A stretch of DNA of 60,505 bases, counting the filler, from Globobulimina sp. (taxonomy: Eukaryota): the NCBI GenBank assembly GCA_003354225.1. It is 11 parts of 11 records of this genome, joined end to end, with 100 filler letters (N's around TTAATTAATTAA, not from the genome) between each part and the next. Parts side by side here need not be neighbours in the genome. Positions count along the whole stretch, not along the records: positions 1 to 5,416 come from PIVH01000584.1; 10 more parts are not named here. One strand, written 5' to 3'. The position numbers and the translations under genes were made by a program. Below the pieces are notes generated by a model that did no database searches, was not told the DNA's origin, and saw only the letters and a program-made list of their open reading frames with translations. Of this stretch, positions 1 through 60,505 are shown one piece after another (the first letter of the stretch is position 1; each line of letters opens with the position of its first letter).

Positions 1-954
1 GGTGGTGTCATGGAACACGACTCGGTTATGGAAGGTGCAACAGAGCACGAACACGTCCTCGTATATATTGAACTGTTTGCTGTGGCCGCACAACTCACCA
101 CTTTGAAGAATAATTTGGCGGCGTTTAGAGTGAATAGAGCACGGTGCCTCATTGCAAACAAAGGCGTGAAGCAAGCGGAAGAGAGAGTGCCTTTCGATGA
201 AAAAGCGCCGGGATTTGATATGTTGATGTTGCTGACTTTGGAGCATTTGGCCCAAACCAAGCAAGTTAGAGAGCAAATGATTATGCAGACGAGAGCCATG
301 ATTTATAATTTGAGTGAGATTGAAAGCGACCAAAATGTGGCCCAAATGATGAAATTATTGAGAGAATATGAAAAAGAATTGTTGCATCGTCGGGATATGA
401 TTGAAATGCAATCGTGGATGGCTGAGAGGAGATTTTTTGAAATGAACAATACCTCCACGCGAATACAGAAAGCATTGCAACAATTAATAAATAAAAAAGA
501 GACACAAAGGAAGCAATTGGATGAGGAAAAGGAGCAATTATTGATATGGAAGGAAATGATGTTATTGAATTATGATGAGATGGATCAAGAAAAAATTGAC
601 AATTTGCTTGAAAAACTGAAGAATGAAAAGCCAGCAACGTTGAAAACGATGGGCCAAAAACGACGATGTCCGCACGACAAAAAAGAGTGTGTTGACCATC
701 TATGGCATGATAATTGTGGCCGAGGATGGCATTCCAATGGCATTGGAGGAGAAAGAAAGGGACAGCCAAACCCGTTAAAAACACGAAAACGGAACAGAAG
801 AGATGCAAATTTGAACGCATTTGAACAAATTAAGCCAGGATGGAATGCCCGGAATAGAAATCCGCAATATATGCAACCAGCATATTCGGCACCGCCTCCT
901 TTAAATCAATGGGCACAGCCACCACATCAACGCAATAATGGAAATCACCAATAA
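1..954 (+). CDS. Gag-like ORF, 3' portion (frame open from base 1)
   Basis: Coiled-coil-rich; Cys/His cluster CPHDKKECVDHLWHDNCGRGWH; basic, Pro/Gln tail; directly upstream of RT. Confidence 0.7.
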   Translation, partial: GGVMEHDSVMEGATEHEHVLVYIELFAVAAQLTTLKNNLAAFRVNRARCLIANKGVKQAEERVPFDEKAPGFDMLMLLTLEHLAQTKQVREQMIMQTRAMIYNLSEIESDQNVAQMMKLLREYEKELLHRRDMIEMQSWMAERRFFEMNNTSTRIQKALQQLINKKETQRKQLDEEKEQLLIWKEMMLLNYDEMDQEKIDNLLEKLKNEKPATLKTMGQKRRCPHDKKECVDHLWHDNCGRGWHSNGIGGERKGQPNPLKTRKRNRRDANLNAFEQIKPGWNARNRNPQYMQPAYSAPPPLNQWAQPPHQRNNGNHQ

Positions 955-1140
955 ATATCTGCAAATTAAGCATAAACACATATTAAGAACTGGCCAATAA
1001 AATAGTTCTTGGGTCGGAGTTATACATTAATTCTGGTTTTTATTTTTTGTTTTCTTTTTTCTATGTTTTCCAAACTTGCCTTAGATAACTTTGTAAAGCA
1101 TTTATTATTTAACATTCAATATAAATTTCACAATACACAG

Positions 1141-3078
1141 TCGCGAAAATATAAAACGCAACACGCGGCAGTCGAGAACAACCAGAAAGTCAAAGGTTTT
1201 TACCAAACCTGGAAAACCGCCAAGGTACCACAAAGTCCACCAAAATGGAGCCTACCGTCAGAGAAATTTATTAAAGCAATGGACACATTACCAGATGGAA
1301 AAACAGGTAATATTGGCCATCCCGATCAAAGATTAAAAGATACGATGAGGGATTTATTGGAGAATGGAGCCCAAATAACCTCCAACAAAGACATCAAACT
1401 CACTAGGAATGACACAGAAGAATACCCCCTGACCATTGACCAACACATTCAGAGATGCGAAACCATACAAAAACGCATCAAAGAAAAGGCGATTTGGGGG
1501 CCACATCACGAGAACAATATGCCCGAAGGATACCAGGATTACCATATAAACCCGGTATTCTTCAAAGATGAGACACCTTTGGGAGGGGCGAAGAAGGAAA
1601 GAATGATAATCGACTGCACCAATTCAACGCAGGATGGATTCGCACCAAATGATAATATATTCGAATGGGAAAAGAGTTGTCAATATATCACTATACTGAC
1701 AATTATACGGATGATCGTAGCATTGGGGATAACATGGATGATATCGGCAGACGCACAGAATGCGTTTAATAGGGTGCCGATCAACAATAAATTCATACAT
1801 TGGTTTGGAATGAAAGTAGGAGTATGGATATTTTTGTGGACAGCATTGGTATTCGGAGGAGGTTCCAGTTGCAGCATATATACAATATTCGCAGCAACAG
1901 TGGCATGGATTATTTCTAATACATATCAGCACATATTTTACATTGGAAAGAATTGTGTATTGAAGAATTATTTGGATGATTTTTTTGCAGGACATCGGAG
2001 TGAAAGCAAATGTTGGCAGCAGTATTATGCTATAAAATGGATGTTTAAATGGTTGGGGATACCCACCCAACAAAAGAAACTTATCACACCCACACAAATT
2101 ATGATATGGATCGGATTTATATTGAATTTGATCACCAGGACATTGGCCATACCAATGGCAAAAATAAAGAAAACTATCGTGAGAGGAACACGACTGTTGA
2201 GAGCACACCAAAGCAAACAGGAAGTGGCAGCAAAGCAAATATCGGGATATATTGGCATCGCACGGCATATATCATATGTACATTATTACATAATTCCAGC
2301 CTTAAGGCGCTTAGAAGAGGCCGTAGCTGGTAAAGAGCCATCGGATAAAATAAAAATCACAGTGGAGATGGCCAGAGACATTGAATTGGTCATTGAACCA
2401 TTGATGGATCCAAATAATAACTCCATCAAATTTGACTGGCTGCTTTATGATAAATCAAAGGCAGATATTACGATTGAAACAGACGCCGCGGGAAAGCTTG
2501 GAATTGGCGGACTGGAAATGATGAAAAATGGCATTTTCTATGGAGTTATGTATAGAGAGTTATTTGAATGGAACAAATTGAACCCGCCGGACATTGTTTA
2601 TTTGGAACTACTGGCGATATATGTAATGGTTATGATAAACCCTGCAAAATATACAGGGAAAGCAATATTATTCTTATGTGATAACAAGGCAGTTTGCGCC
2701 ATTATGGCCAAAAAATGCGCTTGTTTCTATCGGAAAGATTTGCAGGAACTGCTTAGAAGAATTTGCAGAGCCTGCAACAAATATAAATTCTACGCTTGGA
2801 TTAATTGGATATCCACGGATATGAACCCAAGAGCCGATGGGCTATCACGCGGAAAACACAATGCATTGGAAAGTTGCAACAAAGATTGGAACTTAAAGAG
2901 TGAAAATTCATCAGCAATATTTCATGGAAATGAGGGAATGAGGATCTATAAAGAAGCCAGGAAACGAATGGCAAACTTGAAAGGAAAGCAAAAGAAATGT
3001 AAATGCAAAAGGGAGCAAACTTGTAAGCAACAGAAAGTTTATCCAAAATGGCAATCTTGCAACCAATATAAACCATAA
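1141..3078 (+). CDS. Reverse transcriptase + RNase H (pol); true start uncertain
   Basis: RT motifs ISADAQNAF, LVFGGGSS, YLDDF, WIGF; RNase H motifs TDAAG, LELLAI, CDNKAV, NPRADGLSR. 1009-1140 looks intronic (T-rich, ends ACACAG). Confidence 0.93.
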   Translation, partial: SRKYKTQHAAVENNQKVKGFYQTWKTAKVPQSPPKWSLPSEKFIKAMDTLPDGKTGNIGHPDQRLKDTMRDLLENGAQITSNKDIKLTRNDTEEYPLTIDQHIQRCETIQKRIKEKAIWGPHHENNMPEGYQDYHINPVFFKDETPLGGAKKERMIIDCTNSTQDGFAPNDNIFEWEKSCQYITILTIIRMIVALGITWMISADAQNAFNRVPINNKFIHWFGMKVGVWIFLWTALVFGGGSSCSIYTIFAATVAWIISNTYQHIFYIGKNCVLKNYLDDFFAGHRSESKCWQQYYAIKWMFKWLGIPTQQKKLITPTQIMIWIGFILNLITRTLAIPMAKIKKTIVRGTRLLRAHQSKQEVAAKQISGYIGIARHISYVHYYIIPALRRLEEAVAGKEPSDKIKITVEMARDIELVIEPLMDPNNNSIKFDWLLYDKSKADITIETDAAGKLGIGGLEMMKNGIFYGVMYRELFEWNKLNPPDIVYLELLAIYVMVMINPAKYTGKAILFLCDNKAVCAIMAKKCACFYRKDLQELLRRICRACNKYKFYAWINWISTDMNPRADGLSRGKHNALESCNKDWNLKSENSSAIFHGNEGMRIYKEARKRMANLKGKQKKCKCKREQTCKQQKVYPKWQSCNQYKP

Positions 3079-3213
3079 ATTAATTCTGCAAATTTACAAT
3101 CATATTTAAAATTTTTCTTATTATTTACAAATACAAACAAACTCGTTTCCGAAAGCAAACTACTCGCAAACGCCAGACTTACTTTTTCTTTTTTTCACAT
3201 TAAAAACAAAAAC

Positions 3214-4299
3214 TTGCTTCAAAAGGTACGAAAAGATAAGCGGTTTCGGCCAAAGAAGTTAACCGACCAACAGTTTAGAATGAGAAGAGCCGTAAATTGG
3301 CAATTTAGGCACGCAACAAAAACAAACGAACAATATGGATCAGTCGAAAAGTATTGGATTATATTCAATAAATTACACCAAAGACAAATAGATGATTTCA
3401 GTGAGGATAATATCATAGATTATATGATATGGAATAAAGAATGTAAGGCATCATTTGGATGGACAGCAGTGCATTCACATCAATTCGGAATACGTGACAT
3501 CGCACTGAAATATAATAAAAAGATCAAAGTCGATAAAACAGAAATGCCCAATTTATACAACTATAAAATCGCAGAAAAGAGGCAAAAGCCAGGAAAAGGA
3601 GGATCGCAGCCAATAAATGAACATATGATACATTTATGGACACAAATTATAAGAAAGGATCGGACCATCGATAAAATAACAAAACTATCATGGATTGCTA
3701 TTATAAATATGGCATTCACGGAGATTAAGAGAATCAGTGAATACACAATCGACATAAAAATAAAAGACAATCTCACATATAACAGCCTACAATTTGAGTA
3801 TGACATAGATGCAAATAATTGGAAACAATCAACATATATAATTTGGGAACGAGAGAAAGGAAAAACACATCAATTTAACTTTGCAAATAACACCTTAAAG
3901 TCGGCAATTATCTGCCAATGTAACACCAAAGAAAAGGTCTGCACCAAATGTGCATTGATTGAATTGACTGAATACAGATTGAAGCAAAGCAAAATAACAA
4001 ATCAACAATTTGATAGAAATCAATATATCTTCACCGACAATGACAAGCCAATAAACAAATATATGGTTGGAAAAATGATAAAAGAGTTATGTAGAAAGAC
4101 AGGATTTGATGAAACTAAGTATACATCACATGGATTTAGGAAAGGTGGTACACAAAAGGCCATAGCCGATGGTGTACCACTCCCACAAATACAAAAGCAA
4201 GCAGACTGGAATGGGCCAGCAATGATATTTCGTTATAACAATAATATAACAATAAGCAAACAAATAAATTTAATGAAAAGCGTCTATAAAACGCATTGA
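3214..4299 (+). CDS. Tyrosine recombinase (lambda integrase family)
   Basis: Full catalytic set: R in KRISEY, K in KGKT, HGFR, W in ADW, Y in FRY; first ATG at 3280. Confidence 0.92.
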   Translation: MLQKVRKDKRFRPKKLTDQQFRMRRAVNWQFRHATKTNEQYGSVEKYWIIFNKLHQRQIDDFSEDNIIDYMIWNKECKASFGWTAVHSHQFGIRDIALKYNKKIKVDKTEMPNLYNYKIAEKRQKPGKGGSQPINEHMIHLWTQIIRKDRTIDKITKLSWIAIINMAFTEIKRISEYTIDIKIKDNLTYNSLQFEYDIDANNWKQSTYIIWEREKGKTHQFNFANNTLKSAIICQCNTKEKVCTKCALIELTEYRLKQSKITNQQFDRNQYIFTDNDKPINKYMVGKMIKELCRKTGFDETKYTSHGFRKGGTQKAIADGVPLPQIQKQADWNGPAMIFRYNNNITISKQINLMKSVYKTH

Positions 4300-4357
4300 A
4301 AATAATTTAATTTAACTTAATTTAAAACAACAACAAACCGACAGGAAAACCAAACGA

Positions 4358-4577
4358 ATGGTAATATAAGGAATGAGGAAGGAAAGGACATAAGACAAAC
4401 GGTAACGAGTGGTATATTTAGTGTTTCTGGAACCTCCTATAAGTCCGTAAAAGTTCCAGACTACACCGAGTACCCTACCTAGTAATTACCATACGTCCTA
4501 ACCCCTAACGGGGCCCCTCAAGATATATATAGCTCGCCGAATATAATACGGAGTTATATGCGTAGCAAATATAACTC
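4358..4577. repeat. Cluster of inverted repeats in the element's noncoding junction
   Basis: ATGGTAAT 4358-4365 / ATTACCAT 4485-4492; TCTGGAAC 4426-4433 / GTTCCAGA 4453-4460; CCCC-TAAC-GGGG 4502-4513; GAGTTATAT 4551-4559 / ATATAACTC 4569-4577. Confidence 0.75.
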
Positions 4578-4846
4578 TAGTTATATAGAAGAACTATACA
4601 ATACAAGAATAACATTATGAACGAAGAGATCTTGACAATTCATAATGTGACGTAATAAATCTCCGAATTGAAATATATAATTCTCGTTTCTTCCTATAAT
4701 TTTTTTTAGGAATGAAGAAACAGCTAAGTCTGAAAAGAAGTTTTCAAAAACTAACTTCCCGCAGAGACCCCCTGAACAAAACAAAACAGCATCACCCCAG
4801 AAAAAGAGCAAAGACACAAAGCACATTTAGCAATTTGCAAACAACA

Positions 4847-5158
4847 ATGAGCGAAGTGGAGCAACCAACGGAACCAAAAACATGGGATCAATCGAAGGCG
4901 ACCGTAGCCGAGCAATTGAATATGCCATGGGACCAAATCAAGGCCATCAATGACAGTGACCAATTAATGCAGCATTACCATGCATTGGATAGTTATCACC
5001 AATTGGTGTTATTAAGAGAATTAAAAATCGATCAAGTCCGATTAATTAATCAAGAATTAGAGAATGCATGCAAACGGCAGCAGGAACAGGTCGACCAAGT
5101 ACGAGCAGCAACAGGCTGTCACCCAACAGGATCTGCAGAATTTATTAGCCGGCAATGA
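4847..5158 (+). CDS. Small leading ORF of the retroelement, function unknown
   Basis: ATG at 4847 (MSEVEQPTEPKTWDQ...), protein-like helical composition; the frame is open back to 4712. Confidence 0.5.
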   Translation: MSEVEQPTEPKTWDQSKATVAEQLNMPWDQIKAINDSDQLMQHYHALDSYHQLVLLRELKIDQVRLINQELENACKRQQEQVDQVRAATGCHPTGSAEFISRQ

Positions 5159-5416
5159 CAATGAAAATGGATTAAAAGTTTAGTTTTTAAATTTTTTATT
5201 GAAAAAGAATGTTTTTTTGAGTGACAATTGACGTCACACGGAAAAAGGAAGAATAATTTGTATGCAATCATCTGTTTTTTTTTCGGAGCATACAAATAAA
5301 CCAACAAACAGTTGGTGGCCGATGCGATGGATAAAGTCGGTGGAATGATTGAGACATTCTCGGGTGCCATGAACGCACAAGGCACGAATATGGAAAAGAT
5401 CACAAAAACAGTATCA
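5064..5416 (+). CDS. Probable spliced 5' part of gag (exon 5064-5177, intron 5178-5311, exon 5312-5416)
   Basis: MHANGSRN...NENGLK, phase-0 intron GTTTAG...AAACAG, then LVADAMDKVGG...KITKTVS open to the contig end and in phase with base 1. Confidence 0.55.
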
Positions 5417-5516
5417 NNNNNNNNNNNNNNNNNNNNNNNNNNNNNNNNNNNNNNNNNNNNTTAATTAATTAANNNNNNNNNNNNNNNNNNNNNNNNNNNN
5501 NNNNNNNNNNNNNNNN
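5417..5516. other. Artificial contig linker (also at 10933, 16445, 21956, 27466, 32976, 38485, 43994, 49501, 55006)
   Basis: 44 N + TTAATTAATTAA (stops in all six frames) + 44 N, identical each time. Confidence 0.99.
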
Positions 5517-5531
5517 GCAATTTGTATATTA

Positions 5532-6344
5532 ATGATGAAATGTGGCAAATTATTGGACAAAGAGCACAAACCGACTATGCATAAATACATAAAATTATTA
5601 ACAGAGCATAGTAATTATCAGCGATTTGGGGATAACGTTATTGGATTAATTGATACTGTCAAGGAAATGAGAAATAACAAATGGATGAAATATTTACAAA
5701 TGCAACACAAATTCAACAAATTAGAAACTGAATATAAACAATTAAAGGATGGAAGTAATGAATTAAGAATAGAACATAATAAAGTAACGAGTGAACATAA
5801 TGAATTATGCATAAAATATGATAATTTGAATGAAACCCATAAGGAATTAAGGATAAAATATGATAATTTAAAGGAGAAACGTAACGAATTAAGAATAAAA
5901 TATGATAATTTAAATGAAAAACATAGCAAAATATTGCAAGATTATACCTTATGGAATTCAAAAGATATTACAAATTGGATTATTAATTTAGATATATCAA
6001 AATATGAGAAATACGCAGATAAATTAATAATAAATTTAGTGAATGAATGTATTGATGGAAAATGCTTAATAAATATACAAAAAAATGATTTACATAGATT
6101 AGGAATAACACAATTTAGAGATAAACAACATATATATGATGAAATTCAAAAATTAATTGAAACAACACAGAGAAATAATGCATTAATTAAACAATGTGTG
6201 ATGTGTGAAAAACGAATACCAATATATGCATACACGCCGTGCGGTCATTTATGTATTTGTCGGACATGTAAAAAAACCATAAACTTTGAAACATGTCCAG
6301 TTTGTCAAACGCAATGTGACAATTTAATTCAAATTTACTCATAG
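5532..6344 (+). CDS. Coiled-coil + SAM + C3HC4 RING protein, possibly 5' truncated
   Basis: 14-aa repeats ELRIKYDNLNEKH; SAM-like WNSKDITNWI...IDGKCL...LHRLGI; RING CVMC...PCGHLCICRTC...CPVC. Confidence 0.85.
   Translation: MMKCGKLLDKEHKPTMHKYIKLLTEHSNYQRFGDNVIGLIDTVKEMRNNKWMKYLQMQHKFNKLETEYKQLKDGSNELRIEHNKVTSEHNELCIKYDNLNETHKELRIKYDNLKEKRNELRIKYDNLNEKHSKILQDYTLWNSKDITNWIINLDISKYEKYADKLIINLVNECIDGKCLINIQKNDLHRLGITQFRDKQHIYDEIQKLIETTQRNNALIKQCVMCEKRIPIYAYTPCGHLCICRTCKKTINFETCPVCQTQCDNLIQIYS
5755..5925 (+). repeat. About four 42-nt coding tandem repeats
   Basis: Recurrent GAATTAAGAATAAAATATGATAATTTAAA variants encoding heptads. Confidence 0.75.
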
Positions 6345-6488
6345 TGTTTTCGTAATACTTTTAATTTATGTAATATTGGCGAAAACTGTTGCTTATGACG
6401 TGCATTATTCAAGGAAAAGTTAGTGGTAATAATTAAAAATGTAGGATAGAGTTTATTTGCTTATTTAAAAAAATAAAGTTTGTGATTA

Positions 6489-8129
6489 CTAATCAGAATC
6501 ATCAAACGATCCTCGATCATCATCTCCTTCATCATCACTATCTGCATGAAATTTCCTTAATTTCTGTATTTTGGAAAAAATTGTCCCTTGAACACCATCT
6601 TCATTTTCAATTTCATTTTTTCGCTCCTCCTCTCTTTCACTTTTACTTTGAACCTTTTTTTTCTTTAATCCTTCCCTCGCTTTTCTCAATGCATTCACAT
6701 CGAATACAAATCTTTCTTTTTTTTGATTTCCCGCTTCCTCAATAATCTCTTCCTCAATATTTTTATCCATTTTTTGCAACGATTCATTCTGAGCATCTGC
6801 TTCAAAAACAACTACATACACAAAACAAAAAGAAACTGTATTGATGGAAAATAAAATGTATTTAATCCAAAACTAACATGATTGCTTAATTTCAACTCCA
6901 TTTTCTGCAGCTTCCAAAACACCAAAATCTGTTTTATTCCACATATTTTTATTCGCAATTTCGCAAAAAACACATAAAGAATCACCGAACTTCTTTGTTG
7001 TTTTAATTCAGTCCGTTTCTCTTCATTTCGAGCAACGATATCTTTTGGTGTTGGGAAAATATGTAATTCTGCTTTTTCCTCTTCTCTCTCATCTAATTTT
7101 ACCTCATTTGGTATGGATGGTGGTGGCGGCACCGGCGGTTTAATACTATCATCATCTTCAAATTGAATATTTATTTCATGTTCATTTAATACATCGGATG
7201 GAATAAAAGATTCTTTTTCTTCATTATTCTTCCATTTTATATCAGTTACAGCAGAAACAGTATTAATATTTTTAGTATTTTGCGCATGGAATAAATTCGA
7301 ATCAAATCTATATTTGGGCATATTGTCTCGATCTAAAACACATTGATATTTTATACGATCTCCATACATTTTCTGTTGTGTTTTTACATTATTATATTTA
7401 TCGCATATTGATGGCGGGGCCGCTGCCAATCTGTGATGTTTGTCATTGTCATCTCTTTTATTTATTGATTTTTTCCGTTTTTGTTCACGTCTTCTTTTAA
7501 AATCTGTGAAATATACAAAATATTAATGTCACTGTGCGAAATTGCGCTATTTTCGGAGATGGAGAACTTGAATTTTTTGCTGGTGAATATGCATTGCGGT
7601 TTGTACCAAATACCATACAATCTGCCACTGATTGGACCCATTGCGGAATTTGTTGTGTTTTGGTTTCGGGTTTGTTGGCTTTTTGTGTTTTTTGATGGAT
7701 TGAATGTAATAAAGAAACTGTTTCCGTATTCGTTGGTTTTTGGTTGCGTTGTTTTAATGATAAATTATAATTTGATCTTTTGGGCGCGATTGGATGCGAA
7801 TTATGTGCAGTTTTATTAATTAATGGTTTATCCATTTGTAAATTGCCTATATTGTTTGGATAATTTGATAACGAATAAATAGTGGTTGATTTATTTGGGT
7901 TTGATGCAATTAATGCAGTTTTTTTATATGCATTGTCTATTCGTTTTGCGATGGATGACAATAATTTTGATTCTTGTTTAATACGAAAATGGATAGTATT
8001 TACTGCTTGATTTACAATCACATTTAAATGATTTAAATTATCCATAATCTGATTTAATACTTCACCTGGTGGCAGATTCATGTTTGCCATTGGTACAGCA
8101 AACGAATGTGTTTCAAACTCAGTTGCCAT
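6489..8129 (-). CDS. WASH1: WASH complex subunit 1 homologue (3 exons)
   Basis: WAHD-like N-terminus EVLNQIMDNLNHL...TTIYSLSNYP, SVADCMVFGTNRNAY, LAAAPPSI, poly-Pro, acidic C-terminus; introns at about 7504-7567 and 6812-6990 restore the frame. Confidence 0.75.
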
Positions 8130-8217
8130 GGTATTGATTTCAAGGGTGGACTGACTTGGATGGTTGAAAGTTAATGACAACGTACTACGTGAAGAAAAAA
8201 ACAAAAATAAACATAAA

Positions 8218-10388
8218 ATGAAACCAGATAAAGAAGAAAAATCAAGTTTGAAATGCAATGACATTATGAAAAATATTTTATATGATCAGCAGAATCGGAT
8301 AGCAACACTTGAACTGAGCGAAGCAGTGTATCCGTTAAACTTTTTCATACAACAACACAATTTACAAAAGCAAGACTTTGAAACCTTTCAACAAAATATG
8401 CCATCTTATATATCCACGATGAAAACGGAAATATCCAAACACAAATCAACAGCCTGTAATACAGAAAAACTAGTAATTAACATTTGTTGTATTATAGAAA
8501 CGGCTTTACTGAAAGACGATATATTTCATGCAATGGCTGTACATCTTTGTCGAAACACATTTGAAACAAAAATGTTCACATCCAAACAACGCATACTATG
8601 CATGCAATACATACAAAAAGAAGTTATGTAATGTACCAAATCTATATATTCTATGTACAAAACTTAAAACGTTTAAATTAGTTTACTAATACGGACGATA
8701 TAAAAGCGGATTTGGATATGTATACCGAAGACGACAATAATTGCGAAATTATCGATGTATTGGACGTAACCAAAATTGAAGCGCAAAAATGGATAAATGA
8801 ATTAAATACAGCGAGAGAAGAATCACTTAAACATTCATCGACAAAACCCTCTGTCCATTCAAATGTGGATGTACATGAAATGTGTGATGATATAAAAGAA
8901 ACGCCACAATGTTCTGAGTGCAAAGAGCAATATGTTCCGAGTTATTCGTTAACAGATTGCCGATTGATAGTAAATGCATTAATGGTGGTTATGAACGATG
9001 AAAGCAACCAAATTAAAGGAATGGGCACAAACGAGACCAAACAATTTAAAAATTCATGCGGCAATTTAATGTATAAATGTTCACCAAATGTTTAGTATAC
9101 AACTTATATATTCAAATATGTCAATTTTAATATTCGCAAAAACGTTTGTTTACAGCACTTGGATATAATTTGTGATTTAATCGCTCAGCATCAATTGAAA
9201 TATTTTATGCGGCATAAAAAATTAGACACAAGTTTGAATGGCATCATTCGTGATTTTTTAGTCAATGAACGAGGCATAAAAGTGACGAATACAAAGGCAT
9301 TGGAAACAGATGGTTTAGTCATGAAACGGATGCTTAATTATCTACCATTTATCACCGCGTTGCACTCCAAGACAAAATTAAAAGAATCCGCGAAACCGTT
9401 GCAATTAGTCATCGCATTGATGACTTATAGAGCTGAGACAGAGATTATTAATGCATATAAATGTATTGACTACAATCAGGAACATACGATATGCATTGAT
9501 ACGGTGTGTCTATATTTGCCGAGAATGATGGATTTGATATTCAAACAACTCAACAAGGACAAAAACAAAAACATTTGGCAGATTCCGCAGAAGAAACATA
9601 ACCATGACGCAGGCTTCCATAAAACAGAGATGTTTTACGACAGAATATTTGGTGATATCCCCAGGTTCATCGTGAAATGCACTCGAAACGAACCAGTTGG
9701 AGTCAAGTTTTTATTGCGGATATTCATATTATTAGGACGGGAATATCAAAGCAAAGGATATTTAAAGACATATCCACGATGCATTTATGCATTACAATCA
9801 TTGGATGGTACCGTAAAGACTTGTATTGATGGGGCAGTGTATGACAAATTAGTTGATATAAAACATCCCATCCATGCGTTTCCAATGTTGCTTGCAAAGA
9901 AAAGATATGAATGCGATCAGTTAATGTTGAAGCGAGAGTTGGAGAAGATTTTAGAGCGGAAAAAAGGCATTCATTTGGGAGATAGGAAGGAGAGACGTGA
10001 TTTTATCACTTACTTAGAAGAAATCCAACTGTATAATGATAATGTGAGTTCATATGGAAGTTCCATTCTTGTATTGATGGAAACACATTATTCAATGTTT
10101 ACGACGATAATCACACCACAGAAATATAAGAGCGGTCACTTGTTTTTTACGCGAAAAATGTATAATTTGCGTGCAATTGGCATCGTGCGGTTTATGGAAG
10201 AGGATATTTTGAAAGTATTGCCGGAGTATTTTGAATATAATAAACTGGGAAATGTTTTGGAGAAAAAGCAGTTGGAAAGCATACGGAATGGAAGGAGTGT
10301 GGAGAAATATTGCAATGATAAAGAATTTGAAGAATATGAAGAAGAGTTTCGGAGATTTTATAAATGTGCGAATGATTTAGAGTTGTAA
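8218..10388 (+). CDS. Multi-exon hypothetical protein
   Basis: Three consecutive + ORFs (8164, 8712, 9159) separated by short AT-rich intron-like gaps; no recognised domain. Confidence 0.55.
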
Positions 10389-11032
10389 AATAAAACAAAT
10401 GAAAGGCAAATAAATGATGATACAGATAATGATTCTGACGATTCGGATGCTATTAGTTATGGAGGTCAACATCATAATGCCTTGCACTATCAAGGTAGCA
10501 TCATATCGGAGATAATGGATGGAAAATAGGTCTACATTTATTTGTTAATAAAATGAATCTAGATTATAGTACGAATTAGTTTGATCTATAAGTAGTTGTC
10601 GCTGAGCTTTCGGTTAACGTAAAGTAACCATTGTCAAAGTGCTTTAATTGAAACTTAGTTAGTTCACAACACAAAAAACTACAAAAGATAAACAACAAAC
10701 ACACCACAAAGTAAACACAAATGAAACCAAAATGTAAGTATATAACAAAGTAATTCTTTAAATAATATTATTTCAATAAAAATAAAAATAAAAAAAGTAA
10801 ATCCAAAAACCAAAATTGAAATAATAAAACATATTAATTTCATAAAACAGTGATTAAAAATAACAAAACATGAAATATAATAATGTAAAACAAATGAATT
10901 TCTCAACTAATTCCATTATAACATAGATGCAANNNNNNNNNNNNNNNNNNNNNNNNNNNNNNNNNNNNNNNNNNNNTTAATTAATTAANNNNNNNNNNNN
11001 NNNNNNNNNNNNNNNNNNNNNNNNNNNNNNNN

Positions 11033-11249
11033 GTTAGTAGAATGCCTTCAAATTTTGCTTTTGAACCAATCACTTGTTTTCATACAATAATCACTAAGCA
11101 ACGCTAATCGGTCACTCGAAACAAATGACGGCTCGGGTTGTATGATCGAATATGAATAAAAGGAAAAAACAATTGGATATGAACGCCAATGCAAATGGCA
11201 AAGTATTTGTATTGACTGTGAGAAGCGGTGCAGTGGGCATTACGTTTAT
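11033..11249 (+). repeat. Direct repeat copy 1 (partner at 16228-16444)
   Basis: Diverged 5' half, then identical GGTTGTATGATCGAATATGAATAAAAGG...GGGCATTACGTTTAT. Confidence 0.9.
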
Positions 11250-11365
11250 TTTAGAGCCGCCTTTTAATGCTGCACTGCATCACTGTGATAATACGAGATA
11301 GATCACTGTACATAAACAATATGCTGATACAAAAAACATAAAAACAATTATTTTACAAAATCAGT

Positions 11366-13813
11366 TTAAAAATTCCTGGCAAGTGGCGGTCTCTTTCTCT
11401 TGCGTTTTTTTTGTTTCTTTTTTGGTTTTGGTTTCTTTCTTTCTTTGTATATTAACCAACACGCACCATTCCTCTCGCATTTCCATTTGATAGAATTCAA
11501 AGAATTAATGAATGCGTCAATTTTCTCTGAAGGCATTGGGTCATACGGAATATAAAACCTCTTACTTTCGTTTCGTATTCCAAATTCAACTGATTCTAAA
11601 CAAATGAAATTAAGTTTACATTTTGTGTTCTTTTCAATTTTAAATATTTCTGATTCTATAAACTCCAAATATGACGGATCCATTATCACCATCCAATCCG
11701 CAGACACTTTATCCTCAAAAGAATGCTGTACATTAATACGTGTACATTGTGAGAATATATCATTGCTCAAACCAAAGAATCTTAGAAATTGTTGTTCGTT
11801 TATAAACAATTCGTAAAATCCTCGGAAATTACGCCGTAATGCTTCAAGATTGATAGTAATTTGTTTTTTCCTCTGCACAAATAATTGAAAAACATTTTTC
11901 ATATAAGATTTCTGCTTAACATCTCCCCATAAAAACGAACTAATGATCTGATAATCCCGTTTTGTGGGCTTTTTTGCTTCATCTACAAAGAAACAGTCGC
12001 CATCCGTGGAGTTTGCGCCATGTAATACTGCATCAAATATAGTGAGTGCTCTAATTGCGCATCGATAGTTTTCTGCGGACTTAAGATCTCTCACATTATG
12101 GAACCGCAACGGAGCACGACCTCCAACAAAAAGACGTTCATCTTCGAATCCAAAAAAAGACAAAAATGAACAATCGAAGTACCTCAAAGGTCCGCCCGAA
12201 TCGCCATATTGCTTTAATTCCAAAATGCAGCCATTATCAGAAGCAAATAATGCTGCAATTTGTATCTGTGGAGTGGTTGATGTTGGACCTTTGAAGGAAG
12301 CTACAAATGATTCGAATAATACTTTTGATGAAACTCCGGTATAAAAAGTAGATATTTTCGAATAACAATCCATTTTCGTGCCATACAATTCCACACATTC
12401 TCTCATTAATCGCTGCCAATTTGCATATTCACGGCACCGCACTTTAAACTGTTTGTTACTTTCACCTTTCCTGATTTTTCTGAATGACTCACTGAAAGAA
12501 TACGATAAATCCGAAAAATCAGTGTATAAAATAATTGACAACAAATGGTTTACAGATATTACATATCCTTTAGGAATCTCCATCAATTCATACATATCAT
12601 CCAATGAACCGCCGCCAGGAATTCTCATTGCTTGAATGCATCACATTCTTTATGGAATTTAACAGCTTTGATATATGACTCATGGAAAGCTGCGGCATTC
12701 AATGTGCATGTTTTATTGTTCATTATTTCTTCTTTAATGTTTCTGTATTTTTTCTCTATACCACTCGCTGAATGTATCACCATTATTATAAACAATATCT
12801 TTGTCGTTGTTGTTTTTATAACATCGCCAGAAATAACAACGTTTTCCAAAACTGAATTCTTTTAAATCTGTATTATCTGTTTTAGTTTCCACGTTTTCAT
12901 TATCTAATTTTGCTTCATTCTGTTTTTCGTCATCATGACTGGCCTTTGTTTGAAGAATAAATTTGGTCTTTTGGACTCGTTCCATACCTCTGTGATTTTG
13001 TAAAATCTGTCTTTTGTCACATAAATACGTTTTCAATTTACGTATTTCTGAATCTTGATAAAATATCTTGTGATCATCATCTTTTTCCTGGATTTCATCG
13101 TTTGTATTATCACTTTTGTCAGAAATTGGCTCAGTATGCCATCTAAACCCAGTCTGATACGAATGAATAAAATTACAATGAATATTGTCTAACAAATCAG
13201 TAAAAAATGTAATTTGTAAACTATATTATTAATAATGTAATTATAAATTACATACAATTTAAAAACTATCTGCAAAGTGCATCCATCAAAAATATTATAA
13301 TCAGATAATGTCAATTTATCCATTAATTGCTGTCCAGTAAATATTAATCGTTGATTTTCGACTGGAATGCCTTGTTTTTGTTGAACTCTTTGTTTAATAT
13401 CTTTGATATTGTCGTTTGGATTAACATTTAACGGAATGCATTTGCCATTTAATGTTTTGATATAAATACTTTTTGCAGTGGATTGAGGCAATTTTATTGA
13501 CCGTGACCATCCCCTTTTTTTTGTTTTTTTTTAGTATTTTTATTTGTATTTTATTATAGAAACATTATCATAGACTCATAGGATCATACAATTTCATTGC
13601 TAAATATAAGGTTTCTTGTTTATTTATGTTATAATCTGCTAAGGTATTTTCATCATTTAATTGCTTTCCATGAGCAATTAATCGTTGTTGTTGAGGTAAT
13701 ATATCTTCTTTATCTTGGATTTGGATTTTAATACTTTGAATTGTATCATTTGGCTCCACCTCCAATGTAATTGGTTTACCATGTAATGTTTTGATTGTTA
13801 TTGGGAACAACAT
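11366..13813 (-). pseudogene. Ubl-Ubl-linker-ADP-ribosyltransferase-like gene with two frameshifts
   Basis: Two ubiquitin-like exons ([36 protein letters not shown]) spliced in frame to FFTDLLDNIHC...; ART-like FYTGV / GPTSTT / FEDERLF; frameshifts near 12758 and 12631. Confidence 0.6.
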
Positions 13814-14007
13814 GTTTAACGGATAATTTGTATAAAGTATGATTAAGATGAGAGTAGCAACAAAACTTGACGAAAAGTTAAAAATCTTCGCTAACAAATC
13901 CCAACTCCCCAAGACCACGAAAGCTATACAAGTTAGATATTAGCGACCTTGCATTCCATTTGTTTCCTGTGCATCAGCATCAATACAATTGAATTGAAAT
14001 CAAGAGA

Positions 14008-15882
14008 ATGAGCAGTATTGTATGGTTCGTCTGCATTGCAATTTTAACTCGTCTGGTTGAATCAAACCGGTTTATTAATAACGAATCACAGCAAACCGGT
14101 TTACCAACAATAACCCCAAGTATTGAACCAACAACACTTGCACCATCAAAATGGTCTTCATGGTACGGAGGAAATGGTGGTGTATTACATGAACTTTATG
14201 GAATAAACAACTCAAGCTATGTGACAAAGATATGTGTGACGGAAGGATCAGTAGTAATTGCAATTGAGGTGGAATTTAGTGATGGCACAATCCAGGCGGC
14301 AGGGAATGGAGATGACTCTGCTGAATGTTATTCCGTTGGTAACAACGAGTGCTTCACAAATGTAACATTACGGTATGGAACGCTGGTTGATTCATTACAG
14401 TTTCATACTTCATTTGGTAAAGTAAGCCGGATTTGGGGCGGTTTTGGAGGTGGTGGTCCTTATTCAGTTTATGGTAATGGATGTATTTCAAAATTAGATG
14501 TTCGGACAGGCGATGCATTGGACGCAATACGATTTTATTTTGGTGAGATTGTGTTTTCAAACGCAACCAGCGATCACCCAACGGTGGCACCAATAGCAAT
14601 GCCTACCAATGAACCAACCACTGAACCAACAACAATTGCACCGTCGACATCCAATATTGATAAACAATGGTCTTCGTGGTACGGAGGAGTTGGCGGCGGA
14701 TTACATGAACTTTATGGAATAAACAACTCAAGCTATGTGACAAAGATATGTGTGACAGAAGGATCAGTAGTAATTGCAATTCTGGCAGAATTTAGTGATG
14801 GCACAATTCAGGTCGGAGGGAATGTAGATGAATTTGATGAATGTTATTCCGTTGGTAACAACGAGTGCTTCACAAATGTTACATTACGGTATGGAACGCT
14901 TGTCGATTCATTACAGTTTCATACTTCTTTTGGTAAAGTAGGCCCACATTGGGGTGGTTTTGGAGGTGGTGGTCCTTATTCAGTTTATGGTAATGGATGT
15001 ATTTCGAAATTAGATGTTCGGACAGGCGATGCATTGGATGCAATACGATTTTATTTTCGTGAGATTGTGTTTTCAAACGCAACCCGCGGCCCAACGGTGA
15101 TTTTAACAGCAATGCCTACCAATGAACCAACCACTGAACCAACAACAACGATTCCAACAACACTTGCACCATCAAAATGGTCTTCATGGTTCGGAGGAAA
15201 TGGTGGTGTATTACATGAACTTTATGGAATAAACAACTCAAGCTATGTGACAAAGATATGTGTGACAGAAGGATCAGTAGTAATTGCAATTGAGGTGGAA
15301 TTTAGTGATGGCACAATCCAGGTGGCAGGGAATGGAGATGACTCTGCTGAATGTTATTCCGTTGGTAACAACGAGTGCTTCACAAATGTAACGTTACGAT
15401 ACGGAGCGCTGGTTGATTTATTACAGTTTCATACTTCATTTGGTAAAGTAAGCAGAATTTGGGGTGGTTTTGGTGGTGGTGGTCCTTATTCAGTTTATGG
15501 TAATGGATGTATTTCAAAATTAGATGTTCGGACAGGCACTGCATTGGATGCAATACGATTTTATTTTGGTGAGATTGTGTTTTCAAACGCAACCAGCGAC
15601 CCAACTTCAGGTAATTTAATTTATATAATTGTTGACATCTTCACAAACATATAAATTCCAACAGTGATTCCCACAACGATTCCAACAACGATTCCAACAA
15701 CAATCCCTAGTATTGAACCAACAACGAATTCAACAGTAATTCCAACGGTGATTCCAACAGCAATTCCTACAATAACTCCAACAGTGATTCAAACAGCGTC
15801 TCCAGCTCATTCCAATAGCTTTGCAGTTTTATATTACACTCTGTTTTGCTTTTTTTTTGTTATGACTGATCACTTTTTTTAA
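14008..15882 (+). CDS. Secreted, probably GPI- or TM-anchored lectin with three jacalin-like domains and Thr/Pro stalks
   Basis: Signal peptide; three repeats of GGxGG...VDSLQFHTSFGK...WGGFGGG...RTGDALDAIRFYF; intron 15611-15664; hydrophobic C-terminus. Confidence 0.88.
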
Positions 15883-16227
15883 TCTGATCTAGTCGTTTGT
15901 TCCCAAAACATTTGAAAATTAAATATTATGGTATGATAGCTTTTTTTTTTGTGTTCTTTTTTTGTTTCTTTATTTCTAACTAATTTTAATTAATTTTATA
16001 TACTTACAATGGAAGGTTTAGAAGTTTATGCATTGAGAGGTTGGGATGTTCAGAAGTTGGTGGAAATAAGTATCATAGAATTGGATTCTTGTTTCATTAA
16101 TAATTCAACTTCTGAACGCATAAACCTCCGAACCTATCAACCTCTCAAACCTCTGACTTCAATGCAATTCTTTCAATTATTTTTGTCGATTTATTGATAG
16201 TATGAGCAAATCCTTTAAATTTTAGTC

Positions 16228-16444
16228 GTACGTAGAATCCATTCAAATGTTGATTTTGAAGCAATAACTTGTTTTAATACAATAATCACTAAGCAATGCT
16301 AATCTGTCTCTCGAAACATATGACTGGTCTGGTTGTATGATCGAATATGAATAAAAGGAAAAAACAATTGGATATGAACGCCAATGCAAATGGCAAAGTA
16401 TTTGTATTGACTGTGAGAAGCGGTGCAGTGGGCATTACGTTTAT
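16228..16444 (+). repeat. Direct repeat copy 2 (partner at 11033-11249)
   Basis: Sequence match as described for copy 1. Confidence 0.9.
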
Positions 16445-16812
16445 NNNNNNNNNNNNNNNNNNNNNNNNNNNNNNNNNNNNNNNNNNNNTTAATTAATTAA
16501 NNNNNNNNNNNNNNNNNNNNNNNNNNNNNNNNNNNNNNNNNNNNGTGGCTTGATTTCAAAATAAATTCTGAACTCGGATAATAAATAAGTTATAATCTGT
16601 AAAGGTTTCACAGAGAAAAAAAATAATATTTGTTAGAAAAGTACAAACGTATAAAAACAAATTACAATATCAATCAAAAACACACATAAAGGAATACAAC
16701 ATTTAATACAACAAACAATTAAAAAAAAAAGTGCGATATTTCAACGTGTAAAAACGAAATACAACACGACAAAGGGCTAGTTTTTGATAATAATATATGA
16801 TATGCGAGCAAA

Positions 16813-19800
16813 TCAATCAAGAGCTATTATTTGCTGTTGAATGTTAAGTTTAGACAAATCATCCGCTGCTTTGAGCCACTCTGAAAATCGTTCTACGAAT
16901 GGCTTAGGACCCGATAATATAATCCGATCAAACGGTGATAACTTTTCTACTCTACAACCCCCAGCATCACATTTTCTTTTTTGAATTATGTCAAATGCCG
17001 TGTCATTAATTGAACCCATTCTGCCCATATCTGGTACCGGTATATCAATATTGACATGTACTTCACCTTCAATTTCAATTTCAGGATCATCGTCAACTTT
17101 ATTCTCTTCCTTATCTTCCAATGTCATGCTGAAATCTGTTCCATTATCATCCAAAACTTGCGACAACATTTTCTCATCATTAGTCATCGACGACGTATTG
17201 TGTTGTGATAATTGTATCTCATCATTATGATTAATATCAGGATCCGGAGCACTTGTTTCAATCTGTAACGATTCTTCCGAACCACGAGAAGTCTCCAACT
17301 CTCCCAAATGTCGTGAGGTCTTAATAAGTTTGCTCTGTTTATCCATAGTGCTGCACCCTCGCTTTGAGACAAAGTGTTGCATCCTCGATACCCCGTATCC
17401 ATTTATTAAAAATGAGCGAATCCGGAACAAAGCTTTCGTTTCATTCCATTTATAAGCATGAATCTGCGCAAACTCTGTCAACTTTGGCTCAATGCTCTGA
17501 TCCGTATTTTGTTCGTGTTCACTGAAAATTAAATCTATCCAAAATCTCTTCGGATAGCGCGATTTTAAATATTTTAAATGGCCAATACAGGCCACATCCG
17601 ATGTGCTTTTATTATACCACACCAACAACACCCGACATGTATCCGTACCATATGTCAAATGATGATGTAACGCATTAATCATTGGCGTAACGCCCGTACC
17701 GCCGCATATTAATACAATTCTTCTCCAACATTGCCTTCCAAAGCCAAAGTTAATCGGTGCCAGCAACTGTTTTCTCTCAAACGGGCCCGTCAAACGCAAG
17801 GAATTATTGATCCGCAATGAATTTATAATTAGTGACATCCGGCCATGTTTATACAAGCGGACCAATAGAAACAACCGCCCCCTCTCTCTCGGCTTTGGTC
17901 TGCGCGTAAAACACTGCAAACAACTTTTCTGTTGATTTTTAGCAGCAAGCTTTTCCTCTTTAAGTCGAGTTCCATTATTACACAAAATGAAGTGTGGATT
18001 GATGGGAGTGTACGCGCGGGACACTGTTTGTTTGCCGGTATCGTGTAATAACACATAGTCCCCGGCACAAAACATGGTTCTTGCATCAATATCAAACTCC
18101 AACAACACCACTGGCCGACTGCAGTCCGCTGCGGACATCTTGGTCTTGCTCAATAACTTCACGATTCTAAAGCGCTTCGCATCGGACACTTTTTGAGTTT
18201 TGGCGGCCAAATCTGAGATAGTCAATCCATGCGATTTGTGTTTTAATAGCATCTGTTTCGAAATCATTCGCATTTTCTTGGCCTCCGCGGCCTCTGCAGC
18301 TGCGGCTTCATCGTCAGATATATTGTCAATGAGATGTATTAATTGGTCAATTTCAGGGCTGTCCAGGAATGCGTCCAATTTATGATGATCAAAGCCAACG
18401 TTGTCGGTCTCTTCGTCCCCATCGCTGTCAGATGGAGCGATATCCACTGCGTTGACGAATTTGGAGAAATTTCTATTGGTGAAGCCTCGTGGACTTACTT
18501 TTTGAGACTGGGAGGGAACCTCTCCAACAATCATTGTGGCCATTTGTTTTTTGGCCCATTCGGAATGTACGTATTTCTGCAGCCCATCTGGCGCTGTTTT
18601 GCCATGAAACAAGTCTGTGCAGTCCGTGCCAGTATGGTCCAATAACATTTTCCTTCCGCCGGGATGGCAGAGCTGCCATATTGTGACGTCCAACACATAT
18701 TTATCCACAATAATCCAAGCTGCGCCGGCGGATACTTTCTCGCCAATTTCATCCCATGTGAAAACATGGTAATTTGACTCGAATGCTATGCATATTCAAA
18801 TGAATATACTGTAGGTAACAAACGTATACTGTATACAGTACCTGAATATTCACTATTTTTCGACCATTTTGGATAATATCTTTTGTACATTTCACCGATA
18901 AAAATAAGTGAGACCAAAGGGCTAAACCAAACAGGTAACGATTGTAATATGGGTATGTCGAATGGTTGTAATCTCATCCAACCATACCAGATAGTAACAG
19001 GTGCGAGGAAATTAAGCAAGATTGCAAATAGCAAATGAAAATAATGTATCCTGTTGTACCATTCAGTTCTTTTCCAATTTTGAAACCAATATTGAACACC
19101 ATAACCACCTCCAAATTGAAAACATAACAAAGCCACACAAGATGTGCCCAATAAACCGTGTTTTGAATATGTCCCCGATGCAGTGGTACTTACTGCAAAA
19201 TAGGCGCTTGTTAAACTTGTCATTATACCTAATTTTATATTATTACATATATTTTTTTTGGACGGGCGCGTTGTTCATTTGCATGGTGCGCGTTGTTTTG
19301 GACGGGTGGGAGACGAATTTGGATGGTTTGTGTGATCTATTTTTTCGTACGTGTGCGGGGATACTTATTTCGTGTGCACACACAAGAAAATAGTGACACA
19401 CACACCAGCAACAATTGACCCGCACACGAAGAAAATATATACCGCACATTCAAGACCAATGTTTGTTAGCACATATTGTTCAAAATAAATACAAAACTAT
19501 ACTGTTTATCGTAGACAAACAAATGTTTCTATGTTAATTATGCGCTTAACAAAATACGACTAAAACCTCAGTGAACTATTGGTTTAAACAAAATATGTTA
19601 CGCAGTACAGTACACACCCAGCGATCCAATTTTTTTATGCGCGTCTTTCCACCATAACGTATGTCGTAAATACCTGGCGACAAATGCCGAGGTTGGATAT
19701 ATTAATCCAAACAAAAATATCATCGTTAAACCATGATACAATCGGACTTTATCAAAATCATTCAAATTTGTATTAGTTTTGCCAGTATACCAATTCACTA

Positions 19801-21389
19801 AAATTGTATATATAATAATCAATTATTAACAGCAAAGTAAACAAACATATCATACCTAATCCAGCCAGTCTATGGTTTGAATCATGTTTACAATCAAAGC
19901 AATTGAGTTGAAATGCAACAATAAAATATTGCGAACCATCCAATATGGGATAATCCCATTCATCGCTTGCTATTAATGGCCTTTTAAAATTAAAGACAGC
20001 AAAATTATCAATAAATTGGCCTGAAAAATCAAATACGTTGTCACTTCCTCCTCGTTCGGTATCTGATTCTGGAAACCACCCCGAACTGTAACTATCCTCT
20101 GCGAAAAATATACCGCCATTGCTCGCATTTGTATCACGCTCAAAGTTTATTTTTATAATATCCTGGCCATGCATAAACTCGCCAGCACCAAATCCAATGC
20201 CAACCCAACCAGATGAGGCTGCGTCGATTGTTAAGACAATATTAAATTCAATATAAGTAGCCACAATATCCCACGACATATCGTAAGCTCCATCAAACAA
20301 TGAAATGTATGTTGCACACGAACCTTATTATGATATGGCAAGAAACGAAGTAGAGAGTCTGTACTCGCCAGCACCAATAAAATAGAAACAATATACAATA
20401 GAAACAATATACAGCTGTCATATGACAACGATATACTGTCAGATTTATTGCATGACTCTGAAATTTCTTGCCATATTATACATATTACAGTATGGATGGC
20501 TATAATATAGTACCTGTACTTATTTCTGATGCAGTGTGAGGCAGAACGGGTTGAAGTGGTGCCTCCGTCGGTTGCGTGGCTGGATCCATAGTGCCAATGG
20601 TATAGGATAATGTACCTGCAGCCAACAAAAACAATATATATAAAACAAATATGAAAGACGAACAAATTAAAGCGTATTACACATCGATCGACCTTGATAA
20701 GCAAACACAAAACAAGTATTTTGTGTTTGTTTATAATTATAAGGCGCAGTGTAAATGATAAATATGTCCAGAAATAACTAATTCATAAATCAGTGTATGT
20801 ACTGATTGTACTCTGTTAATTTAAAAACAAAGCGGTACAAAGCGGTCTGAACAGGTACAACAAAAACACAATACTCGTTCTGCGAATAGACGTAACTGAT
20901 GGCTCGATTTGAGTCCATATTGGCAAATTTCTCAGACAACCCAACTGCGACAATAACATCTGTTACCGATGTGGTATTAAATATATTTGGAAAATCATAT
21001 GCTGATAAAGAATCTTCTGTTTTTCGGGTTAGTACAGCACATAATTTGTTGTCATCGACTGTTGTTACGGCGACTACAGAAATGGTGGTTGGAGCTAGAG
21101 TGCCTTCAGGAGTCGAAAAAAATGGATTGCCCAATGTTCTTTCTTCGACATCTAATGAATTTTCAAGATTCGGACACGCAATAATTGCATATGCACCTTC
21201 CATTGTTGTTGAATCAAAACCAATGCCAAACCATTTTGTAACAGGACCGCACATTTCAATGGTTGTTTCGTCTCCTACCACTTGCACTGTTATTGATACG
21301 CCGGGACTATATGTTTCTTGCGCAAATCCATTATTTTGCGATTTGACATTCGTGATCGTGATAAGACTTAAAATTGCTAATATGTACAT
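16813..21389 (-). CDS. Signal peptide-DOMON-DOMON-cytochrome b561-cytochrome b5-NAD(P)H:flavin reductase fusion (multi-exon)
   Basis: DOMON motifs WFGIGFDSTTM and WVGIGFGAGEFMHGQD; b561 histidines in LYHGL, DAHKK, SKHGL, YFHLL; b5 HPGG and YVHS; RAYTP; GGTGVTPM; SGPKPF; GT-AG introns join all parts in frame. Confidence 0.85.
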
Positions 21390-21592
21390 GGATGACGAAG
21401 TCACGGGGTTTTTTTATTATTATTTAAAAATCCTATTTTATCTCCTATTTTAGCAGCCTCTCAGCGCAGTAACCTTTGAACAGATGAAGTAATCATGCAT
21501 AATTATTTAAATTTAGATTAGAAATATTATTGCCAACAGAATAAGGTTAACTACGGCCGTTTACAGAATATACATTAAAACACAGTCTACAT

Positions 21593-21830
21593 TTAACACA
21601 TTTCATTTTCTGCGTTCTTTAGCAACATAGTTGCTTCTTTTACCGCTTGTTTTGCTGATCTTGACTTATCATCAACAAATTGCTTCAGATAACTTTTCAG
21701 AAATTTAACACGTAGACCAGGCTCATATTTTGATAGTGATAAAAATACCAAATCTGTAGGTACAATACATCTGATCGCCAGCGATGGAATAGGCGTCCGC
21801 AATGGATAAAAATTGGCATTCCTTAAACCA
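21593..21830 (-). CDS. 3' terminal exon of an unidentified gene
   Basis: Open frame after an intron-like tract, ending ...KNAENEMC*. Confidence 0.4.
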
Positions 21831-22055
21831 CCTAAAAAATATAACATATGTTCACATTGGAAACACATAGAAACATGCAAGTACCAACTTGGGGGAATGA
21901 TTCATTGAGTCGCTAATCATCTAATCGCGCTTGTGTGGGGATCCGTTTCACGAGGNNNNNNNNNNNNNNNNNNNNNNNNNNNNNNNNNNNNNNNNNNNNT
22001 TAATTAATTAANNNNNNNNNNNNNNNNNNNNNNNNNNNNNNNNNNNNNNNNNNNN

Positions 22056-22239
22056 GTGATCACTGGATTATGCAATGCAATGATAATAAGAATAATAAAT
22101 GTAATACGGATAACGACCTTACAGTCATTCCGAATTCCGAGAAATTCGACAATGTTAATAAAACAAACGCAATCGATATCAATATAGAAATTCAGGAAAC
22201 GTACATCGATCTGGTCAATTCAGATGACTTTAATTCAGA
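22056..22239 (+). repeat. Truncated inverted paralogue of 27193-27385 (zinc-knuckle gene 5' part)
   Basis: DHWIMQCNDNKNNKCN...IDLVNSDDFNS matches the minus-strand gene, with substitutions and a 9-nt deletion. Confidence 0.9.
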
Positions 22240-22658
22240 GGTCCTAGGTCCCAATTTATATTGCGCAATATAAGAACAACCCCTAATATAAGATAATGCA
22301 CTCTGTGTGTGGGGTATCTCGTATGACACACTAGACTGACTACTCTATACTCGCTCATATATGACTACACCCCGATATACTATAGTAGCCTTCAGCACAC
22401 AACTCGTTCAGTTTCCTTCTCTGGAGGCCTATACTTTATATGCTTTCGGAGGTTGTATTGAGACCTATCCGTATATACGTAACCCATAGGAGCCTACAAA
22501 AAGCCTTTAGACTCACCTTGCGGGTTCGAATCTTCGGCTTATGGTATTATTGATGGATGGATTTAGCTGGCGTTTTGATGCATTGCATGATGACTACTAA
22601 TATTTAACAGATTAGGTTACTTACTTCACTAGACATAAATCTCAGTAAGTTGGGCAGC

Positions 22659-25054
22659 ATGGCTTCACAACAAAGCGCTGGAGATGAGGATAAAAAAGAT
22701 AATGCACCAGAACCAGCAGACGAAAAAGAAGAAAAACACGCAGGTGTCGGAGATGGTGGTGGTATAGTAACCCGCCGTGAGATACGTTCATTGTCCCCCG
22801 ACGAACAGAACCGATTTTTTGATGCAATTGATACAATGATGAAGGCCAAATCAGGTCCAGGCACCTCAGAGTTTTATCGCTGCGCTTCGTACCATGGACA
22901 ACCACCACCCATATATTGCGAACATGGCAGAGAAACATTTCCCGGATGGCATAGAATTTATATGTATGACTTTGAACAAGCGATACAAACCGCTGATAAA
23001 GAAAATGGAAACGATGGCAAAATTGCATTACCATACTGGTATACACATATATTTCGGCAGTTTTTCTGCAAATTGTTGCTCAAACTTATACACAGGGATT
23101 ACAACACCAATCCGCAAGATGGCATTCCCAGCATAATACGCCAGAGATTCGCCAATTGGCCCGATGATTTTTGGCCAGATTCCATGAAAAATCTCGGGCG
23201 AACTCAAAAATTACAGCGTGCGCCGGATGGCCAAGTGACTGCACAGTTGCGTGCCTACGATGTGAGCCGTGAGTGTAATGACTGTTTATTAGCGACGCAG
23301 CATTGGGCGCATGCCTCGACTCGTTTCGGTGGCTCGTATCCATCGATCGAGACGCCGCATAACAGTGTGCATGTAATAGCGGGCGGTGCCGGCGGACAAA
23401 TGAGCTCTGTGGCGTGGGCCGCGTACGATATCGTATTCTTCCTCCATCACTGTAATGTGGACCGTATTTATGAGCGGTATTTGGGATTAGAGCCAGATTC
23501 GTTTGTGGAATTTCGCAATTTCCAGGACACGCAACGGGTGGATATGTTTGATCGAACGTTTGAGCCCTTTCGTAAAGCGAATGGGGACAAATATTCACCG
23601 CATGACACGTTTAAGACTGAGCCGCTTGGATACAAATATGATAAGTTACCGTCTGTACCACAGCAACAATTGCGAGAGGCGCCGACCTTTTGCTTGTGGC
23701 CTCAGGTCAAAGTCTCTGAGTTTGAGTCGAAATGTTATCAAATTCATGTATGGATTGTGGATACAGAGAAGGAAGATGAATTTAAGGTATTTTTTTACAA
23801 TGAAATAAATATAAAAGGATAGGTTGCATATTTTTTGTTGCTGTCCAGGCACCGCAAAGACTGGAAGACATTGACTATGATTCACCAAATTATGCGGGTG
23901 GCGCAGGAATATTTGGGCGTGGTATGGAATGTGAAAATTGTGTGAACCGACCACCGCAAGATATTGCCGTTGATATTACGCAGGCTTTGCGTGATTTGGG
24001 TGTTAATCGGTACGGCGCCGCTGCCATTTGTAAGGTGCTGGAAACCACTGAGAATAGTACGGTTTTGCAAGCGGTGGGTGATACGCCTTTGGGCGACCCC
24101 ATTATAACTGGCCCATTGTTCGTGAATTGTGGTGGTGCTGAGTTGTTGGATGAGGATGACAAGAAAACAAACAATACGTCGGAAGTGGAAGCGTTGCAGC
24201 GATATCTACAAAAGTTTGGTTATTATGGGCCTGAACAAAAAATCGATGGCGATTATGGTCCTTTTACGTGTCAAGCGGTGAAAGATTATCAGACAGCCAC
24301 TGGTACTCTGAAAGTGGACGGCATTGCTGGGCCCAAAACGAGACAGTCCATAATTAATAGCAAACGATGTGATAACATTGGTATGTCTCTCCCCTTTCAT
24401 GTCAGTTAAAACTACAGGTTTCAGCTCGGAATTTGTATTAAGTGCATACTGCGGATAACTGTCAAGTGTTTCCGTGAATAATACATAGACCCGTTTGCGA
24501 AGAATGATGTCGTGGATAAATCCGTAGATTTTGCCAGTTGCAAATATGCGACTGAAAAGGAGATAAAATATTTTATCGCACCGCAACCAGGTTATTTGCA
24601 GCGAGATGGCGTGGAAGCAGTGATAGCAAAATCATGCGCTGAATATGAGAATAATTCTTCGTTGACATTTAAAAGCGTGGAAGAAGAGAAAGAATGTGAT
24701 ATAAAGTTTTCGTGGGTCATGTTTAACAAAGAAGAGGATCCATTACGCTATGATGGCTCCGGTGGCGTGTTAGGACGTGGTGGCAATGGCTTTGTTGAGT
24801 TTGATTTGGCGGAGAGATGGGCCCTTGGTTTGGGTGGCGATGAGGAGGCATTGTCGGATTTATTTGACCGGGAAACATGGCGTAGAGGGCAGCCGACCAT
24901 ATCTTTGTATTATACTGCTTTGCATGAATTGGGTCATGCTCTCGGATTGGTTCATAGTGCGGAGGCCGGCGATGTGATGAGTCCATGGTATGATCCCTCA
25001 CAAACGGCGTTATCTAAAAATGATGTTGAAAGTATTCAAAACATTGTTGGTTGA
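22659..25054 (+). CDS. Tyrosinase + PG-binding-like prodomain + matrixin (M10) metalloprotease fusion, 4 exons
   Basis: CuA YHG...CEHGRETFPGWHR; LPYWDY after splicing; CuB ETPHNSVH...FFLHHCNVDR; CENC; LQKFGYY...VDGIAGPKT; KRCD; HELGHALGLVH; VMSPWY; introns 23039-23095, 23787-23848, 24381-24488. Confidence 0.88.
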
Positions 25055-26015
25055 CAGCAATGACGGTATAATGATATATTATTAAAGTCAAAAGTTTTTT
25101 TTTGTTTTAGCTTTCTTTTATGACTTTTGTATGGAAAATAAATGGTTTGTTTGACATTTTCCCTAAGCTTATAATCTATGGTATTTTGTTTTGTATAAAT
25201 TAAATTTATAAACTTGTATTCTATTTTTATAATTATCGTTGCTTTGGTCTTAATTTAATCACATTTGCGTTAATTTTATTTCTTCCCATAACGGTTGCTG
25301 GTTTGTTAAAGGGAAAGATTCTGTATTCCAGGCAGGTTTATATTTTGAAACAAATGAATGCATAATTAAGATCTCTGCATTTTTTTAAGCACTGGTTTTT
25401 GATTGAATATTATTAAACATAAAAACAATTCAATAAACGATATGAATTAATATGAATTAAGCAATGATATAAAAATATAAATTACACAATGCATCAAATA
25501 AATTTAACAATCCGCAATGAAAATGAGTTAAAACTAAAAAATATTATACGATATCAATCATTCCGATCACAATATATATGGTCACACAAATAAGCGCGGG
25601 CAGATGTGCTATATTCCAAAACACACTCTCCCCAAAGCCATCGATAGATGCATCACAATGGGTATTAATCAAAAACGTCAGGGTTATGTTTATTTTTTCA
25701 GCGTCAAATTAACATATTTCAATACCTTCATTTCAAACATTTTCTGGCGCTCAAAAAATAAACATATCCCATTATTCACTTTTTTTCATTAATAGAAAGT
25801 ATTTTTTCCCAATCAAATGAGAAAATACTTCCACTTTTTTTCTGACAAATCAACAAATTATTCGCATCATATTTTTCTATTGTTTCACTTCACTGCGTCA
25901 TGCATTTGTTGTGTGGTCAAAAAAAAATCCCGATAAACATTATAAATCCGACCAATATCATTCACGAAGTTACTGACACCAATATAATAAATCTAATTTT
26001 CTCAATGCGATATAA

Positions 26016-27458
26016 TTAATGATCAGATTCCTCATCCAATCTTTTATTTAAATTTGCACAAAAATTATCTGATTTTATCGGACTTTTTGGGTATTTTGGC
26101 AAAATACTTTTTCTTGGACTTGCCAATGAAACATAATTAAACGAACAATCACTTGTTTGCTCATCACCACTTTCTTCAAATTCTTCAAATTCATCATCAG
26201 CAAAATCAGCAATGAATTGCATGAATGATTTAATTGATCTCGATGTGTTATAACGCGCTTTGGTTTGTGCGCGAACACATTCTTTTTTTTCATCATCCTC
26301 ACTGTCATTCTTTTTATTGACTTGCATCATTCTCATTTTCTTGTTTGTTTTATCTAATTCATCAAAGAAATTTACCATTGACTCTGAAAAATGTTGATTT
26401 GTTTGATTTGGTTCCATATTTCTTGTTGAATCTAATACTTTTTTCCGAGGCTGTTGTTGATGTATCATCGGATTATCTCGTTTTGCTGTTTCTTTTTTAT
26501 TTATGGTATGCTGCAAAGCTGCAAAATTGGTATGATTCGCACGATTATGTTTATTATGATCGTTATCATATTTTTCAATGGCTTTTTGTTTGTTTATTTC
26601 ATGATATTTTGTTGGCCGCGCTTTTGGAATATTGGGTCGAATGCGTGGGTCCAATTTATTTTGTGCCATAAAATCTGACTTTGGTTTCGCAATATTTCTC
26701 GTTTCCGTTTCCGTTTCCATTTTGTTTTCCGTGTTAACTAAGTCATCATTCTTATTACGGCTCAACCAGTCAAGAACACGCTTATTATTATTATTATTAT
26801 TTGGTGCTGGTAGTCTTTGAATGGCATCAAATGTAATTCCGTGTTTATTGATTGTATTTAATTGATTATGATGATTATAATTATTATTTTTTATTTCTTC
26901 CTTTATCAACTTATTAACATACGAAGCAAGACATGCATCGTCAAATTTTATTGCTGTGAAATTATTATTATATATATTATTTTTCTCAGATTCGTTGATT
27001 TTATTTGTCTTATTATTATTACTGTTGATATTATTGAGTGCTATTATATTGTTTAAATGTGGGTGTGTTTGAATTTGTTTTTCTTCCAAATATTTGTCAA
27101 AATCTGTATTATTAATTGATGGCACATAAAAAATGTAAGTAAGATAAATCCGTAAACAATATAAATATAATATGATTTTGATACCTTCTAAATCTGAATT
27201 AAAGTCATCTGAATCGACCAGATCGATATACGTACTGCACGTTTCCTGAATTTCTAGATTGATATCGATTGCGTTTGTTTTATTAACATTGTCCAATTTC
27301 TCGGAATTCGGAATGACTGTAAGGTTATTATCCATATTACATTTATTATTCTTATTATCATTGCAGTGCATAATCCAGTGATCACCACACAATTTGCAAA
27401 TATGACAATGGTAATTTGGTGGAGGACGGGATGCAGATTCTTTGGCAGTGATTCCCAT
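26016..27458 (-). CDS. Zinc-knuckle protein with Asn-rich low-complexity region, probably 5' truncated
   Basis: PPPNYHCHICKLCGDHWIMHC knuckle; probable in-frame intron at about 27105-27184. Confidence 0.65.
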   Translation of the reverse strand: MGITAKESASRPPPNYHCHICKLCGDHWIMHCNDNKNNKCNMDNNLTVIPNSEKLDNVNKTNAIDINLEIQETCSTYIDLVDSDDFNSDLEGIKIILYLYCLRIYLTYIFYVPSINNTDFDKYLEEKQIQTHPHLNNIIALNNINSNNNKTNKINESEKNNIYNNNFTAIKFDDACLASYVNKLIKEEIKNNNYNHHNQLNTINKHGITFDAIQRLPAPNNNNNNKRVLDWLSRNKNDDLVNTENKMETETETRNIAKPKSDFMAQNKLDPRIRPNIPKARPTKYHEINKQKAIEKYDNDHNKHNRANHTNFAALQHTINKKETAKRDNPMIHQQQPRKKVLDSTRNMEPNQTNQHFSESMVNFFDELDKTNKKMRMMQVNKKNDSEDDEKKECVRAQTKARYNTSRSIKSFMQFIADFADDEFEEFEESGDEQTSDCSFNYVSLASPRKSILPKYPKSPIKSDNFCANLNKRLDEESDH

Positions 27459-27565
27459 AATGAAANNNNNNNNNNNNNNNNNNNNNNNNNNNNNNNNNNN
27501 NNNNNNNNNTTAATTAATTAANNNNNNNNNNNNNNNNNNNNNNNNNNNNNNNNNNNNNNNNNNNN

Positions 27566-28397
27566 TATTGTATATTATACAGATTATAGAACGGTACCTT
27601 TTATTATAACAATTTTCAGAATGATAACTTGCAGAGATTGATGCCAATAAAATAGACAATGAAAAAACTAAAACATTATCAAATCCAAACGATGCCCATA
27701 CCAAAAATCTGTTTTTTTTTGTACCACAGCACAATTTTAACACAGAATGCTGCCATTTTAGATATTTGCAAAAACGCCTTTTATGTCCATCAGCATCAAT
27801 GATATCAATAAATTTATTAATGCAGCCATAATTACTTTCATTTTCCTCTTTTACTTTGCATTTGAATGCAAAAAACCATAATGGTATAACGCACAGAAAT
27901 AAAAATAGCGCTAAAAAAATATACACAACTTCCTCATGTTTTTGTAATGGGTTCTCAACTGCGCCGGATTCATCTGTTTGACAACCAGTAGTTCTTGTTC
28001 CTGCAGCTGATGCTCCATCACCTGTTGTTGTGACACAATGGCAACATTCACATGTTACTGTTGTGTATCCATTATAGTTTTTAGAGTTGGTTGTTATTTG
28101 TGAACATGATGGATAATTAGTTGCACATTGCTCCGCACAATCAAAATAATAGGAATCATAGTCCATAACATTACATGTTGACGAAGGTGTTGGTGGTGTT
28201 GTAGTTGTTGTACAACTCTCTTCGTCACTGCCATCGTCACAATCATCATATTCATCACATTGAAAAGATTCAGGTATACATTCGCCATTGGAACATGTAA
28301 ATTGATCCCAAGAACATTGTGTGTATGTTGATTCAAATTGCGCGTTGTTTGATATGAGGTGATTGAATAAAATAATTACGACGAGAAACACTGCCAT
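27566..28397 (-). CDS. Membrane protein with an LDL-receptor class A domain, 3' truncated
   Basis: Signal peptide; CSWDQFTCSNGECIPESFQCDEYDDCDDGSDEESC; TM segments. Confidence 0.85.
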
Positions 28398-28590
28398 TTA
28401 ATAATATTGCAGTACCTCTGAGCAAAATATGTAATCTCTAAATGTTCACCCACTTGCTGTTGTTTTCCCCGTGGGGTTATCTTTTTAATAGTTTAAATAA
28501 GTCATGACAACATGTTCGAAATGCAAGATGGTACAAATATATGTTTCTTCTTTTTGATGAATGTATTTGTAATTTCTGTTATTAACTAAG

Positions 28591-30201
28591 ATGCAATGGA
28601 AACACAGAGAGTGTTGTTGTCACACTATGAGTGATACAGTTGAGTGGTTTGTAATTATTGTACTAATATTATTGTCGATATTTTGCGAGTTTTCATCAAT
28701 TGTTTATGATGAATCAACCAATAAGAATGCTTATATTGCAACAAATAACTCATTATATTCATATCCGAATATACAATCATCACTAAATTTAATCAAAGTG
28801 TATACAATTACATTGTTCCCAGTATATTTTTGTTGTTTTTTTAATATTTTTTTATTGAAAATAACAACATATTACCAATATGAAAAAGAATTGTCCAATT
28901 TACGAGATATCGAAATACATAAAAATAGAAATAATGAAGCAAATGAATTACGACTAATTGATTCATTATTTAACAATAAATATTCATTTATAGCGGTTTT
29001 ATCACATTTCATATCATTAACAAAATCAATATTATTCGCATTGGGTTTATGTCATTTAATTACATTTATTTTAAATACATATATTATTTCGCCACTGCCA
29101 TGTTATTACAATACAACTAAAACTAATAAAAATATCCATTCTTTTCCATCCAAATATGCCTCAGATTCAATGGCAACAAATTGCTTATTATTTATATGTA
29201 CGATACACTCATTTATAAGCTTACAACATAAATATTTACAACATAGATTTTCTGATTATAGTTCTAAATCATTCAGTTCATCATCAATAAATAATCATTG
29301 TTTAAATGGTAATATGTATTTTGGTGGTAATGTATGGTATTTTTTACGTGACGTTAAAACCTTATCTTGTCTCATTATAATAACACCGTTAATGCCATCA
29401 TTGTATATTGGTATGCTGCAAATTACGGAATACAAACATTTTATTATTGATGTTGTCTGTGGATATATCATCGGCATTTTTTGTGCATCTCTGTCATTTT
29501 GTACATTTAAACACGAATTATTATATGAAACGAGTATAATGTCTGTATCAGAAATGTTGAAAATATGTATCCAAACCAAAAACGCTGACATTATTACACC
29601 ACCAATCAAAGCATTTAATTTCTCCAAAAAAAAGAAAAAATATCCACAAAATATAATAACAGATGGTGGCAATTACAAAACAGGTTCATTTCCGATGATA
29701 TTTGGTATGAATAATAATGATTTTCATTTGAATGAGTTGGAAGAAATTGCATTGCAAATTGGTTCAAATTTTGCTAAATATCACCACATTGGATTGGGGA
29801 ATAAAACACCTATTTTAACCGATGATGATGGCATTGAAATTGATGAAATTGATGAATTTGAAGAAGGAGAATCTGACGAAGACACAATGTCAGAAACAAT
29901 TACCATTGACAATGAGAATGAAAATGAGAATAATAATGATATTAAAATACGAAATTCTGTGAATCAAAGAAAGGAAAAATTATTACACCAACATAGGAAA
30001 AATATTAAATTAACATTGGCGCCACCAATGTCACAACAAAGCAGCAGATTAAGCCCATCATTGGAGAGGAAAAATAAGAATGATTTATTGCCATTTAAAA
30101 CAAATATAAAAAGTATTGCTACGACCTGTACCACTACCATATCACCGTTGAGTTCACCACAAAGTGTGACAAGCCCAAGTTATAATGTCTACGGGGATTA
30201 A
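28591..30201 (+). CDS. PAP2/lipid-phosphate-phosphatase-related membrane protein, catalytically degenerate
   Basis: HSFPSKYAS (cf. SFPSGHSS); QITEYKHFIIDVVCGYIIG (cf. SRxxDYxHxxxDVxxG); about six TM helices; long Ser/acidic tail. Confidence 0.65.
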   Translation: MQWKHRECCCHTMSDTVEWFVIIVLILLSIFCEFSSIVYDESTNKNAYIATNNSLYSYPNIQSSLNLIKVYTITLFPVYFCCFFNIFLLKITTYYQYEKELSNLRDIEIHKNRNNEANELRLIDSLFNNKYSFIAVLSHFISLTKSILFALGLCHLITFILNTYIISPLPCYYNTTKTNKNIHSFPSKYASDSMATNCLLFICTIHSFISLQHKYLQHRFSDYSSKSFSSSSINNHCLNGNMYFGGNVWYFLRDVKTLSCLIIITPLMPSLYIGMLQITEYKHFIIDVVCGYIIGIFCASLSFCTFKHELLYETSIMSVSEMLKICIQTKNADIITPPIKAFNFSKKKKKYPQNIITDGGNYKTGSFPMIFGMNNNDFHLNELEEIALQIGSNFAKYHHIGLGNKTPILTDDDGIEIDEIDEFEEGESDEDTMSETITIDNENENENNNDIKIRNSVNQRKEKLLHQHRKNIKLTLAPPMSQQSSRLSPSLERKNKNDLLPFKTNIKSIATTCTTTISPLSSPQSVTSPSYNVYGD

Positions 30202-30610
30202 ATTAAAATTATTGAATATTGTTTCTGTTTCTGTGTTTGCTTTGTTGTTAATTTGCATATATATATCTGATGTATTGTGTAAATACTTTTGTTTCTTTTA
30301 CTTTTTTATTTTATTTTATTTGCATGTCTTTCGTTTTGGGAAAGTTTTTTTTTAATTTTTTAATATGTGATTCTTTTAGATTTGATATTTTACTTTCATA
30401 GTTTTATTTTATTTCACTAAATTAATGAGCTCGATTCAAGATAACTCAAAAGATACATTGTGCGAGGATACCTTACATAAACCCTGCTCTGTTAATGTGT
30501 TATACGTAATATAATATTATGAAAAAAAGAATTAATTTAATAAGAAAGTATATAATTACGAAAGAAGGATCATAAATTATGCGAGATCGAATGAGACATT
30601 AACACTGACA

Positions 30611-32876
30611 TTATTCCAGTAAAGGAGTCTGTTGATTGGCATGCGGATTGGGAGTGACTGGCGCATTCCATTGAATAACGGGTATCGAACTATTACTGAT
30701 AGTATCCAATGGTTGCTGTGGTACAGGTTCCTCATGAAAATCGCCATACATTATCTCTAGACTCACATTGCTTGTCATGAAGGACTGCTCCGTCTCCGTC
30801 TTCTCCTCTTCAATGTCGTCGCCCTCGTCCACAAAGCTCAATTTTATCAAATCATCCTGGCCGCCATCGAGTACATTGCCCACCACAAACGACACCCTCC
30901 TCCGATTAGTCCTGACATCCGCAGATGTGATGCGCGATAAATAGCTCACCGCCGGAGGAGACTCATCCATTTTAGTCGAGCTCTCAGCAATGTCGTTTTT
31001 ATTGTTATTGGAAGTTGCTTTCAAAAAAGGGAACCTCGAGTACGACAATGCCATTCTCGACTGTCTGTACGCTTCGTTCCGAACATATTCAACTGACAAA
31101 CGTTTCTTATTCGCTTTCCGTCGCTGTACACCGTCCCCTCTGCTCGCAGTCACACTGACACTCATATCATCCTTTTGTTTGATACCTTTTCATAGACACA
31201 AATTGATTCGAATGTGATTTAATTGATTCGAATGTGACACAAATTGATATTAACATACCGGGTAACCATCGCATGATAACTACCTTGGCATCGTCGTCCT
31301 GTAAGGCTACTTTTAATGCATTGCGAATAAAACGAGTACGTTTTCCTAACTGTCGTTTGCTTGCAATATGCAATTGTTTGGTGGGGAGTAAATGTAAGTT
31401 ATTGTCTTTCACGTAAAATATGTCCTGAACATATGGCGAATGATGCGAGTAATTATCCTGCGGCTCATTGAAAGCGCGAAAGTCAATGATTTCCAATTTC
31501 AATTTGTATAAAGCTTTTAGTAAACGGTTCTGGTGCCCCCATTTACCATAAGTCTTCGTATGAATACCTACAAATACAACACAATAAATATTCAGATGTT
31601 GATTTGAAAAAAAAAAAAAATGTAAACACATTCAACACATTTGGATCAGATTCGGTATACACAAATTTGATAATAGTGTTTCGTGGAAACATACAGTAAT
31701 AAACATGATGCAAATACGGCGAAGTGGGCGACTGCGCAGTCGGTGTAATCATGTAACTGGTCCCTGGACTTTCGCTCACGGTGTGAATCTCCGAAATGAT
31801 ATGACTCGAACGCATGGTGGCTTTCCTGGTGCGCTGTACATAAACCTGTCTATGTTTGGAGCCCATTTTGAGTGTCATTGTGAGCAATGACGGCGAGAGC
31901 ATCACCGAAAATAAAACTGCCATCAATACCGACGTCATCGTGTCTTCGTCCATCAAGCCTGAAGCATACGACGTTGACGTCAAAATAAAGGCAAATTCAC
32001 ACCACGTGCCCATGGAAAACGAAATCGTGGCAAATTCGACAATTTTAATTGGTTTGCTCGTCGCAAAAAAGCCAGTCGCATATTTGCCAATGATGCATAC
32101 GAAATAAATGAGCGCATTGATCACCACATTGGGATTGGTGAAGAAGTCCCGGATCGGTATTTCAAAGCCAATGGTGCAGGAGAAGAAGATGCGTAATATC
32201 CAATGCATAATCCGCTTCATCTGTTTCTCCCAAACATGGTGTATAGTGTGGTCAGTGCAGAACATTAAGCCAGCCAAGAATGCGCCTAATAAATAGGAGG
32301 ACTTTGCATAATAACAAGCGGGGACAAGCAGTAAAATTGAAGAAAATAACAACATCAATATGCCATATTCATGGTATTTAATGTCGATTTTGTCCATAAT
32401 GTATTTGATTGCAGAGGGTGAGATTCGTATTGCTACGAAACCGAATATTATTATTAAAGCTGGCGAGACGATGAAACACATAATGATGTCGAATATGGAG
32501 GGGTCGGAGCCAGCTAATTCCTGTAATATGGATAGCAACATTAAGGCAATGACATCATCGAATACTGCAGCGGCAATAATGAGTTGTCCAGTGGGCGTGT
32601 TTAAGATACCGCCGGTACTCAATAAATTGAGTGCAATGCCGGTGGAGGTGGGCGCGAAACAGGCACCAATTGCTACGGCATGGAGGGGGTTGAATGCATT
32701 GACTCCGACGATTAGGAAAGTTAAAAATGTGCCAATTAATAAAGGAAGCATGGAGCCAAAGATTGCTATCATTAAACCACGCGTACCGACTACTTTTAAT
32801 ACGCCCATATTGACACCAATGCCGGCTTCGACCACTAAGAGGATTAAGGCTATGTCGCCAATCACCATCAAGGCGC
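30611..32876 (-). CDS. CPA2-type cation/H+ antiporter with cytoplasmic tail, 5' truncated, multi-exon
   Basis: LLVVEAG, APTSTGIA, AAAVFDDV, LLGAFLAGL, IFFSCTIGF, GKY; many TM helices. Confidence 0.85.
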
Positions 32877-33075
32877 TCGAACAAATAACTCCCGGTATCA
32901 GGTTGCGCATTGATCAGGCGGGGACCAATGCCCAAATCCGATACTCTTTGAACGCCCTCATGAACGGCTGTCTCGNNNNNNNNNNNNNNNNNNNNNNNNN
33001 NNNNNNNNNNNNNNNNNNNTTAATTAATTAANNNNNNNNNNNNNNNNNNNNNNNNNNNNNNNNNNNNNNNNNNNN

Positions 33076-33430
33076 ATTCGTCTGGAAACCATTCACATGT
33101 TTATAAGCAATAATTATGTGTTGCAGTCACCTGCGTGTATCCTAATACATTATCTGTTATATGTATCAATTGATCGCATTCATTGTCTGATAACAGATTT
33201 AATATTTGAAAGCCATCAATATGTTTGATTATGTTCAGTTGAATATTAGCAATGTTTTTATCAAACGAAATTACAGATTTATCAGTTCCCCACGTTGGTA
33301 ATTGTTTTGTGAAATGTCCTGGGTCATACCGGGCCACATAGAAATCATCCAAACTAAGTTTGGTCGATGAACTTAGGTATCTCAACATTTGTGATGGTTT
33401 TCTGAATAACATACTACGTAACGCAAGCAT
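33076..33430 (-). CDS. N-terminus of a probable 2OG-Fe(II) oxygenase with a mitochondrial-type presequence, truncated
   Basis: MLALRSMLFRKPSQMLRYLSS leader; GFQILNLLSDNECDQLI motif; catalytic region is off the contig. Confidence 0.5.
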
Positions 33431-33532
33431 GGTTGAGCAGTAGTTCCAAAAACCTAGTTTTCGCTATTTTAAAAAATTTAAATACACGCAAATAAATACC
33501 ACATTTACAAACATTAATTATCCATATCATTG

Positions 33533-35395
33533 TCAAGTGTCGCATGTTGATCCTAATTCAATTTCAACCAATTCCTGTTCTGTCTCTTCAAGTTCTACAT
33601 CAGCCACATCGATATCAAAAGAACTTACACCCCGCGAATATCCCTTTGTGTCCGCCGTATGATGACCCGTATCAATATCTGATATTATTGGATGACTCAC
33701 TCTCAGACAGTCATCTTCCAAACTCATAGTCCTTTCTGGATAACCAACGGTATTATCATGGTCAGAATCTTCATCACCAACTTCTATGCCTCTCCTTGTT
33801 TGGTTTAAGATAATATTCTGAGTCTCCCTCTCTTCTCTTCTACGTCTTTTACCACGATACAAAAATAGAGCAATGGCGCAAGTCACCACTAATATGGCCA
33901 AAGCTAAACCAATGCCTTTGAATATTTCTTTCGATTTAGATGTGCCATCATTCTGTCTTGGAACTGTAATATATTATTTGTGTTTTTATTATATATATAA
34001 TAAATATTTATTGAGACACTTACCTGAGTTGCAATGAGGCACACAATGTGGTGGCAAATCATATGAAGTGTAATCATAAGAGACTGTGGAACATGGATGA
34101 ATCCACGAATACTGCACCATGGCATCGGACATAGACTCACTGTCATAACTTACTAAATAAGTATTTGAATGTGGATTTAATGAAACAATTATTCCTGAAT
34201 AAAGTTTAGAAATTCCTTCGTGTGCCATTTCTGCTGGAAACCTAGCCAAAATATGATCGTTTTCATGACAGATACGAGTATCCACAATATAATCAATGCA
34301 AGTCTCCGATTCTAAATCAGTTAACATTTCATTGTCAGTGCAATAATCACTTGATGTATACTCATAAATTTCTCGTCCCATTCCATCCGAACATAATCCC
34401 AATGTTGGACACCAACCACATTGTATAGTTGAGCCCGGATCAGTTGCTAAAACTTGGCATTCTGTACAACTCGTTTGATCTGAATCAAATATATTATTTC
34501 CATCGGAAATTCAAAATATTAAAATAAAGAAAGAGTGTATTAATTGTGTTATACCTATACAAGTTTCTTTTGGTTTGAATACGATGGTCTCATGATTCAA
34601 TATATGAGATGCATTGATCTGAACTGGTGCGTATGGGTACAAATGGTACAATCCATCACTCGAATGTTTGTATGCTGCATCTTCTAAGCCAACCAGTACT
34701 GAATAATTTGTCTGCGAATACGACGGCACTTTAATGCTTTGCGGTGATTTGGGCACATTGAAATAATAAAAAAATATGGTTCCATCAGCTTTTAATTTCA
34801 TCTGGAAATCAAATTTGTATTCTAAAAGGGTGGAATTTGTCGGCTGCCATAAACTCACATTGTGCCATTGCACATTAATGGATTGCTCTGTGTCATCAAT
34901 ATAATAAATGACCTGCGACTCATTGTATTTCGAAGGGTTGAAATCAGCCATCATTGGTGCAATATATCTGCGATAACTGGAAGTTTCATACCACCAATTA
35001 CAAAATGACCAACATGAGACAGGATGTGTGGTAAGAAAACCATTCGGCGAAACTGAAATCCAATTATGGAGATGACCGTAAAATTTAAAATCCCAATCCA
35101 GATCAAAACGGATTTCCGGCACTGCAAAGATATTACCATTACAATAAATATATATAAAATAAAATGCAATAAAGTACGTACCATCATCAGTGTTGGATAG
35201 GTTTTGGTGAATAGTCGCATTTGGATTGTTTGTTAATTTAATCTCATCGAGTATGGTTTCGTTATTGTCGAAAAAAAATACATCGTAAAATTTATGGTTA
35301 AGATAATTAATATGATCTCCTGAATTCGGATCAAATGGCTGAACTGCTTTGTTTATATTGTTTAGCACACAAATTAGTAACCATTGGTGTAGCAT
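33533..35395 (-). CDS. Plexin domain-containing (PLXDC/TEM7-like) single-pass membrane protein, multi-exon
   Basis: Signal peptide; FKFYGH; YIAPMMADFNPS; FQMKLKADGTIFFYY; VGLEDA; PSI-like CTEC...CGWCPTLGLCSDG; TM followed by KRRRR. Confidence 0.75.
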
Positions 35396-35441
35396 CTTAG
35401 CTGAAAGAGTGAGTTTTAAAAAAAGTTTAGTTTAATACATC

Positions 35442-38360
35442 ATGGCACATGATAGAACTGCAATCAGTGGAAGCAACACAATCAGTGGAAGCAACATATG
35501 GAGAATACCAGAATTATCAGCACTCCAAGCAACATATCTATGCAGTGGGTATATTCGTATCGAGTTTGAAGATGCCTACCATATCCCAAACGATATTGCA
35601 ATATTATGTACAAACTTTTTCCACACCAACCGTAACATTTTAACTCAATATTTACCAGATTTGCGCTGCAAAATATGCCATCTAAATACAATCAAATTTA
35701 TTTTCAGCTTCAATACTGGTGATACTGCCACAGATTTATCACCTAAATGGAACATATCAGTACCATATTTGCCAAAAAACATTGTCAAAATTGAATTGGA
35801 TGTCCATATGGAAATATTAGGAACGACACTGCAGTATAAACAGCATTGCGTCTTAGTCGCAGGACCAAATATATTGCTTGCAAGTTATATTATAAATAGC
35901 AGCTCATCGTTTGCTGCGGAAATAACACATTTGAATGCTTTGCAATTAAAACTCGAAATATTTAATATGCAACAATACGACAAAAATAACCATATTATAC
36001 ATCCATATGCATCCACACCGCATGGCACAATGACATATTTAACATACCCGTCATCTGCTTTTGTCTGGAGGATGGAAACAGAAAACATACATAAAATCCA
36101 AAAAGCCTCAGCTGGGGTTTACATCACAAGCGCATTATTTCTATGCGAATCCTTCAAATGGATGGTGAAAATATCATATTACGACATTGTTGATGCAGAT
36201 TTATGTATGTATTTGGCCGCATTATCGCCACAAATTGAGAGATTATGTATTTACTATAAAATAGATTTTGAAGAAATTGAAAGGTTTACAGATGGTACGC
36301 ATGTTTTTAGTGTTGCGGAGGGACTGAGTTTATGGAAAATTGATTTTTTCAAAAGTGCGGAAATTAAAGATTTACTAAACATTACAATTAAAATAGAAAT
36401 ATCTATAATGGATATATTTTACTCTGATGATTACAAACAAAATGCACATACACATACTCACAATACCTCATTAACGACGATAAATGGCCAATATGTATGG
36501 AAAATTGATGAACCGCAAGCAGTGAGTAACCTGAAATCAGCGGGAAATGGCGAAGATTGTATCAGCCCTTTGTTTGAACTACGTGACAGTGATTTTAAAT
36601 GGTGTTTGAAAGCGTATCCCAATGGTTATTCCACTGATAATATTGGTAAAATGAATACCTTTTTGAGATTTGTATCGCATCCACCCACTGTTGCATCGTT
36701 ATGTGTTCATTATGAAATCGAATTAATCGAAGCAAATATTAAGTTTGCTGCAGTTGAAACATTCAGTTTTGACTCGCCATCATTTGGATGGACGGCTAAC
36801 TTATTGGCAACCGATGATGTTAAACATTGCCAGACATTTACATTTAAAGTAAATATTAAAATCATTGATATATTTGATAATAACGGAGATATTATGACGG
36901 ATAAATACCGGCATATACAGCATGCGCATAAACATAACACTATTTATAAAAATATGAGAGTTTGCAAGAATTACAGGCAAAATCCATATGTTTATCAATG
37001 GAAAGTCAATGATTTAGACACTGTGAACAGAATAAAAGCAGCAGTGAATGGAATGAATTTTTTAAGCTCAATATTTACATTATTTGGTATGAAATGGTAT
37101 TTGGAATTTATGCCCGTTCCTTGTGATTATGATCCGGAATATGATGATAAAACGTTTAAAAACGACTATTCCGTATTATATCTTTGTGCTGCATCCATTT
37201 CGCCAAATATTCATGTCATTCGAATAAATTATACCTTAGCTTTGAAAGAAACGAATACCATTTATAAGAATTGTAGCAAATTGGATGGGTGTTTTAGCAC
37301 TGGATGGTCGAATACGGCGCTTAAAAGGAAAGAAATTGACGATTTGGATAGTTTTACATTTGGCGTTTCCCTCAATTTTATAGATATTTATGATAAAAAT
37401 GGGCAAAACATCACCGATGAACATATTAGTTACGATGCAGACATTGAACACGAAGAGAAAGGAGATATTGGACTGTCACTCAATACATTGTTGACAGATA
37501 CATTTGAATGGAAAATCGATGATAATCAGTTGATGGAAAAAATAAAAACTGCAGAAAATGCACAATTTTTTATGAGTGACATGTTTGTTATGCATGGATT
37601 GAAGTGGAAAATGAAAATCTATTCAAATGGCACGAAGCCACAAAGAAAGGGTATATTCAATTGGTATTTTAATTTAATATCAATGCCGCCGAATATCTCA
37701 AAAGTATCATTGTTTTATAAGATTGTTGAGACAGAGAGCGGTGCAATGGATGTGGATAAAACATCGATGCGATGCGATTCATCGCAGTTTGGATGGGGAC
37801 AAAATAAATTGAAATTGAATGATATTTTAAAATTTGATAAATTGTGCTTTGTTTTAGATATAACAATCATTGACATCTTTGATAAAAGCGGAAGGAAATT
37901 AAACATGAAAGAATATGATAAAATACCATTGCAATCGGAATCATTGGATGAAAGTGAATGGAAATTGAATGAAATAAAATGGAGAATTGTGGACGAAGAG
38001 TTGATTAAAAATATAAAGAAAGCGCACGTTGGAGAATCATTTAAAAGCGGGCTGTATGACATTGATGGATATAAATGGTTTTTGCAATTGGCACCAAACG
38101 GAATGAATAAAGAAGAAAAAGGTGAGACAAAATTATTTATTTCAATAGAATTTTTGCCAGACAATGTTGAAAGTATTTCATTTTATTTTGAACTTCGTAT
38201 ATTAGAAAGTAAGATATCATATAGTAATCATGGTCATTTTAGAGATGATGGATTATCCAAATCGTGGTTGACTTCACAAATAAAAATAGCTCAGTTACAA
38301 GATTTGAATCAGTTGACGTTGACGGCAAAAATGAAAATTGTGGATGTCTATCATAAATAA
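35442..38360 (+). CDS. Multi-MATH/TRAF-domain protein
   Basis: About five repeats of WKI.D...S..F....KW.L..YPNG...GW...IIDIFD. Confidence 0.85.
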   Translation: MAHDRTAISGSNTISGSNIWRIPELSALQATYLCSGYIRIEFEDAYHIPNDIAILCTNFFHTNRNILTQYLPDLRCKICHLNTIKFIFSFNTGDTATDLSPKWNISVPYLPKNIVKIELDVHMEILGTTLQYKQHCVLVAGPNILLASYIINSSSSFAAEITHLNALQLKLEIFNMQQYDKNNHIIHPYASTPHGTMTYLTYPSSAFVWRMETENIHKIQKASAGVYITSALFLCESFKWMVKISYYDIVDADLCMYLAALSPQIERLCIYYKIDFEEIERFTDGTHVFSVAEGLSLWKIDFFKSAEIKDLLNITIKIEISIMDIFYSDDYKQNAHTHTHNTSLTTINGQYVWKIDEPQAVSNLKSAGNGEDCISPLFELRDSDFKWCLKAYPNGYSTDNIGKMNTFLRFVSHPPTVASLCVHYEIELIEANIKFAAVETFSFDSPSFGWTANLLATDDVKHCQTFTFKVNIKIIDIFDNNGDIMTDKYRHIQHAHKHNTIYKNMRVCKNYRQNPYVYQWKVNDLDTVNRIKAAVNGMNFLSSIFTLFGMKWYLEFMPVPCDYDPEYDDKTFKNDYSVLYLCAASISPNIHVIRINYTLALKETNTIYKNCSKLDGCFSTGWSNTALKRKEIDDLDSFTFGVSLNFIDIYDKNGQNITDEHISYDADIEHEEKGDIGLSLNTLLTDTFEWKIDDNQLMEKIKTAENAQFFMSDMFVMHGLKWKMKIYSNGTKPQRKGIFNWYFNLISMPPNISKVSLFYKIVETESGAMDVDKTSMRCDSSQFGWGQNKLKLNDILKFDKLCFVLDITIIDIFDKSGRKLNMKEYDKIPLQSESLDESEWKLNEIKWRIVDEELIKNIKKAHVGESFKSGLYDIDGYKWFLQLAPNGMNKEEKGETKLFISIEFLPDNVESISFYFELRILESKISYSNHGHFRDDGLSKSWLTSQIKIAQLQDLNQLTLTAKMKIVDVYHK

Positions 38361-38833
38361 ATGACTGATATCCGCGATTTGACACATAATCGGAGATATC
38401 ACTGATGCAGATATCCGTGCACACTCCAATTATTAACAACATTTTTTATGAAAATATCAAGTGTCAAAAAGTGATATTTTCGATNNNNNNNNNNNNNNNN
38501 NNNNNNNNNNNNNNNNNNNNNNNNNNNNTTAATTAATTAANNNNNNNNNNNNNNNNNNNNNNNNNNNNNNNNNNNNNNNNNNNNTCTTCGTTTATTTTCT
38601 GCTCAGCAGCCATTACTTCACTCAACCATCGTTTTCAGAAACAGTGATAGATCCAAGTTGTAGAGTGCAAGGAGATATCATAAATACCATGTCCACCAGC
38701 ATAAAAACAGAAAACTTAATTATAACCTACGTGCTATTAATTACAATCAAACCTAAAATAAAACACATATACAAAGAATTTATAAATTTTTAAAAAAAAT
38801 CCAACACAAAAAGAGAAAATAAAATTTCAATTA

Positions 38834-40312
38834 CTAAATGACACTTTCGTTTTGAATTTCGAGTTCAATGTCTTGTGCAAATGATTCAGAAACATCATTA
38901 TTTATTATATGTGATTGATTTGGAAATCCAACATTGTGATTAACTTCATCTGCATCTGCGTCCTCTGGAGGTGAATCAACAGATCTTTCTTCAATAATTT
39001 CCTGTTTCACAGTAGTTGTATTGGTCGTAGTTGTCGTGGTAGTTATTTTTATTTTAATTTTTGTATTTTTATTTTTTATTTGCTTCAAATCCGATGATGT
39101 AATATCATTATCAAATTTTATCTCAATATCTTTATGTTTCTCTGAATTCCGTTGTGTAATCGGCCCAGGATTGGTACCTTTTTTTTTAGTGATTGTGTTT
39201 GATTTTGCAATCGAAGCGCTTCGGTTATTGCCCGATCCCGACCTGGATGCTTCAGAACGAATCGAGAACTTCCTACCCAATGAATGCATAGTCATTAAGA
39301 AATCATTTTGGTCCGCACAGCAATAACAACAAAAGCAACAACATCGTGTGATTTTATTCCATATCGGATCTGAAAACCTGAACATTAACCAGACGCAGAA
39401 CACATTAATAACCGCATCGACTGGCATCAGCAGACTGAATCCATAGAAAACAGCGCCGAGACCGAGTGTAAGCATCGATGTAATCACTGCTAATAACACC
39501 AAAATGGTTTGTTTTCTCATTAAACGACTTAATGTATTAATTCGCGATTTTTCTTGTCTGGATTGACTGGATCGGTCACTGTTACCTTGCGACATTTTAT
39601 TTACCTGCGAATTTGCGCATAAATCAAACAAAAACAGTTAAGGAGTGTAGTACTAAACTGTATGGAGTTTAAATACAAATAATATGCCGACAAGTATACT
39701 GAACAACATATCCAATATAAACATGCAACCTACGATGAATACATAATATACCGAAGAATCACCGGTTGTGCACACATTGATGTCAGTTGACGAGGAATGA
39801 TACAAATCAATTAAATTTAAGGCATCCCAAATAAATGCCGCATTTAAGACACATATGCCAATGATATAAATTATCATTATAATGGCTAAAAAAAATCGGG
39901 AATATCCTAAGGCGGAGCTGTGGAAAGCTAAATCAATCCGTAATAGAAATATTACAAATAATAATAATTTCGCTAGAAATATGCTATTTGTGCCTAATAA
40001 AAAACCAAATGCACAGGGTATGGTTGTGCCCATTGGCAATACTAAATCGGTTCGAAAAAATGTATATGCTACGCATGTTAACCAATATGACGCGAAAAAT
40101 GCCATATACACCGCACGCGAACATTTATCGCTTAATTTATGTTTATGTAGATTGTAGATTGCATGAATTGACATGATTGCTATTAATATAATTCCTAAAG
40201 ATCCTGTTGCTTCCATTACGTATATCCATGGCTCCGTGAATACATGCTCTTCTTCAGCGACTTCACTTGTTGTAAATGTAAATGAGTTATTCATTGAAAG
40301 TCCTAAGGACAT
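38834..40312 (-). CDS. 7TM GPCR-like protein (2 exons)
   Basis: Seven hydrophobic segments; FLLRIDLAFHSSALGY; LMRKQTILV; VDAVINVFCVWLMF; Cys-rich post-TM7 region. Confidence 0.75.
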
Positions 40313-40542
40313 GCACTTAGTGCTTTTTTTGTGTTTTTTGTTAGTGACATTCTCAGAAACATCAGGCAGAACAAGCCAGTTTATCGCTTGTTTTTTTTGC
40401 AGTGCAAGGATGACATATATGTGTTATTAAACTAGTCGTACGTCGTGCAAATGTACTTGTTGTTTAATTTTAGAAAAACGTTTCTGTTACTGACCAATTA
40501 ATCCAACACAAAAAAAACTAATTTATTTATACTTATTGCTGT

Positions 40543-41889
40543 TTATAGTCGTGTTGATTCAACAGAGGTGAGTTGCATTATTGAGTCAATGACATCTGAA
40601 TCTTCCTTCGTCATAGATTCAACAGCCAATGATGCTGATTTTGCATGATTTATTGTAGGGACTGTTTTCGTTTGGGTTTGTAAAGCAATATCATTGTCAG
40701 TTACAGCTTTATTCTTTTTGCGATTGTCCAATGTAATATTTTTAGCGTTTTTAAAATCAATTTCTATGTTTCTACCCTTTCCATGTTTGATGGTATTTTT
40801 GTTTGTTGTCTCATTATTCTCTTTTGAGATACTTATTGAATGTCGATCGCGAAACAATCGTTTCGGGATAGAATGTAATGTGATGAGCAAATCTTGTTTA
40901 TAAAAACAAAAACAACAACAGCAGCACCAACGGACAATTTTATTCCAAATTGGATCTGCAAAAGAAAACATTAACCAAACACAAAATGCATTGACAATGG
41001 TATCGATTGGGATTAATAATGTCATCGAGGGCACTAAACCATAAATTCCAATGAAGAAAATTGATGATACACATGCCAATAATACCAAAATGGTTTGCTT
41101 TTTCATTACTTTTTGTAATCTGTTATCAGCTGATTTTTCGTTTTGATGTTGTGATACCGATTCGGACATTTTTATGACCTTAATTTTATATGAAAAACGC
41201 ATTTATATTTTATAAAGAAACACTACAAAGTTAACTTTATTCAATTTGTAGACAAACAATGAGCAAATTAAGAGGGAATAAGCAATATTCGCTAACGATC
41301 CGATTCCTAAAATCAATATCATTGCAGAGTGGTTTATATAGGCTGAAAATGTGCAAATTCCGTCAGATTCGTTGCCAAAATACTGTGCTGTAATAAGTTT
41401 CAAATGAAAATATGTGGTATAAACATAGCCAATGTTTGCACAAAAAACCAGGATAACATAGGAAATAGTGATGGCGATTAAATATTTGCGTGGATACGCT
41501 AAGGCTGACGAATGGAATGCAGTATCAATTCTGTACATAAATATTAAAAATAGGAAAACCTGACTAAATGACAAACTATAGGCAATAAAATATACTCCAA
41601 TTCTACAATCAACAGAGGTACCCATTGGAAATACCAAATTAGATTTTAACAATGCGTATGAAAAACATAATAACCAACTAAAAAAGAAATATAATATATA
41701 TAAGCATGCGAAAGCATTTGTAATTTCATCTTTGATAAAGTGGCGCATTGAATGAATGGCAAATGCTGCAATTAATATCATACCAATGATACCTGATCCA
41801 ATCATCACATAAATATAAGCTGGAGCGTCTGGAGCAGGATCTTCCAACATATCAATATCGCTTATTGTTGTCGATATATACGGTTCCAT
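40543..41889 (-). CDS. 7TM GPCR-like protein, tandem paralogue (2 exons)
   Basis: FMYRIDTAFHSSALAY; VMKKQTILV; IDTIVNAFCVWLMF; same intron position as the paralogue. Confidence 0.75.
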
Positions 41890-41934
41890 TGCGCATAAAA
41901 TCAATTAAAGACTAAGTTTTAGTTAGTTCCAACC

Positions 41935-43247
41935 ATGTCAGACTTGACCGATCCGTGTTGGTATGATCAAGATCTTTGTCACGTGTATCCATCACATTGG
42001 TTATTTTTAACATTAGTATTAACATGTTTTATATGTTGGACATTATTAGAAGTAATGGAACGTGTATTTGGGATGGCTCCTAAAATCACAAATTTGTCAG
42101 AAATTCATGACAATGCACTAAAAGATGCAGACAATCCCGTTGGTAGATTCATTGTAAATAAACGCTTAACACGCTCATATTATGGCAATTATCGAATTCA
42201 AACGCGAGGAACAATGTATTATATTCGTTTTTTATGGTCCGGTGTAATGTTTATTGTTGCGGTGACCACCATACTTACAAAACGCACATGGTTTGTCAAC
42301 CATGTTTTTTATTTGCAAGCTGACACAGTGTATGTAGCAGAATATCAACATGTCTCTGCTGCGATAATTGCATTTTATATTTTTGAGCTAACTGCAAATC
42401 GTTATGGCAAAATCACGTGGTCCATAATAATACATCATTGGTTAACAATTGCTGCCGCAATGCAAGTGATTTGGGGCTTTTATTCCCCATTTGCGACATG
42501 GTACGGATTTACAATTATTTCCTGTACATTCCCCGTTGATTTTGCATTGGGGCTACGGGCAACATTCAGTAACAGACATCCTGAGATAACACGAAAAGCA
42601 TTTGCAATATCCTTTTATTGGTGGCTTGGCTGTCTTGTTTTAAATATTTCAGGGCAAATATTCTTAATTATAAATGCTTTATTACCCTCTCATTTTAATC
42701 AATCTATACATGTTTCGAGTGTCGCTATTATGTTATTTGCAATTGGTGGGTGGCTCTATGATGACTATCAAGTGTTAGCTACATTGCGTGACTTTGCAAC
42801 ACATGATTATGCAGATGCGGATATTTTAAATAAAAAACATTCCCATCATACTATGCGAATGAAAAATACGCTTGGCGGGGTATGTATTTTTATATTAATT
42901 ATAAGTATATCTGATCTGATACGCTTTTTGTATCTATATCTATACAGAGATCATTATTTGGGCAAGGAATGAAGGATGAAATTGATAAACATTTAGGGAA
43001 TGAACTTACTCCGCCACCATCATCAGGAACAGAAGCAAAAGCATTAAAACATGTTACAATGCATAATTTGAAGCAAACAGCAATAACAATTAATGAAAAA
43101 CCTGTAAATTCACCAGAAACTCCTCCCGTTACAGAGTTTCAAAAAATAGCAAGTTTAAATAGTGCTGATTTAAATGTTCTCGCTGACATAAAAGCAGAGG
43201 CATTACAAGAAGCATTGAAAACGCCTACCAGTACTACCAGTAATTAA
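41935..43247 (+). CDS. Multi-pass membrane protein, TLC-domain-like
   Basis: Several TM helices; FYIFEL...IIIHHWLT motif; intron at about 42880-42947. Confidence 0.55.
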
Positions 43248-43556
43248 TCATTGTTTGTTAATATATTCCTTTTTGAGCTATTTTTTGAGACTTTTATTAT
43301 TTTGTGTTGTTATTTTTTTTCTTTTTTTTGAGTGTTTATGACGTTTCTCTCATATCTGACATTTGGTCGGCCTTTTGTGTATACCATAATTTCAAACAAC
43401 ACTGACCAGACTCGATTTTACTGACTTCTGATAAAATAGTATTTCAATAATTAATAGTAATCATTTGGGCCGTTATTCCCTATAACAGATCCGTATAATC
43501 TTGGTACATGGGTACCATATGAAGCTATGACCGATGAGTTTAATGGTAATCCACGA

Positions 43557-43845
43557 TAAAAAAATACACAAACTCCGATTAAAAACCATCGGGGATATCC
43601 TAACGCAGAGGCATGGAATGCTAAATCAATGCGCAATAAAAACAAAAACAATAAAAACATTTTGGATACATATACACTATTTGTTGTTATGTACATTCCC
43701 CACCGGCAATCAATAAGTGTGCCATTGGAAATATGATATTTGTTCTGAAGAATGCATAGGAAAAACAACATAACACATATGATGAAAAAAAGAGTATATA
43801 TAAAAATCGTATTTTTGCATTTAGATCATCTTTCAAGTGTTTTTT
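43557..43845 (-). pseudogene. Fragment of a third GPCR-like paralogue with a frameshift
   Basis: RFLYILFFSSYVLCCFSYAFFRTNIIFPM, 1-nt shift, then TLIDCRWG...LLRIDLAFHASALGYPR; unrelated sequence on both sides. Confidence 0.65.
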
Positions 43846-44093
43846 TTATTTTGTTCAAATACAAAACATCATCAAAAATCACCTGTTGTATATCTGCGAG
43901 ATCTCCTAAATCGCCACTATTCAAACTGACTGTTTTTATAATTCTCACATCCTTTGGTGTTGATACTTTCTCCTTTCCCCCATTGTCTCCCTTNNNNNNN
44001 NNNNNNNNNNNNNNNNNNNNNNNNNNNNNNNNNNNNNTTAATTAATTAANNNNNNNNNNNNNNNNNNNNNNNNNNNNNNNNNNNNNNNNNNNN

Positions 44094-46988
44094 TATGGTC
44101 CTGTGGAATGCCGATTTTCTTCCCAATCGCATGCGCAGTCACCTCATTATCGCCAGTTATCATATAACAGGCAATATTCTCTTGCGTTTCTAAATAATTT
44201 ATCACATTGTACGCATCCGCTTTAATGCGGTCCGCAATGGCTAAAATCCCACATAACTCTCCATTTATCCCTATAAACACACAAGTATTGCCATTCATTT
44301 CCAACTGCCTCGCTTTGCCCTCCACAAAGCCCACATATCCATCTTCATCTTCATCTTTCTCCTCATCCTCATAATCCTCACCACGCAGCCAAGCCGCAAA
44401 CTTCTTGCACTGTACGCCGTATTTATTCATATATTGCAAGTTGCCAATCAACACTGTCACGTCCTTATACATGGCAGTCACACCCAACCCGCTGTGCGGT
44501 ATAAACTCATCCGGCGACCAATAATTGCATTTAAACTCATAGCCCAAATTCAAATCGCGTAAATTGTTCCAGCTCTCCGACACCGACACGCCAGATACGG
44601 AGTATTCATTGGCCAGCTCCGCCCCTTTTACGCCATCCCTTTCGTTATAAATCCCCTCAATAAAGTTGCACACCGCAGTGCCAATCAAATGCTCCGACTG
44701 TTTCTCCGCACCGTAGATATAATTCCAAAACCTATCCCTCGCGGCACTGGCACGCATATTGTCACTCGGCGCGGACCCGAATATTTCATGCAAACTCTGA
44801 TCAGAGATCTTCAGCACATTCACAATCTGCATCTTGCCCTGTGTCAACGTGCCCGTTTTGTCGAATAAAATGCAATTAGTTTGCCCCACAATCTCCAGCG
44901 GCTCGCCGCCTTTGAACAAGACGCCTAACTCGGCCGCCTTCCCCGTCGCCACCATCACCGCAGTCGGCGTAGCCAACCCCAAGGCGCACGGACAGGATAT
45001 CACCAACACGGAGATGGCAAACAAAAAACTATAATATATGTTGGAATGCGCGCCGTGTTCGCCGCTCTTTAAACCAAACAATTTGTCCGCGTGAATGCTG
45101 CCAGTTTCAAAGCCGATATACCAGCCCAGGAACACCAGCAACGCTATCAGCATCACACAGGGCACGAACCGCGCGGCGATGCTGTCGGCCAGGTTTTGGA
45201 TGGGCGCTCTGCTGCTCTGCGCATTCTCCACCAGCGTTATTATCTTACTTAGCACCGTCTCATTGCCGATCTTGTTGACGCGAATGTAAACCGTATTGCT
45301 GAGGTTCACCGTGGCGCCAATCACCTCATCGCCGACGCCTTTGTGCACCGACATGGACTCGCCAGTGATGAGCGACTCGTCCATGGAGGACACGCCAGAG
45401 ACTATGACCCCATCGCACGGGCATTTACTGCCACGCGTCACTTCCAAGATGTCGTTGAGCTCAATTAGGCGTGCATCGATCTCGCGGATTTTCAACACAC
45501 GCGGGACGCTCCCGGATGCGTCAGATGCGTCGTTTTCATTTTCGTGTTGCGGGTCGCGATAATTCTCCACTAAGCGTGCTACGGACGGGGCTAAGTCCAT
45601 CAGTTTGTCCAAAGCTTGCGAGGTTTTGCCTTTGGCGATGGTTTCCATGTATTTGCCGAGGATGATGACAGTGATTAAGACGGCAGAGGTCTCGAAGGTG
45701 GTATTGGGAGAAGCGTCGTGTCCGACGGTGCAGATAATGACTTGGATGATGCTGAAGAAGTACGAGATGGAGGTGGCCAAAGCCACCAAGACGTCCATGT
45801 TGGCAGCGCCGGCACGCAGCGATTTGTAGGCGCCGCGGTAAAATAATAAGCCAGGCGGCCCGAATTGGATTGGCGTGGCGAGCAGAAATAAGACGGCATC
45901 GTGGATGGAGCAGCCAGCGATAAATTCCCTGTTGAATATGTCTGAGAAGCCATCAAAAAAAGGAAAGATCATAGTGGCTAAAAATGCAGGTATTGCAAAG
46001 AGCAAACTGTATTTGAATAAACGTGTCCATTGCAACATTTCTCGCTGGCGACTTTGCTGTATATTATGTAGAGAAACACCGCAAAAAAGGTATAGAAAAC
46101 GTGCGATTTTGCGCCGGGCGCTGTATATATTTTAACTTGAATGTTTTTCTTTCGTTGGGAGATGTCGCTGGCATCAAACACGATTTTGCATTTATATTTG
46201 TGCTGATTGATGCATTGCGAGATGGTACGCATGCCGGTGATGTTTGGGTCGTACGCGATGGTCGCATAGAACGTGTATATGTCGCTGTATTTGTTGTGCA
46301 TCGGTAGATTGAACGTTGTATGCGACTGCGACACGGATACATTGCCATCATTATCATGCATCGCCATGGAAAAGTCGGATCGGAAGGGTTCGAGCATGGT
46401 GGATGACATGTCAATTTTGGGCAAATCATTGAGTGGCACAGGCGGCTCTGTGCCGGACACATTGGAGACGCCTTCAATGGTCATTATAGTGTCAAAGATT
46501 TGCTGTTTGCTTTCGGTGTGGAAGGGATAGAACAATTGGACGGTGAAGCTGTTTTTGTTGGTGGTGGAGATTAATAATTCAGAGGCGTGGAAGCCGATAT
46601 CTTCGATTTCCTCGATAATGTCGTCGAGGTTGATTTCATTGGAATCGAGTATGACTTCGGCGCGTTTTAACAAAAGAGAGACCGAACAAGATTCAACTCC
46701 GTCGATGGAGGTTAATAGCTTTTGAATCATTGCTGAACAGGCTCCACAAGTCATGCCTTCGATGTTTAGGAATTTCTTGTCCAATGAGTTGGAATCAGAG
46801 GGTGCTTCGTCTTCGTTGGAGAGAAAAGGACGTTGCTCGTCTTCGGTTAACTATGTAGATGTATTTTGATGGTTTAATTTGTATGTCAATGTATATATTG
46901 TATGTATTGAACTGAACCGAACCAGTGTGTTGTTTTGTTTTTTGCTCACGAATTGTGAGATCACTGCACCTGCGCTAGAATGTGTCAT
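44094..46988 (-). CDS. P1B-type copper-transporting ATPase (ATP7/CopA family), 3' truncated
   Basis: HMA GMTCGAC; NMDVLVAL; TGES; CPCALGLATP; DKTGTLT; SEH; TGDN; intron 46057-46136; start uncertain. Confidence 0.93.
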
Positions 46989-47595
46989 AGTGTTGACTGA
47001 GAATTCTAAAGCAGCAATGGTGGGCGGTCAGAGTTTGTGGGAAAAAAACTGTCAACTTTAACAAAACTTTTGGTTTTGGTTGTTCTGTTTCTAGCACAAC
47101 ATGGCCTATTTCTATGTCTATTTCTGGATCTGGGAAGTCGTCTATTGACTCAAATGCGAAATTCATTCTTTGTATTCATTCAACATCTAAATGTGAAATT
47201 AAATGAATTATTCTATTATTAGATTGTTGTTCATAATCTATATATAATGCCGCGTCAGCATGTAAGAGATATTTATGTATATTTCACAATATTATAGAAC
47301 ACAGAATAGATAATGGTAATAATGGTTGATTGTAATTTATCTGAATATTTCCAAACCACAACTTGATTATTGATTGATTGATTGGTTGATATCTCTTCTG
47401 TATATCTGTTGCTAAGGCTTTATTATTTGTTGTAACAGTGTATCCAATGTGATTGTGACGTGCTTCTTACATGTGGCATGAACGGAATATGTCTTGCTTT
47501 TGTCGCAGAAGCAGACATTAAGAGCTCGACCTTAAAGCAGATAATACGAGCGACAAATCGTTGACATTTCAAGGTAAAGAAAAAACCCTTACATA

Positions 47596-48063
47596 ATGGA
47601 TCCATTACTGCAAAGAATGGACAATTTGATTGATTTGGTTCAAGTTGCTTTAATTAATATTAATGAATCAAAAAAGGGAGTGTTCCAGTTATATCCTCCA
47701 AATATTGATGGCAAACTGGAACTTAAAACGCAAGTATCATATGATAAAGACGGCGATTGCTATACAATACAATGTCCATATTGTAATGAATTTATTGTTG
47801 TGCTGCCAAAGCATTTAAATTGCAAAGTATTTCGTCACGGAGCATTTATACCAAAAAATGAAAAACATAGGCATTTGAGCAGCAAATACAAACCAATAAA
47901 CCCACATGAAAAATGGGAAAAAATATCACAATATTTAACAGAAAAAAGAATTGTTGGATGTGGTGGAGCATTCAAAATTATTGGAAATCCAAAAAAAAAT
48001 AAAACATCATTGTACGCCGTGACATGTGGTTACGGCAAACAAAGACAACGACGAAAAAAATAA
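47596..48063 (+). CDS. Small Cys/His protein resembling a conserved giant-virus (NCLDV) hypothetical family
   Basis: CPYC...LNCKVFRHG...PINPH...GCGGAF...CGY motif string; no intron in the ORF. Confidence 0.65.
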   Translation: MDPLLQRMDNLIDLVQVALININESKKGVFQLYPPNIDGKLELKTQVSYDKDGDCYTIQCPYCNEFIVVLPKHLNCKVFRHGAFIPKNEKHRHLSSKYKPINPHEKWEKISQYLTEKRIVGCGGAFKIIGNPKKNKTSLYAVTCGYGKQRQRRKK

Positions 48064-48223
48064 CAATATTTCAAAAACGCTTTCTTTTATGGTATCATGG
48101 TTTTGCTATAAAATATATGTTTCGAGAATTCCCAACCAAAACAGAATAAGTACAACAAAAATGACAAGTAAATGTTCAAGAAACAATAAAAACGCAAAAA
48201 CACAAAAACAAAATGATAAATTA

Positions 48224-49381
48224 TCACCGCATATAGCCAAACATGGTCGCTTTCTCAGTATTTTCAATGTAATCAATCATCCGTTGAATAAATGTCTGTG
48301 GCGGTATTTCATTTTGCTGTGCTTCAAACACAGAAAACGCCAAAGTGGCCTGTTCCAAACTGTAGCCGCGATCAACCACTATCTGAATCGCATTATTTTG
48401 AGTCCCACTCTCATGCATATTGTCGTACACATTTTCATGTATTTGATTGTGAAAATTATTATTATTATTATTAAAATTAAAATTATTATGAAAATTGTTC
48501 TGATTCTCATTATTCAAATTATTATTATTCTGATCCACATTTTGATTGAAATTACAAAAATCATATTGTGACTTTTTCAAAGCAATGGCTAAATCCATAT
48601 TTTCCTGCTCATTAAGCGATTTCTTGATCGCTTCGTCGACAGATTCTTTCTCAAACTGCGCCAAAGATTTCTCGATCGCAATGTCAAACTGTTGGTTATT
48701 TTCGTCATTCCCAGTGAACATTTTACGCGATTCGGCCAATGCAATATTAAAATATTCCAACTCCGTAGCTTCCATATCAGAAATGGCCAATGTCGCTTGC
48801 GAAGCATGTGTACTCCGTAAATATGACAATCTGATTTTGTCATCCTCGATTTCACCGACTTTGTCCCCATTTATCATATAGATATCCTGCTCGTTATTGT
48901 TCATAATCGAGTTATAGTGCGAGTTGCAATGATATGACAATCTGATTGGCGGCAATTTATGCAACTTATCATTGGCGTTATTATTGTTGGACAATGTAAA
49001 CGTTTTCATGGGTTTGTCATCGTACGCATAGATCTCAATGCTCCGCCCATAAATCTCTGAAAAGGCCTGAATTTCGAGGTTGTCGCCCCAGATCCCATTG
49101 TGTGACATGCGCACACAATACGCATCAAACACGTCTTTGTCGTGCCCGCCAGGCACATATGAGCCAAAATACTCATATTCGGACTGCAAATATAGCACAC
49201 ATTTCGCGCGTAATAGATTATGGAAGTCTTGTTTGCCATACACTTGATGCGATATACTGCGAAATAAACAATTCCCATCTTCCCCCATTGACTCTATATG
49301 CAATCCTTTACGTTGCAATTTGAGGGCAAATTGTTGTTCATCGCGTTCGATGTCCGTTTCCATGGTGCTCGCCGACTCCAT
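48224..49381 (-). CDS. OTU deubiquitinase (OTUD5-like) with UIM-like repeats and a UBA-like C-terminus, 5' truncated
   Basis: DGNCLFRS; WGDNLEIQA; IRLSYHCNSHYNS; repeats IALAES, IAIEKS, EAIKKS, IALKKS; VDRGYSLEQA. Confidence 0.9.
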   Translation of the reverse strand: MESASTMETDIERDEQQFALKLQRKGLHIESMGEDGNCLFRSISHQVYGKQDFHNLLRAKCVLYLQSEYEYFGSYVPGGHDKDVFDAYCVRMSHNGIWGDNLEIQAFSEIYGRSIEIYAYDDKPMKTFTLSNNNNANDKLHKLPPIRLSYHCNSHYNSIMNNNEQDIYMINGDKVGEIEDDKIRLSYLRSTHASQATLAISDMEATELEYFNIALAESRKMFTGNDENNQQFDIAIEKSLAQFEKESVDEAIKKSLNEQENMDLAIALKKSQYDFCNFNQNVDQNNNNLNNENQNNFHNNFNFNNNNNNFHNQIHENVYDNMHESGTQNNAIQIVVDRGYSLEQATLAFSVFEAQQNEIPPQTFIQRMIDYIENTEKATMFGYMR

Positions 49382-49382
49382 C

Positions 49383-49500
49383 ACCTGGACGGGGAGCGAT
49401 AGCGCCCAGCTTTATGGGCTGGAACGCTGGGGTGATCCTTACTTCTCCATCAACCCACGCGGGCATGTGAGCGTGCAACCACGCGGAGACCGTGGCGGAA
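49383..49500 (+). CDS. speA: Foreign fragment: N-terminus of a cyanobacterial biosynthetic arginine decarboxylase
   Basis: WTGSDSAQLYGLERWGDPYFSINPRGHVSVQPRGDRGG matches the Synechococcus-type SpeA start as I recall it; abrupt rise in GC. Confidence 0.8.
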
Positions 49501-49600
49501 NNNNNNNNNNNNNNNNNNNNNNNNNNNNNNNNNNNNNNNNNNNNTTAATTAATTAANNNNNNNNNNNNNNNNNNNNNNNNNNNNNNNNNNNNNNNNNNNN

Positions 49601-49918
49601 TAATATGTATGGTAAACAATCCTTAGCCATTTCTGATGCTTTTTGGTTCATCCACCATTTTTTCAAATCATCTTTTCTTTGTTTTTTGTCATATTCATTG
49701 ATTTTGTGCAAATATGTCTCGATTCCACAAAATACGAAATCAAATGAAAAATTCTTTTCTAATGGTTTTAATGATAACAACTTACATTTTTCTGTCATGA
49801 CCTTATTTATTGATTCGATTCGTGTCATCATTATACTATATTCTTCACGTTTAAAATCTGCATATTTACCTGTTATCAATACATTTAATTTATTGTTGCT
49901 GTTGCTATTGTTGCTCAT
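49601..49918 (-). CDS. N-terminus of a hypothetical protein, truncated
   Basis: ATG-started frame open to the contig edge. Confidence 0.45.
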
Positions 49919-50144
49919 GTTTCTGACTATTACGATTTTCGAAAGGATTTACCTAACCGGCGAACCCAAAACAATTAAGTGAGCATGGAGCCGGATCTAC
50001 TCCCCGCTGAATGCGCTCCCACTACTAAAGCTATAGATTGATATAAATCAGCGAAATTAAAGTAATTATTAATAATACAAAACAAAAACTAAAATGTAAA
50101 ATGTGTCAATTAACAATTTGATGATTCATTTAATTTAATTTAAT

Positions 50145-51263
50145 TTATTGAAAATCAATACCTTTTCCAAATACATCATCAATTGGATTATTTGTGAATT
50201 TTTTGAAGGCTTTATGTATTGTCGCTTTTCTTTCATTTTTGATAATATTTCGCATGAGTTTATTACTATAGTTATTATTATGGATTGCAGATTTTATTCG
50301 TTTTTGTTTTTTAATGGCCCTTCTTTCAACATTTGGATTTATAAAATGCTTATCCTGATAAATGGTGGAACCCATAAAGGAGCCTTGTATGATACGGATT
50401 GGATGTAAGACAAAACGTGGTCCTATTTCAACCAACATGGTATTCTGATTCGTATCATCATTGTCCTTATCATTATAAACAATTTGATAGTTTCGAACCC
50501 ACACTTTATTGTCCAATATCATGAAACTCATAGTTCGGTCAACAAACGGCTTTGACCTTGGATGGCCATTTGGTGTTCCAAATATTTGCATAAATAATTC
50601 TTTCATCACTTTATATTGAATTTCAGTGTCAAATTTTTTATCAAAAATTAAAATTGGTCTTGAACCATTTAAACAATTCCCAGTTAATCGCAATTCATTC
50701 CTTGTGTGTACACTCGTTACGTAAAACTTCATTGATGGCCCATTTGGACATCGACTAAACCATAAATACAAATCTGTGTTGCGTCGGCACTCGAAGAAAA
50801 TACAATTATTACAATTGTGTTCCCCACAAATCTCTTTTATCGTTGATAAATCCCGTTTATTATCAAATTTTGGTTCACTTTTGCTATGCGGTATTAATAT
50901 TTTTATATCATTCATTAAATGGCGCATTCTTTGATTGATTCCACGTGAAGCAAATACCAATGTTCTTTGTTTATTGATATATCTCGTTTTTCTCAATCTG
51001 TCGTTTTCATGAATTGTATGAGAATTTATAAGAGATACCAACTTTGCTTTCTTTTTTTCTTGTAAACGATGCAATTTCGCGCGTTTTCTACCTATCTCAT
51101 TTTTGTGTAAATTTTTATTTGATGATAACTCCAATTCTTTATCAATATCTTTTAATTCTAACTCTTGATCCATTTTATCGTTGTCTAGATCTGATAATTC
51201 CATATCAATGTCATTATCATCAGAAGAACTCGATACGTAGTGAGTTCCGACTCTTTTAATCAT
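50145..51263 (-). CDS. BRX1: Ribosome biogenesis protein Brx1 (Brix domain)
   Basis: NKQRTLVFASRGI; HLMNDI; DLYLW...PNGPS.KF; ELRLTGNCL.GSRP; HPRSKPF.D; EIGPRFVL. Confidence 0.93.
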   Translation of the reverse strand: MIKRVGTHYVSSSSDDNDIDMELSDLDNDKMDQELELKDIDKELELSSNKNLHKNEIGRKRAKLHRLQEKKKAKLVSLINSHTIHENDRLRKTRYINKQRTLVFASRGINQRMRHLMNDIKILIPHSKSEPKFDNKRDLSTIKEICGEHNCNNCIFFECRRNTDLYLWFSRCPNGPSMKFYVTSVHTRNELRLTGNCLNGSRPILIFDKKFDTEIQYKVMKELFMQIFGTPNGHPRSKPFVDRTMSFMILDNKVWVRNYQIVYNDKDNDDTNQNTMLVEIGPRFVLHPIRIIQGSFMGSTIYQDKHFINPNVERRAIKKQKRIKSAIHNNNYSNKLMRNIIKNERKATIHKAFKKFTNNPIDDVFGKGIDFQ

Positions 51264-51332
51264 GCTGCGATTCTCAGACGGTTTTTCAGCTATTTTAGTA
51301 ATTAGTATCAAAAAACATCATTGAACTGCAAC

Positions 51333-54300
51333 ATGATCTACGACAGTATTTTAGTGTGTCACTTTCCACGTGACGCTTTTACCACAGTCAACCAAAAAGC
51401 AGCTGAACAATTTCTTTGGGTGTTTTTATCAGATTTCAATGTATTGCAAATATCATCCGGTGAGAGATGGTTAGAAATACAATGTGGTAAATCAATATCA
51501 CAACAACAAGTCCGTTCATTAAATACAAAATTGCAACATTCCATTGAATCTGCAATATCTGATTATGATATTATGCAACACACGAAATTATATTTAAAAA
51601 TAATGTATGAAATGGGTCGTTTAGCTGAAGGTGTGGCACAAATTATAAATGTCAAAGACAGTACAATGTGTCATGGTGTTGCCTCTGAATTGTTAACTAA
51701 TATTAAAAAATTTGCTGGCATTTCACTACCACAAAGGTTACAATTATACCAGCAACACAATAACCAGGTCTTTCTATATTAATTCATAGATGAATATGAT
51801 GCGAATTTGCGTTCATTTTCATATACACATTGAAACGTTAACAGTTTGGCTATATGGATTTACCTGATTTTGGTGGTGTACATGGTGGTGTATCACATGG
51901 ATTTGGTCCAACTGCACCAATGAATAGCCTTGGCATCAATAGTATGGGTAACAGCATGTTATCGTTTCATCAAAAGCAACAATTATTAAATCAACTCGCT
52001 CAAATTAATTATATGCAACAATTACAGCAAATGAGTCCATATAACAATCCAATACAATTCCAGCAACACACACAACCACAAAATATATTATTACAACAAC
52101 AGAAGTTATTACTTCAACAACAATTGAATGAAATGAAGAATAATGATAGTAAACAAAGAGGATCCTTTCATACAAAACAGCAAAAACAATACAAACAACC
52201 GAAGCAAAAACAAAATGATAAAATTAATATTAATACGATCGCCAACCATAATAATAATAATGACATAAATAACGAATATATGCAATTGTTGGAGAAAGCG
52301 CAAGCAAGCAAAAATAAGAAAAAACCCAAGAAAGCAAAAAAAAAGAAGAAAAAAGCAAAGAAAAAATCTATAAAACAAAGTTCAAACAGTGAAACGAGTT
52401 CAGATTCAGATGATGACGATGACAGTGACAGTGATAGTGATGAGAGTGATGATGACAGTGAAGATTCATCGGAGAGTGATGGAATACAGCTGCCGCAGTC
52501 TAAAATGATGAGTCAATCATCGGTGCCAAACCATAAAGGCGGTATAGGATTGGTAGAAGATGATGATATGAAATATCCGCCCATTCCATTTGGTGCTAAT
52601 AATAATGATGGCGATATAAACTTAGATCCAATGAAAACTCCGCACTCCCCACATGTATCTGATATATATATATATATATCTATATTGTACATCCCATCGA
52701 TTCCCATTCCCCTCTACCTCCCCCTCTCTCTCTCTGTCATGCCATCTCTTTTAGAAACAAAGAGAAGAAGATTTAGATACAATTTTCAATGAACACCATG
52801 ATGCACACTTATCCTCTCCCAAACATACAAAAAAGCACAAGAAATCCAAAAAAGCACTCAAAAAAGCCAAGAAAAAGAAGAAGAAATCGAGTGACAGCGA
52901 TGATAGCGATACGGACACTGACAGTGATAGTGATGATGAGGATGATGATGACGATACTGATACAGATTCGGATGATGAGTCAGATGAAGAGGATGATACA
53001 GACACTGACAGCGATTCAGACTCTGATTCAGATAGCGATGAAGATGAAGATAGTGAAGAATCATCCGATTCGCATTCAAGTGAGAGCGATGAAACAAAAT
53101 CATTTAAAATCAATAGAAAACAACAGAAAAAATTTGAAAAAGATTTAGATTTATTATTAAATGGACGCGTTGATGAATATATAAAGAAAAATATGCCAAT
53201 GGAAATTGCTGGAATGTCTCCCCCACAAAATACCGATATGAATATCAATATAAATAGGGATGAATTACGACCACATTCATTAAGTATACAAATCAAAGAT
53301 GTTGAATTATTAAAACAGACCATTGGGAATGTCAAACATGAGAATGATTCCAATGATTCTAATGACGACGAACCGGAGATACCGCATAATAAAAAAGCAA
53401 CAGTGGTTCATGAAGAGGCCAAAGATTTAGTTTATGAAACACCCAAATCGCCACTCGATGATAGCGAGATATTGGGAAAATCAAGAAATAGGAAATTAGA
53501 TCGCATGCTACGAGGCAGCAAATCTAATATTGAATACACCAAAAGAGTGCTTGGAATGGTCAAAAGTGATCGGACTCCCAAACCAGACATGAAACTCGAT
53601 ATAAAACCGGATACAATCCAAGAAAAAGAGGAAAAAGAAGAAAAAGAACAGGATAAAACACCAAGTAAACATAAGCAACATTTGGATAATATGATAGATG
53701 ATATATTAGCGGGTAAAAACTTTGTCCCTTTCGATCAAAATGAAGATAAAGCTCGGCAAAGCAATGAAGATATAAATGATGTTATTAATATTATTGATAT
53801 TGAGCACGAAGAAAAGAAACAAGATGTTGTCGTTGCGGATGAATTGGAACAGATTGATATGGAAATAAAAGCCGCGATGGAGAATGCAAAACAAAGTATA
53901 ATGACAAACCCAATGCCAACAGCAAAGGGTAACCAATTGCAGCACCATCAGGTAAATATACGCGTAGATAATTTAGACGATGACGATGACGACGATGTGG
54001 ATGAAATGTTTGTGGATAACAGCGGTGTCGGCGGGAACCGCTCCTTTCAGAGTTTGATTAAGACGGCCATTGGTCCCACTGCTATTGACGCAAAACAAGG
54101 CATCAAAAGCTCAGGCCATCACAAACGGCAATCCACGCGCTTATTGTTAGACAGCTTACGGCCATCCACTGCGCATGGCATTAATGAGATGGATGAGCAA
54201 CACCAACACCAACCTGCCTACACCCACACACATGCACAGGTGGCTGACCAATTTGAGGAAGACGTCGAACTCACCAGACATATCACGTGGGGCATGATAT

Positions 54301-54699
54301 TGATTGAATTGGATAACTTCGAACGTTTATTACAAGTCACCTTAATGGATACGGAAGAGTTAATCGACATCATTCAGAATTTAATTGATGAATCCTTGGA
54401 ATACGAGAACCAATATGTCGACCATATGACCGAAGGGCAATTTGTGTTGCTGACTCCGGTGGATATTATAATATCCGATATCGAGGAGAAAAAATATGGT
54501 CGTATTGGCGGGATAAATAATGAATATTTCTACGAAAAGAAAGAGGATCGATTGCGAGACATTGCCGCCACTGTATTGCAACATTTGTCCCGCGAGGAAG
54601 AGCAATTAGAGTTTTGTATGGGGGTCGCCTTACAAGATCGCGTGTCATCGGACCAAGAATGGTTTGAGATCGCGAGGGAATCCTTGGAAGAGATGAAGG
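51333..54699 (+). CDS. Large multi-exon low-complexity protein with a C-terminal degenerate GGDEF-like domain, 3' truncated
   Basis: Gln-, Lys- and Asp/Ser-rich exons; MILIELDNF...EGQFVLL...FCMGVA...WFEIARESLEEMK. Confidence 0.55.
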
Positions 54700-55336
54700 C
54701 AATCCGCCGGCACTGCGAGTCGCCGAATGAGCACGATGAGAGGCACGCGATGGTGGTCCTGCAACTCCGTGCCAAGCAGACCAGACCTGGGTGAGCGAAC
54801 CAGTGAGAGTCCGGCGGCAGTTCCAGACAGAAGTGGTTGCCCATAGTGAAGTGGACCGACAACAAGCGGCAGATGTTCGAGAGGATGGTAACCGCGTTCG
54901 GATCCTCCTGGATCAAGTCAATCTTGACGAAGATCAGTTTGACGCAGCCGCTCCAAACGAGCCTGAATGCAAGATCCAATTGAGAGCCTGGACCCTCGAT
55001 CAGACNNNNNNNNNNNNNNNNNNNNNNNNNNNNNNNNNNNNNNNNNNNNTTAATTAATTAANNNNNNNNNNNNNNNNNNNNNNNNNNNNNNNNNNNNNNN
55101 NNNNNAAAAACGAAAAAAAAAAAAACGATGGAAAACGCGATAATATAATAACAAATTTTAAATTAATAAATTTTAAAAAAATATAATATAGAGTCACTAA
55201 ACAAACATAATTGTAAGTTTTTTTTGATTTCAATTAACCAGAAAACATTGGTCAAACAAGTATGCAAATATTCAAACATCACAACACTCCAAAAATATAT
55301 AAAATCAATAAAATGTTATTAGTAAAATCTGTAAAA

Positions 55337-56783
55337 TTATATTGCCCCCACCTTCCAATTAATAATTCGTAAATGTTGGTCCTTTAATGACAAATCAAAT
55401 GCTTTATTGAATAAAACGTCGATATCTTCAATAGTTTGATTCATAGATTGCAAAGCTTCCATAATATCTGAAAAATCATTTAATTTTAATAAATATTTTT
55501 CATTCATTTTCATTAAAGCCAAAGAGACGCGAAATATGGCAGGGATGCCTTCATACAAATAAATGTCCCATATTCTATAAACAAAATCAAACGATTTAAA
55601 TCCATCACTCCCAAAACAACAATAATTTGTAATAAACCATTTCGACGCATATAACGCTGGAATAATACCAAAAAACTCCAAATGTGAATGTAATTTCACC
55701 TCCAATTCCTTCAATAATCCATCAAATTGAAAATAACGCAAATTTAGTAACGGTAAACCGTCCAAATACAATCCGCGCATAGCAAATTTCGGCGAATTCT
55801 CGCGATCTAAAATACTGCACAAACACCAAAATGCTTCGTCCTCAGTCATTAGCATCAAGAATAGCGCAGCAATATAGCCCATACCTTGGGTATATCCCAA
55901 AGCAATGTCGTGATTTGCTAATGCATATAATACATTGCGTAACGACTCTTTTCCACTGTTTTTGTTGAAGAGTACATGTCGCGGAAAGGTACGGTTCAAA
56001 TCTCGATCGATGGCATCCTTATATTCCTGCGCTGGCTCTTGATATCGAATGCGATAATAATATGCTTTATGTTTGCCAGGAATGTCGCCAACATTTAACA
56101 TCTTTTTCCAAACTAATGCCCGCAATGCGGACGGTATTCCTTTGCGAATTTGCTGTTTTAACTGTACGTTGTTTTTGTTTTTATTTTTAGAACGTTTCAG
56201 TTTCGAAAACGGTTTTTTTTTGTTTGTTACTGTATAGAAGGCATACTTTATGTTTTTTTATGCTGTTAAAAGTATCCCAATTATCAACGATATGCAACCA
56301 TTCATAGATGCGCTGATTGTGTTTTCTTATGCTATTGCGATGTGAGACGCTGCCGATTTCCTTTAATTTTTCTTTTCTTTGTTCGAGAGAGAGTAAGAAA
56401 CCGTGTTCGTCGATGTAACTATAAGCAGAGGAGGAGGAAATTGATGAATGCGATATTGTTGACATGGATGAGATGGACGAGATGGATTGTTTTGGTTTTT
56501 TATCGTTTTTTGACTCGTTTATGTTGGGAAATAATACCGGTTTTATATCTGGACAAAATCGTTGGACTGATTTCGTTTTTTTGCCATATATAATTCGCAA
56601 CCATTCCCCTTCTGAATCTATAAAACGATCTACTATTTTTCCATCATACCATTCGTTTTCTGATCTAGAATATATCTCTAATTCTGAGCCTATTTTCCAT
56701 GCAAAACGTGTAATTTTATCTTCTTCGTTACCTGTATATGATTCAGGTACGCTTGTATAATTTGAGAAATTAAAATTTATCAT
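55337..56783 (-). CDS. TBC-domain Rab-GAP with an N-terminal Tudor/Agenet-like repeat (2 exons)
   Basis: GIPSALRALVW; IDRDLNRTFP; GYTQGM; EAFW; RIWD; N-terminal WKIGSELEIYS...WYDG. Confidence 0.9.
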
Positions 56784-56914
56784 TGTGTAATTATTGTGTT
56801 ATTAATTGTATTGTAACGAGTTTGAGGTTTAATACGTAATTAATTAATATTTTTAATTACTGAGTTTGAGTTAAAAAAAACTGTTTCTCACTGAGTCATA
56901 TCCGGTACATTGTG

Positions 56915-58391
56915 ATGGCATCCTCACAGTTTTATTTTGGAATGTTATTCTATGGTAATATTACTGCATATATTCCATTATTAGTGGAACGTTTCTATAA
57001 CCAACAACAACATTTGCTACTTCATCAAATTATTGATATTGGATTAGGTTCTATTTATACAGATATCTCATGCTCAATGCAAGCAAAAATAACTTCCATT
57101 GCACATTCACGAATTAGATATGTTTCCAAACATAAAAAATATAGCAAATCATTGCAATTTATTCAATTCAGACAGAAATTATATCTTTTACCAAAACGAA
57201 AATTTGTCCAATTTTTATGCAAATTATGCATGTTACTAATGGATAATAGTCAGAATAATTTATTTGCAAAACTGCTAATATTTGGTTTCGAACATTATAG
57301 ACATAAAAATAAAGTGACCTTAGATATATTAAACCGTATAATCCATGATTTATGTGATCAGTTTTTGATTTCACCAAAATATGTAACATGTACTAAAAAC
57401 AATGAACAAACGGTTTGCTTCGGATTTTGTAGAAATTATAACACGCCAACTAACGTCGTGCAATTATGTCATTATTATTATTTTATTTTATTATGTATAC
57501 AATATATATGTTATCTCACTTTTTATTTTCAGATTGTATTGTGTTTAGAAGTTTTTTATCAGATTGTTTTTGTTCACTCAAAACAGTTTCTTATTTCAAT
57601 TTTACCTCTTTGAAGAAGGCCTTCATTATAAGGTCGAAACGTCAGACATTGTACATTTAGATAGTTCGATCAAATCCCTCTCTTCACTATCGCCCTTCTT
57701 TCTAATTTATCTATTAAATACAGAAACACCTCTCCTATATTATTATTATTTTATATTATATTTTGCTACAAATTCTGCTGAAATTGATGAACAATTTGGA
57801 AATAAATATGTTTCCAAAATCTGTCATTATATGCAAACAGCGAAAATATTTAATAAAAGAAACGTTTCTGATTTATGGGATAAATCAATTACAAACATTA
57901 GAAATAACATAAACACCGCATTCAATACAGTTGAAAGAATCGAAGCATTTATCAAACCCAAACATCATTGGTATTCAGCATTCGGTACAAATATAATCCG
58001 TTTTGGCGAGAAAAAAATGTGGAAACTGCACATTTCACCATATCTCGGAAATGTATTGATTGGTATTGTTAAATGTATGGAGAATAAATATATGAAATAC
58101 AACAAAAAAGAGGACTTTGCATTCGATGGTTTTGCATTTATGCCTGGATCGGGTATGGTTTATAATGGTAAACATGGAAAACGAATAAGTGAGAAGAAAT
58201 TTGATTGGATTCCAAATAAAGGATATTTTGCTGTGACAATTATTTTGGATATGACTCAGTTAAAATGTTCGTTGAGATTTGTCATTGATGCTACTGACAT
58301 TGGAGTTGTATTTGATGAAGAAATTGATCCAACACTTCAATATAAGATTGCTATTTCAATGCATGAGCCTCAAAAAGTAGAGATTTTATAG
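56915..58391 (+). CDS. Multi-exon hypothetical protein with a C-terminal SPRY-like domain
   Basis: SAFGTNII...WKLHI...IGIV...IILDM...LRF...YKIAISM pattern; exon boundaries uncertain. Confidence 0.55.
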
Positions 58392-58549
58392 TTGGCATTA
58401 AATTGATAGTTTTTTCTTTTCTCTCCTTTCAATTTATACGTTGATTTTTTGGTTGTACGTTGTAAACTTATTTTGAATTATTCTTTAACTTATCCCAAGG
58501 ACATCAGTGCGATATTTGTGCGTCATTCTTTATGGAAAAGGGTATATTA

Positions 58550-59692
58550 TTAAGTGCAAGCAATATTAGATTCAATTTCTACAAAATTTTGGCATGGTGC
58601 AATTGTATCAGCTTTGATAACCTGATACGACGAAATTCTTGGATTACATTTCCATATAATTGTCATTATCGACTCATATCCATCACATTTCTGACCATTT
58701 AAATATATAAATTGCCAACTCTTTTCCACTGAGTTATAACTAACTGAATGATACTGCATTTCCCATATTGCCACATATTGTTTGCATCCAAGTGCTACAA
58801 TATCATATACATCAATCATATCCATTGTATCATTACATTTTTGTGCATTTCTACATGGTGAATACCTATAAAATAAATTATCATTTGATTCTAACTGCGC
58901 AACAATAGTGCCATTATCCAATGTGCTTAAATCCAATACATTTGCACCATTATTTGCATTCCATTTACAATATTCAATTGGAATACTTGTTGTTGTTGTA
59001 TATATACCGGGACACGCCCATTTACTTCGTATATTGAATTCATATGTACATGATATACCAAGCTCGCCTGCATAGTACAGTTATAGTAAGAATAAAACGA
59101 TACGATCAGCAAAATACATGCCACATTTTGTACGATCAGCAAAGTAACAGAAATTTAATGAGCAGATCGTTCCAAGCAACGCGTACAAAATGTTACACAT
59201 TTTCAGAAACTGTAGAAAGGGTTACAAACCAGCCGATATTACCTGATAATCACCAGCTGTCGGATCACAATAAAAAAAAGCATTAAAAATTCTTGGCGCG
59301 CCACAGCCTGCATCGTCTCCATTTTGATACACAAATTGCCATGTTCCATTTCCAACGGAATTATAAGTTGGCTGCACAGTTGAATCGAAAAAAGAAATAA
59401 CTGTACATATATCCGGCGCACCATCTAATGTCTGAATAACCTGTCCTGTATTCCATCCATTACTACCGGCAGAATTTGCACACAAACCTGCTGCACTTCT
59501 GCATGGAGTGTATGTGTAAGTATGTTTGTCATTAAATGCATCAGCCACATGAATTAATTTTGCATATTGTAGTGCATCCAGATAGAACACTGTGCCTGTG
59601 TTTACATCTGTGAATACACATTGTTCTTGCAATTGGCTCGCAGATACTTTGTTTATGAATTGTAATGTCAAAATTAGGAATAACGACAGCAT
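58550..59692 (-). CDS. Secreted protein with two mannose-6-phosphate-receptor-homology (MRH) domains
   Basis: Signal peptide; two repeats of C...LDL/YLD...Y.Y.PCR...C...WQF.Y.NG..C...C.P...C...S..AC; intron 59068-59229. Confidence 0.75.
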
Positions 59693-60004
59693 GATTGAGC
59701 ATAAAAGTATTGCAAAAACTAAGTTCGAACATCTAAAAGCTTTTAATTTTGAAGCGATCTAGTCTACGACACAACTATTGAGCTAATTTTAATTTTGGTG
59801 ATCGGACTTCAACTTTTGGAGTTAATCGCTCACCACAATAAATTAGATCAATAGTTATGACTGCAGTGATGTGGAATATTAATATGATGCGGCAATATCA
59901 CATATTATCATAATTGTACGCCAATTTGTTTTGTACATAATATATTTATATATTTTACAAATCAAGTTTTCAAAAAAGAATAAAAAAGAATAAATACAAT
60001 TTAA

Positions 60005-60471
60005 TTACATTGCGCCAATCAAATGAGAATTGGCCAAATTGCGTTGGATTATACCAATCCTGACATCATGAAACACAATTTCAATGTTTGATTGTTGAGT
60101 AGCTGTCGTAATATGGATAAATATGGACGTTATTTTTGGATTTGTATTCCTTGCACGATATTCCTCCATAATAAACTTGACTGACTTAGCATAGCAATGA
60201 TCAAACCACGCATCGTCACTCACCATCGCCAACTCTTTGGCTTCTTCACTCCGCTTATCGCCATAATTGGGCCCAACATATCCATCGCCAAAGCACACAG
60301 ACAGCGGGATCTCATCCGCCCGCAAACGCTGCACAAACAAATCATTCTTATTCAAGAACAATATGAACTGATTGTGTTTGGACGAAAACCATTTCGAATT
60401 TACGATCTCCGCAAACACTTTAAACGATTCTTGCATTGAATTCACGCGTTCGTCCTCAAACAGCACGCAAC
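60005..60471 (-). CDS. Heterotrimeric G-protein alpha subunit, last exon
   Basis: LFEDERVNSMQES; FILFLNKNDLF; HITTAT...IEIVF..VR. Confidence 0.9.
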
Positions 60472-60505
60472 CTAAAAAAGAATAGATTTATTAAAATTTG
60501 AGTGC

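Follow-up and report, generated by a model that had tools for sequence, protein, structure and literature searches.

Tyrosine-recombinase (YR) retrotransposons, which use a recombinase in place of an integrase, are uncommon elements about which little is understood, and no circular integration intermediate of theirs is known to have been isolated. The locus examined here raises the question of whether the last base of an intact element of this kind joins its first, and by what route it would have come to do so. The element takes up all of contig 1 (1–5416) of the window, the 60,505-nt stretch of DNA that was analysed, which is made up of 11 unrelated contigs of ~5.4 kb each with N spacers between them. 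Position 5416 is followed by one such spacer (N44-TTAATTAATTAA-N44) and then by a different contig, and the remaining 55 kb consist of unrelated contigs with no flank of contig 1. The other ten contigs are eukaryotic but yielded no taxon marker, leaving an earlier proposal of an undescribed rhizarian lineage unsupported. Polyubiquitin on contig 3 was considered and rejected; the ubiquitin matches there are ubiquitin-like domains, and the junction-insertion test is therefore inapplicable. An Rfam search over the whole window gave no matches. A variant genetic code fusing the ORFs of contig 1 was set aside: the spacers there contain all three stop types (TAA, TAG, and TGA), and in the other contigs standard-code ORFs reach 974 codons.

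Coding capacity of the element

Three consecutive genes are encoded on the plus strand. A gag-like ORF (1–954, 317 codons, GC 0.41) is open from base 1, with its first ATG at 10 and a TAA stop at 952–954, and contains a Cys/His motif (C-x6-C-x8-C-x4-H) at 667–732. It matched no Pfam family, and a word-index search returned no relatives among 2448 candidates. Full phmmer against 1.84 billion representatives gave a single match, P0016, a 136-aa C-terminal fragment (E=4.6e-4) that aligns to gag residues 185–310 and keeps the Cys/His motif (C-x6/8-C-x8-C-x4-H). A low-confidence AF2 single-sequence model (pLDDT 54) predicts a helical protein with a long helix at residues 111–187; this model and that of the recombinase (pLDDT 30.6) were too poor for a fold search. 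The initial annotation had the contig begin in the 3′ part of gag, and an ORF does lie 5′ of pol, where the gag label derives from position and from the conserved Cys/His motif. The AT-rich spacer between gag and pol (955–1062, plus strand, GC 0.27) is not coding-like, is interrupted by another three in-frame stops (967, 973, and 1003), and carries TCTGCAAAT at 958–966.

The pol ORF (1063–3078) encodes 671 aa from the ATG at 1063, in a frame that is open from 1006 and shares the phase of gag. It matches RVT_1 (E=1.1e-8; 35.5 bits, cut-off 29.6) and displays the RT motifs ADAQNAF (1747–1767) and YLDDF (1969–1983). No RNase H Pfam family matched pol, although the D-E-D-D series is present within 2476–2847 (ETDAAG from 2476, YLELLA from 2599, CDNKAV from 2677, and RADGLS from 2830) and its columns are invariant in the pol alignment. 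A CxC..C motif follows at 2998–3024, and pol ends ~75 residues past the last RNase H Asp; no methyltransferase domain was found by Pfam in any ORF of contig 1. The distance downstream of YLDD is 287–371 residues in 16/16 pol sequences. Fifteen pol relatives, all unnamed, were recovered, eight of them at 37–50% identity, and the protein groups with eight environmental proteins in a well-supported, long-stemmed clade. Patterns derived from the pol profile matched 67 stretches in bacterial and archaeal genome contigs, none of which was confirmed, and a protein atlas offered only eukaryotic clusters, unnamed or weakly named, that serve as leads only.

A single stop (TAA 3076–3078) separates pol from an in-frame, plus-strand linker (3079–3279) that remains open and lacks an ATG; here TCTGCAAAT recurs at 3085–3093. 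Coding character was scored by codon usage trained on gag, pol, and YR, for which 30-codon windows have an in-frame mean of 0.20 and an off-frame maximum of 0.16. By this measure the last 22 codons of the linker (3214–3279) are coding-like at +0.25, and 3079–3213 scores +0.10. The YR ORF then runs from the first ATG at 3280 to a TGA at 4297–4299, also on the plus strand, in the frame that is open from 3079. It matches Phage_integrase (E=2.1e-8; 34.6 bits, cut-off 27.1), and the R..HxxR..W..Y catalytic residues, assigned by eye against the family pattern, fall in KRISE (box I R, 3727–3741), HGFR (4129–4140), DWNG (4204–4215), and IFRY (4225–4236). No YR relatives were found among 592 candidates, and no PDB sequences at E≤1. 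Besides RVT_1 and Phage_integrase, no Pfam family, including rve, was detected in the ORFs of contig 1. With these two domains above their cut-offs and the gag-like, pol, and YR genes each stop-free, the initial annotation was right that all catalytic motifs are present without internal stops, and that contig 1 holds a YR retrotransposon (order DIRS) in which the capacity to encode gag-like, RT/RNase H, and YR proteins is intact. This retrotransposon is real and ordinary for a known group.

Relationship to known YR retrotransposons

Membership of order DIRS in the broad sense follows from an RT and RNase H accompanied by a YR, the absence of a DDE integrase, and adjacent same-strand ORFs. In its structure it resembles Ngaro elements: the gag-like, RT/RNase H, and YR genes follow one another on one strand, methyltransferase and DDE integrase are lacking, the YR has HxxR and a catalytic Tyr, and the size is about 5–6 kb. 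Its place among Ngaro elements, which occur in animals and fungi as well as in a flagellate, is putative. In the portion of PMC8547959 consulted, the Ngaro of the flagellate Cafeteria burkhardae is given as A1-[ORFs]-B1A2B2 at about 6 kb; the 5.4-kb unit and gag-RT/RH-YR order of contig 1 match this protist Ngaro and count for a Ngaro-like unit. The same portion of PMC8547959 reports RNase H PF17919 for the Cafeteria element, whereas pol of contig 1 lacks such a match. A further difference is that the split direct repeats (A1...B1A2B2) are not observed in contig 1, as would be the case if it holds at most one unit, since such repeats would be invisible in a contig of one unit, whether collapsed or circular. 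The direct repeats that do occur comprise 17 families, all two-copy matches of 14–26 nt, with none in the 3′ region.

Other groups fit less well. Gag, RT/RNase H, and YR are shared with DIRS1-like and PAT-like elements, for which a circular intermediate has been proposed, but excerpts of PMC4157794 place a methyltransferase domain after RNase H in those elements and use its absence to separate Ngaro/Viper from DIRS/PAT; contig 1 has none. DIRS1-like elements also have ITRs and an ICR, whereas the longest inverted repeat of contig 1 is 27 nt at 78%, lying between pol and the non-coding region, although its termini may be off the contig. VIPER/TATE elements are likewise YR retrotransposons without a methyltransferase, having split direct repeats according to excerpts of PMC6681497; they differ in being known from kinetoplastids and in their SIRE-derived ends, and they are likened to contig 1 by description only.

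Sequence 3′ of the recombinase gene

Downstream of YR lies a hairpin-rich region of 547 nt (4300–4846, plus strand) that is not coding-like in any frame. It contains two perfect hairpins (4551–4559/4569–4577 and 4612–4621/4639–4648), compared with 0.07 stems expected and a count reached in 0/300 shuffles, and a third copy of AGTTATAT at 4579–4586. We infer that 4300–4846 is a candidate site of the end-to-end (B-A) junction, a promoter, a terminator, or a recombination site.

The region gives way to ORFX (4847–5158, plus strand), 103 codons beginning MSEVEQ and ending in TGA at 5156–5158, in the same phase as the tail. Its codon score is +0.24 over 4850–5098 and −0.03 over 5099–5155, and about 0 for the preceding 4712–4848. 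Beyond it, an AT-rich spacer (5159–5299, plus strand, GC 0.26) carries four in-frame stops counting that of ORFX, a palindrome TGACGTCA at 5229–5236, and a hairpin (5256–5265/5288–5297) that is not significant alone, being reached by 28/300 shuffles. The plus-strand tail (5300–5416) has 39 open codons, with an ATG at 5327, and runs flush with the contig end. It scores +0.26 per codon, above all off-frame 30-codon windows, and ORFX and the tail have a GC of 0.42–0.45, like gag (0.41). By codon usage, modelled on the element's genes alone, the DNA 3′ of the YR gene looks like coding sequence of the element, not of the host.

ORFX could be the opening exon of gag or, alternatively, a fourth ORF in its own right past YR. 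It occupies the position of the fourth ORF that follows YR in some Ngaro elements, as described in excerpts of PMC9210276, although it lacks SGNH-hydrolase similarity and has no Pfam family above cut-off. As to an exon, the 5312–5416 segment proposed earlier is indeed exactly 35 codons long; its boundary had been drawn at the AG at 5310–5311, a candidate acceptor, and the open frame actually begins at 5300. The intron/exon model itself fared poorly, the in-phase donors GTCGAC (5090) and GTACGA (5099) being unlike three host donors seen by eye (GTATGT/GTATGA). Hexamer counts gave no host donor consensus, with GTATGT observed 26 times versus 36.9 expected. The earlier claim that no recognisable host flank exists holds within contig 1, where ORFs of 4300–5416 on both strands gave no Pfam family above cut-off.

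The contig ends and the order of the unit

Contig 1 is open at both ends: an ORF is already under way at base 1, and the final 39 codons are open and coding-like. As 5416 mod 3 is 1 and 5312–5416 is 35 codons, the tail frame continues into base 1; the phase match described in the initial annotation is confirmed, as is its caveat that the match has a one-in-three chance of arising by coincidence. An open tail of 35–41 codons has p of about 0.03–0.10 by composition, an argument weakened by the 23% of 41-codon windows that are open in the other ten contigs. Contig 1 has no terminal overlap and no repeat that links its two ends, and searches for a gag homologue across the 5416→1 join found none (word index 0/2448; phmmer only the C-terminal fragment). 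The possibility that the tail duplicates the head in diverged form was rejected, the observed score being reached by 197/500 DNA and 433/1000 protein shuffles. The tail is thus additional sequence and does not repeat a part already present.

Much of this would fit a linear genomic fragment with no true join, which would start in gag and have at its other end a host exon, another or a nested element, or, after a gap, the gag of the next copy, its frame match coincidental. The absence of overlap, of end-linking repeats, and of a bridging gag homologue is consistent with such a fragment, as are the one-in-three phase chance and the frequency of open windows. DIRS-1 reportedly prefers insertion into other copies (PMC7192593, in part), which would make nested or neighbouring copies common in order DIRS. 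On the other hand, codon scores trained on gag, pol, and YR alone put the tail and ORFX on a par with those genes, and neither contains a Pfam family. The 5′ part of gag must also lie somewhere, and the only leftover coding-like DNA on the contig is in a compatible phase. We consider a linear fragment possible but doubtful.

Our tentative preference, at somewhat short of even confidence, is that contig 1 represents a single unit, complete in coding sequence, of a Ngaro-like YR retrotransposon of a microbial eukaryote, most likely circularly permuted. It would start inside gag, proceed through pol, YR, and the non-coding region, and return to that gag gene in its 5′ part, with 5416 putatively abutting base 1. 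In support, ATG 10 could be the true gag start only if the contig had begun within 9 nt of it by chance. The likeliest cause would be an assembler walking through the element's own end-to-end junction, which any genomic copy bearing split direct repeats, the presumed repeat type, would natively contain as B1-A2 and which would also occur in tandem copies. Given a native B1-A2 junction, the permuted layout would need no free circle, and the absence of a B1/B2 or A1/A2 pair within contig 1 is expected if exactly one unit is held. By analogy with published models for order DIRS, the element would be transcribed, its RNA reverse transcribed, the cDNA closed into a circle via terminal redundancy, and the circle inserted into the genome by the YR through site-specific recombination.

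Several points weigh against the permutation. A closed cycle comes out of many graph assemblers with a k-mer overlap at its ends, and contig 1 has none; exact abutment with zero overlap would otherwise be a coincidence. Ngaro-type termini are assumed, as split direct repeats are not seen. No second copy was found in the other ten contigs (tblastn, best match E=0.07), which leaves multi-copy status hypothetical. Collapse through a split repeat would predict an A-to-B2 branch and breaks at repeat borders, not inside gag, except where the A repeat has its end precisely at 5416.

Provided the join is real, the three options originally offered (circle, tandem array, and collapse via split repeat) are the right set. 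The first would be the predicted integration intermediate of an active element, an extrachromosomal closed circle of dsDNA, captured directly from a cell; rolling-circle amplification may have inflated its share of the sample, and assembly may have yielded an isolated cycle with an arbitrary cut. Both contig ends fall at one arbitrary point in a unique coding region and not at a repeat border, as an isolated cycle would behave, every ORF is intact, and the intermediate is proposed in published models (PMC7192593, in part). Yet the ends do not overlap, and phi29 amplification of the sample is an assumption of the initial annotation. According to the same portion of PMC7192593, most extrachromosomal cDNA of DIRS-1 was linear and single-stranded and amplification of the circle junction did not succeed, which suggests that circles are scarce or short-lived. 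From sequence alone, a free DNA circle is unproven, and we regard it as improbable. We give similarly little credence to a head-to-tail tandem array of at least two genomic copies collapsed to one unit by short-read assembly, which could arise, for example, when the YR integrates a circle into a copy already in the genome. An array shares the layout evidence with the circle and would give an assembly-graph cycle with lower-coverage flank edges, but no second copy or variant occurs in the other ten contigs, and tandem arrays are not mentioned in the excerpts of PMC9210276 and PMC3783388.

A further reading, also improbable, is that the element is maintained as an episome, in the manner of a pararetrovirus equipped with a recombinase. 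Caulimoviridae and Hepadnaviridae are reverse-transcribing viruses with circular dsDNA genomes, and we take contig 1 to resemble them in its small unit, one-strand genes, RT/RNase H, and possible circularity. Neither family is known to encode a tyrosine recombinase, and no capsid or envelope homology was found on contig 1.

Under the preferred reading of a permuted single unit, the contig is the expected product of assembling such an element's own terminal redundancy. As an intact element from an under-sampled protist, it adds a lineage, with its pol in a clade with eight environmental proteins, and can serve as a clean reference for a divergent element of Ngaro-like type. Circular intermediates have been proposed ever since the DIRS-1 model, and the circle junction was not recovered in the DIRS-1 study, according to excerpts of PMC7192593. 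If contig 1 were such a circle, it would supply the exact junction and allow the attachment site and the specificity of the YR to be tested directly; if it were a circle or an episome, the B-A junction with its hairpins (4551–4648) would be the recombination site.

Coding capacity of the element

The features that make up contig 1 (window 1–5416; PIVH01000584.1), with open reading frames (ORFs) read in the standard code, all lie on the + strand. A gag-like ORF of 317 codons (1–954) is open from base 1, has its first ATG at 10 and ends at TAA 952–954. An AT-rich spacer (955–1062) follows with three further in-frame stops; four stops thereby part gag from pol, which has its own ATG (1063) and runs to TAA 3076–3078. 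Beyond it, an open linker without ATG (3079–3279) leads into the tyrosine recombinase (YR) ORF (3280–4299; first ATG 3280, TGA 4297–4299). Only one TAA (3076–3078) parts pol from YR, and the last 22 of the 67 open, ATG-less codons after it are coding-like, which suggests that YR may be made as a pol–YR fusion by stop-codon read-through. The remainder comprises 547 nt of non-coding DNA (4300–4846), a 103-codon ORF termed ORFX (ATG 4847 to TGA 5156–5158), a second AT-rich spacer (5159–5299) and a tail of 39 open codons (5300–5416, with ATG 5327) flush with the contig end. Phase 0 is common to gag, pol and YR, and phase 1 to ORFX and the tail.

The initial annotation had described gag, pol and YR with intact motifs and no internal stops, and the ORFs, Pfam matches and conserved motifs bear this out. 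Pol matched RVT_1 (E = 1.1e-8, 35.5 bits, cut-off 29.6) and the YR ORF matched Phage_integrase (E = 2.1e-8, 34.6 bits, cut-off 27.1). Among 7,091 candidates, 15 pol relatives were found, all unnamed, eight of them with E ≤ 1e-134 and 37–50% identity. In a nine-sequence pol alignment the reverse transcriptase motifs ADAxNAF and YLDDF are conserved, and RNase H residues ETDA, E533 and D558-N559 are invariant; the final ADGLSR is present in all but one, truncated, sequence. The YR motifs KRISE, HGFR, W and IFRY were assigned by eye and fall in the order R..HxxR..H/W..Y, the catalytic pattern of the family. Gag gave no Pfam family and no homologue in a word-index search; its sole relative, P0016, is marginal (E = 4.6e-4), spans residues 185–310 and shares a C-x6/8-C-x8-C-x4-H motif.

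Several short candidate signals accompany these ORFs. The window has four copies of TCTGCAAAT where 1.44 would be expected, three of them in contig 1 (958–966 and 3085–3093, +; 2761–2769, −). Both + strand copies lie 4–7 nt past the gag and pol stop codons, and a one-base variant, TCTGCAGAAT, stands at 5132–5141 directly ahead of the ORFX stop; TCTGCAAAT may act as a signal for termination, re-initiation or processing. The non-coding part holds three perfect hairpins with arms of 9–10 nt (4551–4586, 4612–4648 and 5256–5297) against 0.14 expected, a count matched by 0 of 300 dinucleotide shuffles, and one of them contains three alternating copies of AGTTATAT. Candidate roles for the hairpins are those of a recombinase-binding, priming or terminator site.

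A Ngaro-like element by structure

According to PMC4157794, PMC6681497 and PMC7192593, a methyltransferase is encoded by DIRS1-like and PAT-like elements, DIRS1-like elements carry ITRs plus an ICR, split direct repeats (A1...B1A2B2) occur in PAT, Ngaro and VIPER elements, and Ngaro and VIPER are without methyltransferase. The contig 1 element differs from PAT-like elements in lacking a methyltransferase, and from DIRS1-like elements in lacking both this enzyme and ITR/ICR. Pfam detected no methyltransferase domain on contig 1 ORFs; pol ends ~75 residues past the last RNase H Asp, and only 287–371 residues follow YLDD in 16 of 16 sequences, so there is no space for one. No ITR/ICR was found on contig 1, where the longest inverted repeat is 27 nt at 78%, and no split direct repeats, which would be invisible in one collapsed or circular unit. 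The gag-RT/RH-YR order and the 5.4 kb size match Ngaro elements described in a protist (PMC8547959). In a pol tree of unnamed proteins only, the element stands alone as sister to the pol relatives P0001–P0004 (support 94/92), within a long-stemmed clade of nine (support 100/100). By structure the element is filed as Ngaro-like, a putative member of that clade of elements. Among the papers listed by literature searches, one of which listed 15 of 326, none linked DIRS or Ngaro to rhizarian genomes, and in one rhizarian genome paper DIRS, Ngaro and "tyrosine recombinase" each occur 0 times. The analysis yielded nothing pointing to Rhizaria as host, so the initial annotation's "undescribed rhizarian lineage" stays unsupported.

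The 3′ kilobase and the host background

The window is not a single locus. It joins 11 contigs of 5,400–5,416 nt in descending length through N44-TTAATTAATTAA-N44 spacers (5417–5516 and nine more); the element finding spans all of contig 1, and the DNA beyond 5416 is an unrelated contig and no flank of the element. Genes of ordinary eukaryotic kinds (e.g. WASH, G-alpha, RabGAP-TBC, Brix, P-type ATPase, matrixin) are found on the other ten contigs, with Pfam matches at E ≤ 1e-5 in 25 of 54 ORFs tested. None of these contigs has a second element copy (tblastn E = 0.07 at best; the top blastn match was 56 nt at 80%). On contig 3 (13192–13939, −) two exons, each ending in AAATT|GTATG with a short AT-rich intron after it, encode ubiquitin-like domains, and a polyubiquitin identity was rejected. 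On contig 5 (22608–25051, +) a tyrosinase-domain ORF precedes PG_binding_1 and Matrixin ORFs, the latter two forming a matrix-metalloprotease-like gene interrupted by a short intron. Contig 10 (52755–54791, +) holds a 679-codon ORF to which Pfam assigned no family at E ≤ 0.05; the strong A-over-T skew of this stretch (0.32) equals that of the retrotransposon coding strand.

A codon log-odds score was trained on the element's own gag, pol and YR alone; in 30-codon windows it averages 0.20 in frame (sd 0.09) and reaches at most 0.16 off frame. In the frame they share, the per-codon score is +0.24 for ORFX (4850–5098) and +0.26 for the tail; 4301–4711, 4712–4848 and the spacers are not coding-like. 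GC is 0.42–0.45 in ORFX and tail and 0.41 in gag, and no 3′-region ORF on either strand has a Pfam match above cut-off. Because of this score, the GC and the lack of Pfam families, the 3′ region appears to be element coding sequence in preference to host, short of proof.

ORFX has two possible readings. The initial annotation's "last exon" would make it a gag exon, with an intron ending at AG 5310–5311. The codon score falls to −0.03 over 5099–5155 (19 codons), mildly for an intron, but the in-phase donors, CAG|GTCGAC (5090) and CAA|GTACGA (5099), fit poorly with three host introns identified by eye (~40–80 nt, e.g. ~24381–24417), whose donors are GTATGT or GTATGA; a hexamer survey for a donor consensus was uninformative. 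Alternatively, ATG 5327 is the start of gag, which would leave ORFX as an independent ORF 3′ of YR. A perfect palindrome, TGACGTCA, at 5229–5236, resembling a CRE/ATF site, lies ~90 nt upstream of that ATG and could serve as a promoter element were this the gag start. A fourth ORF after YR is known in some Ngaro elements (PMC9210276). ORFX shares that position; no hydrolase similarity was found in it.

The proposed join from 5416 to 1

The proposal that the tail joins base 1 in frame is right in its arithmetic, since 5416 mod 3 = 1 and phase 1 thus runs on into phase 0, but weak in its statistics. The phase match has a 1 in 3 chance, an open 35–41-codon tail has p ~0.03–0.10 by composition, and 23% of 41-codon windows in the other ten contigs are open. 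The contig 1 ends share no overlap and no connecting repeat. Comparison of tail and head rejected the tail as a diverged copy of the head; it would therefore be additional N-terminal sequence. Gag being open from base 1 favours continuation across the join: were ATG 10 the true start, the contig would begin within 9 nt of it by chance. Overall, 5416 is judged about as likely as not, or slightly more likely, to abut 1.

The circular-permutation reading of contig 1 is accordingly plausible but unproven, and if the join is real, a circle, a tandem array and a collapse all yield the identical sequence. Most economical is collapse of a genomic split-repeat copy, in which the B1-A2 junction already exists, because the permuted contig then needs nothing beyond the assembler taking A2 for A1; the graph, however, also has an A-to-B2 branch, and a break would be expected at repeat borders, not within gag. 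An isolated cycle (circle or long array) better accounts for the arbitrary cut point, but usually leaves a k-mer overlap, which contig 1 lacks. Of all readings offered, a free extrachromosomal circle is the least probable. According to PMC7192593, most extrachromosomal DIRS-1 cDNA was in linear, single-stranded form and amplification of the circle junction did not succeed, hence a low prior for circles; among the papers listed by the literature searches, none reported that a circle had been recovered from an element of this type. The YR retrotransposon of contig 1 is genuine, intact, divergent and, by structure, Ngaro-like.

Follow-up and report, generated by a model that had tools for sequence, protein, structure and literature searches.

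How do three genes that share one reading frame, and do not overlap, each come to be translated from a single retroelement? The question arises in a stretch of Globobulimina sp. DNA (the window, 60,505 nucleotides) made up of 11 unrelated pieces of ~5416 nt each, joined via N spacers. Piece 1 (1-5416), cut at both ends, is two head-to-tail copies of an Ngaro-like tyrosine-recombinase retrotransposon. The upstream copy contributes the end of gag, pol and the tyrosine recombinase gene (YR); the downstream copy, 3′ of the pol and YR shown, contributes its leader and gag start only (4712-5416). A first-pass annotation of this DNA proposed that one leader exon is spliced to all three genes. Its coordinates all proved correct on recheck, and the features are as follows.

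1-954, + strand: 3′ part of the upstream copy's gag-like ORF; frame 1; stop TAA 952-954; cut by the window start
955-1140, + strand: gag-pol spacer, with a pyrimidine tract (1036-1072), ATG 1063 in the pol frame and AG 1140
1141-3078, + strand: pol, with RT and an RNase H-like domain; stop TAA 3076-3078
3079-3279, + strand: pol-YR spacer, with a pyrimidine tract (3176-3202) and AG 3225
3280-4299, + strand: tyrosine recombinase ORF from its first ATG; stop TGA; frame open from 3079
4300-4711, + strand: non-coding region from YR to the first ORF of the next copy, with a pyrimidine tract (4687-4707) and AG 4709
4712-5158, + strand: 148-codon ORF of the downstream copy; frame 2; internal ATG 4847
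5064-5177, + strand: 38-codon leader of the first-pass annotation; frame 0
5178-5311, + strand: candidate spliceosomal intron; 134 nt, GT...AG, phase 0, GC 0.28
5312-5416, + strand: first part of the downstream copy's gag body; frame 2; ATG of its own in frame at 5327; cut by the piece end

The retroelement unit is ~5.35 kb long. A contig of sequencing run X1 that matches 5103-5415 without differences runs on into sequence fitting the window from 64 onward (joint 5415 to 64, 41 letters). Many diverged copies exist: 86 of the 118 contigs of this run compared with piece 1 were <90% alike. Of the 32 joints in these contigs, the 15 listed include neither 5177 to 1141 nor 5177 to 3226, which says nothing for or against splicing. 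A likeness of 5363-5409 to 4-54 was discarded as not beyond shuffles, its score being reached in 13 of 300. Within the non-coding region, 4400-4600 folded better than shuffles. Because donor 5178 and two of the three proposed acceptors lie on different copies, splicing of one leader to all three genes requires an unseen leader to the left of position 1.

The element is Ngaro-like, with gag-like, RT/RNase H-like and YR genes in that order and no methyltransferase, an assignment made from ORF order and domain content. Ngaro, a group of the DIRS order, is so defined in PMC4157794 and PMC8547959; its defining split direct repeats take the form A1-[ORFs]-B1A2B2. Piece 1 is cut at both ends. We found no direct repeats within 4297-5416 or between 4297-5416 and the rest of the end-cut piece 1, and no meaningful inverted repeat in 1-7000; the element ends lie outside piece 1. 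DIRS1-like and PAT-like elements combine RT/RNase H with a tyrosine recombinase, but PMC4157794 assigns them a methyltransferase domain that the present element lacks. Across the 689 aa of pol, RVT_1 alone among Pfam families reached E<=0.01, a relaxed Pfam scan of the last 242 pol residues returned nothing relevant, and pol ends ~75 residues past its RNase H-like part. The element differs from Ngaro in that its three ORFs are non-overlapping and in the same frame, with ATG-free spacers between them. Searches for relatives returned none from viral contigs or prokaryote genome contigs, and from metagenome contigs only nine distant DIRS-like loci (21-32% identity). Where the element has spacers, such loci have overlapping ORFs (for example 2068-3732 with 3648-4328 in L001; 625-2271 with 2178-3032 in L002).

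The retrotransposon, three genes with short spacers, is apparently intact. The RT of pol matches Pfam RVT_1 at nt 1726-2082 (E 1.1e-8). A Foldseek search with an AF2 model of pol returned 171 chains at E<=0.001, the best being the retroelement RTs of Ty3 (4ol8_B, E 3.4e-7), CaMV, foamy virus and HIV-1; alignments to RT-RNase H chains spanned up to 649 columns. The RNase H-like domain (~nt 2467-2847) had no Pfam match and no PDB sequence match in a PDB profile search. Model residues 487-613 nevertheless follow the order beta-beta-beta-alpha-beta-alpha-alpha-beta, and D492, E533 and D558 are invariant and D610 near-invariant among pol relatives, at what we take to be the positions of the RNase H catalytic acids. 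Those relatives number 12, at 37-50% identity, and pol is a stand-alone ORF (531-649 aa) in all 12; its C-terminus falls within ~10 residues of the same place in all eight whose C-terminus is not shortened, and no fused pol was found among 3654 longer candidates. YR, downstream of pol on the same strand, matches Pfam Phage_integrase (E 2e-8, nt 3976-4245); none of 569 candidate YR relatives scored. The gag-like ORF matched no Pfam family, and a search for gag relatives among 1.84 billion representatives gave one weak match (P0016, E 4.6e-4).

Is ATG 5064 the start codon shared by all three proteins, as first annotated? The leader itself is as described: 38 codons run from ATG 5064 to GT 5178, bounded in frame by the stops 5058 and 5181. 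However, ATG 5064 is the ninth ATG counted from 4712, and it lies out of frame within the better-coding ORF 4712-5158, which the leader overlaps by 95 nt in a different frame. Shuffled sequence kept this ORF open in only 0.0002 of cases; its frame has the higher coding score up to ~5095, and the leader frame shows a coding signal from ~5085 only. ATG 5064 is thus unlikely to be the common start of gag, pol and YR, and the real first coding exon of gag is probably 4712-5158, unless this is a small ORF in its own right.

The proposed intron between leader and gag (5178-5311) fared better. We ranked splice sites with a weak model, trained on 22 script-found ORF-joining GT-AG pairs of the host, some surely false, that places held-out host sites at the median 13th-16th percentile and 4 of 22 in the top 5%; with it, donor GT 5178 ranks 2nd of 158 GTs (bootstrap median 3) and acceptor AG 5311 19th of 343 AGs. 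GC falls from 0.43 upstream of the donor to 0.28 in the intron (host introns, 0.30), and a coding signal is present on either side. A spliceosomal intron at 5178-5311 is thus plausible on sequence grounds. The alternative donor GT 5099, which would bring the 4712 ORF into phase with AG 5311 through a 213-nt intron, was rejected: it ranks 68th of 158, and 5099-5177 is coding-like with a GC of 0.43.

We then asked whether pol and YR need splicing at all. No ATG occurs in 939-1062 across the gag-pol junction or in 3049-3279 across the pol-YR junction, the latter being the longest ATG-free run of piece 1 (144 ATGs), and the first ATG past each stop (1063 and 3280) is in the frame of the next ORF. 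Spacers were ATG-free in 0.12 (gag-pol) and 0.057 (pol-YR) of shuffles, and their first ATG was in frame, with no stop before the ORF, in 0.022 and 0.014, probabilities that are individually modest and concern features picked after viewing the sequence. Several related pol proteins also have their own Met near the same boundary, 5-9 residues ahead of the conserved pol start in P0010 and P0012 and as a common start MTP in P0002 and P0004. Both observations argue against a need for splicing, and the spacers show the pattern expected if pol and YR start at their own ATGs, named beforehand as the refuting case. ATGs 1063 and 1279 are in the pol frame; ATG 1063 lies inside the pyrimidine tract with T at -3.

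The three proposed acceptors, AG 5311 for gag, AG 1140 for pol and AG 3225 for YR, are each in phase 0 as annotated. Phase-0 AGs occur at chance level, with two in the open stretch before pol (1098 and 1140) and five before the YR ATG (3225, 3240, 3255, 3258 and 3273). AG 1140 is the top-scoring AG of piece 1 with the host-trained model (rank 1 of 343, bootstrap median 3, range 1-15) and sits exactly where pol homology begins, in agreement with its proposed role. On the contrary, AG 3225, at 131st of 343, does no better than one taken at random. It is moreover an AAG, an ending absent from the 22 putative host introns, although their selection for training favoured CAG and TAG. The claim of a T-rich tract before each ORF holds for pol and YR, and the tracts are not random: + strand stretches with at least 17 of 20 pyrimidines occur only at 1036-1072, 3176-3202 and 4687-4707, but the third precedes ATG 4712 and not AG 5311. 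AG 4709 and AG 1084 rank 52nd and 58th of 343. Two other ideas were set aside. In a ciliate-type code TAA and TAG would be sense, and the inter-ORF stops are all TAA or TAG, yet host and element ORFs run for hundreds of codons without any in frame. The other was that an AATAAA after gag serves as a poly(A) signal, but piece 1 has 16 copies of this motif.

Taken together, these results lead us to favour, tentatively and at somewhat below an even chance, a scheme with one gag intron and with pol and YR as separate cistrons read from their own AUGs. The genomic RNA would start shortly before ATG 4712, because this ATG follows the ATG-free stretch 4646-4711 and opens the 148-codon ORF. Intron 5178-5311 probably joins the 5′ coding part to the gag body, and in this copy the two gag exons would be in register only with a +1 frame shift at some point of the 5064-5158 overlap. 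Pol and YR would be translated as separate cistrons of the same RNA, not through alternative splicing, each from the first AUG past the preceding stop (1063 and 3280), which ribosomes done with the upstream ORF could reach across the AUG-free spacers; the candidate intron, by contrast, holds two ATGs. Such LINE-1-like termination-reinitiation would be of low yield and give much gag and little enzyme, and a candidate in-frame intron of 48 nt (1093-1140) may shorten pol at its N-terminus so that it begins at the conserved start.

This scheme is consistent with the in-frame first ATGs, with the stand-alone pol of the relatives and its own Met in several of them, with the splice-site ranks and low GC of the gag intron, and with the position of ATG 5064 behind eight ATGs and in the lower-scoring frame. 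It also has a precedent, since PMC4091050 describes LINE-1 RNA as bicistronic, its ORFs lying 63 bp apart and reinitiation occurring at low frequency. In LINE-1, as would be the case here, ORFs that do not overlap sit on one RNA with a short spacer between them, and the downstream one, for an enzyme, is translated at low frequency after completion of the upstream ORF. LINE-1 is of an unrelated class, however, and here there would be three cistrons, with spacers that are longer (108 and 201 nt up to the first ATG). Several points stand against the scheme. The best AG of piece 1 lies at the first conserved pol residue, and ATG 1063 would add 26 unconserved residues; 3226-3279, 5′ of ATG 3280, is coding-like; the three pre-cistron pyrimidine tracts and the frame change between 4712-5158 and the leader are left unexplained; and the shuffle probabilities are modest, for features chosen post hoc. 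Moreover, eukaryotic ribosomes normally reinitiate with low efficiency once they have translated several hundred codons, which counts against it.

Alternative splicing from donor 5178 to AG 5311, 1140 or 3225 would give all three proteins a shared N-terminal exon and start codon, with unspliced RNA as the template for reverse transcription. The first exon (4712 or 5064 to 5177), a basic, coiled-coil-like module, would then be joined in frame to 5312, 1141 or 3226. We consider this doubtful, although the near-best donor and the best acceptor, AG 1140, which has no ATG nearby, both speak for it, as do the pyrimidine tracts upstream of the pol and YR acceptors. So does the break at 3226, from which the composition is coding-like up to 3279 (GC 0.43 versus 0.26 before) and the coding score in the YR frame is positive. 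Foamy virus Pol, according to PMC3705302, is likewise made from its own spliced mRNA, with a 5′ splice site common to env. Foamy virus Pol has its own start codon past the 3′ splice site, however, whereas splicing here needs an in-frame coding leader. In Rous sarcoma virus, env shares the gag AUG in frame. Against alternative splicing, besides the placing of ATG 5064 and the poor AAG at 3225, AG 1140 comes third among the AGs past its tract, behind 1084 and 1098; the introns would be ~1.3 and 3.4 kb, versus 44-115 nt for putative host introns (n=22); the third tract is out of place; the ranks come from a weak model; and the ATG-free spacers with in-frame first ATGs would be a coincidence. Of the single leader spliced to all three genes, the gag intron and AG 1140 are supported, ATG 5064 and AG 3225 are not, and the whole is not favoured by the sequence. 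An operon-like arrangement strikes us as improbable. In it the tracts would mark 3′ splice sites (AG 4709, AG 1084 or 1140, and AG 3225) that take a trans-spliced or short non-coding cis leader, so that each cistron has its own capped mRNA and is read from the first AUG downstream. In its favour, the only three + strand tracts each precede a cistron, with an AG within 2-23 nt; AG 4709 lies 3 nt ahead of ATG 4712, the first ATG after AG 3225 is the in-frame 3280, and several host ORFs in the window show, by eye, T-rich sequence and an AG no more than ~12 nt from their first ATG. But past AG 1084 or 1140, ribosomes would meet the out-of-frame ATG 1245 first and only then 1279, a start that would cost pol 46 conserved residues. 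The AGs other than 1140 also rank poorly, and a scan of the window for Rfam families and tRNAs found none, a spliced-leader gene included.

The pol-YR junction also lends itself to occasional read-through of TAA 3076, by which YR would be made as a Pol-YR fusion while pol starts at its own AUG, a reading we regard as very unlikely. Pol and YR are in the same frame with this single TAA between them, and the frame is open from 3079 onward. The 67 codons of 3079-3279 are open in this frame in only 0.005 of shuffles (0.024 for 3079-3225), and the other two frames hold two and four stops. However, TAA 3076 is followed by A, and a stop followed by A is a strong termination context. By eye, there is no evident read-through motif, and AT-rich sequence without obvious structure follows the stop; the linker encoded by the spacer would be T-rich and of low complexity; and no Pol-YR fusion was found among the longer proteins, which is weak evidence. 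Nor does read-through account for the gag-pol junction, where three further in-frame stops (967, 973 and 1003) bring the number to four.

To our knowledge, control of the gag:enzyme ratio in DIRS-order elements is essentially unstudied outside Dictyostelium DIRS-1. In the literature on these elements we found no report of natural splicing or reinitiation; splicing in this context in PMC7192593 is that of an artificial intron reporter. The family makes a clean test case: its ORFs are intact, both spacers lack ATGs, pyrimidine tracts occur at three places and one intron is likely. If alternative splicing were true, frameshifting would have been replaced by retrovirus-style alternative splicing, and an unrelated integration class would have converged with retroviruses. 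The shared N-terminal module could then target the enzymes to assemblies of gag, and transposition would use RNA that retains the intron as its template.

The window contains 20 runs of N that make up 10 identical spacers and split it into 11 pieces of ~5416 nt each. Each join (5417-5516 and nine others, e.g., 10933-11032) has a 12-nt palindrome of A and T only, flanked by 44 N on either side. The 60,505-base window does not represent one locus, and features are not readable across the joins. The whole finding is confined to piece 1 (1-5416), both ends of which are cut; blastn and tblastn found no element-like sequence elsewhere in the window. The other pieces carry, among other things, a 270-aa host ORF without introns (5532-6344), which combines a coiled-coil part made of three 42-nt tandem repeats (5796-5921) with a SAM domain and, at the C-terminus, a RING finger, and a P-type ATPase fragment (44098-46038, − strand; E1-E2_ATPase, E 1.6e-46) on a piece with a GC content of 48% versus about 33% elsewhere. 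The features of piece 1 are as follows.

Features of piece 1
1-954, + strand: 3′ part of the gag-like ORF, stop TAA at 952
955-1140, + strand: gag-pol spacer
1141-3078, + strand: pol, frame open back to 1006
3079-3279, + strand: pol-YR spacer
3280-4299, + strand: tyrosine recombinase (YR), stop TGA
4300-4711, + strand: non-coding DNA, 412 nt
4712-5158, + strand: 148-codon ORF
5064-5177, + strand: 38-codon leader of the first-pass annotation, in a different frame from the 148-codon ORF
5178-5311, + strand: AT-rich stretch
5312-5416, + strand: start of the gag body

Gag, pol, and YR share one reading frame in 1-4299 (start coordinates 1 modulo 3; chance expectation 1/9). Four stops follow gag and one follows pol, every one TAA or TAG. 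We aligned contigs of X1, a sequencing run of unknown kind, to piece 1. One contig matched 5103-5415 without a difference and then ran into sequence fitting the window from 64 onward. With this backward step of 5352 (joint 5415->64, 41 letters), piece 1 therefore holds two copies arranged head to tail and repeating about every 5.35 kb, and its right-hand 5′ part is that of the downstream copy. Similarity between 5363-5409 and 4-54 was not above that of shuffles, so the two copies differ there. Because 86 of the 118 aligned contigs were less than 90% alike, the family of the element must include many diverged copies.

Pol matched RVT_1 (E 1.1e-8) and YR matched Phage_integrase (E 2e-8) in Pfam, where neither gag nor the 148-codon ORF matched any family. 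Twelve pol relatives (531-649 aa) were 37-50% identical. An AF2 model of pol built from their alignment had a mean pLDDT of 68.7, reaching about 90 across residues 330-650, and its best PDB matches were retroelement RTs (Ty3, CaMV, foamy virus, MLV, and HIV-1). Residues 487-613 showed an RNase H-like order of strands and helices with invariant acidic residues; a methyltransferase domain is absent from pol, which has no space to accommodate it. Under the structure-based definitions of PMC4157794 and PMC8547959, the layout is Ngaro-like, not DIRS1-like or PAT-like. The split direct repeats that define Ngaro cannot show in a piece cut at both ends. The closest related DNA obtainable reached 21-32% protein identity. 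In the non-coding region after YR, 4400-4600 (core 4463-4501) forms a more stable fold than its shuffled versions do (MFE -50.1 kcal/mol, z -2.75, 1/200 shuffles as good). The match of several diverged X1 contigs is confined to about 4463-4501, and both of their flanks are loose ends; the region may be a conserved cis element, e.g., a recombination or priming site.

The first-pass annotation had proposed that one donor, GT 5178, behind the leader from ATG 5064, is spliced alternatively to AG 5311 (gag), AG 1140 (pol), and AG 3225 (YR). All of its coordinates are correct. We scored the sites with donor and acceptor weight matrices built from 22 GT-AG pairs in pieces 2-11, each linking long ORFs across 44-115 nt (median 78).

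Splice-site ranks on the + strand of piece 1
GT 5178: 2 of 158 GTs; bootstrap median 3 (range 1-15)
GT 5099: 68 of 158 GTs; bootstrap median about 72
AG 1140: 1 of 343 AGs; bootstrap median 3 (range 1-15)
AG 5311: 19 of 343 AGs; bootstrap median 22 (range 3-120)
AG 3225: 131 of 343 AGs; bootstrap median 134

The splice-site model is weak: held-out training sites had median percentiles of 13 (donor) and 16 (acceptor) and reached the top 5% in only 4 of 22 cases. For 5178 and 1140, a high rank on this model thus amounts to moderate support only, and the middling rank of AG 3225 neither supports an acceptor nor excludes one. Among the 22 putative host introns, five (ends 8681, 9155, 51844, 57645, and 56162 on the − strand) carry the pentamer AACGT in their last 20 nt, far above compositional expectation. 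The pentamer, which may be a host branch-site-like motif, does not occur upstream of AG 1140, AG 5311, or AG 3225. The phase-0 AGs exist as described, yet their presence carries no weight, since there are 2 of them in the open region leading up to pol and 5 ahead of the ATG of YR. AG 1140 has the highest score and lies at the pol homology boundary, but it is the third AG past its T tract. The T-rich tracts fared better: on the + strand, a density of 17 pyrimidines in 20 is attained at just three places (1036-1072, 3176-3202, and 4687-4707), each immediately upstream of a cistron, which strengthens the observation. The third, however, precedes ATG 4712 and not AG 5311.

GC content is 0.42-0.43 across 4847-5177 and drops to 0.28 in 5178-5311 (putative host introns, 0.30). 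Scored by codon usage, with the ORFs of the element itself as the training set, frame 2 was positive from ~4830 to 5095 and again from 5310, and frame 0 from ~5085 to 5130. Both patterns make an intron at 5178-5311 probable. The upstream exon looks like the 4712/4847 ORF running on into the leader frame rather than a 38-codon exon from ATG 5064: the proposed leader is nested in this longer ORF, which had gone unmentioned, and its ATG is the ninth counted from 4712. The 148-codon ORF stays open in 0.0002 of shuffles, the leader in 0.11. The two frames overlap by 95 nt, and joining them requires a +1 shift within the overlap; with one copy to go by, this may be a flaw of the copy itself, programmed frameshifting, or a sign that there are two separate ORFs. 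Gag also has its own in-frame ATG at 5327. Within the candidate intron, a perfect 8-nt palindrome like that of a cAMP response element (5229-5236) could instead hint at an internal promoter for this gag start; it occurs once, possibly by chance.

Where do pol and YR begin? Pol relatives become alignable from the first codon past AG 1140 onward. In two relatives (P0010 and P0012), a Met of their own precedes that point by 5-9 residues, and P0002 and P0004 both begin later, with MTP. Thus, pol coding begins at or before 1141. ATG 1063 is the sole in-frame ATG upstream of 1141 and also the first ATG of any frame past the gag stop. Likewise, ATG 3280, in the YR frame, is the first of any frame past the pol stop, and 3048->3280 is the longest ATG-free run in piece 1. 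Shuffled spacers lacked ATGs in 0.12 (gag-pol) and 0.057 (pol-YR) of trials, and their first ATG was in frame, with no stop before the ORF, in 0.022 and 0.014. Unlike the spacers, the candidate intron 5178-5311 contains two ATGs. Two diverged X1 contigs lose fit in 3′ pol and regain it at 3294 and 3295 (likeness threshold 80), as expected if YR conservation begins near ATG 3280; joints of this kind are not reliable and carry little weight here.

The spacer pattern is expected under selection for scanning from the upstream stop and is not expected if the spacers are removed as introns, which argues against one donor serving three acceptors. Pointing the other way are the coincidence of AG 1140 with the pol homology boundary, the poor context of ATG 1063, and the coding-like character of 3226-3279 upstream of ATG 3280. 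Foamy-virus Pol illustrates the principle of the one-donor model (PMC3705302), which we nevertheless consider unlikely. A candidate in-frame 48-nt intron at 1093-1140 (donor rank 25 of 158, GC 0.21) would reconcile a start at ATG 1063 with the homology boundary at AG 1140. Trans-splicing or other subgenomic RNAs seem somewhat less likely again. Because the pol-YR spacer is open throughout in the shared frame (0.005 of shuffles; the other frames have 2 and 4 stops), Pol-YR read-through of the single TAA is also allowed, but we regard it as the least probable of these.

Taken together, these results tentatively favor, as the best reading, a single intron in gag, with pol and YR as separate cistrons that would each be translated from their own first AUG. 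LINE-1 RNA is a known analogue of such separate cistrons (PMC4091050).

What the first reader, a model, noticed from the sequence alone, without database searches (positions are those of the whole stretch)
22659..25054. Tyrosinase fused to a latent matrix metalloprotease
Seen: three canonical introns join an intact six-His tyrosinase, a C-terminal domain with CENC, a PG-binding-like prodomain with a cysteine-switch-like KRCD, and an M10 domain with HExGHxxGxxH and a Met-turn. There is no signal peptide. Known: fungal protyrosinases carry a CxxC-bearing C-terminal shielding domain and are activated by proteolysis, and MMPs are held latent by a cysteine switch. Inference: a double-locked, self-activating phenoloxidase for cross-linking (test or cement), wound sealing or defence. 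I do not recognise this as a characterised architecture.
Basis: partly seen in the sequence, partly recalled or inferred. Interest (0 to 1): 0.75.

Follow-up and report, generated by a model that had tools for sequence, protein, structure and literature searches.

The report
Latent tyrosinase fused to metalloprotease
A real, spliced and expressed gene joins a capped copper oxidase (tyrosinase) to a locked zinc protease in one protein, and it belongs to a sizeable, unstudied family of such fusions in single-celled eukaryotes that seem to work inside the cell rather than outside it.

Summary
Window 22659-25054 (+) is a four-exon gene with three GT-AG introns of 57, 62 and 108 nt. It encodes an open 722-aa protein with Pfam Tyrosinase, PG_binding_1 and Peptidase_M10. 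Contigs of three public runs skip exactly these introns; the source-like DNA run does not.

The fusion is not unique. 27 of 32 long relatives carry the same three domains. 83 stored relatives match a family profile end to end. Named ones come from a foraminifer transcriptome and from volvocine green algae.

A predicted structure of a 67%-identical relative (pTM 0.82) resembles capped hemocyanin units and latent fungal pro-tyrosinases in one half and proMMP-9 in the other. The zinc-blocking position is Cys in this gene's clade and Asp in most others.

No member examined shows a clear signal peptide. Many start with Met-Gly or carry C2 or EF-hand domains, so an intracellular, membrane- or calcium-linked role is more likely than secreted cement.

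Self-activation by the fused protease is plausible but untested. Seven literature searches found no paper on the fusion. I rate it a new variant of known kinds, of moderate to high interest.

The parts
22659..23038 (+). Exon 1: acidic, probably disordered N-terminus and the CuA half of the tyrosinase. Includes H79 (22893-22895), Cys87 of the C-x-H motif (22917-22919), H89 (22923-22925) and H98 (22950-22952).
   Evidence: The start codon is uncertain.
23039..23095 (+). Intron 1: 57 nt, GT..AG, phase 2. It has no stop and is a multiple of 3, so genomic reading gives a false 19-aa insert.
   Evidence: Joint 23037>23095 in one contig each of runs X5, X6 and X7, none in X1. Relatives have no insert here.
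23096..23786 (+). Exon 2: CuB half with H215 (23358-23360), H219 (23370-23372) and H244/H245 (23445-23450); tyrosine motif LGYKYD; proline-rich linker; first strands of the cap domain.
23787..23848 (+). Intron 2: 62 nt, GT..AG, phase 0.
   Evidence: Joint 23784>23847 in X7. Loose ends at 23787 and 23847 in X5 and X6 read the letters of the neighbouring exon.
23849..24380 (+). Exon 3: rest of the beta-sandwich cap domain (whole cap about 23679-24121), with candidate placeholder F379 (23912-23914) and CENC (23930-23941). Then an acidic variable linker, PG_binding_1 (24176-24349) and KRCD (24362-24373; switch Cys531 at 24368-24370).
   Evidence: Fold of the relative.
24381..24488 (+). Intron 3: 108 nt, GT..AG, phase 1. 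It lies between the switch peptide and the catalytic domain.
   Evidence: Joint 24379>24488 in X5, X6 and X7, none in X1.
24489..25054 (+). Exon 4: M10 catalytic domain (Pfam match 24551-25045), HELGHALGLVH (24923-24955), Ser691, Met-turn M698 (24977-24979), stop TGA 25052-25054.
22237..22598 (.). Dispersed repeat directly upstream of the start codon. It may have displaced or replaced an ancestral first exon.
   Evidence: Summed word depth is thousands in X1 and X5 against about 10-20 for the X1 single-copy flanks. No tRNA and no Rfam family.

Best explanation
SHOWN. This is one intact, spliced, transcribed gene for a 722-aa protein built as a chain of two zymogens.

- Front half: a type-3 copper oxidase. 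It has a tyrosinase core with six His, the C-x-H thioether cysteine and the Y-x-Y end motif. A beta-sandwich cap domain follows, carrying a conserved Phe (F379) six residues before a CxxC pair. This layout matches latent fungal pro-tyrosinases and single hemocyanin units.
- Back half: a latent matrixin-like zinc protease. It has a PG_binding_1 three-helix prodomain and a switch peptide (KRC531D). The catalytic domain carries HExxHxxGxxH-S and a Met-turn.
- The gene belongs to a conserved family of unicellular eukaryotes in which the two halves have evolved together.

INFERRED working.
1. The protein stays doubly locked: Phe/cap over the copper site, Cys thiol on the zinc.
2. A trigger releases the cysteine switch. 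It could be thiol modification by oxidants or by o-quinones, or calcium or membrane events in relatives that carry C2 or EF-hand domains.
3. The protease then cuts the linkers, in cis or between molecules. Candidate sites are the proline-rich core-cap linker and the variable cap-prodomain linker.
4. The cap leaves and the tyrosinase makes DOPA and quinones that cross-link or kill locally.
5. Quinones attacking further switch thiols would make activation self-amplifying.

The place of action is most likely the cytosolic side of membranes, not the outside of the cell.

The confidence figure is for the whole statement, inferred working included. For the shown part alone (a real fused gene of a conserved family with both modules in zymogen form) I would give about 0.95.
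For: Gene and message
- Open spliced frame.
- All three introns are skipped in contigs of X5, X6 and X7, where depth is high on 22237-25132 and falls sharply downstream of 25133 (near zero in X5). The source-like X1 has a colinear 2000-nt contig across introns 2 and 3 and no joints.
- Complete transcriptome ORFs of relatives carry all three domains.

Domains.

Conservation in 84 full-span sequences
- Copper His 77-81 of 84; C-x-H Cys 75; each CxxC Cys 78.
- Zn His 79, 74 and 76; catalytic Glu 68; Met-turn 77.
- Candidate placeholder Phe 75 of 84, the rest mainly Leu, Ile or Trp.

Switch
- The column holds Cys in 19 and Asp in 53 of 84.
- These are exactly the two residues known to block the zinc in metzincin zymogens, Asp for instance in the bacterial MMP karilysin (PMC9629494, passages read).
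- The Cys clade is nearly monophyletic in trees of both halves.

Fold, from the AF2 model of P0001 (66.6% identical to this protein; pLDDT 84.5, pTM 0.82)
- Residues 92-505 match an Octopus hemocyanin unit: Z 34.3, rmsd 3.3 A, 346 of 382 aligned.
- Latent abPPO4: Z 29.7, 379 aligned.
- Pro-MelB: about 385 aligned, against 279 for the cap-less active form.
- The back half matches proMMP-9 pro plus catalytic domains: E 2.9e-12, TM 0.75 of the target.

Unit evolution: pairwise distances of the two halves correlate at r 0.70, with 0 of 500 label shuffles reaching it.

Intracellular signature
- 23 of 80 Met-starting members begin with MG, many as MGxxxS/T.
- C2 in 14 of 54 and 5 of 32.
- EF-hand in 1 of 54 and 3 of 32; Dpy-30 in 1 of 54.
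- No clear signal peptide in 31 checked.
Against: - No step of the activation was or could be tested here.
- In hemocyanins the same cap is never removed in vivo (recalled), so a cap does not prove proteolytic activation.
- At least 8 of 84 members have Ala, Gln, Leu or Val in place of the catalytic Glu, and 5 more have a gap there. They keep the whole architecture, so protease activity is not needed everywhere.
- 12 of 84 have neither Cys nor Asp at the switch column.
- The MMP structural-zinc histidines are absent in this gene. His stands at one of those columns in only 12 of 84, so the domain's stability and activity are unproven.
- Placeholder and switch contacts rest on sequence position and fold matches. 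I had no coordinates to measure distances.
- This gene's N-terminus is uncertain and lacks the MG start of its nearest relatives. Its own location is inferred from the family.
- The runs with the spliced form are not on record as RNA. That they are RNA is inferred from the joints and the depth profile.
- P0030 has a hydrophobic stretch at residues 27-36 (score 2.07).
Confidence: 0.45

Rival explanations
1. Two enzymes on one tether with a shared target and no self-activation. The protease cuts some substrate protein, and the tyrosinase oxidises its tyrosines or free phenols to cross-link the products. The cap is moved aside without cleavage, for example by lipids, calcium or conformational change, as in phenoloxidase activation of hemocyanins. 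The switch is opened by another factor.
For: - The closest fold is the hemocyanin functional unit (Z 34.3).
- Its cap is not cut off in vivo, and detergents or lipids can make it oxidase-active (recalled).
- Members without the catalytic Glu keep intact copper sites.
- The two halves stay together and co-evolve. This equally fits a shared target.
Against: - The cap has the Phe-then-CxxC layout of fungal zymogens that are activated by cleavage.
- Both modules show zymogen features side by side.
- No candidate substrate is known.
Confidence: 0.27
2. A secreted cross-linker for the test lining, cement, cyst wall or wound plug outside the cell. Export would be by an unrecognised route or by a missing 5' exon that encodes a signal peptide.
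For: - The 5' end of this gene is not settled.
- Canonical MMPs and many tyrosinases act outside cells (established knowledge).
- The closest named relatives come from a test-building foraminifer: the name string MMETSP0190 is Rosalina sp. per PMC6783311 (passage read).
Against: - No N-terminus among 31 checked looks like a signal peptide, with one doubtful case, P0030.
- Its nearest relatives begin MGGLCPKE, an acylation-type start and not a signal peptide.
- 23 of 80 members start with MG.
- The accessory domains are C2, EF-hand and Dpy-30, all typical of cytosolic proteins.
- Fungal pro-tyrosinases with a CxxC cap also lack signal peptides (recalled).
Confidence: 0.08
3. The copper half is not an enzyme but an oxygen or redox sensor that stays capped like a hemocyanin unit and gates the protease. 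The output is proteolysis that responds to oxygen.
For: - The best structural and sequence matches are oxygen-carrying hemocyanin units, cap included.
- The cap's blocking residue is conserved.
- Benthic foraminifera live across steep oxygen gradients (PMC6783311, abstract seen in the listing).
Against: - The Glu-x-x-His-Asn arrangement around the first CuB histidine is linked to true tyrosinase activity (recalled). Here the Glu and His are invariant and the Asn nearly invariant.
- The CxxC copper-loading motif is that of enzymes.
- No precedent is known.
- Members without a working protease site would have no output.
Confidence: 0.05
4. Artefact: two neighbouring genes, or a dead gene, merged by an optimistic gene model.
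For: - The model was first drawn by eye.
- The assembly is fragmented, and the contig has an inverted repeat at its ends.
Against: - Exon 3 alone runs from the tyrosinase cap through PG_binding_1 to the switch in one open frame.
- Joints link exon 2 to 3 and exon 3 to 4 in independent runs.
- 27 of 32 long relatives and 51 of 54 representatives have the same three domains, in the same order wherever positions were returned.
- All catalytic residues are intact.
Confidence: 0.02

Closest known systems
Latent fungal pro-tyrosinases (Agaricus bisporus PPO4, Aspergillus oryzae MelB)
   Same: - Tyrosinase core with the C-x-H cysteine and the Y-x-Y end motif.
- A beta-sandwich C-terminal cap, a blocking Phe shortly before a CxxC pair, and no signal peptide.
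- The model of the relative aligns over core plus cap: Z 28-30, 379-389 residues.
- Layout and activation by cleavage are described in PMC4157443.
   Different: - Here the cap is followed in the same chain by a protease zymogen.
- Fungal enzymes are cut by separate, largely unidentified proteases (recalled).
- The Phe-to-CxxC spacing is 6 here against 8 in abPPO4.
- Pfam's fungal C-terminal domain model was not matched.
Molluscan hemocyanin functional units
   Same: - Best sequence match.
- Best fold match, covering core and cap: 1js8, Z 34.3, rmsd 3.3 A, 346 of 382 aligned, 26% identity.
   Different: - This is a single unit, not a string of 7-8 secreted units.
- The blocking residue is Phe rather than Leu (Leu recalled).
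- It carries a CxxC, and the Glu/Asn pair that I recall as a tyrosinase mark is conserved.
- It is fused to a protease and has no signal peptide.
Matrix metalloproteinase zymogens (proMMP-9, -1, -3)
   Same: - A PG_binding_1-fold prodomain, then a zinc-blocking Cys, then a catalytic domain with HExxHxxGxxH-S and a Met-turn.
- The fold of pro plus catalytic parts matches proMMP-9: TM 0.75 of the target, 25% identity.
- The catalytic domain matches MMP-1 at E 6e-13.
   Different: - The switch is KRCDNID, not PRCGxPD.
- The structural-zinc histidines are absent.
- There is an extra insert of about 17 residues before the active-site helix.
- There is no signal peptide and no hemopexin domain.
- By sequence the prodomain is nearer to bacterial and phage peptidoglycan-binding domains than to MMP prodomains: 8 hits at E<=1, none an MMP.
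Karilysin (bacterial MMP of Tannerella forsythia) and other Asp-switch metzincins
   Same: - Among the best sequence matches of the catalytic domain (E 1.5e-12 for P0001).
- Most of this family (53 of 84) has Asp where this gene has Cys.
- Karilysin uses an aspartate switch (PMC9629494).
   Different: - Karilysin has a short pro-peptide (recalled), not a PG_binding_1 domain.
- It is secreted (KLIKK secretory protease, PMC4404884 abstract, listing).
- It is not fused to an oxidase.
- This gene itself has Cys.
Arthropod prophenoloxidase activating cascade (likeness in working only)
   Same: A latent phenoloxidase is switched on by limited proteolysis after a trigger, in arthropods including peptidoglycan recognition (established knowledge, recalled).
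   Different: - Arthropods use separate recognition proteins and clip-domain serine proteases, and a different branch of type-3 copper proteins, all in the haemolymph.
- Here the candidate sensor-like domain, a metalloprotease and the oxidase sit in one chain, probably inside the cell.
- There is no homology of the protease parts.

Membership tests
Tyrosinase / type-3 copper proteins (Pfam PF00264) | Profile match above the curated cut-off | tested here: met
   114.1 bits against a cut-off of 22.6, E 1.6e-32.
Tyrosinase / type-3 copper proteins (Pfam PF00264) | Six copper-binding histidines (CuA x3, CuB x3) | tested here: met
   H79, H89, H98, H215, H219 and H245 are present. Each is His in 77-81 of 84 family members.
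Tyrosinase / type-3 copper proteins (Pfam PF00264) | Phenol oxidase activity and copper content | not testable with these tools
   Needs expressed protein.
Latent pro-tyrosinase with C-terminal shielding domain (abPPO4 / MelB type) | Beta-sandwich C-terminal domain packed on the core | tested here: met
   Tested on the AF2 model of relative P0001, not on this protein itself. 379-389 residues align to the latent forms, against 279 to the cap-less active MelB.
Latent pro-tyrosinase with C-terminal shielding domain (abPPO4 / MelB type) | Placeholder aromatic residue reaching into the copper site | tested here: inconclusive
   F379 is conserved (Phe in 75 of 84) and lies 6 residues before the CxxC, as Phe454 lies 8 before Cys462 in abPPO4. 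No coordinates were available to measure its contact.
Latent pro-tyrosinase with C-terminal shielding domain (abPPO4 / MelB type) | CxxC motif in the C-terminal domain | tested here: met
   C385-E-N-C388. Each Cys is present in 78 of 84.
Latent pro-tyrosinase with C-terminal shielding domain (abPPO4 / MelB type) | Activation by proteolytic removal of the cap | not testable with these tools
   Inferred only.
Matrixins (MEROPS M10A, Pfam PF00413) | Profile match; HExxHxxGxxH, Ser after the third His, Met-turn | tested here: met
   91.7 bits against a cut-off of 24. HELGHALGLVH-S at 680-691 and M698.
Matrixins (MEROPS M10A, Pfam PF00413) | Cysteine switch in a PG_binding_1-fold prodomain (canonical PRCGxPD) | tested here: inconclusive
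   The prodomain is met (E 6.5e-17). A Cys stands at the expected place and is conserved in its clade, 19 of 84 with Asp in 53. The pro plus catalytic fold matches proMMP-9. The motif is KRCDNID, not the canonical one, and zinc contact was not measured.
Matrixins (MEROPS M10A, Pfam PF00413) | Second (structural) zinc site with its His ligands | tested here: not met
   In the alignment to MMP-1, the ligand positions read Lys/Glu, Arg and Glu in this protein. At one such column His occurs in only 12 of 84 members.
Matrixins (MEROPS M10A, Pfam PF00413) | Secretion signal or extracellular action | tested here: not met
   No signal-peptide-like N-terminus by a crude hydropathy test. The family carries cytosolic-type starts and domains. 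The start codon of this gene is uncertain.
Molluscan hemocyanin | Chain of several functional units, secreted oxygen carrier | tested here: not met
   There is one unit only, followed by a protease. The true hemocyanins in the profile search match in 6-8 stretches (P0034, P0078, P0112).

The most novel reading that the evidence does not exclude
A whole prophenoloxidase cascade folded into one intracellular protein.

1. The PG_binding_1 domain, which by sequence is nearer to bacterial and phage peptidoglycan binders than to MMP prodomains, acts as a ligand sensor. The ligand could be bacterial wall fragments reaching the cytosol or a phagosome membrane. In relatives with C2 or EF-hand domains, calcium entry at a wound could be the trigger.
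2. Ligand binding pulls the Cys (or Asp) switch off the zinc.
3. The protease uncaps the tyrosinase.
4. Quinones then kill, or seal, on the spot and open further switches.

This would be a protist innate-defence or wound device, analogous to but independent of the arthropod melanisation cascade.
Probability: 0.12. Interest if true: 0.85.

Novelty: new variant of a known kind. Interest (0 to 1): 0.62.

Why it matters
Tyrosinases and matrixins are both textbook zymogens, but each normally depends on a separate activator. For fungal pro-tyrosinases the activating protease is still mostly unknown (recalled).

- **A fused natural experiment.** A conserved family that fuses the two offers a testable case of a built-in activator: one recombinant protein, three point mutants.
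- **A challenge to the usual picture of matrixins.** The family's Met-Gly starts and C2 and EF-hand domains point to matrixin-type proteases and tyrosinases working on the cytosolic side of membranes. This runs against the usual view of both enzyme kinds.
- **A case of switch exchange.** The Cys/Asp exchange at one alignment column shows switch residues swapping within one family.
- **Biological leads.** For foraminifera and green algae it flags a candidate for wound sealing, wall hardening or defence chemistry.

Tried and rejected

- Complex prediction with the tyrosinase-plus-cap part against the pro-protease part of P0001: no verdict (median 0.16, mark 0.34). This is neither for nor against binding. 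The queue was full before one search was accepted.
- The look-up of sequencing runs: no RNA holder listed on record.
- Whole-genome search: no genome is held for this window.
- Cluster look-up for organism names: switched off. Most relatives therefore remain without taxon.
- Protein atlas: best scores 0.76, below the 0.9 that counts. It returned only M10/PG_binding clusters.

**Searches that found nothing**
- An upstream exon encoding the MGGLCPKE start of close relatives: none in the window by tblastn.
- The upstream high-depth repeat: no tRNA, no Rfam family, and only one copy of its tRNA-like 19-mer in the window.
- The downstream ORF 26016-27464 (-): no Pfam family.
- Short M10 proteins like exon 4: 16 hits, nearly all from contigs of 0.6-4 kb. 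They are probably fragments and give no conclusion on stand-alone forms.
- Prokaryotes: 61 loci match only the tyrosinase part (query residues 82-487). None has a PG_binding or M10 relative within 3 kb. The scan was seeded with tyrosinase patterns only, so this is weak evidence of absence.

**Slips in my own scripts and calls**
- Searches had exon boundaries off by one or two bases, fixed.
- mis-indexed the four CuA-region positions (three His and the C-x-H Cys), corrected.
- One search was not run by the machine.
- crashed on an index and was repeated.

**Readings rejected**
- Two merged genes.
- A pseudogene.
- A canonical secreted MMP.
Full report
**Setting**

The window is not one stretch of genome. 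It is 11 contigs of 5400-5416 nt, sorted by length and joined by N44-TTAATTAATTAA-N44 spacers. The finding lies in the fifth contig, 22056-27465, and only that is its real neighbourhood. Other contigs carry ordinary eukaryotic genes. No whole genome is held.

**The gene**

- Reading the + strand with GT..AG introns gives exons 22659-23038, 23096-23786, 23849-24380 and 24489-25054.
- The introns are 57, 62 and 108 nt. The CDS is 2169 nt and gives 722 residues with no internal stop (after boundary slips).
- Exons have 46% GC and introns 26-39%.
- Intron 1 is a multiple of three without a stop, so the genomic ORF reads through it. Relatives have no residues there.
- The spliced protein aligns from about residue 36 to the last residue with its relatives, without indels at the three junctions.

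**Is it one message?**

I laid contigs of four public runs on the contig.
- X1 is nearly identical and behaves as the source DNA. It has a colinear 2000-nt contig across introns 2 and 3 and no joints.
- X5 is nearly identical: 263 of 316 laid pieces are at 99% or more.
- X6 and X7 come from a relative; most pieces are at 90-95%.

The joints match my introns exactly:
- 23037>23095 (57 nt) in X5, X6 and X7.
- 23784>23847 (62 nt) in X7, with loose ends in X5 and X6 that read the neighbouring exon.
- 24379>24488 (108 nt) in X5, X6 and X7.

In X5, X6 and X7 depth is high from 22237 to 25132 and falls sharply downstream (near zero in X5, about 1-30 in X6 and X7). These runs are not on record as RNA. 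That they are RNA is my inference from the joints and the depth.

Exon 3 alone carries the end of the tyrosinase cap, the PG_binding_1 domain and the switch in one frame, and joints tie it to both neighbours. The domains therefore sit on one spliced message. Complete transcriptome ORFs of relatives say the same.

**Domains and motifs**

Pfam gives Tyrosinase (E 1.6e-32), PG_binding_1 (6.5e-17) and Peptidase_M10 (5.8e-26).

Present in the protein:
- The six copper histidines, and the Cys of a C-x-H motif (YCEHG).
- The Y-x-Y end motif (LGYKYD).
- CENC at 385-388 and KRCD at 529-532.
- HELGHALGLVH-S at 680-691 and the Met-turn M698.

**The family**

- A word-indexed search for longer proteins found 32 relatives. 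27 carry all three Pfam families. Three have Tyrosinase plus PG_binding_1 and break off before or inside the protease part. Two are plain tyrosinases.
- The nearest are 61-73% identical over the whole length.
- Named ones are two transcripts of MMETSP0190, which is the foraminifer Rosalina sp. according to PMC6783311 (passage read). The others are hypothetical proteins of the green algae Edaphochlamys debaryana and Gonium pectorale.
- A profile of 26 members, run against 1.84 billion representatives, gave 1990 proteins at E<=1e-30. Among the best 150, by my hand count, 63 match in one stretch over at least 600 of the 748 profile positions. The rest are fragments, hemocyanins and PG_binding repeat proteins.
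- Of the 172 stored proteins plus this one, 84 match end to end.
- Of 54 newly found representatives, 51 have the three domains in the order Tyrosinase, PG_binding_1, M10.
- Pairwise distances of the two halves correlate (r 0.70; 0 of 500 label shuffles reach it). Kinship alone inflates such a figure, but it argues against repeated domain shuffling.
- In one genome per prokaryote species, 61 loci match only the tyrosinase part, some including the cap. None has a PG_binding or M10 relative within 3 kb. This is weak evidence, because the scan was seeded with tyrosinase patterns only.

**Conservation of the working residues (84 sequences)**

| Feature | Count of 84 |
|---|---|
| Copper His | 77-81 |
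| C-x-H Cys | 75 |
| Each CxxC Cys | 78 |
| Phe six residues before the CxxC | 75 (others include Leu, Ile, Trp) |
| Zinc His | 79, 74, 76 |
| Catalytic Glu | 68 |
| Met-turn | 77 |
| Switch column: Asp | 53 |
| Switch column: Cys | 19 (including this gene) |
| Switch column: something else | 12 |

Cys and Asp are the two residues known to block the catalytic zinc in metzincin zymogens, and both can occur within one family. PMC9629494 (passages read) names the Asp switch of astacins, fragilysin and the bacterial MMP karilysin, and the Cys of myroilysin and of vertebrate MMPs. I take this as the strongest sequence evidence that the column is a real latency switch. The Cys members form a nearly clean clade in trees of either half.

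Against a universal need for proteolysis, at least 8 members have another residue in place of the catalytic Glu.

**Structure**

The spliced protein could not be sent to the folding tool, so I folded P0001 (66.6% identical) with the family alignment.
- Mean pLDDT is 84.5 and pTM 0.82. Only the first 89 residues are disordered.
- Residues 92-505 match an Octopus hemocyanin functional unit, core and cap: Z 34.3, rmsd 3.3 A, 346 of 382 aligned.
- They also match latent mushroom tyrosinase abPPO4: Z 29.7, 379 aligned.
- A. oryzae pro-tyrosinase aligns over about 385 residues, against 279 for the active form without the cap.
- The back half matches the pro plus catalytic domains of human proMMP-9: E 2.9e-12, TM 0.75 of the target, 25% identity.

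Both halves therefore look like the locked forms of their kinds.

The abPPO4 paper (PMC4157443, passages read) describes three things. Phe454 is the placeholder. The CXXC at 462-465 is the copper-loading motif. [quoted passage not shown] The Phe-then-CxxC layout is the same here. I had no coordinates, so the contacts of F379 and C531 are inferred, not measured.

**Where it differs from MMPs**

- The histidines of the structural zinc site are replaced. His stands at one such column in only 12 of 84.
- The switch reads KRCDNID.
- An insert of about 17 residues precedes the active-site helix in this clade.
- By sequence the prodomain finds bacterial and phage peptidoglycan-binding domains and no MMP (8 hits at E<=1).
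- I therefore call it a matrixin-like M10 domain, not a canonical MMP.

**Where it probably acts**

- None of 31 N-termini has the early hydrophobic stretch of a signal peptide by a crude hydropathy window. The doubtful case is P0030, with a stretch at residues 27-36.
- 23 of 80 members that start with Met begin with Met-Gly, many as MGxxxS/T or with nearby Cys. I recall these as marks of N-myristoylation and palmitoylation.
- C2 domains precede the tyrosinase in 14 of 54 and 5 of 32.
- EF-hands follow the protease in 1 of 54 and 3 of 32. One member ends in a Dpy-30 motif and one starts with an alpha/beta hydrolase.
- P0024 has a single membrane span before the tyrosinase.
- All this points to the cytosolic face of membranes and, in part of the family, to calcium.
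- This gene's own model starts MASQQS. Contigs of the related organism stay open upstream of 22669, and a dispersed repeat lies at 22237-22598. The true start is therefore open.

**Working model and rivals**

Most likely (about 0.45) is a doubly locked protein in which release of the Cys switch lets the protease cut the linkers and free the tyrosinase.
- The core-cap linker is proline-rich with a conserved Leu/Met-Arg-Glu. This is loosely compatible with the Pro-x-x-hydrophobic taste of MMPs (recalled; weak).
- The cap-prodomain linker is variable, acidic and less confident in the model.
- Quinones made by the first active molecules would attack further switch thiols, which would give a self-amplifying burst. 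That step is pure inference.

Rivals:
- A tethered pair acting on a shared target without self-cleavage (0.27).
- An oxygen or redox sensor gating the protease (0.05).
- An artefact (0.02).

**Novelty**

Seven full-text searches were made, six combining tyrosinase with M10, matrixin, PG_binding, metalloprotease, foraminifera, C2 or EF-hand terms and one on switch latency. None found a paper on the fusion. Subscription journals are not covered. The parts are known kinds; their conserved fusion, the intracellular signature and the Cys/Asp switch split are new as far as I could see. The architecture is already visible in public databases as hypothetical proteins. I rate it a new variant of known kinds, interest 0.62.

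**Limits**

- No biochemical step was tested.
- Most relatives have no taxon label, because the cluster look-up was off.
- The structure is of a relative.
- The complex prediction gave no verdict.

Noticed in passing
window 1-60505: The window is 11 separate contigs of 5400-5416 nt in order of falling length, joined by N44 + TTAATTAATTAA + N44 spacers. Neighbouring 'regions' are therefore not neighbours in the genome.
   Followed up: yes
window 22056-22254 and 27178-27385: Inverted repeat at the two ends of the finding's contig (150 nt at 95% and 56 nt at 84%). Both arms encode a similar peptide (...DHWIM.CNDNKNNKC...). The right arm is part of a 497-aa open frame on the minus strand (26016-27509) with a zinc-knuckle-like CxxCxxxxHxxxxC and no Pfam match. 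It could be a partial inverted duplication or an assembly artefact.
   Followed up: partly
window 22237-22598: Dispersed repeat just upstream of the start codon. Summed depth is in the thousands in two runs, against about 10-20 for the single-copy flanks. It contains a tRNA-T-arm-like GGTTCGAATC, but ARAGORN and Rfam find nothing. It may be a SINE-like element.
   Followed up: partly
window 22669 (transcript-like contigs of runs X6, X7): In the related organism the message differs upstream of 22669 and stays open (...VQPGKKAPAK-QSAGDED), with 111-203 further letters. The N-terminus differs between close relatives.
   Followed up: partly
window 24821-24971: A 149-nt skip with CC..GC ends inside the M10 exon in X6 and X7, at low depth (15.7 and 31) with only 26 letters on the shorter side. 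It would remove the active-site helix. It is probably a mis-join or a rare variant in the relative.
   Followed up: no
window 1006-4299: Adjacent open frames with a reverse transcriptase (RVT_1) and a tyrosine recombinase (Phage_integrase), the pairing of DIRS-like retroelements.
   Followed up: no
window 13993-15654, 16813-18795, 31543-32913, 35436-38360, 44038-46131, 48224-49411, 50145-51317: Ordinary eukaryotic genes on other contigs: jacalin-repeat lectin, cytochrome b5 fused to an FAD/NAD reductase, Na/H exchanger, MATH-domain protein, P-type ATPase, OTU protease, Brix protein.
   Followed up: no
proteins P0064, P0084, P0024 (relatives): Unusual additions to the fusion: an N-terminal alpha/beta hydrolase (Abhydrolase_3), a C-terminal Dpy-30 docking motif, and a Cys-rich N-terminus with one membrane span.
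   Followed up: no
protein P0005 (relative): It looks like a chimera of two Rosalina transcripts. It is identical to P0002 in some parts and to P0009 in others, switching more than once. It was left out of alignment A1 but is among the 84.
   Followed up: partly
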